A stretch of 55,427 nucleotides of DNA from Kiritimatiellia bacterium. Its GTDB lineage: Bacteria; Verrucomicrobiota; Kiritimatiellia; UBA8416; SLMC01. Each line of letters starts with the position of its first letter. Positions within the stretch are counted from its first letter, which is position 1. The notes beneath the pieces are model-generated. The model had not been told where the DNA came from, did not search any database, and saw only the letters and a program-made list of their open reading frames with translations. The translations under genes were made by a program, and so were the position numbers. Positions 1-55,427 of the stretch are shown here, in pieces. Location: the NCBI GenBank assembly GCA_007134465.1, contig SLKS01000018.1, forward strand, positions 1-55,427, read 5' to 3'.

Positions 1-68
1 CGCACTCAAAATGTTCGGAATGGCAGAGCGCTTCTATTGGTATCGCCCGTGAACGGTTCCAGTTTTTT

Positions 69-168
69 AAGGCTCTTGCAAAACCTTTCGTGGCATGGGC
101 GTCCCGCCCATGAAACACGGGCAAGATGCCCGTGCCACAGCAGCAGGCAAAGGGTTTTGCAAGAACCT
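69..168. repeat. Palindromic structured repeat, family A, copy 1
   Basis: Outer arms GGCTCTTGCAAAACC / GGTTTTGCAAGAACCT enclose GTGGCA-[TGGGCG tcc CGCCCA]-tgaaa-[CACGGGCA aga TGCCCGTG]-CCAC. Confidence 0.7.
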
Positions 169-262
169 CTTCCTGCTTGCGTTTTGAAAGCGGTTCTTTC
201 GGGGCAAAACCGAACCGGCGGATTCGTGAGTTTTCACGGCGGCGTCCACACCATGGCGTCGT

Positions 263-1942
263 TCACGCCCCGCGCCGGCGGACGGCCAGGCCCTTGGCCT
301 CGACCATGGCGGCCAGCATGCGGTCGGGATCGGCAAGCGACTCGACGAAGACGATGTCGGCCGACAGGCTTTGGATGGCGGCGCCGTCCTGTTCGGCGAG
401 CGCAACCACGGCGGCGGAGGGGCGCAATTTGACGATGGCGCGCAGCAGGCTTTCTCGTTCCTGGCCCAGCAGCGCGCGGTCAATGATCACGGCGTCCAGC
501 GCCATATCCTTTTCGGCGTGAGCGAGGACGGCCATGACGTTGTCCACCTCGAAAACGTCGGCTCGGCAAGACGCCAGCCGTATTTTAAGCTGCTGCGCGC
601 TGTGGCGGCCCGGCGCGAGGGCCAGCAACACCGACCATTGCGCAATGTAAGCGTCATATTCTCCGGCGGCGCCAGTCGGCTCGCCGCCCTCGGCCGTCAA
701 GGCGCCATAGGGCAAGCCCACCCGGTATTGCGGCTGACCCTGTTCGCCGCGCAGCGCCTCGAATGTGCCGCCGGCATCTTCGATCATGGAGCGGATCACC
801 GACAGGATCACGCCGGATTCCGTTGTGTCGGCCGAGACGGATGGGCGCCGCTCGGTCTGCGGGGTCGCCGCTGTTTCGCTTCCGCCCACGAGTACCGCGC
901 CGGCGAACGTGCTGCCGATGTCGAAGGGGAAGGCGGAACCGGGCGGACGAATCGCAATGCGAATGACGCCGGGGCGTGGCATGGCGTCCGCGCAGAGCAA
1001 GGCCAAGTTGACGACAATCTGCTCGATTTGCACTCCGGTGAAAGACACCGGCGCCACGGGCTGGAGATCGGTTTCGACGGTCCAGGCGGCGGAGAGGCTG
1101 TCGCGTACGCGTTCCGCCGCCACGGCCAGATATTCGTGGCACACGTCCGTGGACGCGGCCACGCGCGGAGGCTGGGCAAGTTCGCGCAGATGCGCGGCCA
1201 GGGCGATGCCTTTGTCGGCCTTGCGCACGATTTGTTCGATGGCCGCCTGGGTTTCGGCGGAATCCTGCGGCAGATGCCGCAGCAGCGAAGCCTGGCCGGA
1301 CATGGCGCAGAGCAGTTCGTTGAAATCGTGCGCCACACCGCGCGCGATCTGGCCGATCAGTTGCAGCCGGGCCGCCTGCCGGTTGCGCGCGATCTGCACG
1401 TTCATGGCCGTGACGTCGCTGATCATGACCAGCGTCAGCCCTTCGGACGGCTGCGAACGGAGCCGATAGGTTTTGCCGCTGCCGTTCGGGCGCCACTCGC
1501 ATTCGTGCGGGCTTCGTTCGCTGGCCAGCGCTCGCGCTTCCGGTTCCGGCAGCCCCGCCAGCGCTTCGGACAGCGTCAAATCGTTGAGCGCGTCCCGCCC
1601 GGCGATGGCTGCCGCCGCCGGATTGGACCCGGTGATGCGTCCTTTGGGGTCCAAAGAAACCAATCCGTCGCTGAGATAGTTCATGGCGTCCACGAACCGG
1701 CCCACGCGGCGGCGGCCTTCGGCTTCGGCGGAAAACCGCACCGCCCACAGGCCGAACGCGCCGGCGATCATCATGAAGCCGAGCGTGAGGGAAAACATCA
1801 GAATGGTGACAATATGGAAATGCTCCTGAGCCAGCCGCTCCTCGAGAAAGGCAAGGATCGAACGCACCGTGACCGTCGCGATGGCGAACAGCGCGATTAG
1901 CAGGAGCGCGTAGCGAAAAGCTTCTTTCGGCATCGGTTTCAT
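263..1942 (-). CDS. Sensor histidine kinase (N-terminal TM helices, PAS-like region, HisKA H-box, degenerate HATPase, C-terminal receiver-like domain)
   Basis: ORF 263..1990. It has the H-box ARGVAHDFNELLCAM, hydrophobic N-terminus and a receiver-like tail (AVIIDRALL...VVALAEQ). Start trimmed to MKPMPKE because upstream codons run into palindromic repeat A2. Confidence 0.7.
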   Translation of the reverse strand: MKPMPKEAFRYALLLIALFAIATVTVRSILAFLEERLAQEHFHIVTILMFSLTLGFMMIAGAFGLWAVRFSAEAEGRRRVGRFVDAMNYLSDGLVSLDPKGRITGSNPAAAAIAGRDALNDLTLSEALAGLPEPEARALASERSPHECEWRPNGSGKTYRLRSQPSEGLTLVMISDVTAMNVQIARNRQAARLQLIGQIARGVAHDFNELLCAMSGQASLLRHLPQDSAETQAAIEQIVRKADKGIALAAHLRELAQPPRVAASTDVCHEYLAVAAERVRDSLSAAWTVETDLQPVAPVSFTGVQIEQIVVNLALLCADAMPRPGVIRIAIRPPGSAFPFDIGSTFAGAVLVGGSETAATPQTERRPSVSADTTESGVILSVIRSMIEDAGGTFEALRGEQGQPQYRVGLPYGALTAEGGEPTGAAGEYDAYIAQWSVLLALAPGRHSAQQLKIRLASCRADVFEVDNVMAVLAHAEKDMALDAVIIDRALLGQERESLLRAIVKLRPSAAVVALAEQDGAAIQSLSADIVFVESLADPDRMLAAMVEAKGLAVRRRGA

Positions 1943-1962
1943 AGGCAGGCGGTCAATGATTC

Positions 1963-2077
1963 TAGAGGCTCTTGCAAAACCCCGGCGCAAGGAGGGATGG
2001 CAGAGTAGACGAGGCGTCCCGCCTCGTCAAAACGCGGCGAGACGCCGCGTCTACCATGGGGTTTGCAAGAGCCTCTA
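1963..2077. repeat. Palindromic structured repeat, family A, copy 2
   Basis: Outer arms TAGAGGCTCTTGCAAAACCCC / GGGGTTTGCAAGAGCCTCTA enclose GTAGAC-[GAGGCG tcc CGCCTC]-gtcaaaa-[CGCGGCG aga CGCCGCG]-TCTAC. Confidence 0.75.
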
Positions 2078-2099
2078 TAAAGCTCGGAATAACCCCTTC

Positions 2100-2135
2100 A
2101 CCAGCAATTCGCACTATGGCATCCGGACGCGCCGC
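2100..2135 (+). repeat. Short dispersed repeat, family C, copy 1
   Basis: ACCAGCAATTCGCACTATGGCATCCGGACGCGCC. Matches 8599-8633 with 2-3 mismatches. Confidence 0.6.
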
Positions 2136-2585
2136 TGAAGCGGCGGAATAGCTTCCGGCTGAAGCCGGGACTCTGACAAAACGAGCCGGAGAGCCGCCTT
2201 TAGATCAATGACAACCATGTCCTTGCCCTTTCCGTACGTGCGCGAAACGGTTTTGCTTTTCGCGCCCTCGCATCCGCAGGCATCGCAGGTTATGGAAACT
2301 GTATTCATAGCGTGGCAATCGCCGGATTGTTTTCGCAACCGTTCGTTCAAGCGGGTCGCGTAAGTGTATCCGAGCAAGGGTGGCGTTGAAGGGTACGCTT
2401 AAGAAAGCGATCAAGTGTTCGGAACGCCTGCCTTATAGCAGACAGGCCGAAGGCGCTCTTACACTTACCCGTACACTTGATCGCACACTTGATCCCCACG
2501 CTTTATCGGTTACGCTTAAACGACCCGCTTTGTCGTTCTTGGTTTCCCTTTGCGAACTTTCTTGCGCTTCGCCTTTCTCTTCCTT

Positions 2586-4460
2586 CTACCTTCGGCGCAG
2601 GGCACGATTGCGCGCGCGGCGGTCGTCGGAGTCCAGTGCGGTTTGCAGCTTCACCCGTTCCTGTTCCCGCTGCATGCGAATCAGATCCGAACGCATCATT
2701 TCCCTATGCGTGAGGTCGGTGTTCTGCGGGAGTCCGTCGGACGGATCCATTGTGTCGGGCATGGCCAGGCCGACCGTCACGAAGATAATCGTTTCCTTCT
2801 GCGAACGGACGGTGCGCTGATGCGAGAACAGATACTTGCCGATAATCGGAATGTCGCCCAGCAAAGGCACTTTTTTGGTTTCCTCGCGGTCTTCGGTTTC
2901 CGTCAGGCCGCCGATCGCCACGGTCTTGCCGCTTTCCAGGCAGAACATCGTTTGAATCGTCTTGGTGGACACGATCGGATAGCGCGTACGGCCGTCGGGC
3001 GCGATGTCGTAGCCGGCCAGCCGGGTCAGCTCGGGCGAGATGCGTACGGTAATGTTGCTCATCGTGTTGACGGTTGGCGTCACGGTGAGTTTCACGCCCA
3101 GGTCCACAGGAGCGCCGGGACGGTACACGACGCGCGCGTCGGTCCGTTCCGTGGCCGGGATGATCTCGGCATCGAATGGCCGTTCGGTCTGGCCGATATG
3201 GATCACCGCCGACTCCTCGTTGGCCACGATGATCTTCGGGTTCGACACCACCGATACGCCGTTCACCTGCTGCAGCGCGCTCAGCGTCAGCCGGAAATCG
3301 TCCGCGCTCAAAATGGCCGACCGCATGTCCGTGGAGGTGCGGGTGAAGGTGTCGCCGGCCACCGACCGGTAATCCTGGCCCAGTTCGGTCCGGTCAATCA
3401 TTTCACGCGTCGGCGTGATGCGGTCTTGCGCCGTGTACACGCCCGAGCCCGGGGGCGACTCCGTCCATTCCCGGCTTTCTTCCTGATAAGGCGTGCCATA
3501 CAAATCGTACAACTGCGTTGTCTGATCCTGATTGCCGCGTTCGTCCCAACGGGTCAGACCGTCTTCGCGAGTGCGCCCCCATTCGCGCTGCTGGTTAACC
3601 CGCCAAGTCATGCCGCCGACGCCCATGCTGTAGCCTTGCAGAACCTGCCAGTTGATGCCGAGGTCCTTGATGGCGGCGTCGTCCAGCTCCATGAATTTGG
3701 CTTCGATAAAGACCTGATCGCGGAAGGTGTCTATGCTGGTGACGAGCTTGCGGATGTCGGCCAGGTTGCCGCGGGTGGAGCGGATCACCATGGCGTTGCG
3801 CGAAGGGAACGGCGACAGCGTTCCGCCTGCGCGCATCATGGATTTCACGACCGGATACACGTCGCTGACCTTCGCGTAGTCGAGGAAGAGCGTCTCGACT
3901 TCCATCGGCTCCGGCGCTTCGGGGTCCTTGGCCACGATGCTGTAGACCTCGATGCCCGGCATGGTTTCCCGGAGCTGCAGGTTGTGCATGTCGAGGATGG
4001 ATTCGAGAGCGGGTTTCCATTCCACGTTCGAAAGGTTCACCGTCACGCGCCCCGTAAGGTTCGTAGGCACGGACAGGATATTCGCGCCGGACAGCGTGGT
4101 GAACATTTCGACCACGGCGATGAGTTCCACGTCGCGCAGGGTGATGTTGATGAGATTCTCGTCTTCGTCGCTCACCGTCGCTTTCGTGTCCGGCGTTTCC
4201 GGGACCGGCACGACCTCGACCACCTCGACCGGCGGCAGCGCGTTGGCGGTCGGCGCGGGTTCGGGCTCGACGGCCTCTTCGGGCAGGAGTTCCGCCGCAG
4301 GTTCCGGTTCCGGCTCCGGCGCCACCAGCTCGTTCCAGTCGGCCGGTTGCGCCTCGTCCGCCGTCGGCGCCGCCTCCTGCGCCGTCACGGTAAAGATGCC
4401 CAGCAGGACGAACCCTGTGACCGTCAGCCCTGCCAATTGCAGTTGTATAGTCTTTTTCAT
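2586..4460 (-). CDS. pilQ: Type IV pilus secretin PilQ (GspD/PilQ secretin family)
   Basis: ORF 2586..4544. Secretin C-domain motifs are VSNPKIIVANEESAVIHIG and KVPLLGDIPIIGKYLFS. Signal peptide starts at MKKTIQLQLAGLTV (4460) with a GGGGAGG RBS. It is the last gene of the pilMNOPQ block. Confidence 0.9.
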   Translation of the reverse strand: MKKTIQLQLAGLTVTGFVLLGIFTVTAQEAAPTADEAQPADWNELVAPEPEPEPAAELLPEEAVEPEPAPTANALPPVEVVEVVPVPETPDTKATVSDEDENLINITLRDVELIAVVEMFTTLSGANILSVPTNLTGRVTVNLSNVEWKPALESILDMHNLQLRETMPGIEVYSIVAKDPEAPEPMEVETLFLDYAKVSDVYPVVKSMMRAGGTLSPFPSRNAMVIRSTRGNLADIRKLVTSIDTFRDQVFIEAKFMELDDAAIKDLGINWQVLQGYSMGVGGMTWRVNQQREWGRTREDGLTRWDERGNQDQTTQLYDLYGTPYQEESREWTESPPGSGVYTAQDRITPTREMIDRTELGQDYRSVAGDTFTRTSTDMRSAILSADDFRLTLSALQQVNGVSVVSNPKIIVANEESAVIHIGQTERPFDAEIIPATERTDARVVYRPGAPVDLGVKLTVTPTVNTMSNITVRISPELTRLAGYDIAPDGRTRYPIVSTKTIQTMFCLESGKTVAIGGLTETEDREETKKVPLLGDIPIIGKYLFSHQRTVRSQKETIIFVTVGLAMPDTMDPSDGLPQNTDLTHREMMRSDLIRMQREQERVKLQTALDSDDRRARNRALRRR

Positions 4461-4506
4461 GATGGACCTCCCCGAATGGCAACAAATGAATTTAACAGGC
4501 GCATTC

Positions 4507-4956
4507 TTATGGATCTGGAGTTTGATCGACAACCCTGATTTCAATTCTTGCTATGTTTCCCGCCCTGTCCGTTATGGAAATCGGAAATCTGCCGGCATCC
4601 CATATGTCCTGAGTCACTCTAAACGTGCCTACAGGTCGCGAGGTGTTGGACATAATGCCCAGTTCATGGGTCAGGCCAAGCAATTCCCAGTTCCCGTAGG
4701 GCATTTGTCCTCCGCGTACCCGAAGCCTGACCTCCGTTCCAATCAAATCGGCGGGATCCCCTCCGTGCGCCAGAACCAAGTCGTCCAACGGCTCGATGTA
4801 CAGCACGGCTTTGATATCCGACCGGTACGGATTATCTTCCAGATAGCGGCTTGCGCCGCTGCCGTCCTTGTCTTTTTCGCATCCGGTGAGGGCTGCGAGC
4901 GCGCCTGCGAGGACGGCGACGGATGCCAGCCCGGCCAGCCATGTTGGTGTTCTCAT
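4507..4956 (-). CDS. Lipoprotein of unknown function embedded in the pilus operon
   Basis: 149-aa ORF with a signal peptide and lipobox (LAALTGC). It sits between the PilP-like gene and pilQ. No family recognised. Confidence 0.6.
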   Translation of the reverse strand: MRTPTWLAGLASVAVLAGALAALTGCEKDKDGSGASRYLEDNPYRSDIKAVLYIEPLDDLVLAHGGDPADLIGTEVRLRVRGGQMPYGNWELLGLTHELGIMSNTSRPVGTFRVTQDIWDAGRFPISITDRAGNIARIEIRVVDQTPDP

Positions 4957-5190
4957 CGTGAACCTCCTCCGTTAGTGTTGCGGAAACCTATCATTTTGTT
5001 TGCGTTACGACAACAATAAAAAATTGCCGCCCACAATCCTCTGTCTGCGGCCGGCGTGGAAGTCGGCCATCCATTGGCGAAAACGAGCGATTCAGATGGA
5101 CTTCTGGAGGGTCGGGTTCCACCCCGCCCTTTCTTCCAAGAGATTAGCGTTTTTTCGCGTTCGTTAGCGGTTCAAGCGCTCCATATAGAC

Positions 5191-5970
5191 TCACAAGTCT
5201 CCGGGGGATTCGACATATGGTATGCGCTCGTCTTCGCGGCCGACTTCGGCCATGTCCTTGCGGCGCAAGGCTATGTTCTTCTCGAACACGTCTACGACAT
5301 CCCAGCGATAGATCGTTCCCTGGCTGCGGACTTCGAGAATGTCACCGGCCTGTACGACCTGCATGAAACCGCCCTCGGCGCCGATCATGGCGATGCGCCG
5401 GTCGCCCCGGCGCGCGATGGAAAGGATGCGCAGCGGCGGCCATTGGTCGGGAGCGACGCTGGGCGGAGGGGGCGCTTCTTCCTTCTCCTCTTCCGGTTCT
5501 TCTTCCGGCTCTTCTTCCGGCTCTTCAGGGGGATGCAGATCGGGCTTCACGTAGCCGACGGGCCAGAAAGGGTCGCGCTCGGGCAAGGTTTCGATCCAGG
5601 GCGCAGGTTCTTCCACTGTTTCGACCGGTTCCGCCTGTTCGGTGTCGGAAGAAGCGTGTCGAGTGTCGGGTGTCGAGGGAAGCGTGTCGAGTGTCGGGTG
5701 TCGAGTGTCGGGTGTCGCGCCTTCGGGAAGGCTGGAGGGAACAGGCTTGTCTACCGCTCCGTTTTCGTCCGCGCGGGCGAACGTGGAAAGGAGCATTGCG
5801 ACGCACAGCGCGGCCGGCAGGAACAGAAGTCTGTTGCGTGTATGTTTTTCACGCAGGATAATTGAACACCCGCTTCGCTCAAGGCAACGAAGGGAACAAA
5901 TATCTTCGCCCCCTTTTGTTTTCTTCGTTACCTTCTGTTCAATTCTTTGTTTTCCGGCGGCGAAGTTCAT
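5191..5970 (-). CDS. PilP-like pilus assembly protein with acidic/low-complexity linker
   Basis: ORF 5191..6024. The ATG at 5970 forms an ATGA overlap with the pilO stop. It has a hydrophobic segment LLFLPAALCVAMLLSTFARA and an EEPEEEPEEEPEEEKEE stretch. The C-terminal beta-domain (WPPLRILSIARRGDRRIAMIGAEGGFMQVVQAGDILE) resembles the PilP/GspC HR domain. Start is uncertain (see findings). Confidence 0.6.
   Translation of the reverse strand: MNFAAGKQRIEQKVTKKTKGGEDICSLRCLERSGCSIILREKHTRNRLLFLPAALCVAMLLSTFARADENGAVDKPVPSSLPEGATPDTRHPTLDTLPSTPDTRHASSDTEQAEPVETVEEPAPWIETLPERDPFWPVGYVKPDLHPPEEPEEEPEEEPEEEKEEAPPPPSVAPDQWPPLRILSIARRGDRRIAMIGAEGGFMQVVQAGDILEVRSQGTIYRWDVVDVFEKNIALRRKDMAEVGREDERIPYVESPGDL
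5640..5720. repeat. Imperfect tandem repeat inside the PilP-like gene
   Basis: Reiterated GTGTCGAGTGTCGGGTGTCGAG units encode PDTRHPTLDT / PDTRHASSDT. Confidence 0.6.
5862..5945 (-). repeat. Dispersed palindromic repeat, family B, copy 1 (inverted relative to B2/B3)
   Basis: The reverse complement GAATTGAACAGAAGGTAACGAAG...CCCTTCGTTGCCTTGAGCGAAGCGGGTGTTCAA aligns with 20767-20853 and 21666-21744. Confidence 0.75.
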
Positions 5971-6623
5971 GGCGTGATGGACTCCAGTTCCTTGCGGAAA
6001 TCGTCGTCGCGCCAGATCGGCCATTGAACGACGAACGAAACATCGTGCTGCGGCAAGGCGTCGGTTGTCGGCCTGCGATCGGCGGAGACGGTCAGGGCCG
6101 TAACGGTGACGAACGGATCGCTGGTTTCGATGGCCCGCAAGACGTTGGCGATGTCGTGCAAGCCGGCTTTGAATGCGAGTCGAACGCTGTAGGACCAGAC
6201 CAGGTCGCGTACGGGGTCGCCGCCGCGCGCCGGTTCGATCGCGCTTCGTCCTGATCTTCCGCCATGTTCCGCTATGGTGGGCATGGGCAATCCTGCGCTT
6301 TGGAACCAGGTCTGGACCTGTTCGGTCGCGCCCAGGAGCAGGTTGCCGCCCAGTTGCGGCTCCAGCAGATGGCGCTTGGAATATTCGCGGATTTGTTCGA
6401 GAATTTCGCGGTTTCGCTGTTCGTCGCCACGCGCGTGGTTTACGACAGGCCTGGCTTCGCGAATCTGCCGTTCCAGCACGGCAATTCGCGCGCGCCGCTC
6501 TCTGCGGGGCGCCATCAGCGCGCGCGACACGCCCAGGAACAGACCGTATCCCGCCAGCGCCGCGACGATGACGAGCAAAACGATGATCTGCGTCCGTTCT
6601 TTTTTGTTTTCCGGCAGTTTCAT
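5967..6623 (-). CDS. pilO: Type IV pilus assembly protein PilO
   Basis: ORF 5967..6653. MKLPENKKERTQIIVLLVIVAALAGYGLF is a TM anchor, followed by coiled coil. The ATG at 6623 overlaps the pilN stop (ATGA). Gene order also supports the call. Confidence 0.75.
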   Translation of the reverse strand: MKLPENKKERTQIIVLLVIVAALAGYGLFLGVSRALMAPRRERRARIAVLERQIREARPVVNHARGDEQRNREILEQIREYSKRHLLEPQLGGNLLLGATEQVQTWFQSAGLPMPTIAEHGGRSGRSAIEPARGGDPVRDLVWSYSVRLAFKAGLHDIANVLRAIETSDPFVTVTALTVSADRRPTTDALPQHDVSFVVQWPIWRDDDFRKELESITP

Positions 6624-7243
6624 GGCTTGAAAGGTCTCGGATGATACTCGCACTCGATGTCGAACCTGCGATCGGTCTCCAAGGCGTCTTCAGAAGTATC
6701 GGCTCTTCCGCTCATGGTCACGGATTTGACCAGGGTGGCGAACGGTTCGGTTGTTCGGAACAGATCCTCCAGCCGTTCAATGATGGTTCGGGATTCGGTT
6801 GCGTCGGATCCTCGGGCGCGGCCCGATATGAGAAAATTGGTTTCCCGCGCGCGATCCCGTCCGGCATGGCTAATGGTCTGGACATAGTTGAACTGAGTGA
6901 TTTGAATTGTTTCGGGCACGATGGCCATGATGACCGCCAACTGTTCGTGAAGCGTCAGTTTTGTTTCCGGCCAGCTTTCCAGCGCATGGAGAATGGCCCT
7001 ATGGCGCGCGACTTGGCGACTGCGCTCCAGCGCCGCGTCCCGTTGCGGCTCCAGAATCCGCCATTGCGTTTCCAAGTCCGTCGCGCGCATGCCCATGCGC
7101 ATCGTGCCCAGCACGGAGAAGACGACGATGAGGCCGAGCAGGACGGGAACGGCGATCAGCGCCAGCCGACGCATCAGCTTCAGGCTCAACACGCTGGCGC
7201 TGCGTTGCTCCGATTCCAGAATAAGATCGATGCGGAGGTTCAT
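6620..7243 (-). CDS. pilN: Type IV pilus assembly protein PilN
   Basis: ORF 6620..7456. The real start MNLRIDLILESEQ at 7243 overlaps the pilM stop (ATGA). It has a single TM (LALIAVPVLLGLIVVFSVLG), typical of PilN. Confidence 0.8.
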   Translation of the reverse strand: MNLRIDLILESEQRSASVLSLKLMRRLALIAVPVLLGLIVVFSVLGTMRMGMRATDLETQWRILEPQRDAALERSRQVARHRAILHALESWPETKLTLHEQLAVIMAIVPETIQITQFNYVQTISHAGRDRARETNFLISGRARGSDATESRTIIERLEDLFRTTEPFATLVKSVTMSGRADTSEDALETDRRFDIECEYHPRPFKP

Positions 7244-8268
7244 GTTTCCTCGAATACGGCCTGTCCGGCGCCGAGCGCCGCCGCGAGCCGCCACGGTTCC
7301 TTGGCCAGTTCTTCCGGCACGGCCCCGTCGGCCACGGTTGCGCCCTCGAGCGGGTTCCATTCTTTTGGCTCGATATTGATTTCGGAACGAATTTCGTTCA
7401 CGACGTCGTTGGACTTGGCCAGCGACCCGGAAAACGACAGTGTTGCGATTTTGCAATCCTCGCGTCGTTCAACGAAATCGCGCGAGACTTTCATCTGCTT
7501 GGCCAGCGGCGCAATCACCTCGCTTACCGCCTGGGAAATGTCGAACGCGCCGTCGGAAACAATGCCCTGCGCGACTTCCTCGTTCACGCCCAGAGATTCC
7601 ATGACTTTGGCTATGAGCGTCTGCGCGCCAACCGGGAAACGCCGGATCAGGGCCAGCGCCCCTTTGTTGAAAATGCCCAGCGTACAGGTGTCCATGCCGA
7701 AATGCAGAATGGCCGAGGCGTGCTCCTTGCCGGAATTGGGGGTGTTCAGAAAAGCCGTCATCATCGCCAAATCGGAGATTTCCAGGGAAAACGGCGCTGG
7801 AACGCCCGACGGCAGCAATTTGGGCAAACGACAGGATTCGGCTTCCGGCAAAGCGGCCATCAACACTTTCGATTCGGCTTTGCCGCGACCTGCGGCCGTG
7901 ATTTTATAGGAAATACGGTAGTTGTCCGGATTGTTCAGGCCGAGGCCCTGAACAGCTTTCTCTTCCTGTTCCGGCGTGAATTCGCCTGGGAAGCTGATGA
8001 GTTTGACAATGGCCGCACGGCTCGAAAGACACAGCGCCGCGTATTTCGCCTTGAGCTTGGCCGGCAAAGTCAAGGCCGGAACCGATTTGTCGTCGGGATT
8101 GTCGGGAAACGCTATGCCCGGCAACAGGTCGGCGGCCTGTACGGACGCTCCGCCGTCGGGTGTCCGGATCATGCGTACGGCCGTCACGGCGGACGGCTGA
8201 ATGTCCAGTCCGACAATATCTTGCGGCCCCCGCTTGAATCTCTCGAACATTGTTGTCAGCGAACCCAT
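7240..8268 (-). CDS. pilM: Type IV pilus assembly protein PilM (actin-like ATPase fold)
   Basis: 342-aa ORF with N-terminus IVGLDIQPSAVTAVRM, typical of PilM. It is the first gene of the pilMNOPQ block. Confidence 0.88.
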   Translation of the reverse strand: MGSLTTMFERFKRGPQDIVGLDIQPSAVTAVRMIRTPDGGASVQAADLLPGIAFPDNPDDKSVPALTLPAKLKAKYAALCLSSRAAIVKLISFPGEFTPEQEEKAVQGLGLNNPDNYRISYKITAAGRGKAESKVLMAALPEAESCRLPKLLPSGVPAPFSLEISDLAMMTAFLNTPNSGKEHASAILHFGMDTCTLGIFNKGALALIRRFPVGAQTLIAKVMESLGVNEEVAQGIVSDGAFDISQAVSEVIAPLAKQMKVSRDFVERREDCKIATLSFSGSLAKSNDVVNEIRSEINIEPKEWNPLEGATVADGAVPEELAKEPWRLAAALGAGQAVFEET

Positions 8269-8311
8269 GTGGAACTCCGAGCCCCTTTATCCCATACTCA
8301 AGGGACACTAT

Positions 8312-8328
8312 AAGCAATTTCCGTGCAA
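8312..8328 (-). promoter_or_regulatory. Weak sigma54-like / sigma70-like promoter candidate upstream of pilM
   Basis: The minus strand reads TTGCACGGAAATTGCTTATAGT. This matches TGGCAC-N5-TTGC except GG is TG. A TATAGT -10-like hexamer follows. It lies ~50 nt upstream of the pilM ATG. Confidence 0.2.
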
Positions 8329-8598
8329 CGCAACGAAAAAAAAGCGAAAAATTTTAGCATGCATAGGTTTCCATAGTGTTTCGCGCCCGGTTTTTCGGTG
8401 TGCGCTCCACTATATGTATGAACAGAGGGCGAAAAGCCAAAGATTCATGCCGCCTCAACATTTCTTGTTCGCACCCGGCAATTTTTTTCAAAAATGAAAA
8501 GGGGTGAGAGAGTCGTGATCTGTTCTCGCCTGCCTGCCGAAGGCTCGGCGCAGGCAGGAGCGCGAAGCCCGAAGGCCGTAGACATGGCGGGAGCGCGA

Positions 8599-8633
8599 AC
8601 CAGCAATTCGCATTATGGCATCCGGATGCGCCC
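8599..8633 (+). repeat. Short dispersed repeat, family C, copy 2
   Basis: ACCAGCAATTCGCATTATGGCATCCGGATGCGCCC. Confidence 0.6.
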
Positions 8634-8981
8634 GCGGTTCGTTGCCCCCAAAAGAGCCTTTGACACAGCGGGGCCCGCATGGTACGTGTCTTGGAGAGTG
8701 AACTGTGAACGGTCGGGGAGGCCCGCAAGACGCGCCATTGGCCCGAACCGACGCGCATGCAGGCAAATGGAGGGCGGCAGGCCCCTGCCGCCGTTCCGAT
8801 GCGGGAAAGGGGCATGGTTCAAAAAGGGTGTCGGATGGGTTTCATTGGCGTAAAGCAGAAGCGGCGCCTCGCCGCTTTCCCAACGCGGCGGTACATACGA
8901 GAGACTGTTGCCCTGATTTGAACCATGCCGGGAGAGGGCGCAAACGGCTCGGTGAATTGCGGAACGAGAGGTGGAGCGAAC

Positions 8982-10220
8982 ATGTCGGTATTTGCCTATG
9001 TTAACGGGGTCTTGCGAGCGGAAGACGTTTCGGTCGAGTCGCTGGCGGAAGCATACGGCACGCCGCTGTACGTGTACAGTCGGCGTGCCATGCGCGATCG
9101 GTATGCGGCTTTGACCGCCGCGCTGAAGGCCGTGGATCCGCTGATAGCCTATTCGGTGAAAGCCAATGCCAACCGCTCGGTATTGAGCGAATTTTTCGCT
9201 CTGGGCTCCGGCGCGGACATAGTGTCGGGAGGCGAGCTGTTCCGCGCGCTGCGCGCGGGTGCGGATCCGGCGAAAATCGTCTTCGCCGGAGTGGGCAAGA
9301 CGCGCGAGGAAATTGTCGCGGCCATCGAAAAGGACATTCTTTTCTTTACGGTCGAGTCCGAGCCGGAAACCGAACGCATATCGGCCTGCGCCAGCGCGGC
9401 GGGCAAGACCGCGCGCATAGCGTTTCGCGTGAATCCCGACGTGGATCCGCAAACCCATCGCTATATCACAACAGGGAAGAAGGAAAACAAGTTCGGCTTG
9501 GATCGCGCGCGCGTTGCGCAGGCTTGTCGCCAGGCGGTGCGGCTGCCGCATGTTTCCGTGGCGGGGCTGCACATGCATATCGGCTCCCAGATTCTTTCGC
9601 CCGAGCCCTTTGCCGAAGCGCTCGATTGCGTGGTCGGTTTGTGCGAAGAGATTCGCGGGATCTGTCCAGACCTGCGCTGGCTCGATATCGGCGGCGGCAT
9701 CGGCATTCCCTATCGGCCGGAGGAGAAGCCGTTCGACTTGGCGGCCTACGCCGGCCTGCTTGTGCCGAGGCTGAAGCGGTCGGGGCTGTCCGTCGTTCTG
9801 GAACCCGGCCGGTTCCTGGTCGGTCCGGCGGGAATTCTCGTGTGCCGGGTGCAGTACGTGAAGGAAAACGCCTTCCGCAAATTCGTGGTGGCCGATGCCG
9901 GCATGAACGATTTGATTCGCCCGTCTCTCTACGAGGCGTTTCAGTCGGTCGTTCCCGTGCGCGAAACCGAAGGCAGAATGTTCGGCGATCTGGTCGGCCC
10001 GATTTGCGAATCCGGAGATTTCCTGGCACGGGACCGCGAACTGCCGGAAGTTCGGGAAGGCGATTTGCTGGCCGTGCGCGATGCCGGCGCCTACGGATTC
10101 AGCATGGCTTCGAACTACAACAGTCGGCCGCGAGCGGCGGAAATCATGGTGGATGGCGACCGGGCGTTTCCGATTCGGACCCGGGAAACGCTGGAGGATC
10201 TTGTGCGGGGGGAATGCTGA
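8982..10220 (+). CDS. lysA: Diaminopimelate decarboxylase
   Basis: ORF 8925..10220 trimmed to MSVFAYVNG (RBS GAGAGGTGGAG). Motifs: YGTPLYVYS, AYSVKAN (PLP lysine), CESGD. Confidence 0.93.
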   Translation: MSVFAYVNGVLRAEDVSVESLAEAYGTPLYVYSRRAMRDRYAALTAALKAVDPLIAYSVKANANRSVLSEFFALGSGADIVSGGELFRALRAGADPAKIVFAGVGKTREEIVAAIEKDILFFTVESEPETERISACASAAGKTARIAFRVNPDVDPQTHRYITTGKKENKFGLDRARVAQACRQAVRLPHVSVAGLHMHIGSQILSPEPFAEALDCVVGLCEEIRGICPDLRWLDIGGGIGIPYRPEEKPFDLAAYAGLLVPRLKRSGLSVVLEPGRFLVGPAGILVCRVQYVKENAFRKFVVADAGMNDLIRPSLYEAFQSVVPVRETEGRMFGDLVGPICESGDFLARDRELPEVREGDLLAVRDAGAYGFSMASNYNSRPRAAEIMVDGDRAFPIRTRETLEDLVRGEC

Positions 10221-10290
10221 AGCCTGTTCGGAGCCGATGCTCGCGTTTTTGCGTGATCAACAGTTGCTTTCGGATATAAGGAGCGTGTAT

Positions 10291-10490
10291 GGGATCGTTC
10301 TCGTCCTCGTCCTCGTCCTCGGAATTGAAAGGAGTACACCGTGGAATACAAGCTCGACCACGGCAAATCCCTTTTGATACGCGTCGTCTCCATGCTTTCG
10401 AGATTAGTGGACAGGTTTTCGTCTCCGTCCCTCGTTAGGGAAGACCCGGCCCGGTACGGGATCGAGGACGAGGACGAGGACGAGGACGAC
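10291..10490. repeat. Long-range inverted repeat of (GAC GAG)n hexamers in the lysA-dapA spacer
   Basis: GGGATCGTTCTCGTCCTCGTCCTCGTCCTCGG (10291-10322) pairs with CGGGATCGAGGACGAGGACGAGGACGAGGACGAC (10458-10490). Confidence 0.7.
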
Positions 10491-10520
10491 AGCGCGGGCG
10501 CGGAAGACACCCTGAAATAG
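10341..10520 (+). pseudogene. Mini-ORF (59 aa), possible remnant of a four-helix-bundle (23S rRNA IVS-type) gene
   Basis: GTG lies 6 nt after AAGGAG. Translates to VEYKLDHGKSLLIRVVSMLSRLVDRFSSPSLVREDPARYGIEDEDEDEDDSAGAEDTLK. The middle helix resembles the last helix of that family. Recognition is weak. Confidence 0.2.
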
Positions 10521-10572
10521 CATGCGAACTTCCGGGTTGCGGGCGCAGCCTGGTCAACAAGGAGACCCCATC

Positions 10573-11442
10573 ATGTTCGAAGGCGTATATACGGCGATTG
10601 TGACTCCGTTCGACCGGCAGGGAGAGGTGGATTACGGGAAATTTCGAGAGCTGATCGCCATGCAGAAGGAAGGCGGCGTGGCGGGCATTGTTCCGGTGGG
10701 CACAACCGGCGAGTCGCCCACGCTGGACGTGCCCGAGCACGAGAAGGTGATTGAAACAGCGGTGCAGGCGGCCGGCGACACGCTGCAAGTCATCGCCGGC
10801 ACCGGCGGCAACGCGACATCCGAGGCGCTGGTTCTGACCCGTCATGCGCAGGAGGCCGGCGCCGCCGCCACGTTGCAGGTGACGCCCTACTACAACAAGC
10901 CCAGCCAGGAGGGTCTGTACCGGCATTTTTCAGCCGTGGCCGATGTCGGGTTGCCTGTCGTGCTCTACAACGTGCCGGGGCGGGTTTCCTGCGAAATTGC
11001 GGTGGACACGGTGGTTCGGTTGGCGGCACATCCGCGCATTGTCGCGCTCAAGGAGGCGGGCGGCAGCGCGGATCGTGTCAGCGCCATTTTAAGTCGTTGC
11101 GACATCGGGATTCTGTCGGGCGACGACGGACTCACGTTTCCGATGATGGCCCTGGGCGCTCGCGGTGTCATCAGCGTCGCCTCCAACGTGGCGCCGAAGG
11201 CGGTGTCCGAGATGGCGCGGCTGGCGCTGGCCGGCCAATGGGAAGAGGCGCGCCGCTTGCACTACAAGCTCTACCCGCTGTTTACCGATCTGTTTTTGGA
11301 CACCAATCCGGTTCCCGTCAAAGCGGCTCTGGCCATGATGGGTCTTGTCGAGGAAACGTATCGGCTGCCGCTGTGTCCGCTGTCGGATGCGAAGAAGGAG
11401 GCGCTGCGCAAGACCCTGCAAGCGCAGGGATTGGTGGCGTAG
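10573..11442 (+). CDS. dapA: 4-hydroxy-tetrahydrodipicolinate synthase
   Basis: ORF 10522..11442 trimmed to MFEGVYTAIVTPF. Motifs: GTTGESPTL, YNVPGR, VALKEAGG (catalytic Lys). Confidence 0.93.
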   Translation: MFEGVYTAIVTPFDRQGEVDYGKFRELIAMQKEGGVAGIVPVGTTGESPTLDVPEHEKVIETAVQAAGDTLQVIAGTGGNATSEALVLTRHAQEAGAAATLQVTPYYNKPSQEGLYRHFSAVADVGLPVVLYNVPGRVSCEIAVDTVVRLAAHPRIVALKEAGGSADRVSAILSRCDIGILSGDDGLTFPMMALGARGVISVASNVAPKAVSEMARLALAGQWEEARRLHYKLYPLFTDLFLDTNPVPVKAALAMMGLVEETYRLPLCPLSDAKKEALRKTLQAQGLVA

Positions 11443-11537
11443 GCCGAGATTTTCTCGCCATGCGCTCTGCCGCCCGCCGGCCTTGCGCCGGTGGAGGCAA
11501 ACGTTGAGCGGGGAAGGCGTTGCGCCCTCCCCATCAA

Positions 11538-11640
11538 CTTTCTTCACCGCCGGGACAAGCCAGGCGGGATCGTAAGATCGTCGCGAGCCGTCGCCGCCCG
11601 CCTAGCCTCTTTCTTCACCGCCGAGGCAAGCCCGGCGGGA
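11538..11640 (+). repeat. Two direct copies of a 32-bp hairpin module after dapA (a third, inverted, at 11471-11497)
   Basis: CTTTCTTCACCGCCGGGACAAGCCAGGCGGGA and CTTTCTTCACCGCCGAGGCAAGCCCGGCGGGA are separated by 39 bp. Each carries a CCGCC...GGCGG stem. Confidence 0.6.
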
Positions 11641-11711
11641 CCGGGGAAATGGCGCCAAGTCATTTTCCGAAAAAAAACAGCCTCCATCCGCGTTTTTCCC
11701 GGGCTGCCGGC

Positions 11712-12374
11712 TCAGCCCGCATTAAGACGGGCCGACGCGCGCAGGCCGAGAGGCGGGCCGAGAATTTCCTTGAGGGCGACAGCCTGGCGCAGATGATCTT
11801 TGCCGATCAGGGCGTCGCCGATTCCGCCGCGCAAGGCGCGCAAGCGCTGTTGACGCGCATCCGGCTTGTCGGCGAACGACTCGCCGTGGCGGACGTGCTG
11901 GAATTCGGGCTTTTTCGTCTTTGTCCAAACGTCCTTGGTTGCGGCCGGAGGAGGCGGTGGCGGCGGTGCAGGGAAGGTTGCCCTCTTCGTGGCGGGTCGT
12001 TTGCGCGCGGTTTCGGCAGTTGGTCGCGCCATGGCATAACTTGCGCGTCCGGCTGCCGGGAACGCCGTGCCGGCGCGTGTCGTCGTTGTTCTAGCTTGTC
12101 GCGGAACGGGTGGCGGCGCGGCCGACTTGGCGGGTTCAGCTTGCGACGACGGCGCGCCGCCGCTCAGGCCTTGCAGAAAACGCTGCAATTCATCCGACGG
12201 GTTCACGGGGTCGGCCCCGCTCGGCGCTGCCGCGCCGGGTTTGCGCGCGCTCCCGCTCTTTTGTTTGCGCGCCTTCATCGCCTGGGAAATCACTACAAAG
12301 ACGGTGACGATCACCCAGAACAGCGCGCCGCCGTTTTCGCCGTTGCCTAGAACGGGTTCGAAACCGAATAACAT
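11712..12374 (-). CDS. Hypothetical membrane-anchored proline-rich protein
   Basis: ORF 11712..12521 trimmed to MLFGFEPVL (GGGAGA RBS). It has one TM (ALFWVIVTVFVVISQAM) and a PPPPPPP tract. It lies downstream of floA on the same strand. Confidence 0.5.
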   Translation of the reverse strand: MLFGFEPVLGNGENGGALFWVIVTVFVVISQAMKARKQKSGSARKPGAAAPSGADPVNPSDELQRFLQGLSGGAPSSQAEPAKSAAPPPVPRQARTTTTRAGTAFPAAGRASYAMARPTAETARKRPATKRATFPAPPPPPPPAATKDVWTKTKKPEFQHVRHGESFADKPDARQQRLRALRGGIGDALIGKDHLRQAVALKEILGPPLGLRASARLNAG

Positions 12375-12463
12375 CGTACAAGTCTCCCGCCGCCGCACGC
12401 CATTCAATGACGAAACAGCCAAGCGCCAAAGCCCGAAACCCCTAAGCCCAAAACAAGGAGAAA

Positions 12464-12529
12464 CACGCCTTTTTCGGTATTTCGGATTTAGGATTTCCTT
12501 CGGGTTTGGGTCTTTCTTCATTCGTCATT
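12464..12529 (+). repeat. Dispersed repeat, family D, copy 1
   Basis: CACGCCTTTTTCGGTATTTCGGATTTAGGATTTCCTTCGGGTTTGGGTCTTTCTTCATTCGTCATT. Confidence 0.7.
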
Positions 12530-12664
12530 TATGGCGCGGTTCCATGGCTTGTTTCTTGTCCTGAAACGCCGTTAACAAAGCGCCGTTCGGGGCGGCCTGC
12601 CTGCCGCGCCCGTGTCGGAGGCGCGAACAGGCAGGCGGAACCCGCTTGTGTCCGGTTGTCGCCG

Positions 12665-13690
12665 TTAGGCGTCAGAGCCGTGTCCGGTTGTTTCATCGCC
12701 GGAGATGGCCTTGCGCATGGACGTATCGGCTTCGATATTCTGCATGCGATAGAAATCCATGACGCCGAGATTGCCCTCGCGGAAGGCTTGGGCCATGGCG
12801 CGCGGCACTTCGGCGCGGGCTTCGACGACTTTCGCGTTCATTTCCTGCACGCGCGCCTTCATTTCCTGTTCCTGGGCCACGGCCATGGCGCGCCGGCCTT
12901 CGGCTTCGGCCTGCCGCATTTTCTTGTCGGCCTCGGCCCGTTCGGTTTCGAGCATGGCGCCCACGTTCGCCACGTCGGCGGCGCCCGCCACGCTGATGTC
13001 GGCGATGTCGATCGAGACGATTTCGAAGCCTGTTTGCGCGTCGAGCCCGCTGGAGAGCACCTTGCGGCTGATCTGATCGGGGTTCTCGAGTACGTCCTTG
13101 TAGGTGAGCGAGGAACCGATGGCGCTGACGATGCCCTGGCCGACGCGCGCGATGATCGTGTCCTCCTGCGCGCCGCCGACGAGCCGGTCAATGTTCGCCC
13201 GCACCGTTACGCGCGCCTTGACCAGCAGACGAATGCCGTCCTTGGCCACGGCGTCCAGATAGCCGGACGTGCCCTGATCGTGCGAGGGGCAGTTGATGAC
13301 CTTGGGCTGCACGCTGGTGCGCACGGCTTCCATTACGTCGCGGCCGGCCAGATCGATCGCGGCGGCTTTCTGGAACGTGAGATCTATGTTGGCCTTGTCG
13401 GCGGCGATCAGGGCGTTGACCACGTTGATCACATCGCCGCCGGCCAGATAGTGCGCTTCCATATCGTCGGTTGCCACGTTCAGGCCGGCCTTCACGGTAC
13501 GGATGCGCGCGTCCACGATGAGCGCGGGCGGCACGCGCCGCAATTTCATGCCCACCAGCGACAGCAGCGACACGCGCGCGCCGGACATCAGCGCCCGTAC
13601 CCAAACTCCGATGAAATGGAAGAATATGCCGACAATCACCAGCACGATTATGCCGACAACGACAACGACGACTTTGACCAGATTTTCCAT
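12665..13690 (-). CDS. floA: Flotillin-like protein FloA (UPF0365/YqfA, SPFH superfamily)
   Basis: 341-aa ORF. N-terminal TM then [30 protein letters not shown] and an alanine/glutamate-rich coiled tail, characteristic of FloA. Confidence 0.85.
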
Positions 13691-13699
13691 AACGGCTCC

Positions 13700-14188
13700 T
13701 TAACTTGTTCCCGAAACGGGTTCGACAATTACTCGGTTGCCTTTCACTTCCACTACGCGAACGGCAGCGCCCTTTTCTACCATTTCGCCGGACGTTACCA
13801 CGTCCACGCGCCGTCCGTCAATAGCGCAGAAACCGGACGGCCGCAAATCGGACGAGGCTGCGCCCGTCTTGCCGATTAGCGCCTCCAGGCCCGCCTCCGT
13901 GCCTTTGAACTCGGCCAGATCCTTCTCCACGGTCATGCTTTTGCCCAGCCGCGTTTTAGGAAACACCTTGACCCAGACGGCGACGGCCACGCCGATCAGA
14001 AACACGATGCCGATCGCGACAACGGCGCCGTGTCGCGGAAAGGCGAAAAAGCCCGTGACAATGGCGGTGAGCAAGGCCAAGGCGCCCAGCGAGCCGAGCA
14101 CGCCGCCGGGCACGAAAATCTCGGCGCCCAGCAAAATCAGCCCCGTGGTCAGGGCAACGGCGAAAATTTGAACGGAAATCGCATCCAT
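13700..14188 (-). CDS. NfeD-family membrane protein (short form, C-terminal OB-fold)
   Basis: 162-aa ORF with 3-4 TM segments, then GFCAIDGRRVDVVTSGEMVEKGAAVRVVEVKGNRVIVEP (NfeD OB domain). It is adjacent to floA. Confidence 0.8.
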   Translation of the reverse strand: MDAISVQIFAVALTTGLILLGAEIFVPGGVLGSLGALALLTAIVTGFFAFPRHGAVVAIGIVFLIGVAVAVWVKVFPKTRLGKSMTVEKDLAEFKGTEAGLEALIGKTGAASSDLRPSGFCAIDGRRVDVVTSGEMVEKGAAVRVVEVKGNRVIVEPVSGTS

Positions 14189-14241
14189 AACATTTCCTGT
14201 CTTCTCACTATTGTGTCACGGGTCGCAGATCGCTTCTTCCC

Positions 14242-14307
14242 CACGCCTTTTTCGGCATTTCGGATTTAGGATTTCCTTCGTGCTTGGGTGTTTCGTCATT
14301 CGTCATT
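14242..14307 (+). repeat. Dispersed repeat, family D, copy 2
   Basis: CACGCCTTTTTCGGCATTTCGGATTTAGGATTTCCTTCGTGCTTGGGTGTTTCGTCATTCGTCATT. About 88% identical to copy 1. It overlaps the stop region of the NfeD protease gene. Confidence 0.7.
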
Positions 14308-15846
14308 GGTCGTCGGATCCGGCTCCACGACAATCCGGTTGCCGCGGGTTTCGACAATGCGAACGGGCGTGTCGGCCTCGATGAACTCGCCGCGGGAAAC
14401 GACATCCAGCTTTTTCCCGTCGAACTCGGCGATGCCCGCCGGATGCAACGCGGTGCGGGTTTTCCCGGTTGCGTCGAGCAAATGTTCCTTCCTGTCGGAC
14501 GGTCCATATCCCTTGTCCTGATCGAGCGATGCGAGCAGGGCCAGATGGGAATAGGCCGGACTGAATTCGAAGAGCCGGGTCAGCACGAGCATGCCAACGC
14601 CGGCAACGATGACGGCGCCGCCCAGATGGGCCAGCGCGTTGGACACCTGCATTTCCGGGAAGGCGAACCAGCCGGTTTCGCCCGGCAGACGACGGATCAT
14701 GGCGGCGAAAACGGAGCCGCCCATCAGAATCAGCCCCGCGATTCCGGTGACGCCGAAGCCGGGGATCACGAAAATCTCGAGCAGAAGCAGGCCCAGCCCG
14801 ACAATGAAAACCAGCGCCTCGATCGTGCCGCCTGTGCCCGCGATGTTCTGCGCCCAGAAATACAGCATGAACCCGAACAGGCCGATCACGCCCGGAATGC
14901 CGAAGCCGGGCGTGCGGATTTCGATATAAAGGCCCAGCACGCCCATGGCCAGGAACAGAACGGCCAGCAGCTTGGCGTAACGGATCAGCGTTTCGGTCGG
15001 GGTCAGCAGCGGGGTGACGATGCGGGTGTCGGCGCGGCCGATCATGTCCAGTAATTCGTCGAGATTTCGAGCGGTTCCGCTCGAAAGCAGAGGGACGGAT
15101 TTTCCGTTGCGCTCGACCATGCGCGCGGCTTCGTCGGTCGAGAGCGTAAGCAGCCGCCCGGCGGGGCTGAGTGTTTCCTCGCCGATTTTGTATTCGAATT
15201 CCGTGCGCATCATGGCTTCGATCAGGTCGGGATCGTAGCCTTTCTGCGCGGCAATGGATTGGATGAGCGACATGGAAGCGGAATAGGACTTTTCTTTCAT
15301 GTCGCCTTCTTTCAAGTCTCCAAAAGGCGTGACCAGCGCGCTGGCGCCAATGCGGCTTTGCGGAGCCATGTAAATGGCGTCGGTGGCCATGGCGATAAAC
15401 GCGCCGGCCGACAAGGCGTCCTTGTCCACATAGGTGTAGGTGCGGATGTCTTCGGGCAAATCCGCCAGCATGCGCATCAGGTGTTCGGTGGTTGTCAGCA
15501 TGCCGCCGGGCGTATTCATGTGCAAAACGATGACGTCCGCCCCGGCATTGCGAGCGCGTTCGAGCTGACGGTCAATGGCGAAAAGCATGCCCGATTCGAT
15601 CATGCCGCGAAGGGGAATGATATAGGTCGGAGAATCCGAGCCTGTCGGCCTTGCCGGCGGGCGCGCGGGTTCGGCGGGTGGCGGTTCCTGCGAAGCGCCG
15701 TCCGACGGCGGACTTGGCTCGGCGCTGTCGGCCGCCGTTTCCGGCGCGGCCTGTACGGTGTCGGCCGGATCGGCGCCGCGAACGTTTGCGCCGAACAGGC
15801 CGACAAGCCAGGCGCAGGCGACGAGGAAAACGAAAGCGGGTTTCAT
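14296..15846 (-). CDS. NfeD-like membrane-bound serine protease (ClpP-class N-domain + TM + OB-fold)
   Basis: ORF 14296..15864. It has a signal peptide, a ClpP-like region (IVLHMNTPGGMLTTT, AMATDAIYMAP), multiple TMs, and the C-terminal GIAEFDGKKLDVVSRGEFIEADTPVRIVETRGNRIVVEP. ATG at 15846 or GTG at 15864. Confidence 0.8.
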   Translation of the reverse strand: MKPAFVFLVACAWLVGLFGANVRGADPADTVQAAPETAADSAEPSPPSDGASQEPPPAEPARPPARPTGSDSPTYIIPLRGMIESGMLFAIDRQLERARNAGADVIVLHMNTPGGMLTTTEHLMRMLADLPEDIRTYTYVDKDALSAGAFIAMATDAIYMAPQSRIGASALVTPFGDLKEGDMKEKSYSASMSLIQSIAAQKGYDPDLIEAMMRTEFEYKIGEETLSPAGRLLTLSTDEAARMVERNGKSVPLLSSGTARNLDELLDMIGRADTRIVTPLLTPTETLIRYAKLLAVLFLAMGVLGLYIEIRTPGFGIPGVIGLFGFMLYFWAQNIAGTGGTIEALVFIVGLGLLLLEIFVIPGFGVTGIAGLILMGGSVFAAMIRRLPGETGWFAFPEMQVSNALAHLGGAVIVAGVGMLVLTRLFEFSPAYSHLALLASLDQDKGYGPSDRKEHLLDATGKTRTALHPAGIAEFDGKKLDVVSRGEFIEADTPVRIVETRGNRIVVEPDPTTNDE

Positions 15847-15985
15847 GGGGAAGGCATTATGCACAGGGGCGCTCGAAAGCCAAGTAGAAAATTAGCGGCT
15901 CTTTTTTCTTGCGGCACAGGCCGCAACGGGATAGGTTGGCGCCAACACGGTGGATTCAACTGCCTACAAGGCAAGGAGGCGAACC

Positions 15986-16237
15986 ATGGCTTCAGCGTTG
16001 CGCGACGAGATTGTCGAGTCCATGAAGAATTTCATTCGCGAGCACAACGGACAGGTGCCCACCACCATCTACTTGCCGTGGGAGAAGGCCTACGACCTGA
16101 TGAAGCTCGACGAGTACGAGCTGCCGGGCCTCTCGACGGAGCTGATGCGGCGCGGCGTGCTTGCGCTCAACGAGATGGCCCTGTTCGGCATGGAAGTCCG
16201 CGTGGATTACGAAAAGACCGAAATCGTGCTTACGTAG
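15986..16237 (+). CDS. Hypothetical small protein (83 aa)
   Basis: ORF 15950..16237 trimmed to MASALRDEIV, preceded by an AAGGAGG RBS. No family recognised. Confidence 0.45.
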   Translation: MASALRDEIVESMKNFIREHNGQVPTTIYLPWEKAYDLMKLDEYELPGLSTELMRRGVLALNEMALFGMEVRVDYEKTEIVLT

Positions 16238-17357
16238 ACGGCATGCCGAACATCTGTTCCTTGAGGTCGAGGTAGTAGAGGTAGTCTTCGGGGGACACGT
16301 CCGGCGGGCAGCGGTGGTCGCAGAACGGAATGTAGCCGCCGCGTTCCACGAGCGGGGCCAGCGTCTCCATGTAGGCTTTGATGGCCGTTCGGCCTTTGCG
16401 CATTTCCAGCTTGTCGAACCCGCCCATGATGCGCAGGTCTCTGCCGTATTCGCCCAGCAACTCGCCCGGATGAACGCAACTGTTGACTTCGTAGGGGAAC
16501 AGGCAGTTGATGCCGGCCTCGAGAAAGCCGGGCAGCAGCGGGCGCACGTCGCCGTCGCAGTCGGTGTACCACAGATCAACGCCGGCGGCGCGCAATTTCT
16601 TGCCGATTCGCTTGTAGCGGGGAACCACGACGTTGGTGAAGAAATCGAGACTCACGATGGGGCCGTTCTTGAAGCAGATGTCTTCCCAGCCGGACGCGTA
16701 GTCGAAATCCATGCGCGGCAAGACCTGATCGAGCGCATCCTCGACCAGCAGGCAGCAGGTTTCGACCATGTCTTCCACCATGTCGGGATAGTCGAAACAG
16801 GCGTAGGCCAGCCCCTCGAAAGTGAGCATGTCCCTGATCTTCCCGATCATCGAGCCGCAATGGATGCCGAGCGGCCAGTCGCGGTCCGGCGGATGGCGCC
16901 GGCGCAGGCCCTCCACGTCTATGCGGCGGGCTGGATCGTCGCGCTGGAACCGCTCCTCCTTGCAGCGTTTCCAGTCGTCCGGCGTGACGATGCCGGCCTT
17001 GAGAAAGTGCGGGATGGTGTCGTGCCCGTCTTTCGGGACTTCGGCCAGCAGTCCGTCGCGATTCCGCAGGATGCGCTTGTCGCCGGATTCCTCGACGACC
17101 GTTTCCTCGAACGGGGGCGACATCCAGACACAGGGCCTGAAAACTTCGATGCGGTCGAAGCTGAAGAAGATGTCGGCTTCGCTGTTGCGGCGGATGCCGT
17201 TGTCCTTGAACAGCGGCCACAGCTCGAAGTTCTCGTTCCAGTAGCCGAACTCCATATTGAAGCAGCGATCCACCGGGCGGTAGCTCATTTGGTTGCGGAA
17301 CCGTTCCCGGTCGGTCAGGGTTCCCTTCCACTTCGGTCGGCATGGTTGGATGCTCAT
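16230..17357 (-). CDS. Uroporphyrinogen-decarboxylase (URO-D)-like family protein, function unknown
   Basis: 375-aa ORF. The general URO-D/MtaA-like TIM-barrel look (N-terminal TDRERF..., C-terminal GGYIPFCDHRCPPDV) is recognised from memory only. The start overlaps the pfp stop (ATGA). Confidence 0.55.
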   Translation of the reverse strand: MSIQPCRPKWKGTLTDRERFRNQMSYRPVDRCFNMEFGYWNENFELWPLFKDNGIRRNSEADIFFSFDRIEVFRPCVWMSPPFEETVVEESGDKRILRNRDGLLAEVPKDGHDTIPHFLKAGIVTPDDWKRCKEERFQRDDPARRIDVEGLRRRHPPDRDWPLGIHCGSMIGKIRDMLTFEGLAYACFDYPDMVEDMVETCCLLVEDALDQVLPRMDFDYASGWEDICFKNGPIVSLDFFTNVVVPRYKRIGKKLRAAGVDLWYTDCDGDVRPLLPGFLEAGINCLFPYEVNSCVHPGELLGEYGRDLRIMGGFDKLEMRKGRTAIKAYMETLAPLVERGGYIPFCDHRCPPDVSPEDYLYYLDLKEQMFGMPST

Positions 17358-18562
17358 GCGAGTTCCTTGCGCGCGACGACGCCCTTCAAGCGGTACATCT
17401 TGGGCAGCGGTCCGGCCAGCGGCTTGGCGTAGTTCACAAAGGCATCCGTTACGTCGTTGCCCTGCCGGTTGATGAACGCGGCCGGCATTTCGCGCGTTTC
17501 GCGCGCCACGCTGCGCAGCGGAACGACGTCGTAGCGCACGCCGTAGCGCGTGCCGGGCTTGCGCACGATGGCGATCGAACCGTCCGCATCCTTTTCGACG
17601 GCGGCGCGTACCGCTTCCTGGCCCGCGCGCCGGGCTTCCAGCGCATCGGTCGCCGACACGATCGTCGGGAAGGAGCGCTGCAGGTAGCCGAACGTGTCGG
17701 AACGCACCCGCTTGATGGCGGTTTTGGCCTTGATCTCCGCCACGAGCAAATCGCCCAGCGCGCCGGTGCCGCTCAACTGCACATTGCCGTGCGAATCCTG
17801 CTCCTTGGTGAACTTGGCGAGGATCGGAACGCCCTGGTCGTCGTGCACGCCTTCGGAGACGGCCGCGAGGCAGCGGCCGAGTTTCTTGTAAACCGCGTGC
17901 ACGTCGCGCACGAACTGATCGGCCCGGAACGCGCGTTCCGGCAGATAGATCAGGTGCGGCCCGTCGTCTTTCGCGGTGCGGGCCAGCGCCGAGGCGGCGG
18001 TGAGAAAGCCAGCGTTCCGGCCCATGATCACGGACACATGCACGCCCGGGAGGGCGCGGTTGTCCAGGTCAATGCCCTTCAGCGCCAGCGCCACGAACTT
18101 GGCCGCGCTGCCGAAGCCCGGCGTGTGGTCGTTTTCGCGCAGATCGTTGTCAATCGTCTTGGGAATGTGGAAGCAGCGCAGTTCGACCTTTTGGCGGCCG
18201 GCTTCCTCGTTGACGATATGGGCGGTTTCCGCCGAATCGTTGCCGCCAATATAGAAGAAATAGCGCACGTTGTAGCGGCGCATGATCTCGAACATGGCCT
18301 TGCACTCTTCGGGCTTCGGTTTCTTGCGCACGGAACCGAGCGCGGAAGAGGGCGTATTGGCCACGCCTTCGAGAGTGGCCACCGTTTCCTTGCGCAGATC
18401 GAGAAAATCCTCGCCCAGAATACCCTGGATGCCATGGCGCGCGCCGTAGATCTTGCCGACATCCGGATGCTTTCTGGCTTCCAGAACGGCGCCGACCAGG
18501 CTTTGATTGATGACGGCGGACGGGCCGCCGCTTTGGGCGATGAGCATGTTTCCTCTTGGCAT
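17354..18562 (-). CDS. pfp: Diphosphate (PPi)-dependent 6-phosphofructokinase
   Basis: ORF 17354..18661 trimmed to MPRGNMLIAQSGGPSAVIN (AAGGAGAG RBS). PFK motifs are GGNDS (Asp where ATP-PFKs have the second Gly of GGDGS) and PKTIDND (Lys instead of Gly), both PPi-type signatures. Confidence 0.85.
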   Translation of the reverse strand: MPRGNMLIAQSGGPSAVINQSLVGAVLEARKHPDVGKIYGARHGIQGILGEDFLDLRKETVATLEGVANTPSSALGSVRKKPKPEECKAMFEIMRRYNVRYFFYIGGNDSAETAHIVNEEAGRQKVELRCFHIPKTIDNDLRENDHTPGFGSAAKFVALALKGIDLDNRALPGVHVSVIMGRNAGFLTAASALARTAKDDGPHLIYLPERAFRADQFVRDVHAVYKKLGRCLAAVSEGVHDDQGVPILAKFTKEQDSHGNVQLSGTGALGDLLVAEIKAKTAIKRVRSDTFGYLQRSFPTIVSATDALEARRAGQEAVRAAVEKDADGSIAIVRKPGTRYGVRYDVVPLRSVARETREMPAAFINRQGNDVTDAFVNYAKPLAGPLPKMYRLKGVVARKELA

Positions 18563-18650
18563 GGGTCTCTCCTTGTGTTTGGATGCTTTTTTCCGACGGG
18601 AAAGGCACGCACTCTGCCATGCCGCCCGCCGCAAGACAAGGGGAAAATGA

Positions 18651-19040
18651 GTGAATCGCAAGCCGGCCTATCACAAGGGACGCTGGGCGGTCGCGCGTGA
18701 ACGGTTTCGCCTGAGCGAGGCGCGCCCGCCGCTGCCGCCCCGGGATCCCGTCCGCCTGAACGAGGCGCTGGCCGGAGCCATGAAAACGCTGGGGCTGGAA
18801 TCGGCGCATTGGCTGGAAACGCTCGGGAACGAATGGCCCCGGCTTGTCGGAGCGGCCGTCGCCCGGCACACGCGGCCGGGCCGGCTCGACCGGAACCGGC
18901 TGATCGTGTTCGTGGACAGTTCCGTCTGGCTAAACGAACTCAGCCGCTACGGGCGCAAGGAAATGCTGGCGGCGCTGCGCCAGCGGTTCGGCGACGGCAA
19001 GTTCGCCGACCTCGCCTTTCAGCTCGATCCCGACGCCTAG
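18651..19040 (+). CDS. DUF721 (DciA-like) domain protein
   Basis: 129-aa ORF. WPRLVGAAVARHTRPGRLDRNRLIVFVDSSVWLNELS matches the DUF721 pattern. GTG start. Confidence 0.65.
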   Translation: MNRKPAYHKGRWAVARERFRLSEARPPLPPRDPVRLNEALAGAMKTLGLESAHWLETLGNEWPRLVGAAVARHTRPGRLDRNRLIVFVDSSVWLNELSRYGRKEMLAALRQRFGDGKFADLAFQLDPDA

Positions 19041-19054
19041 CGAAAGGACAATTC

Positions 19055-19903
19055 ATGCAACGAGGCGGTATGCTGTTCGATTCGCATGCGCATTTCAGCG
19101 GAGACCCGACCGAAGCGGACGATTGGCTCGGGCGGGCCGCAGCGGCCGGCGTAACGGGCGTGCTGGCAGTCGGCGGTTCGGCCGACGGCAACCGGACCGC
19201 GCTGGCGACGGCGCGCCGCTTCCCGAACCGCGTTTGGGCGGCCGTCGGATACGACCGCGATCATGCGCCGCAGGATCCGGCCGATACGCGAACCATGGAT
19301 CGGCTGATTTCCGATGCGCAGACCGCTCTCCTGTCGGCGCGCGACGAAACGGCGGCCTGTGTCGCGATCGGCGAGATCGGCCTTGACTTTCATTACCATC
19401 CGGAAACGGCGGCGGCGCAGACAACGCTGTTTCGGCTCCAGCTCGAACTGGCGCGCGATTTCGGGTTGCCGGTTGTTGTCCACAGTCGCGACGCCGAAAA
19501 AGAAACCTTGGCGGAGCTGGCTCGCCATGCCGAGGCCTGGCCGGGCGTCGCCGACCGGATTGGCGTGGTGCATTGCTTCACCGGGTCCCCGTCCATGGCG
19601 GACGCTTTGACGGCCATGGGCTATTGTCTGGGCTTCAGCGGCATTGTCACATTTCCGAACGCGGCAGACGTGCGCGGCGTGGCGGCCGCCGTGTCCGAGA
19701 ACCGTCTGCTCGTCGAAACCGACGCGCCCTACCTTGCGCCGGTCCCGATGCGCGGCCGCCGCAACGAGCCGGCGTTCGTGCGGCATGTCGCCGAAACGAT
19801 CGCGACAGTGCGCGGGCAGCCGTTCGCCTCATTGGCCGCCACCACCGACCGCAACGCCCGCCGACTGTTCGGCCTTGCCTCATCGAAGAAAGAGGCGCCA
19901 TGA
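19055..19903 (+). CDS. tatD: TatD-family metal-dependent hydrolase/DNase
   Basis: ORF 18809..19903 trimmed to MQRGGMLFDSHAHF. Motifs: DSHAH, IGEIGLDFHY, VVHSRDA, VHCFTG, LLVETDAPYL. Confidence 0.85.
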   Translation: MQRGGMLFDSHAHFSGDPTEADDWLGRAAAAGVTGVLAVGGSADGNRTALATARRFPNRVWAAVGYDRDHAPQDPADTRTMDRLISDAQTALLSARDETAACVAIGEIGLDFHYHPETAAAQTTLFRLQLELARDFGLPVVVHSRDAEKETLAELARHAEAWPGVADRIGVVHCFTGSPSMADALTAMGYCLGFSGIVTFPNAADVRGVAAAVSENRLLVETDAPYLAPVPMRGRRNEPAFVRHVAETIATVRGQPFASLAATTDRNARRLFGLASSKKEAP

Positions 19904-20046
19904 GGCACAACGTGGCTGACGCAGCCAACGACGGATCCGTTCAGGCCAGCGAGGACAACATAACGACGGGCTCGTCCATCCTGAATAACGCGCCTTTTCG
20001 TTTTCTCTTGACGGGGGGCGATCGGTTTTGGAGTATGGCGCCGCCT

Positions 20047-20730
20047 ATGAAGCTATGGTCGGTCAGTATGGTTTTGAGCGCGGCGCTGGCGGCGGGCGCG
20101 GGCTGCGGACACGATGTCGCGCGGCTGGACGCGCGCGAAACGAGCGATCCCATGCTGCGCCGGGCGGCGGAGAAGGCGGCGGCGGGCGATGCGGAGTATG
20201 CGATCGATCTGTACCGCAAAGCGCTGGATTTGGAACCGAAACTCGCGCGTGCCAGCCTCGACATGGCCATCCTGCTGCACGACGTCAAACAGGCGTACGT
20301 GCCGGCGCTCTATCATTACCAGCGCTATCTCGTTTTACGGCCGAATACGCAGAAACGCGACCTGATCGAAAACCGTATGCGCCTGGCGCGACAGTCGCTG
20401 GCGGCCGAGCTGTCGCCGCAGGCCGCCGACCGGGCCGTTCAGAACGAATTGGCCGAACTGAGAAAGGTCCATGCCCAGCTCCAGACGCGCTATCAGGCGT
20501 TGCAGCGGGAGCTGGCGCAAGCGCGAACGCCTGCGCCGCCCGCGCCGGACGAGCCGACAGCCGAGACGGCATCGAAAACCCATGTGGTGCGGCCCGGCGA
20601 GAATCTGACGCATATTGCCCAGCGCTACGGCGTGGAGGTGGCGGACATGGTCGAGATCAATGGTTTGCGAAACCCGAATGCGATCGTGGCGGGCCAGAAA
20701 TTGATCGTGCCGGCAAGACGCGCGCCGTAG
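20047..20730 (+). CDS. Lipoprotein with TPR-like region and C-terminal LysM domain
   Basis: The tail of ORF 19573..20730. MKLWSVSMVLSAALAAGAGCG is a lipoprotein signal. The LysM domain is HVVRPGENLTHIAQRYGVEVADMVEINGLRNPNAIVAGQKLIVP. Alternative starts are 20035, or 19900 (ATGA with tatD). Confidence 0.7.
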   Translation: MKLWSVSMVLSAALAAGAGCGHDVARLDARETSDPMLRRAAEKAAAGDAEYAIDLYRKALDLEPKLARASLDMAILLHDVKQAYVPALYHYQRYLVLRPNTQKRDLIENRMRLARQSLAAELSPQAADRAVQNELAELRKVHAQLQTRYQALQRELAQARTPAPPAPDEPTAETASKTHVVRPGENLTHIAQRYGVEVADMVEINGLRNPNAIVAGQKLIVPARRAP

Positions 20731-20766
20731 CGGCGCGCGCCCATGCGGCATGGGCCATGGGCCGAG

Positions 20767-20853
20767 GAATTGAACAGAAGGCAACGAAGGGAACTAAGAA
20801 GGGCGGGCACATTTCGTTTCCTTCGTTATCTTGAGCGAAGCGGGTGTTCAAAC
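20767..20853 (+). repeat. Dispersed palindromic repeat, family B, copy 2
   Basis: GAATTGAACAGAAGGCAACGAAGGGAAC...GTTTCCTTCGTTATCTTGAGCGAAGCGGGTGTTCAAAC. Internal stem AACGAAGGGAA/TTCCTTCGTT. Confidence 0.75.
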
Positions 20854-20915
20854 AATTCAGGGGGGATGCGGGCAAAACGCGTATCGTTCCGAAAAGGGTT
20901 TACGGGAGGAGAGTC

Positions 20916-21626
20916 ATGAACGACGATTCGAGGGACGACAAGGCGACGGAAGATGACGGCAGACTGTTCGACGATCTTTCCCCGAGCCGCGAACCCGAAG
21001 CGGAGCGCGCCGGATCGGAGGTCGCGCGCGGCCGCCTGGATCGGCATCGCTCGGATTTGTCGCATCAGGTGGGCGGGGCGGCAGGCGAAATCGAACGTTT
21101 GCGCCTGAAGCAGGCGGAACTCGAGCGCGAAAAGCAGGAATTGCAGCAATTGGCCCGCAAGCAGGACGAGTACGAGCGGGGCAAGCGCGAGATGCTGGAG
21201 AAACTTGCCCGCAGCGTGGTGCTGCTCGACAAGGAGCGCGAACAGGCCGTGCGCGTGGCGGCCTTGCTGGCCGAGACGCGCGAACGTTTTTCGGAGCAGT
21301 TGACGAGTCTGGAACGCATTCGCGAAGAGGAATGGGCGGACGGCAGCTTCGCGGAGGAACTCGAGAGCGGGTTGGCCGAGGTCGAAGCGGCGAAAACGAT
21401 GTACAAGAAAGCGCTGGCGCGAATCGAGGCCAGCAGTTGGCACAAAAGCGCAGGCTCGGGAACGGTGGCGCTCGATCCGGCGGCGGGCGCCGGCGCGGCG
21501 CCGTGGCCGCGCAGCTTCGGATTCTGGCTCAAGATTGGCTTGGCCTTTTCCCTGCCGCTGGCTGCCGTGCTGATCGCGCTGTTCCTGTTTTCGCTGTTTC
21601 GACATGGTTTTATTCCGGGCATTTAG
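20916..21626 (+). CDS. Hypothetical coiled-coil protein with C-terminal TM anchor
   Basis: ORF 20844..21626 trimmed to MNDDSRDD (GGAGGAGAG RBS). It has a long Glu/Arg/Leu coiled coil and the tail FGFWLKIGLAFSLPLAAVLIALFLFSLF. It is flanked by repeats B2 and B3. Confidence 0.55.
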   Translation: MNDDSRDDKATEDDGRLFDDLSPSREPEAERAGSEVARGRLDRHRSDLSHQVGGAAGEIERLRLKQAELEREKQELQQLARKQDEYERGKREMLEKLARSVVLLDKEREQAVRVAALLAETRERFSEQLTSLERIREEEWADGSFAEELESGLAEVEAAKTMYKKALARIEASSWHKSAGSGTVALDPAAGAGAAPWPRSFGFWLKIGLAFSLPLAAVLIALFLFSLFRHGFIPGI

Positions 21627-21637
21627 CGCCGAACGCT

Positions 21638-21666
21638 TAAGGCGGGCTGCGCCCGCCACCCAAAGG
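21638..21666 (+). repeat. Short hairpin module, family F, copy 1
   Basis: TAAGGCGGGCTGCGCCCGCCACCCAAAGG, directly abutting repeat B3. Confidence 0.5.
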
Positions 21667-21744
21667 AATTGAACAGAAGGCAACGAAGGGAACAAAGAAG
21701 GGCGGGCGCACTTCGTTATCGTGAGCGAAGCGGGTGTTCAAAAC
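21666..21744 (+). repeat. Dispersed palindromic repeat, family B, copy 3
   Basis: Same ends as B2, with a ~9-nt internal deletion. Confidence 0.75.
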
Positions 21745-21854
21745 ATCCAGAGACAAAAGACATACGCAAAAGCGCAGCGATGCCGTAAAGGCGCTAACGC
21801 CTTGGCGTGCGGGCGAAGCCCGCCTTGTCGAGATGATTTCCGAGAGGAAGAATC

Positions 21855-22166
21855 ATGGAACAGGAAAAAAGAGCGAACGGCGGGAACGAAGGCATGGACG
21901 TGCGCCATGTGGCCTTGCTGGCCCGGCTTGCGCTGACGGACGAGGATGCCGAACTTTTTCGCGGACAGATGGCGGACATTGTCGGGTTTGTTCGCAAGAT
22001 CGGCGAGCTGAATATCGAGGGCATCGAGCCGACAACGCATGCGCATCGGGTCGAGAACGTGTTCAGGGAAGACGAGCCGGCGCCGGGACTGGACCGGGCG
22101 ACGGCGCTGGCCAATGCGCCGGAACAGGCCCAGGGTCTGTTTCTGACGCCCAGGATAGTGGAGTAG
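21855..22166 (+). CDS. gatC: Asp/Glu-tRNA amidotransferase subunit C
   Basis: 103-aa ORF. VRHVALLARLALTDEDAELFRGQMADIVGFV is typical of GatC. It lies immediately upstream of gatA. The start may be the internal M at 21894. Confidence 0.85.
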   Translation: MEQEKRANGGNEGMDVRHVALLARLALTDEDAELFRGQMADIVGFVRKIGELNIEGIEPTTHAHRVENVFREDEPAPGLDRATALANAPEQAQGLFLTPRIVE

Positions 22167-23633
22167 GTGATGGATACGGCGTCTGTTACGCTAGGCGAAG
22201 CGTTGGCCGGGCTGGACCGGGGCGACTGGAGTTCCGAGGAACTGGTGTCGGACCTGCTGGCGCGGATTGAGGCGGGGAACGGCGCGCTGAACGCCTATCT
22301 GGACGTGGACGCGGACGATGCGCTGTCGCAGGCCCGCGCGGCCGACCGCCAGCGCGCGCGCGGCGAACGCGCTCCGTTGCTGGGCGCGCCGCTGGCGGTG
22401 AAGGACAACATCAATGTGGCCGGGCAATCCTGCGCCTGCGCTTCGCGCATTCTGGAGGGGTACAAGGCGCCCTGCGACGCGACGGCCATCGCGCGGCTGC
22501 GCCGGGAAGGCGCCGTGTTTCTGGGCCGAACGAACATGGACGAGTTCGCCATGGGCAGCTCGACGGAATATTCGGCGCGCGGTCCCGCCCGCAATCCGCG
22601 CAATCCGGACTGCGTGCCGGGCGGATCGAGCGGGGGGTCGGCGGCGGCCGTGGCCGCCGGCATGGCGCTGGCGGCGCTCGGTTCGGATACCGGCGGCTCC
22701 ATTCGGCAGCCGGCGGCTTTCTGCGGCTGCGTGGGGTTCAAGCCTTCGTACGGGCGCGTGTCCCGCTACGGACTGACGGCCTTCGCTTCCTCGCTCGATC
22801 AGATCGGATCGCTCACCCGCGGCGTGGACGACGCGACGCGTCTGTTCTTTTCCATGGCCGGCCCGGACGCCCGAGACGCCACGACGGTGACTCTGCCCTT
22901 GCCCGCGCCCGAGGCTTGTCGGCGCGAAGACTTGAAGGGGGTCGTCATCGGCGTGCCGAAGGAATATTTTCCGTCCGCGCTGGCGCCGGATGTTCGCGCG
23001 GCCGTTTTGGCGGCGGCGGAGACGTGCCGGGCGCTAGGCGCGGAAACGCGCGATATCAGCCTGCCGCATACCGAGTATGCGATGGCCGTCTATTACATTG
23101 TCGCGCCGGCGGAGGCGTCGGCCAATCTGGCGCGATTCGACGGGGTTCGCTACGGGCGGCGCGCGGCCGGCGCGACAAGCCCGATGGATTTGTACTGCCG
23201 CACGCGGTCGGAGGGATTCGGCCGCGAAGTGAAGCGCCGCATTCTGCTCGGCGCCTACGTGTTGAGCAGCGGCTATTACGACGCCTATTATCTTTCCGCG
23301 CAAAAGGCGCGCACGCTGATTCGTGACGATTTTACAGCCGCCTTTCGCGACTGCGACGCGATCCTGGCGCCGGTCACCCCCTCGGCGGCGTTTCGCATGG
23401 GCGAAAAGACGGAGGATCCCGTTCAGATGTATCTGACCGATGTGTTTACCGCCACGGCCAATCTGGCGGGCCTGTGCGCGCTGTCTTTGCCCTGCGCCAT
23501 GAATGCCGACGGGCTGCCGTTGGCGGCGCAACTGATCGGCCCCGCGTTTCGCGAGGATGCCGTGCTGGGCGCGGCGGCCGCGCTCGAGCGGGCCTGGGGC
23601 GGACCGACGGGATGGATGGGGAGGCGGGCATGA
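22167..23633 (+). CDS. gatA: Asp/Glu-tRNA amidotransferase subunit A
   Basis: 488-aa ORF with the amidase signature GGSSGGSAAAVAAG, plus KDNINVAG. Confidence 0.93.
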   Translation: MMDTASVTLGEALAGLDRGDWSSEELVSDLLARIEAGNGALNAYLDVDADDALSQARAADRQRARGERAPLLGAPLAVKDNINVAGQSCACASRILEGYKAPCDATAIARLRREGAVFLGRTNMDEFAMGSSTEYSARGPARNPRNPDCVPGGSSGGSAAAVAAGMALAALGSDTGGSIRQPAAFCGCVGFKPSYGRVSRYGLTAFASSLDQIGSLTRGVDDATRLFFSMAGPDARDATTVTLPLPAPEACRREDLKGVVIGVPKEYFPSALAPDVRAAVLAAAETCRALGAETRDISLPHTEYAMAVYYIVAPAEASANLARFDGVRYGRRAAGATSPMDLYCRTRSEGFGREVKRRILLGAYVLSSGYYDAYYLSAQKARTLIRDDFTAAFRDCDAILAPVTPSAAFRMGEKTEDPVQMYLTDVFTATANLAGLCALSLPCAMNADGLPLAAQLIGPAFREDAVLGAAAALERAWGGPTGWMGRRA

Positions 23634-25054
23634 CGTACGAAGCGCGGATCGGACTGGAAGTGCATGTGCAGCTCAAGACGCGCTCCAAGATGTTTTGCGC
23701 GTGCAGCGCCGAGTTCGGCGACGAGCCCAATACGCGCGTGTGTCCCGTTTGCCTGGGCTATCCCGGCGCAATGCCGGCCATGAACCGCGAGGCCGTCGAA
23801 CTTACGGCGCTGACGGGGCTGATGGTCGGCGCGCAGGTCGCGCCGCTGTCCGTCTTCGCGCGCAAGAGCTATTTCTATCCGGACATGCCGAAAAACTACC
23901 AGATTTCCCAGTACGACCGGCCCTTGTGCATCGGGGGCGCGGTCGCCATCGAGTGGGAGGGCCGCGAGAAGCTTGTGGGGCTCACCCGCATTCATCTCGA
24001 GGAGGACGTGGGGAAGAGCTCTCATTTCGGAACGTCCAGCGGCGTGGATTTCAATCGGGCGGGCATTCCGCTGATGGAGATCGTTACCGAACCGGTTCTG
24101 ACCGCGCCGGAGGAAGCGGACGCGTTCCTTCAGGCCTTGCGTCAGATGGTGCGCTACGCGGGCGTGAGCGACGGCAACATGGAGCGGGGCAACATTCGGT
24201 GCGATGCGAATTGCAGTGTTCGCTTGCGTGGCGAGACGGCGCTCGGCGCGAAAACGGAGATCAAGAATCTTAACACGTTCAAAGGCGTCCTGGCGGCCTT
24301 GCGCTACGAAATCCGCCGCCAGCAGGATGTATTGGCGGCCGGCGGTCGCGTTGCCATGGAAACGCGGCGCTGGGACGGCGAGACGGGCACGACAGCGAGC
24401 ATGCGGTCCAAGGAGGAAGCGCACGACTACCGCTATTTCCCCGAGCCGGATCTCATGCCGGTGGCCATGGCGCCCGAGCAGCTTGCCGCGCTGCAAGCGC
24501 GCATTCCCGAATTGCCGCGCGCCCGACGCGAGCGGTTCTGTCGCGATTACGGCTTGCCCGCCTACGACAGCGAAGTGCTGGCCGCCGACAAGGCCGTGGC
24601 CGATTTCTTCGACGAAACCGCGCGCGTCTCGGACAACCCGAAAGCGGTGTCGAACTGGATGATGACGGAAGTTCTGGCGAAACTGGCCGAAACCGGCCGG
24701 ACTTTGGCCGAAACACCCGTGGCGCCCCGCCAGTTGGCCGAGTTGATCGCGCTGGTGGACCGGGGCCAAATCAACATGCCGACGGCCAAGTCCCTGTTCG
24801 CCACGATGTTCGACAAGGGCGGGGATCCGGTCGCCCTTGTGGAACAGGAAGGGCTTGCGCAAGTATCCAGCGCCGACGACATCGGCGCCTGGGCCCGCCA
24901 GGCTGTGGAGGAAAATCCGAAATCGGTCGCCGATTACCGATCCGGCAAAAAGGCCGCCCTCCAGTTTCTGGTCGGGCAAGTCATGCGCCGGAGCCGCGGC
25001 CGCGCCCATCCCCAAAAGGCGGCCGAGGCGCTCGAAGAATTATTAAAGGGATGA
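23630..25054 (+). CDS. gatB: Asp/Glu-tRNA amidotransferase subunit B
   Basis: ORF 23474..25054 trimmed to MTYEARIGLEVHVQL. It overlaps the gatA stop (ATGA). It has a GatB/YqeY C-terminal region. Confidence 0.93.
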   Translation: MTYEARIGLEVHVQLKTRSKMFCACSAEFGDEPNTRVCPVCLGYPGAMPAMNREAVELTALTGLMVGAQVAPLSVFARKSYFYPDMPKNYQISQYDRPLCIGGAVAIEWEGREKLVGLTRIHLEEDVGKSSHFGTSSGVDFNRAGIPLMEIVTEPVLTAPEEADAFLQALRQMVRYAGVSDGNMERGNIRCDANCSVRLRGETALGAKTEIKNLNTFKGVLAALRYEIRRQQDVLAAGGRVAMETRRWDGETGTTASMRSKEEAHDYRYFPEPDLMPVAMAPEQLAALQARIPELPRARRERFCRDYGLPAYDSEVLAADKAVADFFDETARVSDNPKAVSNWMMTEVLAKLAETGRTLAETPVAPRQLAELIALVDRGQINMPTAKSLFATMFDKGGDPVALVEQEGLAQVSSADDIGAWARQAVEENPKSVADYRSGKKAALQFLVGQVMRRSRGRAHPQKAAEALEELLKG

Positions 25055-25125
25055 CAAGTTCGCCGCCTTGTGATAGGACATGGGCGAATTCGATGTAGAG
25101 CCGGTTCGTTTCGGAGGACGGAACG

Positions 25126-26835
25126 TTGACATCCAACGACCAATACGTGCTTGAATTGCTGCAAGAACAGGGCGTCGTGACCCAGGAACAATTGGCGCAC
25201 GTGCGCAGCGGCGGGCTTCGGCAGGAAGGCGCCAGCGACTTGGACCGGCTGGTGCGCGAAAACATAGTCGAAGAAAGCGAAGTGCTGGGCGTTCTGGCGG
25301 CGCAACTGGGGTTGGAGCTGGTCAGCCTCAAGGATTTGGAGCTCTCCCCGGAGCTGCGGGACACGATACCCGTGGACATTGCGCGCCGCTACAAGGTCGT
25401 GCCGGTGCATTGCCAGGACGACGTTCTGACGGTGGCCCTGAGCGATCCTCTGGATTTCGACACGGTGGACACCTTGCGGCATCTGCTGAAGCGCCATGTG
25501 GAGAGCATGGTGGCCACGCGCGAAGAGATCAAGGTCGTGCTCGATACCTACTACGCCGCCGAAACGTCCATGGAGGAAATGCTGGGCCAGATCGGCGACG
25601 ATGCGGTGGACGTTTCCATGACCGGCATGGACAGCATTGTTCAGGATGCCGACACCACCGAAACCGACGCGCCGATCATCAAGCTGGTCAGTCTGGTGAT
25701 TCTGGAAGCGTTCCGCAATCATGCCTCCGACATTCATCTCGAGCCGCTGGAAACGCGGTTTCGGATCCGCTATCGCATAGACGGCGTGCTGCACGAAGTG
25801 GACAGCCCGCCCAAGCGCTTGCAGTCGGCCATTATCCAGCGCGTGAAGATCATGTCCGGCATGAAAATTTCGGAGAAGCGCGTGCCGCAGGACGGCCGCA
25901 TTCAGGTGAACATTCAGGGGCGCGAACTCGATTTGCGTGTCAACACAGTGCCGGCCACCCATGGCGAAGGGGTGGTCATGCGTATTCTGGACAAGCAGAA
26001 CCTGGCGCTGGGCTTGCCGGCGCTGGGCTTTTTCGCCGACGATCAGCAAACCTTCGAACGGCTGATCGGGCTGTCGGACGGCATTTTGCTGGTGACGGGT
26101 CCGACCGGATCCGGAAAAACCACGACGCTCTACGCCTGTTTGCAGCAGATCAATCGCGCGGACACCAAGATCATTACGGTGGAGAACCCGGTGGAATACC
26201 AGATTTCCGGGGTGAACCAGGTGCAGGTGCGCGACGATATCGGCTTGACCTTCTCGGCCGCCTTGCGTTCGATTCTGCGCCAGGCCCCGAATGTGGTGAT
26301 GATCGGCGAAATTCGCGACCTCGAGACGGCGCAAATCGCCATCGAGTCCGCCTTGACCGGTCACTTGGTGTTCAGCACGCTGCATACGAACGACGCGCCC
26401 AGCGCGGTGACCCGATTGCTGGATATCGGTGTCAAGCCCTTCCTCGTGGCGTCTTCGTTGCGCGCCGCCATGGCCCAGCGGCTGGTCCGTTGCGTCTGCG
26501 AGAATTGCAAGGAGCCTCGCGAGCCGACGGAAGCCGAAATCAAGCTGCTGGGGCCGGTGGCCGAGCAGTTGACCGGGGCCACCCTGCTGGCCGGACGCGG
26601 TTGCGCCCAATGTTCTCTCACGGGCTATTCCAAGCGGAGGGGCATTTTCGAGATTTTCAGGGTGGACGACGAAATACAGAAAATGATTTTCGAAAAGGTG
26701 TCCACAAGCGAATTGCGCGCGCGTGCCCGGGAAATGGGCATGCGCACCCTGCGCGAGGACGGATTGCGCAAGGTCGTGTCCGGCATGACGACGGTGGAAG
26801 AAGTCCTGCGCGTAACCATGGGAGACGAATCCTGA
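25126..26835 (+). CDS. pilB: Type IV pilus assembly ATPase PilB (GspE family), paralog 1
   Basis: 569-aa ORF with a TTG start after a GGAGGA RBS. It has a GspE-N domain, Walker [11 protein letters not shown], Asp/His boxes and a tetracysteine CxxC...CxxC motif. Confidence 0.88.
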
Positions 26836-27938
26836 TGAGCATCGAATCGAGTCAGGTCGAAATGAACGAGTTGCTGCAGTTGTGCGTCGAGGAAGGCGCA
26901 TCGGACTTGCACCTGGCCGTAGGCGACCCGCCCATGCTCCGCATTCATGGCGGGCTGTCTCCCCTGGACTCTCCGCCGTTGACTCCCGAAGATACCGAAC
27001 GCCTCATGAAAAGCATCACATCGCCGGACCATCAGCAGAAGGTGCGCGAACAGGGCGGCACGGATTTCGGGTTCGGGTTCGGCGAGATGGCCCGGTTCCG
27101 CGTCAGCGTATTCAAGCAAAAGGGCAATGTCGGCCTGGTTTTGCGTCAGATTCCCAACGATTTGCTGAGCCTGGAAACGATCGGGCTTCCGCCTCAGGTC
27201 AAGGAACTGCTGTTTCGGCCGCGCGGGCTCATCTTGGTGACCGGCCCGACAGGCAGCGGCAAATCCACGACCTTGGCCAGCATGCTGAACGTTATCAACG
27301 AGGAACGCGACTGCCACGTCATCACCATCGAGGACCCGATCGAATACTATCACAATCACAAGAAATCCATCATTACCCAGCGCGAAATCGGCGTGGACGT
27401 TCCGTCGTTCAAGGAAGCGCTCAAGCGGGCGCTTCGGCAGGACCCCGACGTGATTCTGGTGGGTGAAATGCGCGATCTGGAAACGATGGAAGCGGCGATC
27501 ACGGCGGCGGAAACCGGCCATTTGGTTTTCGCCACGTTGCATACGACCGGCGCGGCCCGCACGGTGGACCGCATTGTGGACGCGTTCCCGACCAACCAGC
27601 AGGGTCAAATCCGCACGCAGCTTTCCATGGGCATTATTGCTGTGATTTCCCAGTTGCTGCTCGTGCGCGCCAATCAGAAAGGCCGGGTGGCCGCCTTTGA
27701 AATCATGATTTCCACGCCCGCCATACAGGCGCTGATCCGCGACAACAAGACCTATCGCATCACGTCGGACATTCAGACGGGCGCGAAGCACGGCATGATC
27801 ACGCTGGACGCGCATCTGATGGCGCTGTACGAAGCCGGCGAAATCCATTACGAGGATCTGATTACCAAATCGCAGGATCCGGACGCGATCGTTCAGAAAC
27901 TTCAGGAACGGACGGCAACATCGAAGTCGAAACGCTAG
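26835..27938 (+). CDS. pilT: Twitching-motility retraction ATPase PilT
   Basis: 3' part of fused track ORF 25410..27938. It starts at [14 protein letters not shown], 1-nt overlap with the pilB stop. Motifs: [28 protein letters not shown]-type His box. Confidence 0.9.
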
Positions 27939-28021
27939 CCCGGCCGGAACGGGGCGCCGAAGCGCGCTCGCGGAAGCCCGTATCGCTTCGGGGGCGGCGG
28001 CTTCGGGAAACGGAATACGTT

Positions 28022-29731
28022 ATGGCGGATACACAGACAGTTTTTTCGGACCCTCTCCTGCAACTGGCGGCGGAAAAGGATCTGGTGACGCCGGAACAGG
28101 CCGAGGACATCCAGGAAGAGCACAAGCATACCGGAAAACCGATACGCCAAATGCTGCTGGACTTGGAGATTGTCTCCGAAGATCGCCTGCTCGATATCGT
28201 GGCCGAGTATCTGGGCGTCAGCGTGGTGAACTTGCCGGCAATGGACATTGCGCCCGATGTGATTCACAGCGTGCCGGCCAGCGTGGCGCGCATGTACAAT
28301 GCCGTGCCGGTGAATGCGGGGCCGGCCTCCGTCGAGCTGGCGGTCTACGACCTGCTCAGCCCGCAGATCATGGACGAACTGGCTTTCGTGCTGACGCGCG
28401 ACGTGACCTTTGTCCTGGCGCGGCAGGAAGATGTCGTCACCTACATCAATCAGTTTTACGGGGACGACAGCGACACGATCAACGAAATGCTGTCCGCGCT
28501 CGAATCGGAATTCGACATGGACGCTTCCGCGACGGGCGACGAGGAAGACATCAAGGGGCTGGAGGAAGTGGCCGGCTCCACGCCGGTGATTCGTTTCGTC
28601 AATCTGGTGCTCTACCAAGCGGTGAACGACCGCGCCTCGGACATTCATTTCGAGCCGTTCGAGAAGGAGTTCAAGATTCGCTACCGCGTGGACGGCGCGC
28701 TGTACGAAATGGCGCCGCCGCCCAAGCGGCTGGCCATGCCCATCATCTCCCGCATCAAGGTCATGTCGGGGCTGAACATAGCGGAGCGGCGCCTGCCGCA
28801 GGACGGACGCATCCAGCTTTCGATCGGCGGCCGGCTGATCGATTTGCGCGTCTCGACGCTGCCGACCCAGTTCGGCGAAAGCGTCGTGTTGCGCGTGCTG
28901 GACCGCAGCGTGGTGTCGCTCGACATCGAAAACCTGGGCATGCCCGAAGACGTGCACGAGAGCTTTCTGCGCGACATCGCCAAGCCGAACGGCATTATCG
29001 TGGTGACCGGCCCCACCGGCTCGGGCAAAACGACCACGCTCTATTCCGGGTTGCGCCGGCTCAACAAAACGGAGCTGAAACTGCTGACGGCCGAGGAACC
29101 GGTCGAATACGACATTGACGGCATCGTTCAGGTGCCGATTCTTCAGGCGACGGGCAACACGTTCGCCAAAGTGCTGCGCGCGTTTCTGCGCCAGGACCCC
29201 GACGTGATGATGGTGGGCGAAATCCGCGACCTGGAAACGGCGCAGACGGCGGTGCAGGCGTCGCTGACCGGCCACTTGGTGTTCAGCACGCTGCACACGA
29301 ACGACGCCGCCGGCGCCATCACCCGCCTGATCGACATGGGCGTGGAGCCCTACCTGATCTCCTCGACGCTCGAGGCCGTGCTCGCCCAGCGTCTGGTTCG
29401 GGTCATTTGCGAACAATGCAAGCAAGGCTACAACCCCGACGATGAAATACTGCAGCGCCTGGGGCTGGACCGCGACGACGTGGGCAACCGCCAGTTCCAC
29501 TACGGCGCCGGCTGCGCGCGCTGCAGCGATACCGGCTATTTCGGGCGGCGCGGCATTTACGAGTATCTCTCCATCACCGAGCCGATCCGACAACTGATCA
29601 ACGACCGTCGGCCGACCTTGGCCATACGCAACCGGGCGGTCGAGCTGGGCATGCGAACGTTGCGCGAGGACGGCGTGCGCAACGTGCTCGACGGGTACAC
29701 GACCGTGGACGAAGTGCTCAAGTACACGTAA
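28022..29731 (+). CDS. GspE/PilB-family secretion ATPase, paralog 2
   Basis: 569-aa ORF with the same domain order as paralog 1: Gsp[12 protein letters not shown], tetracysteine CEQCK...CARCSDTGY. Confidence 0.85.
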   Translation: MADTQTVFSDPLLQLAAEKDLVTPEQAEDIQEEHKHTGKPIRQMLLDLEIVSEDRLLDIVAEYLGVSVVNLPAMDIAPDVIHSVPASVARMYNAVPVNAGPASVELAVYDLLSPQIMDELAFVLTRDVTFVLARQEDVVTYINQFYGDDSDTINEMLSALESEFDMDASATGDEEDIKGLEEVAGSTPVIRFVNLVLYQAVNDRASDIHFEPFEKEFKIRYRVDGALYEMAPPPKRLAMPIISRIKVMSGLNIAERRLPQDGRIQLSIGGRLIDLRVSTLPTQFGESVVLRVLDRSVVSLDIENLGMPEDVHESFLRDIAKPNGIIVVTGPTGSGKTTTLYSGLRRLNKTELKLLTAEEPVEYDIDGIVQVPILQATGNTFAKVLRAFLRQDPDVMMVGEIRDLETAQTAVQASLTGHLVFSTLHTNDAAGAITRLIDMGVEPYLISSTLEAVLAQRLVRVICEQCKQGYNPDDEILQRLGLDRDDVGNRQFHYGAGCARCSDTGYFGRRGIYEYLSITEPIRQLINDRRPTLAIRNRAVELGMRTLREDGVRNVLDGYTTVDEVLKYT

Positions 29732-29757
29732 GGCGGGCTGACGCCCGCAACCCAACG
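29729..29757 (+). repeat. Short hairpin module, family F, copy 2
   Basis: TAAGGCGGGCTGACGCCCGCAACCCAACGG. Its TAA is the stop codon of the second pilB paralog. Confidence 0.5.
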
Positions 29758-29898
29758 GCCTTCGGCCGAGATTCCTCGCAAGCTCGGAATGACAAAATCC
29801 AGGGCGCTATACTAAAACAGTCCGTCATCCCGCGTGTCCCGCCGAAGTTTTCTTGCGTAGGCGGAAGCCTGCGAGGGATCTCGCCGAAGGCGCAAAAC

Positions 29899-29918
29899 AT
29901 ACACGCAAAAACGTGTAT
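29899..29918 (-). terminator. Possible terminator of ispH
   Basis: The minus strand reads ATACACG-TTTTTG-CGTGTAT followed by GTTTTG, 17 nt after the ispH stop. Confidence 0.35.
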
Positions 29919-29934
29919 CTTCACCGGAAAGGCT

Positions 29935-30864
29935 TTAAGGGAAATCCGGCAGGGGAAAGCTGTGGACGTTTTCGCGCGCCACAACCAGGTTTTCCGTGCG
30001 GGCGAACCCTTGCGCGCGCACCTCGGCCAGTGCTTCCTCGAGAAACGATTCGGGGGTCGAGGCGCCGCTGGTCACCCCCAGCGTTTCGGTCGCGGACAGA
30101 TCCGCTTCCGCCAAGTCTTCGCGTTGGCTGATCAGATAGGCCGGCCGGCCGCAGGCGCGCGCGATTTCCGCCAGGCGCCGGCTGTTCGAGCTGTTGCGCG
30201 AGCCCAGCACGAGAATGGTGTCGGCGACGCGCGCCAGCGCCTGTACCGCCTGCTGCCGGTTCTGGGTCGCATAGCAAATGTCGCCCTTTTCCGGCGCGTC
30301 CAGGCGCGGAAACCGTTCCTGCAACCGCGCCAGCATGGCGTGGACGAATTCCACGCTCAGCGTCGTTTGCGTGACCACGCCGAGCCGGTCCGGGTCGGGC
30401 GGACAGACGGCCATCGCTTCCGCTTCGTTCTCGACGATCATCGTCCGCTCCGGCGCCTCGGCGGCCACGCCTTCGACTTCCTCGTGCCCGCGATGGCCGA
30501 TGAGCAGGATGCCGCAGTCGCGGGCGGCCAATCGCTGGGCTTTCGCATGGGCGCGGGTCACGAAGGGACAGGTCGCGTCCACAACCCGCAGCCGCTTGTC
30601 TTGCGCATCCTTGCGGACGGCCGGCGCTACGCCATGCGCGGAAAACAGGAGAGCGGCTTCGTCCGGCACGTCCGCGAGCGTTTCCACGAACCGAACCCCC
30701 TGTCGAGTCAGGTCTTCGACAATCTGCCGGTTATGCACCACTTCATGGTAGCAATAGACGGGCGGAGGATAGCGGCGGAGCGCTTCGGCAATCGCCTCGA
30801 CAGCTCGGGCCACCCCGGAGCAGAACCCGTGCGGATGGGCAATGATAACGCGTTTGTCATTCAT
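29935..30864 (-). CDS. ispH: 4-hydroxy-3-methylbut-2-enyl diphosphate reductase
   Basis: ORF 29935..31026 trimmed to MNDKRVIIAHPHGFCSGVARAVE. Conserved Cys positions are present, plus VVHNRQIV and ICYATQNRQ. Confidence 0.9.
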   Translation of the reverse strand: MNDKRVIIAHPHGFCSGVARAVEAIAEALRRYPPPVYCYHEVVHNRQIVEDLTRQGVRFVETLADVPDEAALLFSAHGVAPAVRKDAQDKRLRVVDATCPFVTRAHAKAQRLAARDCGILLIGHRGHEEVEGVAAEAPERTMIVENEAEAMAVCPPDPDRLGVVTQTTLSVEFVHAMLARLQERFPRLDAPEKGDICYATQNRQQAVQALARVADTILVLGSRNSSNSRRLAEIARACGRPAYLISQREDLAEADLSATETLGVTSGASTPESFLEEALAEVRAQGFARTENLVVARENVHSFPLPDFP

Positions 30865-31042
30865 GCGACCGGTTCCCCTGTTGCGCGCTCGCGACGACGC
30901 ATTGTGTTCCTGTGAAGAATTGTTGAAACTGTCATTGTTCCACGGTTTCCGGTTGCGTCTTCGGATGTCTATACAGCCGCCGATGTGGTTGCCGCGCTGT
31001 TGGTCGCGCGCGATATTGCCGGGCAAGCAAAGCGCGAAAGCG

Positions 31043-31825
31043 CTACGCCTCCGGCGGCCGTTCGCGAATCAGAGACGGGTAGCGACCGGCCTTGACATGG
31101 TCCACGAAGGAATAGGCGCATTGAAAAGTGTCGCGAACGGTTTGCGCGTCCATGCCTTGCGCCAGCGCCTGGCGCACGTTTTCGACAAGTTGCGGCAATG
31201 CCTTTTCCCGTTCCGCAAGCCGGCATTCGTCCTGAAAGGGCGTATAGGCTCGGCGGCGAATGGCGGCGGCCAGTTCCTGTTCGTCGCGAATGTCGTCGGC
31301 GAAGCGAGAGGCATAGATGCCGAGATTGTCGCGTCTATGCGCATCGGACGAGGCGATCAGCCCGCAACCGGTCTGCTCCTGAAACGCCCGGATTCCCGAC
31401 CGCTGAAACGCGCAGATGTTCATGCTCCAGGCTTCGCAGGCGTCGGGCGGCGCTTTCAGCAGGGATTCGGCGATCGTATCGCGATAGCGGAGCGGATGGG
31501 CCAGAATTGTCGCGCCGCCCTGGCGCCGAACTTCCCGGATCACGGCCGCGATGGAGCGGCGCCCGGTCAGCGCGCCCGGATCGGACGCGCCGTAGACCAG
31601 CAAGTCCTCTTCTTCGGCCGTGTTGATTTCCATGCCGCGGAAGATGCGCACGCGCGGGAATGCCGCGCGCAGTTCGGCGATTTCGCCGTCCGGCCAGAAG
31701 GCATTGTGCTCGGTAATGGCCACGGCGTCGAGCCCCCGCTCCATGGCGGCGGCCATCATGGCTTCGGCCGTATCCTTTCCGCAGGCGGAATAGCGCGAGG
31801 TGTGCATGTGTACGTCTAGGAGCAT
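31043..31825 (-). CDS. PHP-domain metal-dependent phosphoesterase
   Basis: 3' part of fused track ORF 31043..33340, starting at MLLDVHMHTSRYSACG. Motifs: HMH, ITEHN, GMEIN, ILAHP. It overlaps the ATPase stop by ~10 nt. Confidence 0.75.
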   Translation of the reverse strand: MLLDVHMHTSRYSACGKDTAEAMMAAAMERGLDAVAITEHNAFWPDGEIAELRAAFPRVRIFRGMEINTAEEEDLLVYGASDPGALTGRRSIAAVIREVRRQGGATILAHPLRYRDTIAESLLKAPPDACEAWSMNICAFQRSGIRAFQEQTGCGLIASSDAHRRDNLGIYASRFADDIRDEQELAAAIRRRAYTPFQDECRLAEREKALPQLVENVRQALAQGMDAQTVRDTFQCAYSFVDHVKAGRYPSLIRERPPEA

Positions 31826-34545
31826 GTTTCGGCAATTCCTTTCCGGGCAGGCGAGCCATAGACCCCCAGCCATTTGAAACATTCGTCCGCCAGCAGAATG
31901 ACGCCGGCCGCGGCCGAAATCGTCAGCCAGTCGAAGAGCGTCAGCGGCTCGATGCCGAACAGGGTCTGTCCGGCCGCTGTTTGCGTAACGAGAACCTGAA
32001 GCAGGACGGCCGTGCCGATGCCGGCCCACAGGCTCCGATTGGAAAACAGCCCGATCGAAAACAGGGAAGACGACGAAGAGCGCGCGTTCAGGGCGTGAAA
32101 CCATTGGAAGGCCGCCAGCGCGGTGAAGGCCACGGTTTGCGCGTGGGCCGCGCTGCCGTACGTCAATTCGAGCGCGTACAGTCCGAGCGTGCCCGCCGCC
32201 ATGAGCGGTGCGAGCAGCAGAATGCGGCGCAGCAGAAAACGGTCCAGCACGCCGGCCTGCGGCGAGCGCGGCGGCTGGCGCAGCACGTTGCGATGCCGCG
32301 GCTCGATCCCGAGCGGAATGGTGCAGGCTCCGTCCGTAACCAGGTTGATCCACAGGATCATGGCGGCGGTAAGCGGCAGAGGCAGGCCGACGAGCAGCGC
32401 GCCAACCAGCGTAATGATTTCGCCCAGATTCGTGGTCAGCAGAAAGAAGACCACGCGCCGCAGGTTGGCGAAGATGGTGCGGCCTTCTTCGACCGCATGC
32501 ACGATGGTGGCGAAATCGTCGTCGGCCAGCACGATGTCGGCGGCTTCCTTGGCCACTTCCGTGCCGGCTTGGCCCATGGCCACGCCGATATCGGCGCCTT
32601 TCAGCGCGGGCGCGTCGTTGACGCCGTCGCCAGTCATGGCCACGACCTGTCCGCGCCGCTTCAGCGCCTGAAGGATACGCAGCTTGTGCGCGGGCGACAC
32701 GCGCGCGTAGACGGCGGCGGTTTCCGCCGCGCTCTCGAGCTGTTCGTCGGACATGGCGTCGAGATCGCGGCCCGTGACGACGTTCCGGCCGTGACCGGCA
32801 ATGCCGGTTTCGCGGGCGATGGCGGCGGCGGTCGCGGCATGGTCGCCCGTGATCATGACCACGCGAATGCCCGCGCCTTGCGCGTCGGCGATGGCCCGGA
32901 TGGCTTCGGGACGCGGCGGATCGACCAGTCCCCAGAGCCCGACGAAAATCAGCCCGTTCTCGACCTGGTCGCGCATCAGATCCGTTTCGCCGCGCGGCAG
33001 CGGTTTGACGGCTCCGGCGACCACGCGCAGCGCCTGGTCGGCGAAGGCGGCGTTGGCGGTTTCGATCGCGGCCCGGTGTTCGGCGGTTAGCGGTTGCGGC
33101 CGGCCGCCGATCATGACGCGGTCGCAGAAGCCAAGCAAGCGATCGGGCGCGCCTTTCACATAGGCGGTTGCGTCCGCCTTCCTGCTCTTGCCATGGCGCA
33201 CGGCCATGTACTTGTGCTCGCTGCCGAACGGGATCTCGGCCTGGCGCGGCCCGAACGGTTCCAGTCGTTTCGTATCGAAACCGCCCTTGCGCGAGGCGAC
33301 CAGTATGGCTCCGTCCGTCGGCGTGCCGCGCAGCCGCCACGCGCCGTTTTCGCGGGCCAGCGTCGCGTTGTTGTTCAAGGCGCCGATCCGCAACAGCAAA
33401 TCGAGACCCGGATCTTCGGCGATGGCGGCGGAATCGGCATGGGCGTTCGTCCGGATTTCGCCTTCCGGCGCGAATCCGGCTCCGGTGACGCGCGCTTGCG
33501 CGGAAAGCGTCCAGAGATGGGTTGCGGTCATTTCGTTGCGGGTGATTGTGCCGGTTTTGTCGGAACAGATCACCGTGGTCGAGCCCAGTGTTTCCACGGC
33601 GGGCAGTCTTCGCACGATCGCGTTGCGGCGGGCCATGCGTTGGACGCCGAGCGCCAAGGTGACGCTGATGACGGCCGGCAGCCCCTCCGGGATGGCCGAG
33701 ACGGCGACGGCCACACTGAACAGCGCCATGTCCGCCCAGTTATGGCCGCGGAACAGGCCCAGCAGGAAGACGATGCCGGCCATGGCGATGCCGGCTCCGC
33801 CCAAGAGCGCGCCCAGCCGGGAAAGCCGCCGCTGCAAGGGCGTCTGTTCGCGTTCCGTGCTGCGCACGGCGCCGGCGATGCGGCCCAAGGTGGTGCTCAT
33901 GCCGATATCCGTCACCACCGCCCGCCCGCGGCCGGCAGTGACGGCCGTGGACATCCAAACCATGTTGTGCCGGTCGCCAAGCCCGCAGTCCGGCGCCAGG
34001 GTGTCCGGCTGTTTGCGGACCGGTTCGCTTTCGCCGGTGAGCGCCGATTCGTTCGTGCGCAGATCCACGCTTTCAAGCACGCGCGCGTCGGCCGCCACGC
34101 GGTCGCCGGTTTCCAGCAGCAGAATGTCGCCCGGCACGATGGCTTCGGACGATACCGTTGTCGGCCGGCCGTCGCGCAGGACCTTGGCGTGCGGCACGGC
34201 CAGCTCGTGCAGGGCTTCCATGGCGCGGTCCGCCTTCCATTCCTGGATGCCGCCCAGAATCGTGTTCAGCGCAATGACGGCGCCGATAACCGCGGCATCC
34301 ACCGCATGCCCCGTTGCCAGCGACAAAACGGCCGCCCCGGCCAGCAGGTAGATCAGGGGATTGCGCACCTGGTGCAACAGAATGCTCCAGACGGTGACCG
34401 GTTCGGCGGCCTCGAGCGTGTTCTTGCCGGACTGCGCCTGCCGATGCGGGATTTCCGAATCGCGCAAACCTTGTTCGCCCGATCCCAGCCGACCCCACAA
34501 CGTTTCCTCGTCCAGCGCGTGCCATGCCGTTTCGTTTCGATTCAT
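31816..34545 (-). CDS. P-type cation-transporting ATPase (P2A/Ca2+-ATPase-like)
   Basis: 909-aa ORF. Motifs: DKTGTITRNEM, PEGLPAVISVTLALG, MITGDHAATA, TGDGVNDAPALK. Confidence 0.9.
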   Translation of the reverse strand: MNRNETAWHALDEETLWGRLGSGEQGLRDSEIPHRQAQSGKNTLEAAEPVTVWSILLHQVRNPLIYLLAGAAVLSLATGHAVDAAVIGAVIALNTILGGIQEWKADRAMEALHELAVPHAKVLRDGRPTTVSSEAIVPGDILLLETGDRVAADARVLESVDLRTNESALTGESEPVRKQPDTLAPDCGLGDRHNMVWMSTAVTAGRGRAVVTDIGMSTTLGRIAGAVRSTEREQTPLQRRLSRLGALLGGAGIAMAGIVFLLGLFRGHNWADMALFSVAVAVSAIPEGLPAVISVTLALGVQRMARRNAIVRRLPAVETLGSTTVICSDKTGTITRNEMTATHLWTLSAQARVTGAGFAPEGEIRTNAHADSAAIAEDPGLDLLLRIGALNNNATLARENGAWRLRGTPTDGAILVASRKGGFDTKRLEPFGPRQAEIPFGSEHKYMAVRHGKSRKADATAYVKGAPDRLLGFCDRVMIGGRPQPLTAEHRAAIETANAAFADQALRVVAGAVKPLPRGETDLMRDQVENGLIFVGLWGLVDPPRPEAIRAIADAQGAGIRVVMITGDHAATAAAIARETGIAGHGRNVVTGRDLDAMSDEQLESAAETAAVYARVSPAHKLRILQALKRRGQVVAMTGDGVNDAPALKGADIGVAMGQAGTEVAKEAADIVLADDDFATIVHAVEEGRTIFANLRRVVFFLLTTNLGEIITLVGALLVGLPLPLTAAMILWINLVTDGACTIPLGIEPRHRNVLRQPPRSPQAGVLDRFLLRRILLLAPLMAAGTLGLYALELTYGSAAHAQTVAFTALAAFQWFHALNARSSSSSLFSIGLFSNRSLWAGIGTAVLLQVLVTQTAAGQTLFGIEPLTLFDWLTISAAAGVILLADECFKWLGVYGSPARKGIAETCS

Positions 34546-34549
34546 AGCT

Positions 34550-35935
34550 CTATTCCTTCAATAGGTTCAGCGGGGTCAGCGCCCGCGTGCGGGCGATGAA
34601 CAGAAAGGCGTCGTATCGGTCCGGAAGCGACGTAGGCACGTACTGGCCGGGCGATTCCGGTCCCGACCGGTACACGACGCCGATCGCCCGGTGTCCGCGC
34701 GGAACGCGCAAGGCCGCCGGAACGGAATCGGCTTCGAACAGAAACAGAGCCATGGGCATGCCCAGACGGTTCATCCAGTCTTCGAACGTGTTTTCGAGGG
34801 CCGCCGGCACGGGCATGCGCTCGCGTGGCGCACCCCATTTGCGCCCGGCCTTGACCGTGCCGCGATGGGTGCCGAATCCGAGAATGGCCACGCGTTCGCG
34901 GCCCAGCCGCAGGCGGGCGGTCTTGCCGATGTTGCGCCGGCCCTGGCCGGCCATCGGCGTGGCGCGCGCGTCGCCGACATGCGTATTGTGCGCCCAGACG
35001 ATTCCACGCGATTCGTCGCCGTAGAACTCGAGCAGACGTTCGACCGCGCGATAGAAGTGATCCGCGCGCTCGTTCCAGGAATCGGCGCTTTGCCGGGCCA
35101 TGGCACGGAAATGCCGCTCGGCGGATTGCACGACAGCGGCGCATTGCTCGATATGAAGCGCCGTGAAAGGACAGCGCGCGCGCAGCGCCTCCGCATGGTC
35201 GGCCACCAGCGCCCGCCCGCGGTCGGCCGCAGGTTCGAGCGAGGGCGCGCCCGCCGCCAGTGCGCGTGGATAGCGGCCGGGATTGTCGCGAAAGGGCTCG
35301 AACGGCTTGTAGACGGAACGGGCCTGTTCGCCGAGTTCGGGATCGAACGCGGCCAATCCGTTCACAACTTCGTCGCGCGCGTCGTCCATGCCGTACACGT
35401 CCATGCCGTAGAACCCGACCCGTTCGTCCGCGGGCCGGTCGTTGTTGAATTCGCGCAGCCATTCGATCAGAGCAAGCGTTTCCTCGTTGGCCCACATCCA
35501 CACGGGCCAGCGCGCGAACCCGCTCATGATCGCGCGCGCGTTCGGCCCGGCATCCGGCCAATGCTTCACGTAGCGGTTCAGCCGGTGCAGCGTTGCCCAA
35601 TCGCCTTCGACCGCGACAAAGCGGAACCCGCGCTCTTCGATCAGCCGCCGGCTGACAGCCGCCCTTTTCGTGTAGAATTCCGCCGTTCCGTGGCTGGCTT
35701 CGCCCAACAGAGCCAGACGCGCTCGGCCCAGCCGCTCGACAAGCGGATCGAGACAGCGCCCGCTTTCGATCGGACGCGCCAGCGTCCGCAGCGACGCCAA
35801 CGGTTCCGGCTCTTCGCTGGCGGGAACCGCGCGGGAGGGCGGGAGAGCAGGCGCCGGCTTGTCCGGCGACGGACGGCAGGCCGTGCCGGACAGCAGCGTT
35901 ACGACGATCGCAACGGCGGGCAGTAGTCGTGTCAT
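34550..35935 (-). CDS. Erythromycin-esterase-family protein (secreted/lipoprotein)
   Basis: 461-aa ORF with a signal peptide and LLSGTAC lipobox. LLGEASHGTAEFYTKRAAVSRRLIEERGFRFVAVEGDW is typical of the Ere family. Confidence 0.75.
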   Translation of the reverse strand: MTRLLPAVAIVVTLLSGTACRPSPDKPAPALPPSRAVPASEEPEPLASLRTLARPIESGRCLDPLVERLGRARLALLGEASHGTAEFYTKRAAVSRRLIEERGFRFVAVEGDWATLHRLNRYVKHWPDAGPNARAIMSGFARWPVWMWANEETLALIEWLREFNNDRPADERVGFYGMDVYGMDDARDEVVNGLAAFDPELGEQARSVYKPFEPFRDNPGRYPRALAAGAPSLEPAADRGRALVADHAEALRARCPFTALHIEQCAAVVQSAERHFRAMARQSADSWNERADHFYRAVERLLEFYGDESRGIVWAHNTHVGDARATPMAGQGRRNIGKTARLRLGRERVAILGFGTHRGTVKAGRKWGAPRERMPVPAALENTFEDWMNRLGMPMALFLFEADSVPAALRVPRGHRAIGVVYRSGPESPGQYVPTSLPDRYDAFLFIARTRALTPLNLLKE

Positions 35936-36143
35936 GCGAATGGTTCCTCCGCGTTATGGTCGGTTCTCACTCTGCGAAAAAGCGCGCGCACTGTCAACCC
36001 CGGGAATTGGGCGCCCCGCTTCGCCGCGCCTCTCCATCCTGCTTGCCATGAGGCGGGGTTTATGATTGAGTGGCGTTTCACCGATGCGAAGACCCCCTGC
36101 TGTCGGCTTCGACAGGGCGCGCTGCGCGTCAAGGAGAAACGGA

Positions 36144-37520
36144 ATGAGAACGAGCGAACGAGACAGGCGTTTGTGGTGGATGGGTTGGCTCTGCGGGTTG
36201 TGGGCGATCGCGTTGTTGCGCGCGGGACAACCGGCTCTGGCCGAGGAAGGCGTCGAAAACGGCGAGCCGCCGGACGAACCGGTCCCGACCGCTGTCGAGC
36301 CGGAAGACGCTGCCGTTCCGGAAGACGTCGCCAATCCGCCTTTAGTTAAGGAAGGGGACGACGCCGCCTACGACGAAATCCGCTTGTTCACGGAGGCGCT
36401 TCTGCATATCCGCCGACAGTATGTGGAAGAGAAGACCTACAAGGAAATTGTGCAGGGCGGGTTGCGAGGGCTGTTGCAGTCGCTGGACCCGCACAGCGAT
36501 TTTCTGGACGCGGACGCCTACCGTTCCTTGCAGGAGGACGCGGCCAGCAAGTTCAGCGGCATCGGCATCAGCATTGGCATGCGCGAAGGGCTGCTGACAG
36601 TGATCGCGCCCATGGAGGACACGCCCGCGTTTCGCGCCGGGGTGCTGGCCGGCGACACGATCGTGGCCATAGACGGGCGCAAGACGCAGGGCATGACCCT
36701 GCGCGAAGCCGTGAAACGCTTGCGCGGGCCGCGCGGGGAAGCCGTGACGGTGACCGTGCGTCGAGCCGGAGACGAGAGCGAGCATGTTTTCGTCCTGGTG
36801 CGGGCAGACATCTTCGTGGCCAGCGTCAAGGGCGCCCGCATGGTGCGCGATGGAATCGGCTATGTCCGGCTCACCCAGTTTTCGGAACCGACGGCCGAAG
36901 CGCTCGCCGAAACGCTGGCGCAATTGGCCAACGATGGCGCACGGGCGCTCGTTCTGGATTTGCGCAACAATCATGGCGGGCTGCTGCGCTCGGCTGTCGA
37001 AGTTGCGCAGCTCTTTCTGCCGCGCCAGACCGTGATCGTCACGACAAAAGGTCGCGAGGGGGTGCATCGCGAAACGCGGGCCGTGGCGCGGGGGCGGGTT
37101 CGCTATCTCGAATGGCCGATGGCGACGCTGATCAACGGCGGCAGCGCCAGCGCGGCGGAAATCGTGGCCGGCGCATTGCAGGATCATAGGCGGGCAGTGA
37201 TTGTGGGGGAAACGTCTTTCGGCAAGGCGTCGGTGCAAAGCCTGATCGCGCTCAAGGCCGACGAATCCACGGCCATTCGCCTGACGGTTGGCCGCTACTA
37301 CACGCCGAACGGCCGGGCGATCCACGGCAAAGGCATTGATCCTGACATCGAAGTCAAGCTCACCCCGGCACAGTGGCGCGAGACGCTGACGCGTCGCGCG
37401 CATCTGGAAGACCCCGATTTGTTCAGTCAGGAAGAGATCGCCGCCTACGAGCATGCGACCGATCCGCCGCTGGAACGCGCGGCCGACATTCTTCAGGGCG
37501 TGCTCGTTCTGGGGCGATAG
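36144..37520 (+). CDS. Carboxy-terminal processing protease (S41 family, PDZ domain)
   Basis: ORF 36066..37520 trimmed to MRTSERDRRLWW (AAGGAG RBS). It has a PDZ region and the S41 motifs LDLRNNHGG, GGSASAAEIVAGALQD and TSFGKASVQ. Confidence 0.88.
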   Translation: MRTSERDRRLWWMGWLCGLWAIALLRAGQPALAEEGVENGEPPDEPVPTAVEPEDAAVPEDVANPPLVKEGDDAAYDEIRLFTEALLHIRRQYVEEKTYKEIVQGGLRGLLQSLDPHSDFLDADAYRSLQEDAASKFSGIGISIGMREGLLTVIAPMEDTPAFRAGVLAGDTIVAIDGRKTQGMTLREAVKRLRGPRGEAVTVTVRRAGDESEHVFVLVRADIFVASVKGARMVRDGIGYVRLTQFSEPTAEALAETLAQLANDGARALVLDLRNNHGGLLRSAVEVAQLFLPRQTVIVTTKGREGVHRETRAVARGRVRYLEWPMATLINGGSASAAEIVAGALQDHRRAVIVGETSFGKASVQSLIALKADESTAIRLTVGRYYTPNGRAIHGKGIDPDIEVKLTPAQWRETLTRRAHLEDPDLFSQEEIAAYEHATDPPLERAADILQGVLVLGR

Positions 37521-37524
37521 CGCC

Positions 37525-38577
37525 ATGATCGTGCTGGGGATCGAAACGTCTTGCGACGAAACCGCCGCCGCCGTCGTGCGGGACGGGCGGGAGACGCTGT
37601 CGAACGCGGTGCGCAGCCAGGCGGCTTCGCATGCGCCCTATGGCGGCGTCGTGCCGGATATCGCCGCGCGGCAGCATGTGGATGCGTTGGCGCCTGTAAT
37701 CGGGCAGGCCATGCGCGAGGCCGGGCTGGCCTGGGACCGGCTGGACGCCGTCGCCGCAACTTGCGGGCCGGGCCTGTCCAGTTCGCTGCTGATCGGCCTC
37801 GCGGCCGGTCAGGCGCTGGCGCGCCGTTTGGGGCGGCCGTTGTACGCGGTCAATCATGTGGAAGCGCATCTCTATTCTCCGTTTCTGGCCGCAGGCCGTT
37901 CCGCGTTCGAACGCGCCTGTCCGTGCGTGGCCCTGATCGTATCCGGCGGTCACACGCTGCTTGCCCTCGCCGAGGCGCCCGGCCGCTATCGGCTTCTGGG
38001 CCAAACGCTCGACGACGCCGCCGGCGAAGCGCTCGACAAGGCCGCCATCGCTCTCGGACTCGGCTATCCGGGCGGACCGGCCATCGAACAGGCCTCGCAG
38101 GGAGGCGATCCGCGCCGCATCGCCTTCCCGCGCGCGCGGCCGCGGCGGCCCAATCCGTTTCTCGGAACCATGGATCCCGACTTCTGTTTCAGCTTCAGCG
38201 GCTTGAAAACGGCGTTGATCTACTGGCTGAAAGCCCATCCCTTCGCCGACGGAGCCGATCGGCGCGAACGACTGCCTTCCGTCGCCGCCAGTTTTCAGGA
38301 AGCCATTGTCGCCGCGCTCTGCGACCGTTGCCAACGCGCCGTGCGCAAGACCGGCGTCGCAACGCTGATCGCAGGCGGCGGCGTAACTCTCAATGCGCGC
38401 TTGCGCGAGGCGCTCGCGGCGCTCGCCCGAAACAACAACGTGGAATTGCGGCTCGCCGCGCCGGCCTTTTGCGGAGACAACGCCGCCATGATCGCCGCGC
38501 TCGCCGGCATCGGTCTCGGGCAGCCTGTCGCCGGCGCTTGCGACGCGAATCCTTCGCTTGCGCTTGGCGCCGCTTGA
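37525..38577 (+). CDS. tsaD: tRNA N6-adenosine threonylcarbamoyltransferase
   Basis: ORF 37453..38577 trimmed to MIVLGIETSCDETAAAV. It has HVEAH and GGVTLN motifs. Confidence 0.92.
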   Translation: MIVLGIETSCDETAAAVVRDGRETLSNAVRSQAASHAPYGGVVPDIAARQHVDALAPVIGQAMREAGLAWDRLDAVAATCGPGLSSSLLIGLAAGQALARRLGRPLYAVNHVEAHLYSPFLAAGRSAFERACPCVALIVSGGHTLLALAEAPGRYRLLGQTLDDAAGEALDKAAIALGLGYPGGPAIEQASQGGDPRRIAFPRARPRRPNPFLGTMDPDFCFSFSGLKTALIYWLKAHPFADGADRRERLPSVAASFQEAIVAALCDRCQRAVRKTGVATLIAGGGVTLNARLREALAALARNNNVELRLAAPAFCGDNAAMIAALAGIGLGQPVAGACDANPSLALGAA

Positions 38578-38626
38578 CAACCGCGCGGTTTTTCGGCATG
38601 GTTCTTCCTGTTGCTGTTCCGTGTAC

Positions 38627-38697
38627 GCGGGTGTAGCTTAGTGGTAAAGCTCCAGCCTTCCAAGCTGGCTACACGGGTTCGATCCCCGTCACCCGCT
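38627..38697 (+). tRNA. tRNA-Gly (anticodon UCC)
   Basis: Hand-folded cloverleaf. Acceptor GCGGGTG/CACCCGC, D-stem GCTT/AAGC, anticodon stem CCAGC/GCTGG with loop CTTCCAA, T-arm ACGGG-TTCGATC-CCCGT. Total 71 nt. CCA is not encoded. Confidence 0.9.
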
Positions 38698-38781
38698 CCG
38701 CGTTTTTTTCCCGTTGTCTTTTTCTCGCGCTCCGTTCTCTTTCTGTTCACGAAATTTTTTTCGAAAAAAATTCTTTTTGTG

Positions 38782-38809
38782 TTGACACAAAGCGCCGAAT
38801 AATTAAATT
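38782..38809 (+). promoter_or_regulatory. Sigma70-like promoter candidate (TTGACA-N16-TAAATT) upstream of the lysine-rich ORF
   Basis: Perfect -35 TTGACA at 38782-38787 and an AT-rich -10 TAAATT at 38804-38809, in an unusually AT-rich spacer. It is preceded by the AT palindrome GAAATTTTTTTCGAAAAAAATTC (38751-38773). Confidence 0.4.
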
Positions 38810-38981
38810 GTTTCTTCAACACGATACGAAACGTCCGAATTGGACATGATCGTTCGTGCCTTGTGGTGAGCCTCGACGGGAAACGCGCAAGCGTTTCCGC
38901 CTTCGGCAACGAAGAGGACGGGGATCACGACATGACAATCAACTCCGGGCGCATGCTCGGAGGGAGGGGAGGTGATCGGTC

Positions 38982-39104
38982 ATGGTCGCGAAGAAAAAGA
39001 AAGCCGTGAAGAAAGCAGTGAAGAAGGCGCCGGCGAAGAAGAAGGCGGTGAAGAAAGCTGTGAAGAAAGCCGTGAAGAAAGCGGTGAAGAAGAAAAAGAA
39101 GTAA
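38982..39104 (+). CDS. Lysine-rich histone H1-like / nucleoid-associated small basic protein (40 aa)
   Basis: Not in the ORF track (<60 aa). ATG at 38982 follows GGAGGGAGGGGAGG. Translates to MVAKKKKAVKKAVKKAPAKKKAVKKAVKKAVKKAVKKKKK, stop TAA 39102-39104. A hairpin and a strong terminator follow. Confidence 0.6.
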   Translation: MVAKKKKAVKKAVKKAPAKKKAVKKAVKKAVKKAVKKKKK

Positions 39105-39154
39105 GCGACTGCCGATCACCGAAGAAACGCGGTTGCGTTTCCGGTGACGATTGC

Positions 39155-39197
39155 GAAATGACGGCCAGGGGGCAACCTCCGGCCGTCATTTCTTTTA
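39155..39197 (+). terminator. Rho-independent terminator
   Basis: 12-bp perfect stem GAAATGACGGCC / GGCCGTCATTTC followed by TTTT. Confidence 0.6.
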
Positions 39198-39297
39198 AGG
39201 TTCTGGACATCCGGCCGGGAAATGATAGGGTGCCATGGCGCGTTGGAATCGGCGCCGATCCGGTGTGTCGCGCACCCGACCCGCAAGGAGAATGTTT

Positions 39298-40008
39298 ATG
39301 TCCGTCTGGTTGTTCTCTTCGTCTTCCCTGCCGCTGGCCGATGTGCTTTCCGCTTTTGCCCGATCCAATCCGGCCGGCAAGATCATTGTCGCTTTCCTGT
39401 TTTTCGGTTCCATTGCGGTGTGGTCGCTTATGGCGACGAAATTTCGCGAGCTTATCGTTGTCCGCCGCGCTTCCCGGCGCTTCTTGCGCCTGTATCGCCA
39501 GCAACGGCGTCCAACGGCTCTGTACGGAGACCGCCGTGCGCCCGAGGGCAATCCGTTGGGCATTCTCTATGACGGCGTATGCGAAACGCTGGCCGCGGGC
39601 CGAAGCGATGCGGCGGGCGGTCCGCGCTGGAACGCGGCACGGCTCAACGCGGTGCGCAACGCCGCCGACCGAGCGGCCGCAGAACAGATATTGCGGCTCG
39701 AAGAAAACATGAGCCTGCTGGCCACCGCCACGACCGCCGCCCCGTTTCTCGGACTGCTGGGCACCGTATGGGGCGTGATGGAGGCTTTCATGGGCATGGG
39801 CGAGACCGCCTTGCTTTCCGCCGTGGCGCCCGGCATCTCCGGCGCGTTGCTGACCACGGTCGTCGGCCTGCTGGTGGCGCTGCCGTCGGCGATCGGATAC
39901 AACACGCTCAGCGCCTGGATTCGCCATCTGTCGGTCATGATCGACAATTTCTCCGGGGAACTCATCGCCGACCTGGAAACGTTTGCCGCCGAAGAAGGCG
40001 ACGGCTAA
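39298..40008 (+). CDS. tolQ: Tol-Pal system protein TolQ (MotA/TolQ/ExbB proton channel)
   Basis: ORF 39235..40008. Start MSVWLF, 7 nt after AAGGAG. Motif [19 protein letters not shown]. Operon context with tolR-tolA-tolB-pal. Confidence 0.85.
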
Positions 40009-40025
40009 TCGTCGAGGAGCTTGCC

Positions 40026-40436
40026 GTGTCCGCCAGAAAGACGCTTGCATCCCTGAAGCCCATGGGCGACATCAATCTGACGCCGCTGATGGATCTTACC
40101 TTTATCCTGCTGATCACGTTCATCATTACGTTTCCCCTGCTCGAACACGGAATCGAGATCAACCTGCCGCGCGCGACAGCCGGCGATTTGGCGTCCGAGA
40201 CGGCGCGCACGATCGCCATGGACGCGAAAGGCGCGCTGCATCTGGACGACCGGCCGATCGCCTTCGAGGAGCTGCGCGCCGCGCTTGTGGAAATGGGGCG
40301 CTTGTCGCCGGACGTTACCGTTTTGATTCGCGCCGACGAACGGCTGCCCTACGGCGATGTTGTCCGCATCCTGAAACTCTTGCACGAGGCGAACCTCGCC
40401 CGCATGGCGTTGGTGACCCGGGCCGAAGAACGATGA
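40026..40436 (+). CDS. tolR: Tol-Pal system protein TolR (ExbD/TolR family)
   Basis: Tail of track ORF 39579..40436. GTG start after GAGGAG. Contains [25 protein letters not shown]. Confidence 0.82.
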
Positions 40437-41146
40437 CTCCGCGTTTTCGTCAGACCCTCAAAATCGTTTCGGCCGCGCATCTGCTGGCGCTGCTTGCCTT
40501 GCTGATCGTGCCGCGCATGCGGGCCTGTCGCACGCCGCCGCCCGAAACGCGTATTGCCGTCGCCCTGCGCATCGAACCCGCGCCCCTTCCCGAGCCCGAG
40601 CCCAAGCCGGAACCCAAGCCGGAGCCCAAGCCGGAACCCAAGCCGGAACCCAAGCCCGAACCCAAGCCCGAGCCCAAGCCGGAACCCCGTCCCGAACCCA
40701 AGCCGGAGCCCAAGCCGAAGCCGAAACCCCGGCGGAAGATCGAGGTGAGCGACAAGCGCGTGGTGCGCGAATTGGAGCCGAAACAGGAGCAGGCGTTTCC
40801 TGACGATGTGGTGCGCGATTTGGAAAAGAGGTTGACAACGAAGAGAGAGCCTGTCACGGTTGACGATAGCCGATTGCAGTTGCAGCGTGTGCGCGATGCG
40901 CTGTATCGGGCGTGGGAAGAGCGGCCTGGGCGCCAGGAGGCGGGCGGGGCTACGGCGACAGTCACGTTGCGATTCGATGCGGCCGGCCGTATCGAGGAGC
41001 GCACCTTGACCGGCCCCTCCGGCAATGCCGCGCTGGATGCGTCCGTCATGCGTGCGGTACAGTCGGTGACATGGATACCGGGTTTGAAGGAAGATTTTCT
41101 GAAAGCGAGAAACTGGCAAGTGAGCGTGGCGTTCAGACTGGAGTGA
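40433..41146 (+). CDS. tolA: TolA/TonB-like protein with (EPKP)n linker
   Basis: Tail of track ORF 39983..41146. [26 protein letters not shown] is the TM anchor. It has ~11 EPKP repeats and a TonB_C-like end ([18 protein letters not shown]). ATGA overlap with tolR. Confidence 0.75.
40591..40730 (+). repeat. 12-bp tandem repeat (GAGCCCAAGCCG / GAACCCAAGCCG) encoding (EPKP)n in tolA
   Basis: About 11 consecutive units seen directly in the sequence. Confidence 0.85.
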
Positions 41147-41153
41147 GCTGGCA

Positions 41154-42368
41154 ATGACAAGATGGCGATGGGCCCTGTGCGGGCTGGCGCTGTGCGGGAT
41201 CGCCCGCGCGGCGGATGTAGAAGTGGTTCGCGAAGGCGCGGAAAAGAACCGCGTGGACATATCGAGTCTGCGTACGGAAGGCCCGACGGGCGAGCTTTTT
41301 CTGCGGACGCTCGAAATCAATCTGGCGCGGTCCGGCGCGTTTGTCGTGCAGCGCGGCGGCGCGGTTCTTCTGGTCGAAGGCTCGTTTCGGGACGACGGCG
41401 GACGTGTGGAGGCGCGTTGCGCATTGCGCAATGTTTCGACCGGTCGCGCCTATTTCACCCGCACGTACCGGGCTGCGGAAGGCGATGCGCGCACGCCAGC
41501 GCGCGCCTTGGCCGACGACATTGTCGAAGCGATGACCGACCAGGTCGGCATTGCCTCGACTCGCATTGCGCTGATCGGTTCCGCGCGCGGTGTCAAGAAC
41601 CTGTTCGTGTGCGACGCGGACGGCGCGAACCTCGTCCAAATCACCCGCGACTCGTCCGTGGCGCTGGCGCCGGACTGGTTTCCCGACGGTCAACGCCTGG
41701 TCTACACCTCCTTCCATCGCGGCTATCCCGACGTGTACCGCATTGATTTGCGCAAGAACGCGCGCGTCCGCATCGCCGCCTTCCCGGGCATCAACGTCAG
41801 CGGCGCCATTTCGCCGGACGGCCGCGAGATGGCCGTGATTCTTTCCAAGGACGGCAACCCGGAACTCTATGTCATGAATCTGGAGTCCGGCGCGCTGCGG
41901 CGGCTGACGCGCACGCCGCACGCGGTGGAGGCCAGCCCGTCATGGTCGCCGGACGGGCGGCAGATCGTTTTCGTTTCCGACCGGCCGGGACGCCCGCACC
42001 TGTATGTGACCGATGCCCGGCGCGACACGGCCCGCCGCCTGACCTATCAGGGCGCCGAAAACGTGGCGCCGGACTGGGGCCCGAACGGCCTGATCGCCTA
42101 CAGCAGCCGGCGCGAGGGCCGCTACCGGCTGTTTGCGATCGATCCGGCCACGGGCGTCAAACGTTCGCTGATCGAGGAACCCGGCGACTGGGAAGAGCCG
42201 TCGTGGGCGCCGAACGGGCGCCACATCGCCTGTACGAGGCGCGTGGGCTATCGGTCGGGAATCTATGTTGTTGACACGGAAGGCGACCCTCCCGTACGGT
42301 TGGTCGCGCGAGAAGGGGACTGGTATTCGCCCGTGTGGTCGCGGCGAAAGAAAGGAGAACGGCAATGA
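41154..42368 (+). CDS. tolB: Tol-Pal system beta-propeller protein TolB
   Basis: 404-aa ORF with repeated SPDG/SWSPDG blades (SPDGREMAVILSKDGNPELYVMN, SWSPDGRQIVFVSDR). Confidence 0.9.
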   Translation: MTRWRWALCGLALCGIARAADVEVVREGAEKNRVDISSLRTEGPTGELFLRTLEINLARSGAFVVQRGGAVLLVEGSFRDDGGRVEARCALRNVSTGRAYFTRTYRAAEGDARTPARALADDIVEAMTDQVGIASTRIALIGSARGVKNLFVCDADGANLVQITRDSSVALAPDWFPDGQRLVYTSFHRGYPDVYRIDLRKNARVRIAAFPGINVSGAISPDGREMAVILSKDGNPELYVMNLESGALRRLTRTPHAVEASPSWSPDGRQIVFVSDRPGRPHLYVTDARRDTARRLTYQGAENVAPDWGPNGLIAYSSRREGRYRLFAIDPATGVKRSLIEEPGDWEEPSWAPNGRHIACTRRVGYRSGIYVVDTEGDPPVRLVAREGDWYSPVWSRRKKGERQ

Positions 42369-42913
42369 AGGGTCAGTGGCGGCGGTGGGCGTGCTTGACG
42401 ATGGCGGCGGCAATGGCGGCGGGAGCAACCGGATGCGGCATGTTCAAGGGCAAGGACAAGGGCGGGCCGGAAAACGATATCGAGTTTCTGCCTCCCGGCG
42501 CCGCGATGCCGTTGGATGAATTTCCCATGACGGACCACGGGCGCCGGGACGACGATCAGGGCGTGCGCGTGACCGAAGTCCAGTTCGACAACGTGCTCTT
42601 CGAGTTCGACCGCTCGCACGTGCGCGATTCAGAAATGCGCAAAATCGAAGTCGTGGCCGCCTGGCTGCGGGCGAATCCGCGCACGCGTCTCGTCGTGGAA
42701 GGGCATTGCGACGAGCGCGGCAGCCGCGAGTACAACATGGCGCTGGGCGAATACCGCGCTCAGGCCGTGCGCGCGAACCTGATCCGTTTGGGCATTGTGC
42801 CGGACCGCATTCAAACCCGCAGCTACGGCGCCGAGCGGCCCTTGGTTCCCGAACACAACGAAGCGGCCTGGCGCCTCAATCGCCGCGCCGAGTTTCACGT
42901 GTACCGGGACTGA
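42365..42913 (+). CDS. pal: Peptidoglycan-associated lipoprotein Pal (OmpA family)
   Basis: ORF 42335..42913 trimmed to MKGQWRRW (ATGA overlap with tolB). Lipobox GATGCG. OmpA-C motifs are FEFDRSHV, EGHCDERGSREYNMALGEYRA and NRRAEF. Confidence 0.9.
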   Translation: MKGQWRRWACLTMAAAMAAGATGCGMFKGKDKGGPENDIEFLPPGAAMPLDEFPMTDHGRRDDDQGVRVTEVQFDNVLFEFDRSHVRDSEMRKIEVVAAWLRANPRTRLVVEGHCDERGSREYNMALGEYRAQAVRANLIRLGIVPDRIQTRSYGAERPLVPEHNEAAWRLNRRAEFHVYRD

Positions 42914-42916
42914 CCC

Positions 42917-43957
42917 ATGAAAAAACGCGCAACGGAAAAAGAATCGGCCTATGCGCAGGCGGGTGTCGATATCGACGCCATGATGCAGGGGCTGAAATCG
43001 GCGAAGAAAATGATTCGGCGCACCGCGACACGCGGCGTGCGCAGCGATATCGGTTCGTTCGGCGGTCTGTTCGATGCGCCCGGAACCGGCAAGCTGCTGG
43101 TGGCCAGCACGGACGGGGTCGGCACGAAACTGACCGTGGCGGCCATGGCGGGCCGGCACGATACAGTCGGGCAGGACCTGGTCAACCATTGCGTCAACGA
43201 CATACTCGTGCAAGGCGCCCGACCGCTCTTCTTTCTGGATTATCTGGGCACGGCCAAGCTGGACGGCAAAGTGTTCCAGGAGGTCGTTCGCGGTCTCTGC
43301 ATCGCCTGCAAGGAGAACGGCTGCGCCTTGCTGGGCGGCGAGACGGCCGAAATGCCGGGGCTTTATCCGCCGGGCGAATACGATCTGGTCGGCACGATCG
43401 TCGGCGCGGTGGACAGGAAGGCGGTGGTGACCGGCGAAAAAATCCGGCCGGGCGACATGGCGATCGGGCTGCGTTCGACCGGCTTGCATACCAATGGTTA
43501 TTCGCTGGCGCGTCGCGTGATTTTCGATCAGGCGAAATTGAGGGTGAACGACCGCTTGCCCGGGACCGAGCGTACCGTGGCGCAAGCGCTGCTGGCCGTG
43601 CATCGCAGTTACCTGCGTCCCGTGACCCGTGTCCTGAAGCGCGTTATCGTGCGCGGCATGGCTCACATCACCGGCGGCGGCCTGCTTGACAACCTGCCGC
43701 GCATCCTGCCGGCAGGCACGAACATCGTGATTGACCGCCGTTCGTGGACGGTTCCGCCGCTTTTCCGCTTCCTGCAGGAACAGGGCAAGATCGAAGAGCG
43801 CGAAATGTTCCGCGTCTTCAACATGGGCATCGGATACGTGCTCGTCGTGCGGGAAAAGGACGTGGCGACAACGCTCGCCATTCTCCGTCGCGCCGGCTGT
43901 CAGCCGGCGCCGATCGGCTATGTTGCCGAAGGCCGCCGCAAAGTCGTGCTGGGCTAG
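42917..43957 (+). CDS. purM: Phosphoribosylformylglycinamidine cyclo-ligase (AIR synthetase)
   Basis: 346-aa ORF. Motifs: YAQAGVDID, STDGVGTKL, DLVNHCVNDIL, GGETAEMPG. Confidence 0.93.
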   Translation: MKKRATEKESAYAQAGVDIDAMMQGLKSAKKMIRRTATRGVRSDIGSFGGLFDAPGTGKLLVASTDGVGTKLTVAAMAGRHDTVGQDLVNHCVNDILVQGARPLFFLDYLGTAKLDGKVFQEVVRGLCIACKENGCALLGGETAEMPGLYPPGEYDLVGTIVGAVDRKAVVTGEKIRPGDMAIGLRSTGLHTNGYSLARRVIFDQAKLRVNDRLPGTERTVAQALLAVHRSYLRPVTRVLKRVIVRGMAHITGGGLLDNLPRILPAGTNIVIDRRSWTVPPLFRFLQEQGKIEEREMFRVFNMGIGYVLVVREKDVATTLAILRRAGCQPAPIGYVAEGRRKVVLG

Positions 43958-43982
43958 CCCCAAACTTCGCTCGCTTTGGGGC
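43957..43982. terminator. Bidirectional hairpin between convergent purM and OMP genes
   Basis: GCCCCAAA-N10-TTTGGGGC fills the 24-bp gap between the two stop codons. Confidence 0.45.
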
Positions 43983-45514
43983 TAAAACTCGTGCCGATAG
44001 ACGAAGCGGGCGGAAACGATGTCGCGTTCGTAGGAGAGGGCGTCCGACCGGCTGTCGCGTTCGATGCGGTAGTAGTAGGCGTCGAACCGCGTTTTGCGGG
44101 TGACCGCCACGCCGGTTCCGATTCGCCCCCACCATGTGCGGTAGTCGAAGCGCCAGGCTTCGTCCGCGTCCGCGCCCTCGCGCGCCGGCCGGTTCTCGCG
44201 CAGGGAATAGCCGGTGGCGGCCCGCAGCCGGACCGTGCGGGTCAGCGGGTAGGAGACACGCAACTGGCCGGCCAGATGGCTGAACCCGTTCACGTCCGAC
44301 CGGCTCGGCTCGATGCGGTCGTAGCCAAGCTCGATGCCCGCGCGCAGCGTTTCGTATTCCCAGTTCATTTTGTATCCGAGACGGTCGGCCGTCTCGTACG
44401 CCGAACGATAGCCTTCCCGTAACGTTCGGGCCGCCTCGAATTCGTGCGTGAGCCCTTTCCACACTTCCCCCTCGAACTGCAACGTGGCGCCGCCGACCCA
44501 GGAGCCGCCGCCCCGCTCGCCGCCGCCCCGCTCGCTGCTGTCCGGCTCGCGGCTGGCCACGCGCGTGACGCCATAGCCCGCCCAGCCGCTTACGGAGGTT
44601 TGCGGAAAAAGCCGCGCCCGCGAAAACACCGTGTATTTCTCCGAAGAAAAATCGGAGCGGTGACGCGCCGCATAGTCGGTTTGCCGAAACCGGGCCTTGA
44701 GCCCCGCGATCCAGAACGGATTGAGCCGCTGTTCGTACGCCAGGCTTTCGCTCCATGTGACGCGCTCCTGATCCCGGCCGGCCGCGGTATGGCCCCAAAA
44801 ATCCTCGCGCGCGAGCGACGCCGCCAGATTCCGGTCACGATCCATGAGCCAGTCGGCGTCCAGCCCAATTCGGTTGCGAGTGTATTTCAAACGTTCGCCG
44901 CCATAGACATCCTCGATGCCGCGCGTGTCCACGTAGTCGGTCCGATGCGTGAAATGGTTGTAGGCCGTTCCGCGGACGAACGGCGTGGGCCGAAAAGACG
45001 TGGACAGCGTGGCCCATATGCCTTCGTCTGCCAGATCGAGGCGAAACGCGTCGGCTTGCGTGCCGAGCGGATAATGCTCGTAGGAAGCGGCAACCGACAC
45101 GTCCAGATCCATGTGCCGGCTGACGATCACATAGTTGCGCGTGCGCAGGGTGGTCGTCAGCGGAAACTCGGACCCGTCCTTGCGGATGGCGCCGCGCCGG
45201 TTCGCGAAGAGAAAATCGGTGCCTGCGCCCGAACTGCGCGTCCAGCGATAGCCGAATGTCTGCGTGAAGCCCACGTTCGAATAGAACGGGCCGATGCGCA
45301 ACAGGGCATAGGGCGGCACGACCGCTTCGCGATGATTGGCGAAGCGCAGCTCCTGGGCCAGGCCCGCCTGGCCGGCAACAACGCTCAGAACCGTTGCCAG
45401 CGCAATGGCCTCGATTATTCCTTTCCCGCCGTGATTTGTGCCGGCATAGCGCCCGTCTTCTTCCGACCCTTCGACAATCTTAAGAAACCGATCTTTTGCT
45501 TTCCTGCGATTCAT
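43982..45514 (-). CDS. Putative outer-membrane beta-barrel protein
   Basis: 510-aa ORF with an N-terminal signal-like segment, alternating aromatic/polar beta-strand pattern (many Y/R/T/G), and a terminal ...FVYRHEF with C-terminal Phe. Confidence 0.6.
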   Translation of the reverse strand: MNRRKAKDRFLKIVEGSEEDGRYAGTNHGGKGIIEAIALATVLSVVAGQAGLAQELRFANHREAVVPPYALLRIGPFYSNVGFTQTFGYRWTRSSGAGTDFLFANRRGAIRKDGSEFPLTTTLRTRNYVIVSRHMDLDVSVAASYEHYPLGTQADAFRLDLADEGIWATLSTSFRPTPFVRGTAYNHFTHRTDYVDTRGIEDVYGGERLKYTRNRIGLDADWLMDRDRNLAASLAREDFWGHTAAGRDQERVTWSESLAYEQRLNPFWIAGLKARFRQTDYAARHRSDFSSEKYTVFSRARLFPQTSVSGWAGYGVTRVASREPDSSERGGGERGGGSWVGGATLQFEGEVWKGLTHEFEAARTLREGYRSAYETADRLGYKMNWEYETLRAGIELGYDRIEPSRSDVNGFSHLAGQLRVSYPLTRTVRLRAATGYSLRENRPAREGADADEAWRFDYRTWWGRIGTGVAVTRKTRFDAYYYRIERDSRSDALSYERDIVSARFVYRHEF

Positions 45515-45766
45515 GGCTCTACTCTCGGGATTCGGGCCGTGAACTGGTTCATGCCGTAGTCGGATTCGAGCATGTTCACCACCAGCTCTTCCAGGGCAAC
45601 GCGGGACACTTCCATTTCACCTTCCGACGACAGGCGCTTCGTCGGCATGCACAAGACCGGCCCCTTGCAACAAACGCTGCGATTCCGCGCTGTGTATGTT
45701 CCGCTTGAACTGAGCGCGGCTATCCTCGCCCCTGGCGATCAATTCGATAACCTCTATTGCTTCCAT
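45511..45766 (-). pseudogene. Heavily deleted remnant of an AlbA_2/Schlafen-type DNA-binding, HATPase-like regulator
   Basis: Two short frames, hand-translated. MEAIEVIELIARGEDSRAQFKRNIHSAES... (45766-45617) matches the typical N-terminus (LIxxGESxxLEFKR). EVSRVALEELVVNMLESDYG matches the REALxExxxNALxHRDY motif. Only ~250 nt of a normally >1.2-kb gene remain. Confidence 0.35.
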
Positions 45767-48372
45767 AGCTGGTATATCTCCTTTCGGCGGGCAAATGCCT
45801 CGCGCCCGCCTTCCATGATCGAAACGATCGCCTTCTGAACGTCCGGGGCATCGATGCTGCCGATCTGTATGTCGCTCGCGCCGGACGCGAAGGAGCAGCC
45901 CCCGACTTGCTCGGAATCGCCAAGGACAGGGAAGTTCGCGTTGTGAGTGGCGAAAATGAATTGGACGTTTGGCTTCAGCGAACGGATGAGCTTGATTACA
46001 TCCTCAAAGATGGTCTGATTGTCAAGATCGTCTTCGGGCTGGTCGATGACGATCAGGTCGTTGTCACGCTGGCTAAGGATGAAAAGGATCAGAGCCGATG
46101 CGCGTTGCCCAAGCGAGTGATCGCGAAGATTCTTGCCATGATACATGATGTCGTAGGTGTTCGGAACCTGCCATGTAAGCAGAGATGCCTTCGCTTCATT
46201 GAAGTAACGGCGGAACGTGTCGCCCGAGTCCCCCATGCCGGAGCAGACCGTATCCAAGCTTTGGAAGAGCGAGATGAAGTCAGCATGTCCATCCAACGCT
46301 GTCTCCAGTGTCGACTCGCGGAGTCGGCTTCCGCGGAATTGCGCCTTCAGTTCCTCCAGCATTCTTTCCCGATTGCCTTTGTATTGCGGGAGAATTCGCA
46401 ATGCGTCCTGGCTCGCGTTGAGTTTTTCAATTTCGCTTTCTGCCTCCTTGAACTCCCGATGCCAGAGATCATTCAGGCGTTTGAGTTCCTTGAAAAGCAC
46501 GGCCTCCAAGGCGCTCTTTCGGCTTCGGCTCTTCCCCGTTTCGGAGAGCGCGAGTGTAACCTTCTGCAGTTTCGCATTCAGTTTCACGAAATCGTCAGGG
46601 CGTACACTGACCGTCCCGTTCTGTTGAAGTTTCTCGCTTAACTCCCGCTCGATCGCTGCGAACTCCTCCTTCAAGGCATCGCGCCGTTTCTGGATATCAT
46701 CGAACTTCTCCCGCAGCGCACGGGAGTCGGACGCAGCCTCGCCAATCGCAGTTCGGAGTTTATCCGGCACTTTGCGGATGCGGTCGAGAATGACGTTCAG
46801 CTCGTCCATCACATCCCGATTCTCTTTGGATTCCAGGCTCGGCAGCGCGGCCAGTTCGCTCTCCTGTTCGGCGAGGAACGCCCCCGCGTCGCGAACGAAT
46901 TTGTCGACCGTATCCACTGCGCGGTGCGCATGAGTCACATCGGCGTTAAACTGCACCTGGCGTTTGAGCTGCTCTTCGACGCCATGTTCGCGAAACAACT
47001 TGAGGCGGAATTCCGTGTCGCGTTTCTCGTTCCGGTACTCGGCTTCAACCGCATCGATATCCTTCAGTTTGTCCAGGCTTCCGAGCACATCAAGGACGCG
47101 TTGCTTCTGTGCCGCAATTTCGTGCCGCACAGCGTCGAGCTTTGACCCAACGAGACGTTCGACCAACTCGGATTCGGATCCCTCGCCACGTTTGACCAGC
47201 TCTTTCTGACCGAAGAAGAGCGGATTCTTGAGGGGAACAGCGATGCCCGGCTGGAGTTCGCCATTATGGTACACGTCCCGGCTTTCGTTGAGTATGCGAC
47301 GCACCTCGAAGCGACGGCCTGCGGAGTCTTCCGTTTCGACAACTACCTTCCCGCCACTCTTCAGAGCATACCTGACTAGCTCCCGCTTGTATGCGAGGTC
47401 TGTTTCATCCGCTGTGCCGGGCATGGGCAAATCAAGTCCGTACCGAAGACACTCGAGAATGGCCGACTTGCCGCTTCCTCGGATTCCGATTAGACAACTC
47501 ATCTCGGGCGAAAGATCAAGACGTTTGCCATTGAGAATTCCGCCCTCGAATCGAATGGCGCGCACCCACGAGTGCGGCTGTTTCTGTGCTATTTTTTCGG
47601 ATAGTCGGTCTGCTCCGGGTTTCAGGGAAAACTGAACCGCTTCAAACGTAAAAGCTCCTATCTTGAGGAATACGGGTTTCCCTTTGCCAACCTCCTCCAT
47701 CTTCTTCGGGTCGGAGCCCTCGACTTCCGCCGGATACCAGTCGCCCAGCCAACTCTCGACTTTCTTCTTCAGATCGCGTGTTCGGACCTTCTGAAAGGCG
47801 GCTGTGCGCAGACGGAAAAGGTCGCTCCGGCCCAGTTCTTGAATGCGTCCGCCTTTGAGACCGCCGAAGAGACCGTTATCCGCTTCGACGTGTGCGAAGA
47901 TCAGCAAGTAGTCTCGCTGGAATTTGTCCAACTCCCGAATCGTCTCCAGGAGATCATGGTTCGATCTGGCATTACTGTTGTCGCAATTCGATTGCCCCCC
48001 GAATGTCACGCTCCGAAAACCGTTGATATAGTCGGTCTGCTCCTGGTTTGATATCCACTCGTCGCTGAAGACAACAAGGGTGTGGATGCCGTTAGCCCCG
48101 TCCTTCACGGAGAGTTCGATTCCTGGCATCAGATAGATATCCTCTTTTCCAGCCGCTTTTCGCAGGGCCTTGAACTCGTCCAAATCGAACTTGTTGTGAT
48201 TTGCGATTACACCAACGCGAATATCGGCCTGCTTGAGAGCGGCGACGTATCGGACAACGAAGTCCTGTTCGTTGCCCGCATCGCTGAACTCCTTGTCGCG
48301 GTGAGTGTGCAGGTGAAAATCCGCGCGGACCCACCGACTTCCATTCTTGAAGAACTCGGTTTGGCTGCTCAT
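45754..48372 (-). CDS. PHP phosphoesterase fused to SMC/ABC-type (Rad50/SbcC-like) ATPase, a candidate defence effector
   Basis: ORF 45754..48582 trimmed to MSSQTEFFKNG (AAGGAG RBS, ATGA overlap with the upstream ORF). PHP motifs: DFHLHTH, IANHN, GIELS, FAHVE. Walker A is GIRGSGKSA. About 350 aa of coiled coil follow. Signature-like SLGQRASAL, Walker B LIVIDQPEDDLD, H-loop FATHNANF. Confidence 0.8.
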   Translation of the reverse strand: MSSQTEFFKNGSRWVRADFHLHTHRDKEFSDAGNEQDFVVRYVAALKQADIRVGVIANHNKFDLDEFKALRKAAGKEDIYLMPGIELSVKDGANGIHTLVVFSDEWISNQEQTDYINGFRSVTFGGQSNCDNSNARSNHDLLETIRELDKFQRDYLLIFAHVEADNGLFGGLKGGRIQELGRSDLFRLRTAAFQKVRTRDLKKKVESWLGDWYPAEVEGSDPKKMEEVGKGKPVFLKIGAFTFEAVQFSLKPGADRLSEKIAQKQPHSWVRAIRFEGGILNGKRLDLSPEMSCLIGIRGSGKSAILECLRYGLDLPMPGTADETDLAYKRELVRYALKSGGKVVVETEDSAGRRFEVRRILNESRDVYHNGELQPGIAVPLKNPLFFGQKELVKRGEGSESELVERLVGSKLDAVRHEIAAQKQRVLDVLGSLDKLKDIDAVEAEYRNEKRDTEFRLKLFREHGVEEQLKRQVQFNADVTHAHRAVDTVDKFVRDAGAFLAEQESELAALPSLESKENRDVMDELNVILDRIRKVPDKLRTAIGEAASDSRALREKFDDIQKRRDALKEEFAAIERELSEKLQQNGTVSVRPDDFVKLNAKLQKVTLALSETGKSRSRKSALEAVLFKELKRLNDLWHREFKEAESEIEKLNASQDALRILPQYKGNRERMLEELKAQFRGSRLRESTLETALDGHADFISLFQSLDTVCSGMGDSGDTFRRYFNEAKASLLTWQVPNTYDIMYHGKNLRDHSLGQRASALILFILSQRDNDLIVIDQPEDDLDNQTIFEDVIKLIRSLKPNVQFIFATHNANFPVLGDSEQVGGCSFASGASDIQIGSIDAPDVQKAIVSIMEGGREAFARRKEIYQLWKQ

Positions 48373-48773
48373 GGCACGCTCCTTTGAACATTGATCTGAA
48401 TCACGCATTCTGCCGGGCGTGAGTAACGGATGCCGGGCGCGGTGTCTTGTTCGGTAACGGAAAGATTCGACAGGGAGTTCGTGGCCTGAATCTTGTCGGC
48501 CACAACCGCCAGCGCCAGGCAAAACATCTCTTCCGGCAGATCGGCTGGCGGTTCGAGTTGGCTGTCGTACCGTTTTGCCCACAGATTTGTTATAGGAAAC
48601 GCTGCGGCTTCAGAACCTATAACAGCGCCAGTCTCGTCAAGCAGGTCGAATGTCACCTGCGCTTCCCATCTGTGCATGCCAGGACCGCTACGGATTTGAT
48701 GCGTTCTGTAAACCAGCTTCTTCGTGATCATATCGGCAGCGTCCTTCTGTGTTATCCGCCATGCTCGCGGCAA
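48369..48773 (-). CDS. Hypothetical protein (120-134 aa), coupled to the PHP-ATPase
   Basis: ORF 48369..48773. Its stop overlaps the PHP-ATPase ATG (ATGA). An alternative start MITKKLVY is at 48731. No family recognised. Confidence 0.5.
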   Translation of the reverse strand: MPRAWRITQKDAADMITKKLVYRTHQIRSGPGMHRWEAQVTFDLLDETGAVIGSEAAAFPITNLWAKRYDSQLEPPADLPEEMFCLALAVVADKIQATNSLSNLSVTEQDTAPGIRYSRPAECVIQINVQRSVP

Positions 48774-49327
48774 GCATTCAATTTCAGACTGCCCCTCTCC
48801 GTCACAACCACATATTCGCCGGGAGGTAAATCCATGCCTTGCAGTTTGTTCTTGATGTATTCCAGGGCATGACCGTGCAGCAGTTCAACCAATTTTCTTA
48901 GCAAAGTTTCTATCTCGATCAACTTGAATCCGTTTGGCAGCCAAGATTTGGCTTCTATTGTGATTGTTTTATCTTGCCACACAATAATTCTTGGATTTGT
49001 TGCGTATTTCACCCCGAACAATTCTACATCCGCATCAAGGTGCATGAAAACCTCGTTTCGCAACTTAAGCATGCTCTCGTGTAGCTTCTTGTTACGGGCC
49101 GAGATTAGATTTTTCGCAGGAAGACATCCCAAGTTGTTGCTGGACATAAATGGTGCGGCATAATACCCGCAGATGGCCCCAAACAGCGACATGGAGACAG
49201 GATGCTTCCCCGCCTCAATGCTTTTGTTCAGGAGCGATAATATATCCTGGGCCTTCTTGAATGAACTCATGGCATTCCATGCCAGCATGAATTCCCTGTC
49301 AGTCCGGATGGAATAGGGCTTGGCCAT
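48752..49327 (-). CDS. Hypothetical protein (191 aa), low-GC
   Basis: ORF 48752..49327. It starts 5 nt after the mod stop with a GGAGG RBS inside the mod 3' end. Hand-counted GC is ~40-42% in a ~63% GC genome. No family recognised. Confidence 0.55.
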   Translation of the reverse strand: MAKPYSIRTDREFMLAWNAMSSFKKAQDILSLLNKSIEAGKHPVSMSLFGAICGYYAAPFMSSNNLGCLPAKNLISARNKKLHESMLKLRNEVFMHLDADVELFGVKYATNPRIIVWQDKTITIEAKSWLPNGFKLIEIETLLRKLVELLHGHALEYIKNKLQGMDLPPGEYVVVTERGSLKLNACREHGG

Positions 49328-49332
49328 GGATT

Positions 49333-52008
49333 CTACACCTCCATCACCTTGGTGCTTTCCTCGCCGAACTGGGAGATGACGCGGACGGCGATTTTCTGGC
49401 CGGCGCGGGCCAGGGGGATGGGGTGCGAACGGTGGTTGTAGACGCGCTCGAAGGCTTCATCGTCCACCTCGATGCGCAGCGTCTTTTCCGCCGCGCGTTT
49501 GGCGGAGGTTCCGGCGAGCGATTCAAGCCCCTTTTTCCATTTGGCGAACTCGCCTTTGTCGCCGCCGCAGAAGAATACCTGCCGCACCACGAAGTTGCTG
49601 CCGTCGTAGTCGCTGTCCACCATCCAGTAGGCAATGTCGGCCGCGTCGCGCGATTTGACCACATCCCGGATCGGATCGTAAATGTCCAGCCCGAGAATTT
49701 CGAGTTCCACCTGCGGATGTCCGTCTTCGGATTTGCCCTTGAGCTTGCGCACGGCAATGTCCGGTTCGCCGATGGTGACGAACGAGGCGGCTTTCCTGTC
49801 CTTCTTGAGCAGGCCGTCCTGCATGAGGTCGTCGTGCATGCGCACTTTGGTGACTTCAAAGCTGCCGGCGCTCATGGTCACGTTCCGGTTGCTGATGGCG
49901 GATTCGAACGAGAAGCCCAGGATAATCAGCCAATCGGCGTCGCCGCGCGCGCGGCATTCCTTGACGGCTTCATTCACGGCCTGGCGCGAGACGGTCCCGA
50001 ATTTCGGGCCGATATGGAAGTAGGCTTTCTTTTCCACGGCGGCCGCCTGCTTCTTTTTGCCATTGCCGGACGCACCTTGATAAAAACCCTCGGCGTGAAG
50101 ATAGGCGGAGGTCAGGCGATCGACGCGGGTGAAGACCGCGTGTTCGTTCTTGATGCCGTTCTTGACGCCGGCGGATTTGAGATGCTCGAAGATGCGCTCC
50201 TCGAAAAGCTGCAGGTCGTCCGCGTCGGTAGCGGCCTGTTCCAACGCGCCGGGCGCGACCGGATCGAAATTCTGCAGCGTTTCCACCGTGAAGGGACCGG
50301 CTACGCGCAGCTTCTTCCTGTCCTCTTCGGGCTGATCGTAGAGCGTCTCGGTGGCGGGCGGCTCGTCGTTGGCAATGCTTTTGAGCGTGATGTGCGGCAC
50401 GGTCTTGTAGATGAAGCCCTGGCGGATATCCTCGCCCTGCCGATCGTAAAGCTTGTAATACGGGAACGCGGCGGTCATCAGGCGCGTCTTGGCGATGTTC
50501 AACGCAATCCGGCTGGTATCAATCGTGATCCAGCGCCGCCCCCATTGCTCCGCCACATACGCCGTCGTCCCGCTCCCGCATGTGGGGTCGAGAACCAAAT
50601 CGCCAGGGTCGGTGGTCATCAGGAGGCAGCGTTGGATTACCCTGCCAGCCGTTTGCACAACATAAACCCTGTCTGTTGCTCCGGCCGTATCGGTCCAATT
50701 GTTGCCTAAATTAAAAACAGGAAAGTCATCAAAGTATCTAACAAAAGACAATCGAGAGCCTTGGGCAACAACCCGTTTCTGTGATATCAATCTGTTCATA
50801 CCATCAAGGGTTGTTGTCCAACCTCTTGAGCCTGACGGCATATACGTGCGGCCCTCAAACTTCACAGGAAATTGCATTGCCGTTCCGATTCCTGATGGCC
50901 GCCCCTGTCGTTGAGACGTTATGTCGCCAAGCCGTAAAATTCTTGCGCCGTTGGGCAATGAGAGAGGATCACGGATTTCCGAAGGGGTCAAACGCCGCCG
51001 AGAACCGTCTTTCAGTTCAACATACTGATACATCGATCCACCAACGCCGCCCAATTCTTTATCTGAATAAAGCTGGCGATATTTCAGTGAATCACTGTTG
51101 CGAGCATACCAAATCACATAGTCAACTGTACCCGGAAGATATCTTGCAGTTTGCCCGGCCGTTTTCTGCACAGTAATCAAGCTCACAAAGTTCTCGCTAC
51201 CGAAGGCTTCATCCATCAGGCATCGGACGAGGTGAACGTTTTCGTCGGAGATTTGGACGAAGCAGGAGCCGGATTCCGCAAGCAGGTCTTTGGCGACGAG
51301 CAGGCGGTCGCGGAGGTAGCTCAGGTAGGAATGGATGCCGAGTTCCCAGGTGTCGCGGTAGGCTTTGATCTGTTCGGGTTCTCCGCAGAGGTGTTCGTCC
51401 TTGCCGTCGGTGACGTTGCGGTCGTTGAGTTTCATCTGCCAGTTGCCGCCGTACTTGATGCCGTAGGGCGGATCAATGTAGACGCATTGCACCTGACCGG
51501 CCATGCCTTCGCGCTGCAGCAGGGAGTTCATCACCAGCAGGCTGTCGCCCTGGATCAGGCGGTTGGACCAGCCGTCCTTATGGCTGTAGTATTCGGAAAT
51601 CTTCTCGATTTCGTCCATGTCGAGGGCATGGCCGAAAAGCTCGTTGGCGGAGAAGAAGTCGAGCTGGCTGACGGACGGCTCGCGCAGCCGGTAGAAGTTG
51701 CGGATGAGGACTTCGGGCGCGATGTGTTCGTGGCGGTAGAGGGACCGGATATCCACCGTCAACCGGTCTTCGGCGTCTTCCATGCCGTATTTGCGCATCC
51801 AGAACAGTTCCGGATCCTGTCCGCGATGCACCACCGGGTTTTTCGGATAGGCGGCTTTCGGCTGCGCGTGTTTCACCTTCGGGCTGGCGGTCTCGGCGCC
51901 GGCCTCCTCGCGCGATGGAATATGCGCGCGCTTGCTGCTTTTCGCATGCTTGATTGCGTCAACGGCCATGGTTCTTCTCTTCCCATCTGCAATAATCGCA
52001 TCCGTCAA
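49333..52008 (-). CDS. mod: Site-specific DNA methyltransferase, beta-class N6A/N4C (Type III Mod-like), 891 aa
   Basis: Motif [17 protein letters not shown] precedes motif [27 protein letters not shown] (order IV..TRD..I = beta class). It has long N- and C-terminal extensions. Confidence 0.88.
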
Positions 52009-52056
52009 GGATTGGATGGTATCATTTGCGAATACAACGAGCCCATATTGGACGAT

Positions 52057-52932
52057 CTAGCCAGCCTCCGGGAAACCCATTTTTTCGGTCACAGGCAACT
52101 GTTGCTCCCGCAACAAAGCCATCAGGCGATGCGTCCATTGATTCTGCGGCTCGACAATATCAACAATATGCGCGAGAAAAACCAAAGTGTTGTATACATT
52201 GCGACGACTTAGCGGGTTCACGCTGTTAGCAATGGTCGAGGGATGCCGTTTGGGTATGGCCACAGTTATGGTAAAACGCCTGTTCCAGAGTCGGGCATGA
52301 TGCGCACATAGATTGCGAATGTACACCCCGTGTTCCAGCAGCGATTTCATAAGATCAGGGCTAATGCCGTAGATTCCGGCTATCTTTTTCCGGTCATGTT
52401 CATGGCCTATGTTCTCGTAGAAACGGCTGAGCAACCCAAACGTCATGATTTCGCATACAGCCCAGATCGGCGGCCGATGCGTGTTGTGTTTGTTTTTGAA
52501 ATGCGAAACAAACACCTCGTGACTGCGCGCCAATTCATCGTCGAGTCGATTCAATGCGCTGGTATGTCGCTGCGCATTCCTGAAAACAGACGGGATTTCG
52601 TAAGCCTGAGCGCCATATTCGTGTCCAAGGATATACGCCCAGTGCGAACGAACCGATATCTCCAGCCTTTTCAATGCCTCCATTACCAGCGTTCGCAATT
52701 GCCGATCGAAACAGTACAATCCCCACATGTTGCCAAATGTAGTCCCTGGCAGAAAACGATCCGGTTTTCCCGGCTCTGTCAACGGAAAACGATAGGCCGA
52801 TATACGATAGTAATTGTGGTGCGCAAGACAGTGCAGAGCAAAAGACCTGTTTTCAACAGTTAGGCCTCGGCCCTCAAGGATCGCAAGCTGCTCTTCATAG
52901 GTTTTTGCGGGTTTGCTGAAGCTCATTGGCAT
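52057..52932 (-). CDS. Abi_2 (AbiD/AbiF-like) abortive-infection family protein
   Basis: 291-aa ORF. Contains YEEQLAILEGRGL, HHNYYRISAY, FDRQLRTLVMEALKRLEISVRSHWAY and IRNLCAHHARLWNR, the characteristic Abi_2 pattern. GC is ~50%. Confidence 0.85.
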   Translation of the reverse strand: MPMSFSKPAKTYEEQLAILEGRGLTVENRSFALHCLAHHNYYRISAYRFPLTEPGKPDRFLPGTTFGNMWGLYCFDRQLRTLVMEALKRLEISVRSHWAYILGHEYGAQAYEIPSVFRNAQRHTSALNRLDDELARSHEVFVSHFKNKHNTHRPPIWAVCEIMTFGLLSRFYENIGHEHDRKKIAGIYGISPDLMKSLLEHGVYIRNLCAHHARLWNRRFTITVAIPKRHPSTIANSVNPLSRRNVYNTLVFLAHIVDIVEPQNQWTHRLMALLREQQLPVTEKMGFPEAG

Positions 52933-53052
52933 ATCTTTAAATAAGTAACCCGCCGATTTGAGCGTAGCGTAAAGCCAGAGGCTTGGCGGGTATTGTTGCG
53001 ATCAACTTGGCGCCATTAACAGCGTTTGTCAACAAAAATAATTGTTTTTTTC

Positions 53053-55427
53053 TCATAACCCTGCGATTTTCGCGCGCAACTGGTTCTTGATGTCGCGGAT
53101 ATCGTTGGCCACTTCGATAAAGGCCCATGCGGGCTGGCCGTATTTTTCGCGCACGGCATTGACTGCCGGCAGCCAGCGGTTCTCCACATGCCATTTCTTT
53201 TCCGCCTTTTCCTTGTTCATCCCGGTTACCTCGACAATCAGATTCACCGGGCCGGCGTCGGTTTCGCAACGGGCGATGAAGTCCGGAAAATAGCGCTTGT
53301 CCTCGCCTGCCTGCACATAGGGGATCGAGAAACCGAGAAACGCGTTCTTGACGTATCTGCCGACAAGGCCTTCGTCGGCCAGTTCTTCCAGCGTCTTGGC
53401 CGCAATCTGTTCCCAGCTTTCGGTATCGGCCACAACGCAGTTGACATGACTGCGCGCGGTCGGGAATACCGGCCGGGTGGTGAGCCCGTGCACATGGCGG
53501 GTGCTGCCGACGGGGTTGTAGTAATTGAGGATGGGCAGAACCACATCGTCCCCGCGACGGCCGGACTGGATGGCCCGGACGATTCCGCAGAGATATTTTT
53601 CAGGGCTGTAGCACCACAGCAACTGCTTGAAACAGTCGCCATAGCATACCACGCGCGTGCGATACCACTCCTCGACAATGGCCCTGAGCTTGCCGAACTT
53701 CTGAAACTCGACATTGCCGTCTTCGTCCTTGAAGCTGTGCGCAAGCAGCTCGCGGGCGATCCTGTAGATCACCTGCTGGTCGCGCAGCTCGCGCAAGTCG
53801 TCCACGCCAAGCTCTTCCTCGGCATCGGAGACCGCTGTCGCCAGGACGGTACGGGTCGGAATGTTGGGGCCGATCTCGAAGTTCTCGATGTGCGAGAAAT
53901 CGGCGGTGATTTCGCCGTCCGGCGTTTCCACGCGGTAGCCGTCCACATTCAGGAACTCGATTTCATAGTCGCTCTGCCGCTCGGGCAGCGCGCGAATAAC
54001 CGTCTGCTCGCGCGGGGGAGGCGGCGCGGACTTGCCGCCCTTGAACATTTTGAACGGCACGCCGATGATATGCGCATATTCCGGCGGGAACTTCCAGGTC
54101 TTGATGCGGCGTTTGTCATCGGTCGGCAATCCGGCCTTGTCGTATCCCTGCAAGTAGTAGTTCTTGCGACGCAGGGCGCGTCCGGCCACCTGCTCGCACA
54201 GAAGCTGAGAACCGAAGGCGCGAATGCCGACTATATGGGTGACGGTATTGGCGTCCCAGCCTTCGGTCAGCATCGAAACCGAAACCACGCAGCGAATGTG
54301 CGCCCCGAGCGTGCCGGGCTTGCCGACGGTGTTGACAACCTCGCGCAGGATTTCGGCGTCGGCGATGTTTTCCGCCGCCCCCGCGCCGTGCAGCCGTGCG
54401 TAATCGCGCTTGAACAGTTCGATTTCCGAGGCGAAGACGGTTTTGAAATCGTCGCCGACCTGATCGGAATTCTCCAGCGCGTCGCTGTCAATCAGCAATG
54501 TCGGCGAACGTTCGAGCGGGTTCCCGGTGTTTTCGTCGTAATTGGAGAACAGCGGCAGATTGCCGCCAATCGAAACAGTGTTGCCTTCGCGGTCGATCGA
54601 ACGTTCATATCCGGCCATCCATTTGTAGACTTCCTTGGACACCGAAACATTGTTGCAGACGACGATAAAGACCGGCGGGGAGTCGAAAAGCTCGCGAGTA
54701 CGCTCGAAATCCTCCTCGTAATGCCGATAGAACTGCCGCAAGGCCACGGCCAGCAGCTCCGGCATGGCGGGCGGAGTTTCCAGCAGGGTCTGTCCGGCTT
54801 CCTTGGCCGCCTTGCGCCGGGCTTTCATGCCTTTCTTGGGCAATCGGTCTTTTACATGCTCGTACAGATTCCGCAGCACGGGCATTTTCAGTTCCTGGGT
54901 ATTGTCGCTTTCAGGCAGAAACGGGATTTTGACCAGGCCGGATTCGATCGCCTCGATCAGCCCGAAATCCGACGCCACCCACTCGAAGAGCGCATAGGCT
55001 TGGTGTCCCGAACCGGTCAAGTAATACGGGGTGGCGCTCAGATCGTAGATGTGGCCGACCTTGAAGCGTTTGCACAATTCTTTCAACCCGTTGTACCAAA
55101 CGGCGGCGCGCGCGTTTTCCTCGGCGGTGTTTTCGCCTTCGGTCCGCTGCCCCTTGCCGATGGGCTTGTAGCAATGATGCGCTTCGTCGTTCATGACAAG
55201 CAGGCGCGACCCGCTTTTGAACTTGCCCAGCATGCGGCGCATCGCCTGGCTGTAGTCCTCGCGAACATCCTGCTTGTTGCCGGCAGCGTCGAGTTTGCCG
55301 TCAAACGGAGTGCGCTTGTTGCCTTGCAAGGCGCGCGGCTCGAATCCGTGATAATTGGCGATGACAATTTTCGCGTTCAGTCCCGGCAGCAGCTTGCGCC
55401 AGCCGGGCGGGACAAGTGTGCGCTGGC
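53053..55427 (-). CDS. res: Type III restriction Res-like helicase-nuclease (5' end outside window)
   Basis: ORF 53053..55329. The frame stays open to the window edge (hand translation ...[21 protein letters not shown]). Motifs: DEAH (VMNDEAHHC), SAT (DLSATPY), [20 protein letters not shown]-terminal PD-(D/E)xK-like YFPDF...IVEVTGMNK is present. Walker A must lie upstream of the window. Confidence 0.85.

Follow-up and report, generated by a model that had tools for sequence, protein, structure and literature searches.

The window analysed here is the whole 55,427-nt stretch of contig SLKS01000018.1 from a Kiritimatiellia bacterium. Between positions 45754 and 55427, six co-directional ORFs with short gaps run on the minus strand from the window end inward. 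The features of this block are as follows.

53053..55427, minus strand: res, the 3′ 790 codons of a restriction endonuclease from the BPTD_3080 family (Type III-like helicase-nuclease subunit), with the frame open to the window edge
52933..53052, minus strand: res-abi spacer, 120 bp, AT-rich, the sole sizeable intergenic gap of the block
52057..52932, minus strand: abi, an AbiD/Abi_2 abortive-infection protein of the HEPN superfamily, inserted between res and mod
49333..52008, minus strand: mod, encoding a Type III-like N6/N4 DNA methyltransferase cognate to the BPTD_3080 Res
50659..51111, minus strand: variable central segment of mod (~aa 300-450), the low-GC 'mod centre'
48752..49327, minus strand: ORF191, from a small family without annotation, starting 5 bp past the mod stop with its RBS (GGAGG) within mod
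48369..48731, minus strand: ORF120, an orphan ORF between ORF191 and trlF, with an ATG at 48731 (134 aa if read from the TTG at 48773)
45754..48372, minus strand: trlF, intact and of the TrlF family, joining an N-terminal PHP phosphoesterase to an SMC/ABC-type ATPase
45511..45766, minus strand: trlG relic, a remnant of ~250 bp from a gene of ~1170 bp (AlbA_2 + HATPase_c_4)
45510..48389, minus strand: TRL cassette, as bordered by blastn homology to that of a relative (locus L004)

The ORF coordinates agreed with the original prediction in both the six minus-strand ORFs and their spacing: 120 bp between res and abi, 48 bp between abi and mod, 5 bp between mod and ORF191, then an overlap with the 134-aa form of ORF120 (TTG start) or 20 bp before its 120-aa form (ATG start), followed by an ATGA overlap into the ATPase ORF. 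The GC content of the island was 55.8% compared with 63.1% in the background (positions 1-45500), where the standard deviation was 2.4% in 2.6-kb windows and 3.1% in 1-kb windows and the lowest 1-kb window reached 55.3%; it returned to 64% inside 45400. The block is compositionally foreign, as had been proposed. Individual genes contained 59.3% (res), 50.2% (abi), 57.7% (mod), 46.9% (ORF191), 54.5% (ORF120) and 55.3% GC (trlF). The hand-counted values given previously were roughly right, although ORF191 has 47% rather than ~40% and the mod centre, at 50.7-52.7% (aa 301-500), never falls to 37% at 300-nt resolution. A consensus promoter scan yielded zero sites in the res-abi spacer, and regional counts were not above those of shuffled sequences; an internal promoter could lie in this spacer. 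The ENA contig (L001) terminates at the same base as the window (55427), with the outer portion of the island past that end.

Res matched the NCBIfam equivalog model of the BPTD_3080 family (NF046055) with 774.1 bits over profile positions 220-969 of 970. This score narrowly misses the full-length cut-off of 800 bits only because ~219 N-terminal residues fall beyond the contig end, and Res belongs to this family. PADLOC REase_III also gave a weak match. A PDLC03632-type methyltransferase adjoins res on the downstream side: Mod scored 98.3 bits with Pfam N6_N4_Mtase and 628 bits with PADLOC MTase_III (PDLC03632), and is 60% identical to the Mod of a Hymenobacter plasmid, which is itself encoded downstream of a BPTD_3080 Res. 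Gene callers place the mod start at the ATG at 51969 (878 aa). These family profile matches uphold the view that res and mod form a Type III-like restriction-modification (R-M) pair. Classical Type III operons are ordered mod-res, opposite to the res-then-mod order found here and in all seven plasmid relatives. Identity of the mod centre to three family members was 20-46% compared with 60-90% in the flanking motif blocks, and nucleotide homology of mod to loci L010 and L011 stopped at ~51185 and restarted at ~50667. This segment is presumed to be the target-recognition domain.

The position between res and mod held foreign genes in three of the seven plasmid loci, and in four of eight family loci when the present one is included. 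Unrelated co-directional genes also followed mod in five of the seven plasmid loci, where they encoded CBASS in one, a dCTPase (PADLOC, 451 bits) in another, DUF4747 and a Schlafen-type helicase (DUF2075) with a second DUF2075 gene next to it in a third, and UvrD-like helicases, annotated as exonucleases in both cases, in the remaining two. In the present locus, the gene between res and mod is a full-length Abi_2/AbiD member, in agreement with its original assignment, scoring 179.1 bits with Pfam Abi_2 (PF07751; cut-off, 25.6) over profile positions 1-184 of 184 and 245 bits with PADLOC AbiD.

The ORF191 frame has the best codon log-likelihood, and an exhaustive HMMER search recovered 30 distant homologues. 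In the resulting alignment of 31 sequences, P59, F60, H83, R90 and H96 were invariant and D98 nearly so. R90 and H96 form an Rx5H motif, which conforms to the Rx4-6H catalytic motif of HEPN_AbiU2. Twelve of the 31 family members weakly matched Pfam HEPN_AbiU2 (best E-value, 2.7e-4) and no other family recurred; ORF191 itself scored 13.4 bits, which is under the gathering threshold of 26.8. An AF2 model (pLDDT 91.9) showed a helical bundle with two beta hairpins. A Foldseek search of this model against PDB and BFVD returned nothing at E<=0.001, with the HEPN entries 4nqf, 3o10 and 1wol among the weak matches only. Judged from these sequence features, ORF191 probably represents a divergent HEPN protein of AbiU2-like type and is best treated as an unannotated clade in its own right.

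No homologue of ORF120 was found in a word search of 5.8 billion proteins, in plasmids, in HMM libraries or in the fetched loci. Its single-sequence AF2 model had a pLDDT of 65 and a pTM of 0.59, and Foldseek gave no significant match. The ORF nevertheless has coding features: AGGA lies 10 nt ahead of the ATG, and the codon log-likelihood is highest in its own frame (+0.10 bits per codon).

The last ORF, described previously as an unassignable PHP-SMC-like ATPase, belongs to the TrlF family, scoring 502.5 bits with NCBIfam NF045780 (cut-off, 350) over residues 80-938 of the extended ORF. The listed 942-aa ORF starting at GTG is an over-extension, as the family model matches from residue 80, beside the ATG at 48372. 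TrlF is 89-47% identical to 10 homologues and retains every invariant residue, including the N-terminal PHP positions (DFHxH, NHN, H97 and H161) and the ATPase motifs (Walker A GxRGSGKS, signature SLGQRAS and Walker B IDQPEDDLD). TRL, the temperature restriction locus of Photorhabdus laumondii, is a trlR-trlF-trlG operon (PMC7554251); no report of phage protection by TRL was found in the literature searched. Two other identities were rejected. Ppl was the top PADLOC match, although the score with NF042955 was 128.1 bits against a cut-off of 1000, and the gene set characteristic of MADS/MANTIS is not present: in PADLOC, mad3 matched TrlF weakly (E = 3e-9), and the six proteins gave no matches to other mad genes or Gao_RL components.

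An overlapping trlG directly followed trlF in all 10 distinct loci fetched; TrlF matched 235 plasmid records in total, and trlG was annotated after trlF in 25 of 25 among the plasmid matches listed. TrlF without TrlG was seen in no other locus examined. In the window, an intact trlG (AlbA_2 + HATPase_c_4, ~390 aa) overlapping the trlF 3′ end was not found. Instead, tblastn with three TrlG queries detected four collinear fragments in two frames with large deletions between them, corresponding to aa 1-29 (90% identity), 132-152 (76%), 269-297 (55-62%) and 330-387. The 'decayed regulator' noted earlier at the inner edge of the island is real and corresponds to this trlG relic. Blastn to L004 showed 85.5% identity over 48389-45679, followed by 45624-45568 and 45570-45510, the last of which is the trlG end in L004. 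Because this homology extends no more than 17 bp past the trlF ATG on the upstream side, ORF191 and ORF120 lie outside the TRL cassette. The HTH gene of L004 is likewise not covered. The ATGA 'overlap' is trlF's own start (ATGAGC), within the 17 bp conserved with L004. A trlR-type HTH regulator upstream of trlF is absent, and profile searches gave no HTH matches for ORF120 or ORF191.

We consider it likely that the block is a horizontally acquired defence island, in which separate co-oriented cassettes were stacked on an R-M scaffold and gene linkage reflects hitch-hiking. For the genes downstream of mod, the evidence favours the stacked independent system over the methylation-gated second effector, the two options offered by the original prediction. 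As a first line, Mod would methylate a short site recognised through its variable central domain, and DNA lacking the modification would be cut by Res, as expected from their family. The AbiD/Abi_2 HEPN gene occupies the res-mod slot, and ORF191, with its AbiU2-like HEPN motif, would be coupled in translation to the 3′ end of mod; the two products are most likely abortive-infection RNases forming a second line. The orphan 120-aa ORF comes next, followed by a truncated TRL cassette in which TrlF is intact, trlR is missing and trlG is a relic. Since TrlF is invariably paired with TrlG elsewhere, the TRL module probably works poorly or not at all here. Transcription probably runs through the whole block from promoters ahead of res, perhaps also from the res-abi spacer, and its tight spacing would represent operon hitch-hiking of defence cargo rather than one multi-protein machine. 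That each cassette has its own GC level supports this stacking, as does the earlier description of Abi2 and AbiU2 HEPN genes in linkage with R-M operons (PMC3710099). The full intactness of TrlF is unexpected if the module has long been dead, and counts against a stack that includes a decayed TRL. The island would then be of an ordinary anti-phage type, an R-M pair carrying unrelated defence genes, with a TrlF bereft of its usual partner gene.

Alternatively, AbiD and ORF191 could be kept inactive by Res/Mod and freed as suicidal RNases when a phage neutralises R-M, as in PrrC-like coupling. We regard this as unlikely; under it, the tight linkage to mod would be functional for AbiD and ORF191 and not for TrlF. 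Such a model was put forward for R-M-linked HEPN clades, at least 16 in number, in a survey that describes Abi2/AbiD as embedded in R-M operons and lists AbiU2 as found in them (Anantharaman et al. 2013, PMC3710099). The location of the ORF191 RBS within mod and the foreign genes in the res-mod slot of half of the family loci are also consistent with coupling. However, the slot occupants differ at every locus (a TA pair, hypothetical genes, CBASS, dCTPase and helicases), so that generic hitch-hiking fits better than a specific protein-protein gate. ORF191 homologues elsewhere are not beside R-M genes, though most of those contigs are very short.

ORF191 and ORF120 might instead constitute a two-gene unit, in which a conserved HEPN-like protein is combined with a swappable downstream effector, antitoxin or immunity protein. 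An unrelated co-directional gene lies 10-76 bp after the ORF191-family gene in five of the six contexts with downstream sequence, encoding TIR_2, T5orf172/MUG113, an ankyrin-repeat protein and two unknowns, and the RBS and coding-like codon score of ORF120 are in keeping with this arrangement. The unit is nevertheless quite improbable: the downstream genes show no mutual similarity, both plasmid homologues of ORF191 stand alone, the sample is tiny (contigs of 1-2.4 kb), and neighbouring unrelated defence genes are expected in defence islands.

It is more doubtful still that TrlF functions alone here in a Ppl-like manner, with the loss of trlG tolerated or even favoured. In Photorhabdus, spontaneous mutations in trlG relieve a restriction on growth, and none were selected in trlF (PMC7554251), which makes a natural loss of trlG plausible; the retention of every family-invariant residue and the top PADLOC rank of Ppl also agree with a solo TrlF. 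Against it stand the score with the Ppl model, far below its cut-off, the lack of any other locus with TrlF but without TrlG, and the missing trlR. An equally doubtful, wider reading would make ORF191 an undescribed AbiU2-like HEPN clade and the constant half of a modular two-gene unit whose partner is swapped (TIR, GIY-YIG-like T5orf172, ankyrin-repeat or ORF120), and would give the BPTD_3080 R-M two dedicated cargo slots (res-mod and post-mod) with occupants wired PrrC-like to the R-M complex.

The proposal that ORF191, ORF120 and the PHP-ATPase form a single three-gene effector system gated by the upstream methyltransferase is very improbable: despite the very short gaps, the recurrence of TrlF-type genes beside methylation-based systems, the resemblance of a relative's TrlR-like HTH to MAD1 and the weak match of TrlF to mad3 of MADS, the trio was never seen together elsewhere, the conserved TrlF partner is the downstream trlG rather than the upstream ORFs, the cassette border lies 17 bp before trlF with the ATGA intrinsic to that gene, and further components of MADS or MANTIS are lacking. 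Neither an ORF191-family HMM nor an ORF134 phmmer search gave matches in the TrlF and BPTD_3080 loci (L002-L012 and L019-L021), and ORF191 homologues elsewhere were never beside TrlF and occurred without Mod or ORF120. The original prediction had itself named such a lack of co-localisation as grounds for refutation, and the trio is rejected as a unit. In three of the 10 other contexts, trlFG lay inside or beside methylation-based systems, and the adjoining R-M systems were of unrelated types (Type I and DUF1156/DUF499), which speaks against the proposed gating; TrlF may have a functional link with R-M systems in general.

Compared with the TRL operon of Photorhabdus, the present cassette has a TrlF above the equivalog cut-off and trlG remains that overlap the trlF 3′ end as in intact operons, whereas its trlG is reduced to ~250 bp, an upstream trlR-type HTH gene is lacking and the whole is joined to the end of an R-M operon. 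TrlF has the domain plan of the anti-phage protein Ppl (NF042955, PADLOC PDLC02208), with a PHP phosphoesterase at the N-terminus and an ABC/SMC-type ATPase at the C-terminus, but the alignment covers mainly the C-terminal ~120 residues. Ppl presumably acts alone as a single-gene system, whereas TrlF is normally accompanied by TrlG. The R-M pair resembles the BPTD_3080 family in the Res profile match, Mod identity, res-then-mod order and conserved Mod blocks around a variable centre, and differs in the AbiD gene between res and mod and in the N-terminal ~219 residues of Res that lie beyond the contig. ORF191 is similar to the AbiU2 profile in size (191 aa compared with 193 positions), in the invariant R-x5-H and in the family-wide weak HEPN_AbiU2 matches, but differs in its sub-threshold Pfam score and the lack of a significant structural match. 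With the AbiD/AbiF and AbiU2 HEPN clades (PMC3710099), the locus has in common a clear Abi_2/AbiD gene and the AbiU2-like ORF191, both inside an R-M operon. PrrC-EcoprrI, a HEPN anticodon nuclease in a Type I R-M operon, differs in R-M type and in its ABC-ATPase fusion, which the HEPN genes here do not have; the likeness lies in a putative RNase-type suicide gene within an R-M operon and a possible two-layer defence.

All six minus-strand ORFs of the original prediction were found at the places described for them:

res, 53053-55427, minus strand, frame open as far as the window edge
abi, 52057-52932, minus strand, AbiD/Abi_2 gene
mod, 49333-52008, minus strand, N6_N4_Mtase gene
ORF191, 48752-49327, minus strand, 191 aa
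ORF134, 48369-48773, minus strand, TTG start; 120 aa (ORF120) from the ATG at 48731, the start picked by public gene callers
trlF, 45754-48372, minus strand, realistic start at the ATG at 48372

The ATG at 48372 was taken as the trlF start because residue 80 of the GTG-started 942-aa extension is where the family model begins to match. The predicted spacings held (120, 48, 5 and -22 or +20 bp, then the ATGA overlap), and a GGAGG lies within the end of mod. The block is presumably co-transcribed; a promoter and terminator scan returned counts no higher than in shuffles. The deviant composition was borne out when GC was computed: 55.8% for the block versus 63.1% for the first 45.5 kb (standard deviation 2.4% in 2.6-kb windows). 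Values for abi (50.2%) and ORF191 (46.9%) fell below the lowest background window of similar size and the lowest 400-bp background window (48.5%), respectively. GC had recovered to 64% no more than 400 bp past the inner border, and the flank carries housekeeping-type genes (PurM-, TolB-, TonB/TolQR-, TsaD- and protease-type). A separate low-GC patch at 38600-39200 (48.5-53% against a 63% background) lies directly after tRNA-Gly(TCC) (38627-38699) and ahead of a tolQ/tolR/tonB/tolB-like cluster; the ORFs of the patch matched no protein family.

The PHP-ATPase at the distal end is a member of the TrlF family (502.5 bits; cut-off 350). It falls far short of the Ppl model (128 bits; cut-off 1000). 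TrlF is named from the Photorhabdus "temperature restriction locus" trlR-trlF-trlG, where spontaneous trlG mutations lift growth arrest at 36 °C and zero trlF mutations were recovered (PMC7554251); a literature search for TrlF/TrlG as a phage-defence system yielded this paper only. The family is highly conserved, the best 120 matches being 68-100% identical and reported from Planctomycetota-, Verrucomicrobiota-, Syntrophales- and Nitrospirota-type MAGs. A scan of genome contigs, queried with TrlF alone, returned only 2 loci. In every other fetched locus (10 of 10 distinct contexts: L003, L004, L005, L007 and L019-L024), the 3′ end of trlF is overlapped by trlG, a gene of ~390 aa with AlbA_2 and HATPase_c_4 domains. 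TrlF also matched 235 plasmid records; among the matches listed, all 25 annotated plasmid rows had a match that ran on into TrlG, annotated there as an overlapping "RNA-binding domain-containing protein".

Searching the window by tblastn with three TrlG proteins recovered only fragments of trlG, at 45766-45517. The fragments (aa 1-29 at 90% identity, 132-152, 269-297 and 330-387) are collinear, lie in two frames and have large deletions between them. The decayed regulator gene predicted at the inner edge is this trlG relic. Its stop overlaps the ATG of the adjoining 510-aa host ORF (43982-45514; 64% GC, without a Pfam match) in another ATGA at 45511-45514, so that the TRL cassette abuts the host gene with zero spacer. 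TrlF itself retains every residue invariant in an 11-sequence alignment (identity down to 47%), among them the conserved His/Asp in the N-terminal (PHP) region, both Walker motifs (A and B) and the ABC signature. That trlG has eroded naturally while trlF stayed intact parallels the laboratory result from Photorhabdus, where a growth cost is relieved by loss of trlG and not of trlF. With regulator and partner gene both gone, the cassette is probably defunct; TrlF would be inactive without TrlG.

The borders of the cassette were defined by comparison with L004, the closest relative. TrlF of L004 is 89% identical, and blastn aligned window 48389-45679 at 85.5% nucleotide identity; identity resumes over the last pieces and ends at 45510, the trlG stop in L004. 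Homology thus begins 17 bp ahead of the ATG of trlF, and these 17 bp cover the RBS only, leaving out the HTH gene of L004 as well as ORF120 and ORF191 of the window. The ATGA overlap belongs to the trlF start itself (ATGAGC). Every ORF that runs into it in that frame is bound to end there, so the overlap is no evidence of evolved coupling. Neither the ORF191-family HMM nor phmmer with ORF134 gave any match in the TrlF or BPTD_3080 loci (L002-L012 and L019-L021). The original prediction had grouped ORF191, ORF120 and the PHP-ATPase into one unassignable module and had named a lack of co-localised homologues in other genomes as grounds for refuting it; such homologues were absent from these loci, and the grouping was given up. 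The seeming three-gene system is instead made up of a TrlF cassette of known type whose partner is dead, a probable divergent HEPN gene and an orphan ORF. Thus, the observations underlying the prediction stood, and its interpretation stood for the R-M and Abi_2 genes but not for the three-gene module.

A word-indexed search of 5.8 billion proteins with ORF191 returned the query itself only. Exhaustive HMMER against 1.84 billion representatives recovered 30 homologues of 114-214 aa (E from 7e-35 to 8e-4). P59, F60, H83, R90 and H96 were invariant in their alignment and Y56 and D98 nearly so, forming the motifs "YARPF" and "H-x6-R-[ND]-x4-H-x-D", the latter of which includes a HEPN-type R-x5-H. 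Pfam HEPN_AbiU2 was weakly matched by 12 of 31 family members (best E = 2.7e-4), and every other family by at most one. The AF2 model built with the family alignment (pLDDT 91.9, pTM 0.85) is a helical bundle with two beta hairpins; Foldseek against PDB and BFVD gave nothing significant, with three HEPN entries among the weak helical-bundle matches, and a profile search of PDB sequences found nothing. With moderate confidence, we consider ORF191 a divergent, unannotated AbiU2-like HEPN protein.

Homologues of ORF191 occur in unrelated small contexts, with downstream genes encoding TIR_2, T5orf172/MUG113 plus Imm5-like, ankyrin-repeat or unknown 203-aa products, and on two alphaproteobacterial plasmids the homologue stands alone. 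An unrelated co-directional gene follows the family member after 10-76 bp in five of the six contexts with downstream sequence (L013, L014, L015, L029 and window 48369-49327), namely TIR_2, T5orf172/MUG113 plus Imm5-like, an ankyrin-repeat protein and two unknowns. The full alignment was too divergent for the metagenome-contig scan; a 6-sequence alignment was used and found one 2.4-kb contig.

The word-indexed search with ORF134 likewise returned only the query, and tblastn of ORF120 against plasmids gave zero matches. HMM libraries and Foldseek yielded no family or structural match for ORF120, the Foldseek matches being noise. An AGGA lies 10 nt ahead of its ATG, and its codon log-likelihood was the best of six frames (+0.10 bits per codon, equal to that of ORF191). 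The single-sequence AF2 model was of low confidence, but its pTM of 0.59 makes a real small protein plausible. The idea that ORF120 might be DUF4325/STAS-like, as is the protein encoded upstream of trlF in L007, was dropped, as ORF120 was Pfam-negative even at E<=10.

Res aligned to positions 220-969 of 970 in the profile of the NCBIfam equivalog "BPTD_3080 family restriction endonuclease", indicating that ~219 residues were lost at the contig end. L001, an ENA metagenome contig (10.5 kb, independent assembly, 99.98% identical), stops inside res at the same base (55427 = L001 position 1), which suggests a repeat or strain-variable breakpoint that halts assemblers. Mod contains an N6_N4_Mtase domain and matched PADLOC MTase_III PDLC03632 (628 bits), and family profiles confirmed abi as a clear AbiD/Abi_2 member. 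The predicted low-GC centre of mod coincides with a segment 20-46% identical to three relatives, whereas the flanking blocks are 60-90% identical; nucleotide homology (blastn) breaks there as well. Lying between conserved motif blocks, this variable segment is presumably the target-recognition domain. A literature search for BPTD_3080 found nothing. PADLOC 2.0 gave zero matches for the full-length Res of a plasmid locus (L028), and its library is therefore unlikely to report BPTD_3080 R-M systems as complete.

Near-full-length plasmid relatives of Mod numbered 36 (tblastn), and the neighbourhoods of seven, L010-L012 and L025-L028, were examined. A BPTD_3080 (or "type III R/helicase") gene was directly upstream of mod in all seven. 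One or two foreign genes separated res and mod in three (a 173-aa hypothetical, a UPF0175/DUF3368 pair and a 307-aa hypothetical). Co-directional cargo came right after mod in five, often with overlapping codons:

one plasmid locus, DUF4747 and a Schlafen-type helicase (annotated DUF2075), then a second DUF2075 gene
one plasmid locus, CBASS phospholipase and nucleotidyltransferase
one plasmid locus, dCTPase (PADLOC, 451 bits)
two plasmid loci, UvrD-like helicases annotated as 3′-5′ exonucleases

The res-AbiD-mod-cargo layout of the window is a further instance of this pattern. The BPTD_3080 R-M family thus repeatedly hosts unrelated defence genes, both between res and mod and after mod, and occupants of these slots that are still uncharacterised, such as the ORF191 family, ORF120 and several plasmid hypotheticals, are sensible choices for defence-gene screens.

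Elsewhere, trlFG was found within or beside methylation-based systems in three contexts (L020, L022 and L024):

L020, E. coli IncC plasmid pNDM-1_Dok01, hsdR-trlF-trlG-hsdS-AAA-hsdM, overlapping codons
another context, HTH-SNF2 helicase-trlF-trlG-DUF1156-DUF499/HEPN_Swt1
another context, trlFG directly upstream of hsdR-hsdS-hsdM

TRL cassettes thus do have a generic affinity for R-M operons. Because the R-M types differ, hitch-hiking is favoured over a specific methylation gate. In L004, the small HTH gene that precedes trlF (L004:9651-9944) scored 72.6 bits against NCBIfam MAD1 (methylation-associated defence system; cut-off 80) and also matched PADLOC mad1, and TrlF matched mad3 weakly, which hints at parts common to TRL and MADS systems. 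MADS and MANTIS/Gao_RL were weighed for these weak similarities and rejected, their other components being absent.

A layered, stacked island is the best-supported picture. The R-M system would act as the first line, and two HEPN-type abortive-infection genes riding in its operon would form a second, with the probably defunct TRL cassette at the distal end. Anantharaman et al. described Abi2/AbiD as "embedded in R-M operons" and AbiU2 in "R-M operons", and proposed a PrrC-like second-line role for R-M-linked HEPN genes (PMC3710099). Except for an orphan ORF and a putative HEPN clade that is under-described, the island is of a known kind.

Follow-up and report, generated by a model that had tools for sequence, protein, structure and literature searches.

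The trlR-trlF-trlG operon, of which trlF is the middle gene, was described as the 'temperature restriction locus' (TRL) of Photorhabdus laumondii (Hapeshi et al. 2020, PMC7554251). A shift to higher temperature induces the operon, and loss of trlG permits growth at 36 °C (PMC7554251). TrlG is the component needed for the growth arrest; its function was lost through point mutations, stop codons or insertion of an IS with trlF intact, zero suppressor mutations were found in trlF, and TrlF was left without an assigned biochemical function (PMC7554251). TrlF may be dispensable for this temperature-dependent phenotype. The locus is present in 21 of 46 Photorhabdus genomes and can be deleted (PMC7554251). 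Ppl, an anti-phage PHP-ATPase encoded by a single gene in P2-like prophage hotspots of E. coli, is reported to be an exonuclease that digests ssDNA 3'-5', is inhibited by NTP and recognises 3'-OH ends (PMC12904381; Xu et al., Mol Cell 2026, cited through PMC13434339). The SLFN-pAgo 'Schlatpase' module is a tRNA-cleaving abortive-infection effector, and modules of this type are associated with type I R-M (bioRxiv 10.64898/2026.05.29.728809).

Here we describe a trlF gene in a 55,427-nt stretch of DNA from a Kiritimatiellia bacterium (GCA_007134465.1, SLKS01000018.1:1-55427), referred to hereafter as the window. The reading that we favour, with a probability of about 0.68, is that this gene encodes a mobile PHP-SMC-like fusion protein of the TrlF/Ppl superfamily, a putative NTP-gated nuclease located in a defence island, the partner of which has been lost.

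Identification of trlF and its family

A first-pass annotation of the window had proposed an ORF of 872 aa at 45754-48372. These limits proved exact, and the gene is on the (-) strand, which had been omitted.

45754..48372, (-) strand: trlF coding sequence, 872 aa plus stop codon, PHP phosphoesterase fused to an SMC-like ABC ATPase
48373..48389, (-) strand: trlF leader with AGGAG Shine-Dalgarno sequence; homology with the trlFG module of L005 ends here on the upstream side

The frame upstream of the ATG at 48372 was open as far as a GTG at 48582. The ATG was taken as the start codon because an AGGAG Shine-Dalgarno sequence is present 7 nt 5' of it, because homologs are almost all 870-874 aa in length and because DNA homology with the closest relative (locus L005) starts just 17 nt upstream of it, in a blastn block with 85.5% identity (window 48389..45679 against L005 9985..12694). 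The product matched the NCBIfam model NF045780, 'TrlF family AAA-like ATPase', over its full length with 502.9 bits (E = 2.9e-150; curated cut-off 350 bits), residues 10-868 being aligned with model positions 1-944. Homologs of equal length with 100-68% identity were spread over many phyla. On its sequence, the window gene is a member of the already named TrlF family and not an unnamed novelty.

The window locus and the Photorhabdus TRL have in common the full-length NF045780 match, the domain order and the short overlap of trlF with trlG, which is still visible in the trlG remnant described below; NCBI-annotated TrlF proteins of gammaproteobacterial plasmids were about 46-47% identical to the window TrlF over 99% of the length. 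In contrast to the Photorhabdus locus, trlG is a pseudogene in the window, trlR is missing and the neighbouring genes encode Mod/Res and AbiD instead of being polA/dsbA.

A relationship with ppl-type single-gene defence candidates had been raised as a possibility in the first-pass annotation, and this lead held in a broad sense only. Judged by the models, Ppl is a sister subfamily nested in the TrlF family, since the true Ppl proteins L109 and L110 also exceeded the TrlF-family cut-off. The window TrlF itself, however, failed the Ppl model NF042955, scoring 128.7 bits in three stretches against a cut-off of 1000 bits (L109 and L110, used as controls, scored 1137 and 1153 bits), and its PADLOC Ppl score was 89.8 bits. 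When TrlF was compared with true Ppl, the E-values were 7e-12 for the PHP domain and 2e-19 (41% identity) for the C-terminal region. The two proteins are alike in their two-domain architecture, length, mobile defence-island lifestyle and PHP and ABC motif residues, including an unusual IDQPED Walker B motif. They differ in that overall identity is only ~22%, that Ppl has a canonical DxH motif where the window TrlF has DxK, and that Ppl is natively solo whereas the window TrlF clade is natively paired with TrlG.

Genomic context and distribution of trlF

At about position 45500 the GC content drops from 64-67% to 50-60%, and trlF lies on the border of a low-GC defence island that was acquired horizontally and holds the following neighbouring genes.

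48752..49327, (-) strand: 191-aa ORF between mod and trlF, part of the island context outside the conserved module
49333..52008, (-) strand: type III R-M Mod methyltransferase, 891 aa (Pfam N6_N4_Mtase; PADLOC MTase_III, 628 bits)
52057..52932, (-) strand: AbiD/Abi_2 abortive-infection gene between res and mod (Pfam Abi_2, 179 bits; PADLOC AbiD, 245 bits)
53053..55427, (-) strand: BPTD_3080-family restriction endonuclease, type III-like Res (NCBIfam NF046055, 750.5 bits)

The res gene runs off the contig end, its frame being open to base 55427 (NF046055 model positions 265-969 were matched). Locus L044 holds a full-length Mod homolog (41% identical) directly upstream of trlF and a Res homolog (43% identical), in the same gene order, Res-Mod-trlF, as in the window. 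The 191-aa ORF was missing at the equivalent position in L044 and had no match in Pfam, NCBIfam or PADLOC. The placement of AbiD and trlF within or beside a type III R-M pair resembles the PrrC pattern of backup defences carried within R-M operons, although TrlF has no sequence relationship to PrrC and control of TrlF by R-M is unsupported.

Full-length copies of trlF were found on 232 plasmids, most of them conjugative. In the IncC plasmid pNDM-1_Dok01, trlFG is located within an hsd operon alongside a PrrC homolog, and the reading frames overlap where trlFG is found in hsd operons. Elsewhere trlFG was found within R-M loci of type I and of type III and within BREX-like and DISARM-like loci; the genes flanking trlF at other loci included HsdR, HsdS, methylases, PglZ, DUF1156 and SNF2. 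Solo relatives of TrlF occurred in phages, including one in a P2-like hotspot (33 of the 34 viral loci were solo), and locus L061 had a solo trlF behind a WYL regulator. Copies of TrlF that were ~70% identical were present in unrelated phyla and unrelated contexts. The distribution of trlF is patchy and the gene is horizontally transferred, as is typical of defence modules; the defence island guessed at in the first-pass annotation is borne out by the low GC content, the type III Mod/Res and AbiD genes and the relatives on plasmids and in phages. Defence modules often prove toxic under stress as a side effect. It is context that suggests a defence role for TrlF/TRL, temperature-dependent growth arrest in Photorhabdus being the only known TRL phenotype (PMC7554251).

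Domain structure of TrlF

47653..48339, (-) strand: PHP domain, residues ~12-240 (AlphaFold2 pLDDT about 85-92)
47176..47580, (-) strand: N-terminal lobe of the ABC head, residues ~265-399, with Walker A G296-S303 and Q-loop Q389
46414..47175, (-) strand: antiparallel coiled-coil arm, residues ~400-653, hookless, with apex loop 509-518
45757..46413, (-) strand: C-terminal lobe of the ABC head, residues ~654-872, with signature, Walker B/D-loop and H-loop

The translation contained all of the motifs that the first-pass annotation had listed, namely DFHLHTH, IANHN, GIELS, IHTLV and FAHVE for the PHP domain and GIRGSGKSA, SLGQRASAL, LIVIDQPEDDLD and FATHNANF for the ATPase, and the proposed fusion of a PHP domain with a Rad50/SMC-like ABC ATPase carrying a coiled coil was upheld by an AlphaFold2 model and Foldseek. 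A Pfam search did not detect the PHP fold in TrlF. Foldseek searches with the confident N-terminal part of the model retrieved BAD_1165 (3e0f/3o0f), the PHP domain of Pol III alpha (2hpi/3e0d) and RNase AM (9etk), and profile alignments with YcdX and RNase AM, though weak, placed the metal ligands in register. The set of PHP ligands, the completeness of which the first-pass reading presupposed, was kept at eight of nine canonical positions (H20, H22, D26, H59, E86, H97, H161 and D221, all invariant or nearly so); at the ninth, the last His is replaced by K223 (D221-P-K223, DxH to DxK). On alignment this substitution is clade-wide and not a mark of decay, DxK being typical of the TrlG-paired clade while DxH is kept in solo phage members and Ppl. 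A Lys as last ligand may indicate that chemistry or substrate differs in the TrlF clade.

The N-terminal ABC lobe matched Pfam AAA_23, AAA_15 and AAA_29 and the C-terminal lobe, where the AlphaFold2 model is of low confidence, matched AAA_21 and SMC_N. The C-terminal lobe carries the signature S753-L-G-Q, the Walker B motif and D-loop I776-D-Q-P-E-D-D-L-D784 and the H-loop H810; the Walker B sequence I-D777-Q778-P-E-D is invariant, Gln replacing the catalytic Glu after the Asp. Key residues were invariant in relatives down to 20-23% identity, both in the PHP domain (D18, H20, H22, E86 and D221) and in the ATPase (G296/G299/G301/K302/S303, Q389, S753/G755, D777-D781, D784 and H810). The coiled-coil insert is ~255 aa (400-653), not the ~350 aa of heptad-rich sequence first estimated, with ~450 aa from Walker A to the signature motif. 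DSSP assigned helices in the model to residues 400-434, 439-461, 466-508, 519-533, 535-584 and 592-653, giving a short arm of about 110-135 residues per strand. A zinc hook (CxxC) is absent, there being no Cys in the apex loop 509-518 (LPSLESKENR) or its flanks. A conserved VSVRPDDF motif, with R591, D593 and F595 invariant, is found at a helical break at 585-595.

Foldseek matches to SMC-like heads with a coiled coil were MukB (7nyw), JetC (9qxx/8dk2), Smc (5xei), Rad50 (7zr1/9q9m), RecF (5z67), AriA (8v46) and RecN, of which MukB, JetC, Smc, Rad50 and RecF bear on the N-terminal lobe; PADLOC gave weak matches to LmuB, AriA and JetC. Like Rad50/SbcC-Mre11/SbcD, JetC (Wadjet), LmuB (Lamassu) and AriA (PARIS), which are the top Foldseek matches, TrlF has an ABC head that an antiparallel coiled coil divides in two and would couple a nuclease to an SMC-like sensor. 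In TrlF, however, the putative nuclease is a PHP domain in cis, where those systems use Mre11, Toprim or Cap4 as a separate protein, and the arm is short with neither zinc hook nor hinge. No calcineurin-type phosphoesterase gene (Mre11/SbcD partner) was present next to trlF. The first-pass view of TrlF as a single-chain counterpart of SbcCD/Mre11-Rad50 is retained as an analogy but not beyond it, since the zinc hook, an Mre11-type nuclease and the catalytic Glu are all absent.

Loss of trlG

A deletion-riddled trlG pseudogene, missed in the first-pass annotation, was found at the 3' end of trlF.

45511..45766, (-) strand: trlG pseudogene remnant, 256 nt, located by tblastn with intact TrlG proteins and by collinear blastn against L005

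The start codon of the remnant overlaps the 3' end of trlF by 13 nt, as in the Photorhabdus TRL, and the surviving pieces match TrlG residues 1-29, ~132-152 and ~269-297 plus the C-terminus. Three internal deletions, seen as gaps at L005 positions 12695-13005, 13049-13425 and 13483-13713, take about 900 of 1167 nt out of trlG, and homology stops at the trlG stop codon; translation of the remnant yields a 49-aa peptide. Within the clade defined by at least 45% identity, an overlapping trlG follows trlF in 77 of 78 metagenomic loci, and trlG also overlaps the 3' end of trlF in L001, L003, L005 and annotated plasmids. The TrlF clade is near-obligately paired with trlG and is not natively single-gene, and trlF is solo in the window because trlG has decayed. 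The single-gene system envisaged in the first-pass annotation gives way to one gene of a trlR-trlF-trlG operon (PMC7554251). No similarity to the upstream regulators of related loci (trlR) was detected in 48300..49400 or the rest of the window, and the ORFs just upstream of trlF matched no family and included no trlR-type HTH. The upstream regulator was also variable among other trlF loci.

Intact TrlG is a stand-alone protein with Schlafen AlbA_2 and GHKL ATPase (HATPase_c_4) domains and matches the SLFN-GHKL part of the PADLOC pAgo model. Both Pfam domains are shared with the Schlatpase module of SLFN-pAgo, from which TrlG differs in being encoded separately with TrlF and not fused to Argonaute, and in having the nuclease motif E(x)4QxK instead of E(x)4(D/E)xK. 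The Schlafen box is conserved, as are E14, D15 and K21; since Gln takes the place of the second acidic residue in the Schlafen motif, TrlG may not be a nuclease.

Proposed role of TrlF

TrlF most likely belongs to a defence module as an exonuclease that senses DNA ends and is gated by NTP. The metal-dependent phosphoesterase of its PHP domain would most likely be an exonuclease, and homology with Ppl suggests that this activity is gated by nucleotide. The ABC head, held in a natural 'EQ' state by the Gln after Walker B, would act as a sensor of NTP and DNA ends and not as a fast motor; on sensing, it would license the PHP domain, and invading DNA would be degraded from free 3' ends. The first-pass suggestion of a nuclease that senses DNA ends agrees with the reports on Ppl (PMC12904381; Xu et al. 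2026, cited through PMC13434339). In an intact module TrlF would act with TrlG, the growth-arrest component in Photorhabdus genetics, which resembles the tRNA-cleaving effector module of SLFN-pAgo, and trlFG would form a second layer carried inside methylation-based defence loci. In the window genome the toxic partner would have been lost while trlF persists alone, either still useful in the manner of Ppl or recently orphaned. We put forward, tentatively, a more far-reaching version in which TrlF-TrlG would be a widespread but so far unrecognised immune module of two genes, carried within methylation-based defence loci (type I and III R-M, BREX-like, DISARM-like), with a naturally EQ-locked, SMC-like sensor of NTP and DNA ends that bears a PHP exonuclease and controls or works alongside a Schlafen-GHKL growth-arrest effector; the window copy might then represent a natural intermediate, stripped of the toxic effector and with its sensor-nuclease kept by selection, on the way to solo Ppl-like defences.

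The TrlF protein itself is not new, as the family has been named by NCBI and a mechanism has been published for its sister Ppl. Of value is the assembled context, in which the Photorhabdus TRL is seen to be distributed like a mobile defence module; no paper linking TRL to immunity was found in the searchable literature, and the context provides a concrete and testable reinterpretation of TRL. Family-wide peculiarities that bear on mechanism are the Gln after the Walker B Asp, the PHP DxK in the TrlG-paired clade and the E(x)4QxK motif of TrlG. The window copy amounts to a natural trlG knockout and could reveal any function that TrlF has of its own.

Alternative explanations

After loss of trlG, TrlF may have remained a functional solo nuclease, a Ppl-like single-gene defence that possibly cooperates with the type III restriction enzyme next to it by degrading the DNA ends which that enzyme makes; we hold this possible at well below even odds. 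The gene is intact with a good Shine-Dalgarno sequence, and no frameshift, stop or radical substitution was found in its 872 codons, all catalytic residues being kept. It is under strong purifying selection, with a dN/dS of 0.088 against L005, although this value averages over the whole L005 divergence and is blind to selection after trlG loss. The three deletions are all confined to the 1.17-kb trlG, the 2.62-kb trlF having been spared (p ~0.03 if independent and neutral, but the three may be one complex event). Solo members are known from L061, the viral loci, the P2-like hotspot and Ppl itself, and the Res-Mod-trlF arrangement recurs in L044. On the other hand, all but one of the loci with at least 45% identity retain trlG, the sole known phenotype requires TrlG and not TrlF (PMC7554251), and the window TrlF has the DxK of the paired clade where solo members and Ppl have DxH.

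The same loss could have left an inert relic, the toxic trlG having been shed (for example because of autoimmunity or growth arrest) and trlF being functionless, recently orphaned and still free of lesions. With trlG wrecked, trlR absent and pairing near-obligate elsewhere, the window copy of trlF may be non-functional. Photorhabdus readily loses trlG function under selection, with trlF left intact (PMC7554251), and lineage-specific amino-acid changes were slightly, though not significantly, more numerous in the window copy (37 versus 24). The undamaged codons and catalytic residues speak against a relic, as do the concentration of deletions in the smaller gene, at the same p if independent, and the substitutions at highly conserved columns, which are few and conservative (10 deviations; family median 6). 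We hold a relic about as likely as the solo nuclease, at well below even odds.

It seems improbable that the locus serves as a physiological growth regulator, a switch that arrests growth in response to temperature or stress as proposed for Photorhabdus, and not in immunity. The sole experimental phenotype, TRL induction on upshift with growth at 36 °C on trlG loss, is of this kind (PMC7554251), but trlF is uninvolved in it and the arrest component trlG is gone in the window, while patchy transfer and the occurrence of the module in R-M, BREX-like and DISARM-like loci, plasmids and phages are typical of defence.

A housekeeping DNA-repair enzyme, acting as a single-chain SbcCD/Mre11-Rad50 analogue on host hairpins or breaks, is effectively refuted by the distribution of trlF: although Foldseek matched the heads of Rad50, RecF, RecN and SMC proteins with coiled coils and a PHP domain could stand in for the Mre11/SbcD nuclease, the vertical synteny that the first-pass annotation had associated with such a role was not found, the gene being located in a low-GC island with R-M and Abi neighbours and recurring at ~70% identity in unrelated phyla and contexts, on the 232 plasmids and, as relatives, in phages, and TrlF has neither a zinc hook nor the catalytic Glu after Walker B, for which it has Gln, and the Photorhabdus locus is deletable and confined to 21 of the 46 genomes (PMC7554251).

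The trlF locus and the surrounding island

The GC content of the window is 64-67% up to approximately 45500 and 50-60% from there, beginning with a remnant of trlG, to the window end, and because of this drop trlF was placed on the border of an island of foreign origin. All island genes lie on the minus strand. Genes found in the flank are purM, pal, tolB and a TonB/TolA-like gene. The following features were identified:

53053..55427, minus strand: BPTD_3080-family restriction endonuclease (Res), cut by the contig end
52057..52932, minus strand: AbiD/Abi_2 abortive-infection gene, between res and mod
49333..52008, minus strand: type III Mod methyltransferase, 891 aa (PADLOC MTase_III, 628 bits)
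48752..49327, minus strand: ORF of 191 aa without family match, between mod and trlF
48369..48731, minus strand: putative ORF of up to 120-134 aa without family match, its stop overlapping the trlF start (ATGA)
45754..48372, minus strand: trlF, 872 codons, from ORF and translation
45511..45766, minus strand: trlG remnant (Schlafen AlbA_2 and GHKL ATPase), 256 nt left of ~1167 nt after three internal deletions
43982..45514, minus strand: downstream ORF of 510 aa with host-like GC, ending in ...FVYRHEF

The defence island suspected in the first-pass annotation is thus borne out by a low-GC region with a type III Mod/Res pair and AbiD. A 5' truncation of the Res gene itself was suspected and dismissed, since its reading frame runs on without a stop as far as the contig ends. 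With AbiD/Abi_2 between Res and Mod, this type III-like pair adds to the examples of restriction-modification (R-M) loci that have a second defence inside them. The same Res-Mod-trlF order, with trlG intact, was found on another contig (L044), where Res is 43% and Mod 41% identical. The 191-aa ORF was rejected as a trlF accessory: its sole similarity, to an ORF upstream of trlF at another locus (L082), is insignificant, and it is absent from L044, which also has no counterpart of the 120-134-aa ORF at the equivalent place.

No match to the 510-aa ORF was found in Pfam, NCBIfam or PADLOC. As a replacement partner for trlF it was rejected on its lack of TrlG similarity, its host-like GC and its Phe-terminal motif. 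A C-terminal Phe motif is typical of outer-membrane beta-barrels, and the ORF is probably a host outer-membrane protein gene adjoining the island. Elsewhere in the window, GC dips locally to ~0.56 at 38500..39500, beside tRNA-Gly(TCC) (38627..38699, plus strand), the window's single tRNA gene; this could be another small insertion.

The trlF frame is open upstream of the ATG at 48372, as far as a GTG at 48582. This ATG was taken as the start based on an AGGAG Shine-Dalgarno sequence 7 nt upstream, a length of 870-874 aa in nearly all homologs, and nucleotide homology with the closest relative (L005, a contig with intact trlFG) that begins 17 nt upstream. A scan for promoters and terminators around trlF gave nothing above chance.

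Family placement of TrlF

Profile searches placed the window protein as a further member in a known and named family, TrlF, with 502.9 bits over its full length against NCBIfam NF045780, 'TrlF family AAA-like ATPase' (cut-off 350), supplying the family name that the first-pass annotation had lacked. An exhaustive HMMER search against 1.84 billion cluster representatives identified 437 clusters at E <= 1e-30. Scores against the Ppl NCBIfam model (128.7 bits, cut-off 1000), the Spaf_1101 model (141.9 bits, cut-off 475) and the PADLOC Ppl model (89.8 bits) were much lower. True Ppl proteins, recovered from two viral contigs (L109 and L110), scored 1137 and 1153 bits against the Ppl model and also exceeded the TrlF cut-off (494-499 bits), so Ppl is a narrow subfamily inside the broad TrlF-family model. 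Identity between Ppl and window TrlF is ~22% overall, with significant similarity in two regions, one being the PHP domain (E = 7e-12), the other the stretch of signature, Walker B and H-loop (41% identity, E = 2e-19).

Domain architecture and conserved residues

Pfam detected only ABC-type ATPase families in window TrlF, with AAA_21 above threshold and SMC_N, AAA_23 and AAA_15 below. Since Pfam did not detect the PHP domain and a single-sequence phmmer search against the PDB gave no match, the PHP identity was taken from structure prediction, Foldseek and profile alignments. An AlphaFold2 model built with 61 homologs (mean pLDDT 73.7) showed high confidence for residues ~12-240 and long helices at 400-653, with a poorly defined C-terminal head lobe. 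Foldseek against the PDB matched the N-terminal part to the PHP enzymes BAD_1165 (3e0f, 3o0f), the Pol III alpha PHP domain (2hpi, 3e0d) and RNase AM (9etk), and the ATPase and helical part to SMC-type heads with coiled coils: MukB (7nyw, 3e-10), JetC (9qxx, 8dk2), Smc (5xei), Rad50 (7zr1, 9q9m), RecF (5z67), RecN (4ad8) and AriA (8v46). Together with the motifs quoted in the first-pass annotation, all of which recur in the translation, these results uphold its structural reading of a PHP domain joined to a Rad50/SMC-like ATPase. The coiled-coil insert it described is present, at ~255 aa in the AlphaFold2 helices rather than ~350. The apex loop (509-518) contains no CxxC hook, and an invariant VSVRPDDF motif, a candidate docking site in TrlF-TrlG, lies where the descending helix breaks.

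In alignments extending to 20-23% identity, the PHP domain showed D18, H20, H22, E86 and D221 as invariant; in the ATPase the invariant residues comprised G296, G299, G301, K302 and S303 of Walker A, Q389 of the Q-loop, S753 and G755 of the signature, I776-D-Q-P-E-D781 with L783-D784 in the Walker B/D-loop, and H810 of the H-loop. Profile alignments of the N-terminal domain to two PHP proteins of solved structure were weak but in register. H20/H22 pair with H7/H9 and H59 with H40 of YcdX; in RNase AM, D26 falls on the Asp of HxHTxxSDG, E86 on the Glu of GIEIS and H97 on the next His. Measured against the nine PHP metal ligands of YcdX, which we take as the yardstick, eight positions are kept; position 26 is Asp instead of His, a feature of the TrpH/RNase AM subtype. 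At the ninth position window TrlF has Lys where the final DxH would supply a His (D221-P-K223). Conservation of this Lys within the clade is 90% or more, whereas DxH is retained by true Ppl and by a phage member of P2-like type.

Rad50, SMC and OLD-type ABC ATPases have a catalytic Glu after the Walker B Asp, and the classic E-to-Q mutation at this position traps the ATPase in the ATP-bound state. In window TrlF this position is occupied by Gln (D777-Q778-P-E780), a hint that the protein may favour nucleotide sensing over fast hydrolysis.

Pairing with trlG and its loss in the window

On three unrelated contigs carrying TrlF proteins 75-89% identical to that of the window, a gene of ~390 aa with SLFN_AlbA_2 and HATPase_c_4 domains (trlG) begins 13 nt upstream of the stop codon of trlF. 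Of 80 metagenomic loci that encode a TrlF 45-75% identical, 78 have downstream sequence, and trlG lies directly behind trlF in 77 of these, as it also does on annotated plasmids; the single-gene framing of the first-pass annotation therefore does not hold. The sole exception (L061) has trlF without trlG, preceded by an HTH-WYL-WCX regulator; WYL regulators often control defence systems. At that locus (3530..7625) the regulator and a 109-aa ORF precede trlF in an overlapping chain.

In the window, tblastn for TrlG returned fragments only (45517 to 45766). The nucleotide alignment with L005 consists of one block at 85.5% identity (48389 to 45679), which takes in trlF together with the initial 88 nt of trlG, followed by three collinear fragments separated by deletions of ~311, 365 and 231 nt; homology stops exactly at the trlG stop (45511). 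The remnant encodes a 49-aa peptide, and its stop shares an ATGA overlap with the most upstream ATG of the 510-aa ORF. No trlR-like regulator was detectable upstream of window trlF.

An alignment of 70 TrlG sequences (L005 numbering) retained the Schlafen box residues A36, F37, N39, G42 and G43. The Schlafen nuclease motif is E14-D15-x3-Q19-x-K21 in this alignment; SLFN nucleases have Asp or Glu in place of the invariant Gln. With its invariant E(x)4QxK, TrlG may or may not be catalytically competent.

trlFG in other genomes

The context of trlF is of defence type. Same-strand flanks of the metagenomic loci contained, among 54 scanned upstream, HsdR/ResIII, SNF2, N6_N4 and N6 methylases, HsdS, MmeI-type methylases, small RHH/HTH regulators and GIY-YIG-like genes, and, among 28 downstream, HsdS (4/28), PglZ (3/28) and DUF1156 with a D12-class methylase (3/28). 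By these flanks, the trlFG module also occurs in BREX-like and DISARM-like loci. Full-length trlF copies were present on 232 plasmids, the matching records being mostly conjugative. On the E. coli IncC plasmid pNDM-1_Dok01, trlF-trlG lies within one type I hsd operon whose reading frames overlap, HTH-hsdR-trlF-trlG-hsdS-PrrC-hsdM:

NC_018994.1 161140-175755: type I hsd operon of pNDM-1_Dok01

The PrrC homolog scored 471 bits, and the excisionase-type HTH resembles the MADS MAD1 HTH below its cut-off (65.7 bits, cut-off 80). One R-M operon, on a plasmid backbone of clinical importance, here has two accessory modules embedded in it. TrlF relatives on viral contigs are solo genes in 33 of 34 cases, and a P2-like Yersinia phage carries a TrlF-family gene at the gpA-gpQ hotspot. 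A housekeeping SbcCD-like role was rejected on this distribution.

The name trlF derives from the temperature restriction locus (TRL) of Photorhabdus laumondii (Hapeshi et al. 2020, PMC7554251), a three-gene operon of trlR, a small HTH regulator, trlF, annotated as histidinol phosphatase, and trlG, an AlbA_2 and HATPase_c_4 gene mis-annotated as recG. The operon is patchily distributed and induced on temperature upshift; trlG loss-of-function or deletion of the whole operon permits growth at 36 C, and no suppressors were mapped in trlF, the larger gene (PMC7554251). In the searchable literature no link between the TRL operon and immunity was found, and nothing on its systematic embedding in methylation-based defence loci or on Ppl being nested in the TrlF-family model. 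The finding would gain in interest if trlFG were a defence system or partner-less TrlF were active.

Proposed function and state of the window locus

Ppl, the closest characterised relative of window TrlF, already has a published mechanism. It is described as an ssDNA 3'-5' exonuclease that NTPs inhibit by binding to its PHP domain and its NTPase domain alike, and that 3'-OH ends activate in combination with nucleotide depletion (PMC12904381; Xu et al. Mol Cell 2026, cited in PMC13434339). The Schlafen and GHKL 'Schlatpase' of SLFN-pAgo is an ATP-assembled, tRNA-cleaving abortive-infection effector, and Schlatpase modules are reported in type I R-M operons too (bioRxiv 10.64898/2026.05.29.728809). 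The fold, motifs and conservation of TrlF and its pairing with trlG are established here. We infer that TrlF would act as a nucleotide-gated, DNA-end-sensing PHP exonuclease and TrlG as a growth-arrest component, the latter fitting the Photorhabdus suppressors, which are all in trlG.

Two readings of the window locus carry similar weight. The loss of trlG may have disabled the module, leaving trlF as a recent orphan; the lineage-specific amino-acid changes of window TrlF are slightly raised (37 vs 24), which is not significant. Equally, trlF may keep a Ppl-like role alone, possibly on the ends made by the neighbouring restriction enzyme. No signs of decay were seen in window trlF: its dN/dS against L005 is 0.088, and it has 10 conservative deviations at columns at least 95% conserved (family median 6, range 0-29). 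The chance of all three deletions falling in trlG, the smaller gene, is ~0.03 if they were independent and neutral, which hints that trlF was retained or trlG selected against; the three could also stem from one complex event.

Follow-up and report, generated by a model that had tools for sequence, protein, structure and literature searches.

Two small open reading frames, here called ORF191 and ORF120, are wedged between a DNA methyltransferase gene (mod) and a gene for a PHP-domain ATPase in a 55,427-nucleotide stretch of DNA from a Kiritimatiellia bacterium (the window). Are they real genes, what kind of proteins do they encode, and do they serve the neighbouring ATPase, the other defence genes around them, or each other?

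Layout of the locus

The features concerned are all encoded on the minus strand and lie in the window as follows.

ORF191, 48752..49327, minus strand: 191 aa with an ATG start; basic (pI 9.2); belongs to a HEPN-like (AbiU2-like) family that is sparse and unannotated
Codons of R90-N91-x4-H96-x-D98, 49034..49060, minus strand: predicted active site of a HEPN RNase, on the C-terminal tip of helix 3
ORF120, 48369..48731, minus strand: orphan, acidic (pI 5.3); 134 aa if the alternative TTG at 48773 is the start
mod, 49333..52008, minus strand: type III-like N6/N4 DNA methyltransferase, upstream neighbour of ORF191
abiD (Abi_2), 52057..52932, minus strand: another cargo gene of the HEPN family, occupying the res/mod slot
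res, 53053..55427, minus strand: BPTD_3080-family restriction endonuclease, its 5' end beyond the window edge
trlF, 45754..48372, minus strand: PHP-domain and ABC/AAA-like ATPase; a relative of Ppl and a defence module in its own right
trlG remnant, 45523..45766, minus strand: shredded AlbA_2/HATPase_c_4 partner of trlF

Most of the layout given in the original prediction was confirmed. ORF191 opens with an ATG 5 nt (AATCC) past the TAG stop codon of mod, and a GGAGG lies within the mod 3' end, 10 nt upstream of that ATG. A 134-aa ORF with a TTG start is present at 48369-48773, and its TGA stop codon overlaps the ATG of the PHP-ATPase gene (ATGA). However, the NCBI, ENA and Logan gene callers all choose a later start for this ORF, the ATG at 48731, and the coding score of the 14-codon TTG extension is negative; 120 aa is therefore the likelier length. 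ORF191 and ORF120 are adjacent and co-directional with 20 nt between them, and both are identical in sequence in a second assembly of the locus (L001).

ORF191 does form the lowest-GC stretch of the window on the 300-nt and the 576-nt scale, but the depletion had been overstated: its GC content is 46.9% and not ~40%, with 42.0% in its lowest 300-nt window, compared with 61.8% for the whole window and 50.2% for abiD. Promoter-like and terminator-like sites occur in the region at chance frequency, and no meaningful repeats were found there.

ORF191 and its HEPN-like family

An exhaustive phmmer search with ORF191 recovered 31 homologous cluster representatives at E<=1e-3, with lengths of 114-214 aa (mostly 160-214 aa). 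Because of these 31 representatives, ORF191 is a real gene, beyond chance. The description of this ORF as unrecognisable thus no longer applies. A word-index homology search with ORF191 returned the query itself only.

HEPN domains are defined by an Rx4-6H motif with a polar residue, mostly N, D or H, right after the conserved R (PMC3710099). In the 31-sequence alignment, P59, F60, H83, R90 and H96 are invariant and D98 is nearly so. The spacing from R90 to H96 is fixed at five residues without gaps in 31/31 sequences, and the position after R90 is occupied by N (16/31), D (9/31), H (4/31) or K (2/31), as the definition demands. ORF191, which was said to have no familiar catalytic motif, thus carries an Rx5H motif of the HEPN type.

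The predicted fold agrees with this layout. The AF2 model, built on an alignment of only 8 sequences, is a four-helix bundle (pLDDT 74.6, pTM 0.71) with helices at 10-38, 42-60, 77-97 and 136-162 and a loop/short helix insert at 61-76 between helices 2 and 3. In this 8-sequence model the Rx5H motif (90-96) lies at the end of predicted helix 3, the place described for HEPN domains in PMC3710099. The same study reports an acidic residue of helix 2 (Ex3[KR]) as conserved in many, not all, HEPN families; in helix 2 of ORF191 (42-60), the 31-sequence alignment shows Y56, P59 and F60 conserved, and a conserved acidic residue is not evident.

HEPN_AbiU2 (PF18734) was the sole recurrent Pfam match, found for 10 of the 31 members (best member E 2.7e-4), and it was also the top match of the family consensus (E 1.7e-5, 24.9 bits). 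ORF191 itself scored 13.4 bits, below the gathering cut-off of 26.8. The alignment covers model positions ~109-165 (ORF191) or 110-149 (other members and consensus) of 193, and the similarity is confined to ~30-40 residues around the motif. Like AbiU2, ORF191 has the RN-x-x-x-x-H catalytic-helix region and a size of about 190 aa, whereas its motif lies ~37 residues nearer the N-terminus than in the Pfam model and beta-hairpins are predicted for ORF191 both behind helix 3 and at its C-terminus. The plasmid matches of P0024 were all annotated 'hypothetical protein' and gave no bridge to true AbiU2 proteins. Since the HEPN signature is present but the HEPN_AbiU2 matches stay below threshold, the alignments point to a new, sparse HEPN family rather than to bona fide AbiU2.

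No family for ORF191 exists in PHROGs or NCBIfam, no PADLOC defence model matches its family, its profile found nothing among PDB sequences, and tblastn against phages and viral contigs returned nothing. Comparison of the family profile with the AbiD of the window by hhalign gave a meaningless probability of 0.5. Foldseek of the ORF191 model against PDB and BFVD yielded no significant match (none at E<=0.001 in PDB), and the HEPN entries 2hsb (TM 0.34/0.45), 3o10, 3c18 and 9bj5 appeared at E 0.7-3.4 among many generic helical bundles.

As the structural searches did not single out HEPN, ORF191 might instead be a helical-bundle enzyme using H83, H96 and D98, all invariant or nearly so, as metal ligands, or a non-catalytic binding protein. 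We consider this very unlikely. The arrangement at the end of helix 3, an invariant R90 with a polar residue next after it, is what HEPN domains show, HEPN_AbiU2 is the only recurrent family match, and no match to a DinB-like or other metalloenzyme family was obtained. From characterised HEPN proteins we infer that ORF191, as a HEPN protein, would be a metal-independent RNase acting via R90, N91 and H96.

ORF191 as cargo of a res-mod operon

The genes upstream of ORF191 belong to a restriction-modification (R-M) operon. The mod product matched PF01555 at 8e-28 and PADLOC MTase_III at 5.5e-189. The res product matched NF046055 at 2.6e-225 with 750.5 bits against a cut-off of 800, and only over model positions 265-969 because the gene runs off the window. 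Hence an NF046055 res gene adjoining a PF01555 mod gene, the hallmark of a BPTD_3080-type operon, was found here, and the same pair occurs on plasmids. The slot between res and mod holds abiD (PF07751 at 1.4e-52; PADLOC AbiD at 2.9e-73).

Plasmid homologues of mod were always paired with a BPTD_3080 res gene. When the seven plasmid loci with a related mod were compared (6/7 with the BPTD_3080 res gene alongside), the cargo in both slots was unrelated and included a toxin-antitoxin pair, CBASS, DUF4747 and others. The neighbourhoods of the ORF191 homologues, 12 of them distinct, were equally varied. There the homologues adjoin Mrr, a PIN toxin-antitoxin pair, a TIR protein, T5orf172 with Imm5_like, a GASH system and IS/integrase genes; these neighbours are mutually unrelated, and no conserved neighbour or fixed context was seen.

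HEPN genes inside R-M operons have been described before, with PrrC-EcoprrI as the paradigm and Abi2/AbiD/AbiF as further cases (Anantharaman et al. 2013, PMC3710099); Table 1 of that study lists both AbiU2 and AbiD genes in such operons. ORF191 resembles them as a small, co-oriented and tightly packed gene whose operon also holds AbiD. PrrC, however, is an ABC-ATPase-HEPN fusion under the control of the type Ic enzyme in whose system it resides, whereas ORF191 looks like an unfused HEPN domain, encoded behind a type III-like mod gene. ORF191 is thus low-GC cargo behind an R-M methylase, a known kind of arrangement. The view that the two ORFs are part of a defence operon whose genes all point the same way held up, and ORF191 falls into a defence-associated superfamily (HEPN).

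ORF191 would then be a stand-alone HEPN-superfamily protein of a rare family, with a catalytic helix resembling that of lactococcal AbiU2, its low-GC gene having entered the slot right behind mod as cargo in an acquisition of its own. The mod transcript probably serves for its translation as well. It would provide a second-line layer of the abortive-infection type beside restriction, in an operon whose other HEPN gene is abiD.

Relation to the PHP-ATPase

The PHP-ATPase is TrlF (NF045780, 502.9 bits against a cut-off of 350; PADLOC Ppl at 3e-26), a member of the family known from the TRL operon trlR-trlF-trlG of Photorhabdus (bioRxiv 10.1101/2020.06.02.129163) and from Ppl. The original prediction cast both ORFs as accessory subunits of this ATPase (sensor, adaptor or antitoxin). 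ORF120 stands in the position that trlR has in the canonical TRL operon. In favour of such roles, the genes are all co-directional and ORF120 shares the ATGA overlap with trlF. However, a 4-nt overlap of trlF with an upstream gene is also found in Klebsiella, where that gene is hsdR, and the conserved partner of TrlF is not encoded upstream but downstream, namely the AlbA_2/HATPase_c_4 protein TrlG. In contrast to the TRL operon, trlG is reduced to fragments here: tblastn, with which blastn agrees, found residues 1-29, 132-152, 269-292 and ~316-385 of the TrlG of locus L002 squeezed into ~240 nt.

Comparison of TrlF loci was equally unfavourable to accessory roles. The trlF gene is 80% identical to that of a Thermoguttaceae MAG, which has no such upstream ORFs, and DNA homology to this closest relative begins 28 nt inside trlF. 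No relatives of ORF191 or ORF120 were found near TrlF homologues of 80% and 51% identity or in three plasmid trlFG loci (L002, L003, L025-L027); ORF191 has no counterpart in TRL loci, and TrlF is present in 0/12 neighbourhoods of ORF191 homologues. ORF120 was rejected as a TrlR, as it matched the 79-aa trlR-position protein of a Yersinia plasmid only at E 40 and matched no HTH family. Neither co-occurrence with TrlF nor similarity to a regulator therefore marks either ORF as a trlR-like TRL component. The accessory-subunit reading is already largely refuted, and we regard it as extremely improbable. Rather, trlF stands as a self-contained module of its own, from which the partner trlG has been lost.

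Is ORF120 a real gene?

ORF120 is more difficult to judge. A 5.8-billion word-index search returned only ORF120 itself, although the same search type missed all ORF191 relatives. No Pfam, NCBIfam, PADLOC or PHROGs family covers ORF120, no match was found in plasmids, phages, PDB sequences or viral contigs, and Foldseek of its model against PDB gave nothing significant. As an apparent orphan, ORF120 offers no comparative handle. The idea that an upstream R-M gene travelled with trlF and left ORF120 as its C-terminal remnant was rejected after tblastn came back empty in 235 TrlF-bearing plasmids.

It is conceivable that ORF120 is not a gene and that the 379 nt between ORF191 and trlF are a recombination junction or leader, open by chance. 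Besides the empty homology searches, Markov simulations agree with this to some extent, as such a gap stays stop-free in a given frame in ~2% of the runs and in at least one of the six frames in 12-15%; upstream of trlF in its closest relative lies a 568-nt region that looks non-coding, and an antisense ORF of 141 aa covers the region as well. On the other hand, in codon usage the ORF120 frame outscores the other five (0.131 vs -0.08 or lower), and with the codon usage of the island it scores similarly to ORF191 and abiD. Three independent gene callers predict it, its stop codon overlaps the trlF start exactly, and even a single-sequence AF2 model reaches a pLDDT of 65 and a pTM of 0.59. As to a leader, Rfam has no family in the ORF191/ORF120 region, and RNA folding gave a z-score of -1.9 only, without significant structure. 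We thus give the non-coding explanation a sizeable minority chance. ORF120 is probably a real orphan protein, its reality being uncertain and its case beyond chance weak, and it would fill the junction between the ORF191 cargo and the trlF module.

Could ORF120 restrain ORF191?

If ORF120 is real, its likeliest specific role might be that of a cognate inhibitor of ORF191, a proposal we make with low confidence. An antitoxin-like role, originally assigned towards the ATPase, is possible towards ORF191 instead. Spelled out in full, ORF191 would be a HEPN RNase toxin and ORF120 a novel acidic antitoxin or immunity protein restraining it until infection. HEPN toxins usually require a neutraliser (PMC3710099), and the two genes are small, adjacent and co-directional, 20 nt apart, with a basic first product (pI 9.2) and an acidic second one (pI 5.3). 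The coding-like codon usage and the moderately confident single-sequence fold of ORF120 are likewise consistent with such a pair.

The comparative evidence does not favour this pairing. As in HEPN-MNT type II/VII toxin-antitoxin pairs, a small HEPN protein adjoins a small acidic ORF; unlike them, ORF120 has neither a nucleotidyltransferase (MNT) or other known antitoxin domain nor homologues, and no ORF120-like gene accompanies the ORF191 family in its 12 distinct neighbourhoods. A type II pair recognised by conserved pairing or by an antitoxin domain was thus not found. The gene order also counts against it, toxin before antitoxin being less common than the reverse. A toxin-antitoxin pair is unlikely on this balance. 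A bolder version is decidedly doubtful: ORF191 would found an undescribed HEPN family whose RNase is checked by ORF120, itself a new antitoxin or immunity fold, and the pair would be a fail-safe that fires when the type III-like restriction or TrlF is overwhelmed. If true, a recurrent cargo slot of BPTD_3080 res-mod operons would here have taken up an abortive-infection module of a new, HEPN-based kind.

Implications

We favour, with a probability of about 0.6, ORF191 as a stand-alone HEPN cargo gene behind mod, ORF120 as a probable orphan, and trlF as a separate module. The region is then an ordinary defence-island mosaic in which one HEPN variant is new and one orphan unexplained, and the practical gain is modest, as HEPN genes within R-M operons have been known since 2013. 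Nevertheless, ORF191 is now a predicted RNase that can be tested at named catalytic residues (R90 and H96), and its family appears to be a rare, unannotated HEPN branch that word-index searches, Pfam thresholds and PADLOC all missed. Meanwhile, BPTD_3080-type res-mod operons offer two recurrent slots, the res/mod gap and the position behind mod, which collect unrelated defence genes and could be mined for new cargo.

Gene layout and composition of the locus

The relevant genes were all found on the minus strand and read leftwards, starting at the window's right edge.

53053 to beyond 55427, minus: res, restriction endonuclease of the BPTD_3080 family (NF046055)
52057-52932, minus: abiD (Abi_2), itself a HEPN family, 50% GC, between res and mod
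49333-52008, minus: mod, type III-like methyltransferase
48752-49327, minus: ORF191, the 191-aa ORF
48369-48773 (134 aa) or 48369-48731 (120 aa), minus: ORF134/120, the second small ORF
45754-48372, minus: PHP-ATPase (TrlF)
45523-45766, minus: trlG remnant, four short fragments in kept order within ~240 nt
43982-45514, minus: 510-aa ORF directly downstream of the trlG remnant

Both junctions of the small ORFs were confirmed: ORF191 starts with an ATG 5 nt past the mod stop, preceded by GGAGG at a distance of 10 nt, and the TGA of the second ORF overlaps the ATPase start (ATGA). The second ORF is present as the original prediction described, while its 134-aa length from TTG (48773) gives way to 120 aa from the ATG at 48731 chosen by gene callers (hereafter ORF120). 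ORF191 is indeed the lowest-GC stretch of the window, although the earlier figure of ~40% overstated the dip: its measured GC is 46.9%, and its lowest 300-nt stretch is 42.0%, against 61.8% for the whole window. The operon has ~58-59% GC, compared with 50% for abiD and 47% for ORF191.

A local drop to 47-50% GC was also seen within mod (50650-51250), which may represent an exchanged target-recognition region. A second, independent metagenome assembly that covers this locus (L001, ENA contig ERZ27301263 k141_2761647) shows two differences from the window: an indel of 1 nt at the 3' end of abiD (52064), so that the two products have 291 aa versus 301 aa, and one SNP in trlF (45899). The 510-aa ORF, at the island/chromosome boundary adjoining purM, has a host-like GC of ~65% and a good coding score, and matched nothing in Pfam, NCBIfam, PADLOC or PHROGs.

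ORF191 represents a rare HEPN-like family

In a word-index search of 5.8 billion proteins, ORF191 matched nothing but itself. When 1.84 billion cluster representatives were searched exhaustively with phmmer, 31 relatives were obtained at E<=1e-3 (nine at E<=1e-10), mostly of 160-214 aa. ORF191 is a real gene and a member of a rare family. In the family alignment P59, F60, H83, R90 and H96 are invariant and Y56 and D98 nearly so, resulting in an ungapped block R-[NDH]-x4-H-x-D. The AlphaFold2 model, built from eight usable sequences (pLDDT 74.6, pTM 0.71), contains four long helices (10-38, 42-60, 77-97 and 136-162). Helices 2 and 3 are joined by a loop or short helix, one beta-hairpin comes past helix 3, and another hairpin is C-terminal. 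According to Anantharaman et al. (PMC3710099), the HEPN domain is a four-helix up-down bundle, often with an insertion that separates helices 2 and 3; helix 3 ends in an Rx4-6H motif whose R precedes N, D or H, a polar residue. The alignment and model of ORF191 agree with this description in bundle, insert, motif place and polar residue.

HEPN_AbiU2 (PF18734) was the sole Pfam family matched by several family members (10 of the 31, best E 2.7e-4), always at model positions ~110-140, the motif helix. It was also the top match of the family consensus (E 1.7e-5), at 24.9 bits slightly below the 26.8-bit cut-off; membership of PF18734 was rejected. Foldseek gave no significant structural neighbour for the model, HEPN entries appearing just among weak generic helical-bundle matches; a profile search of PDB sequences found nothing, and none of the PADLOC models matches the family. 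Given the HEPN features, the near-matches to PF18734 and these negative searches, we filed ORF191 as a putative HEPN superfamily protein of an AbiU2-like yet distinct family.

The homologues were found in the following neighbourhoods.

L004: behind an Mrr-type nuclease
L008: adjacent to a PIN toxin-antitoxin pair
L019: upstream of a TIR protein
L018: upstream of an Imm5-like protein and a T5orf172 nuclease
L012: at the end of a GASH/GTPase conflict system, Agrobacterium plasmid
L013: beside IS630 and integrase genes

Such surroundings are characteristic of defence islands and mobile elements. Mutual comparison showed the neighbours to be unrelated to one another, and no fixed partner was found in the neighbourhoods inspected. 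In L019 (549-2273) and L018 (38-2068), one of the closest homologues lies 10-60 nt ahead of other genes, which encode a TIR_2 protein and a 171-aa membrane-like protein in L019, and the T5orf172 nuclease and Imm5-like protein in L018; both gene sets could be small uncharacterised defence cassettes.

TrlF is a separate module

The PHP-ATPase is a member of the TrlF family, scoring 503 bits with model NF045780 (cut-off 350), and has the defence gene Ppl as a relative. In Photorhabdus, the operon trlR-trlF-trlG forms the 'temperature restriction locus', with TrlG an AlbA_2 and HATPase_c_4 protein. TrlF occurs in 235 plasmid records; an overlapping TrlG-type gene follows it in all three plasmid loci inspected, and the annotation pair recurs among the plasmid matches listed. 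On the Klebsiella quasipneumoniae IncA plasmid NZ_CP055012.1 (L026, 1017-10616), trlF and trlG are nested within a type I R-M operon (hsdR-trlF-trlG-hsdS-AAA-hsdM), where trlF start and hsdR stop overlap by 4 nt, the same coupling as ORF120/trlF in the window. In a Thermoguttaceae MAG with an 80%-identical TrlF, trlF-trlG stands between housekeeping genes, and DNA homology with the window starts 28 nt inside trlF and stops just past it. No relative of ORF191 or ORF120 was found at any TrlF locus examined. Only trlG pieces covering residues 1-29, 132-152, 269-292 and ~316-385 are left in the window; the TrlFG module has decayed, with trlF left alone. The proposal that the small ORFs are accessories of the ATPase is therefore unsupported, TrlG being the conserved partner of TrlF, and the ATPase is a separate module.

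Coding status of ORF120

That ORF120 is a real gene is favoured by its codon-usage score (0.131, the best of six frames and comparable to 0.15 for ORF191 and 0.05 for abiD), its ATGA coupling with trlF and its prediction by three gene callers. Single-sequence AF2 also gave a mixed alpha/beta fold (pLDDT 65, pTM 0.59), albeit without a structural neighbour. However, simulations left the gap free of stops by chance in ~2% of cases when a single given frame was considered and in 12-15% when any frame was allowed, and ORF120 matched no family in Pfam, NCBIfam, PADLOC or PHROGs and nothing in plasmids, phages, PDB sequences or viral contigs. Its orphan status is provisional, because the word-index search had missed every ORF191 relative and the exhaustive search covered ORF191. 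ORF120 is an unexplained orphan, possibly spurious. An inhibitor of ORF191 is conceivable from its acidic pI (5.3) beside the basic ORF191 (9.2), but no conserved pairing supports this role. ORF120 was also considered as the trlR-position protein and showed no resemblance.

Cargo slots of res-mod operons

Among seven inspected plasmid loci with related mod genes, six carry a BPTD_3080 res alongside mod; in the seventh (Chlorohelix), whose record begins there, a DUF4209 protein lies upstream of mod. Two Rhodococcus operons consist of the res-mod pair without cargo. Three loci have cargo between res and mod: hypotheticals of 173 aa and 307 aa in two of them, and a UPF0175-DUF3368 toxin-antitoxin pair on Picosynechococcus PCC 7002 pAQ5. 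In five, cargo follows mod directly (DUF4747 and additional genes; two CBASS genes; a protein of 624 aa; one of 314 aa; a set made up of a 273-aa protein, a 110-aa protein and an exonuclease). No cargo gene in these loci matched the ORF191 profile or ORF120. Across the plasmid operons L014, L015, L028, L030 and L031, the two slots of BPTD_3080 res-mod operons recur with unrelated genes: the UPF0175-DUF3368 and CBASS pairs, DUF4747, DUF2075 and several hypotheticals.

The window fits the plasmid slot pattern, with abiD in the first slot and ORF191 and ORF120 in the second; with abiD and the predicted HEPN gene ORF191, one operon holds two different cargo genes of this superfamily. AbiU2 and AbiD/Abi2 HEPN genes embedded in R-M operons have already been listed and proposed to be PrrC-like second-line, suicidal RNases (PMC3710099). 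ORF191 and abiD form the same kind of arrangement, and by inference from that proposal ORF191 would act as such an RNase. The locus is an ordinary defence-island mosaic, in which ORF191 would be a new, sparse HEPN variant within a known kind of arrangement.
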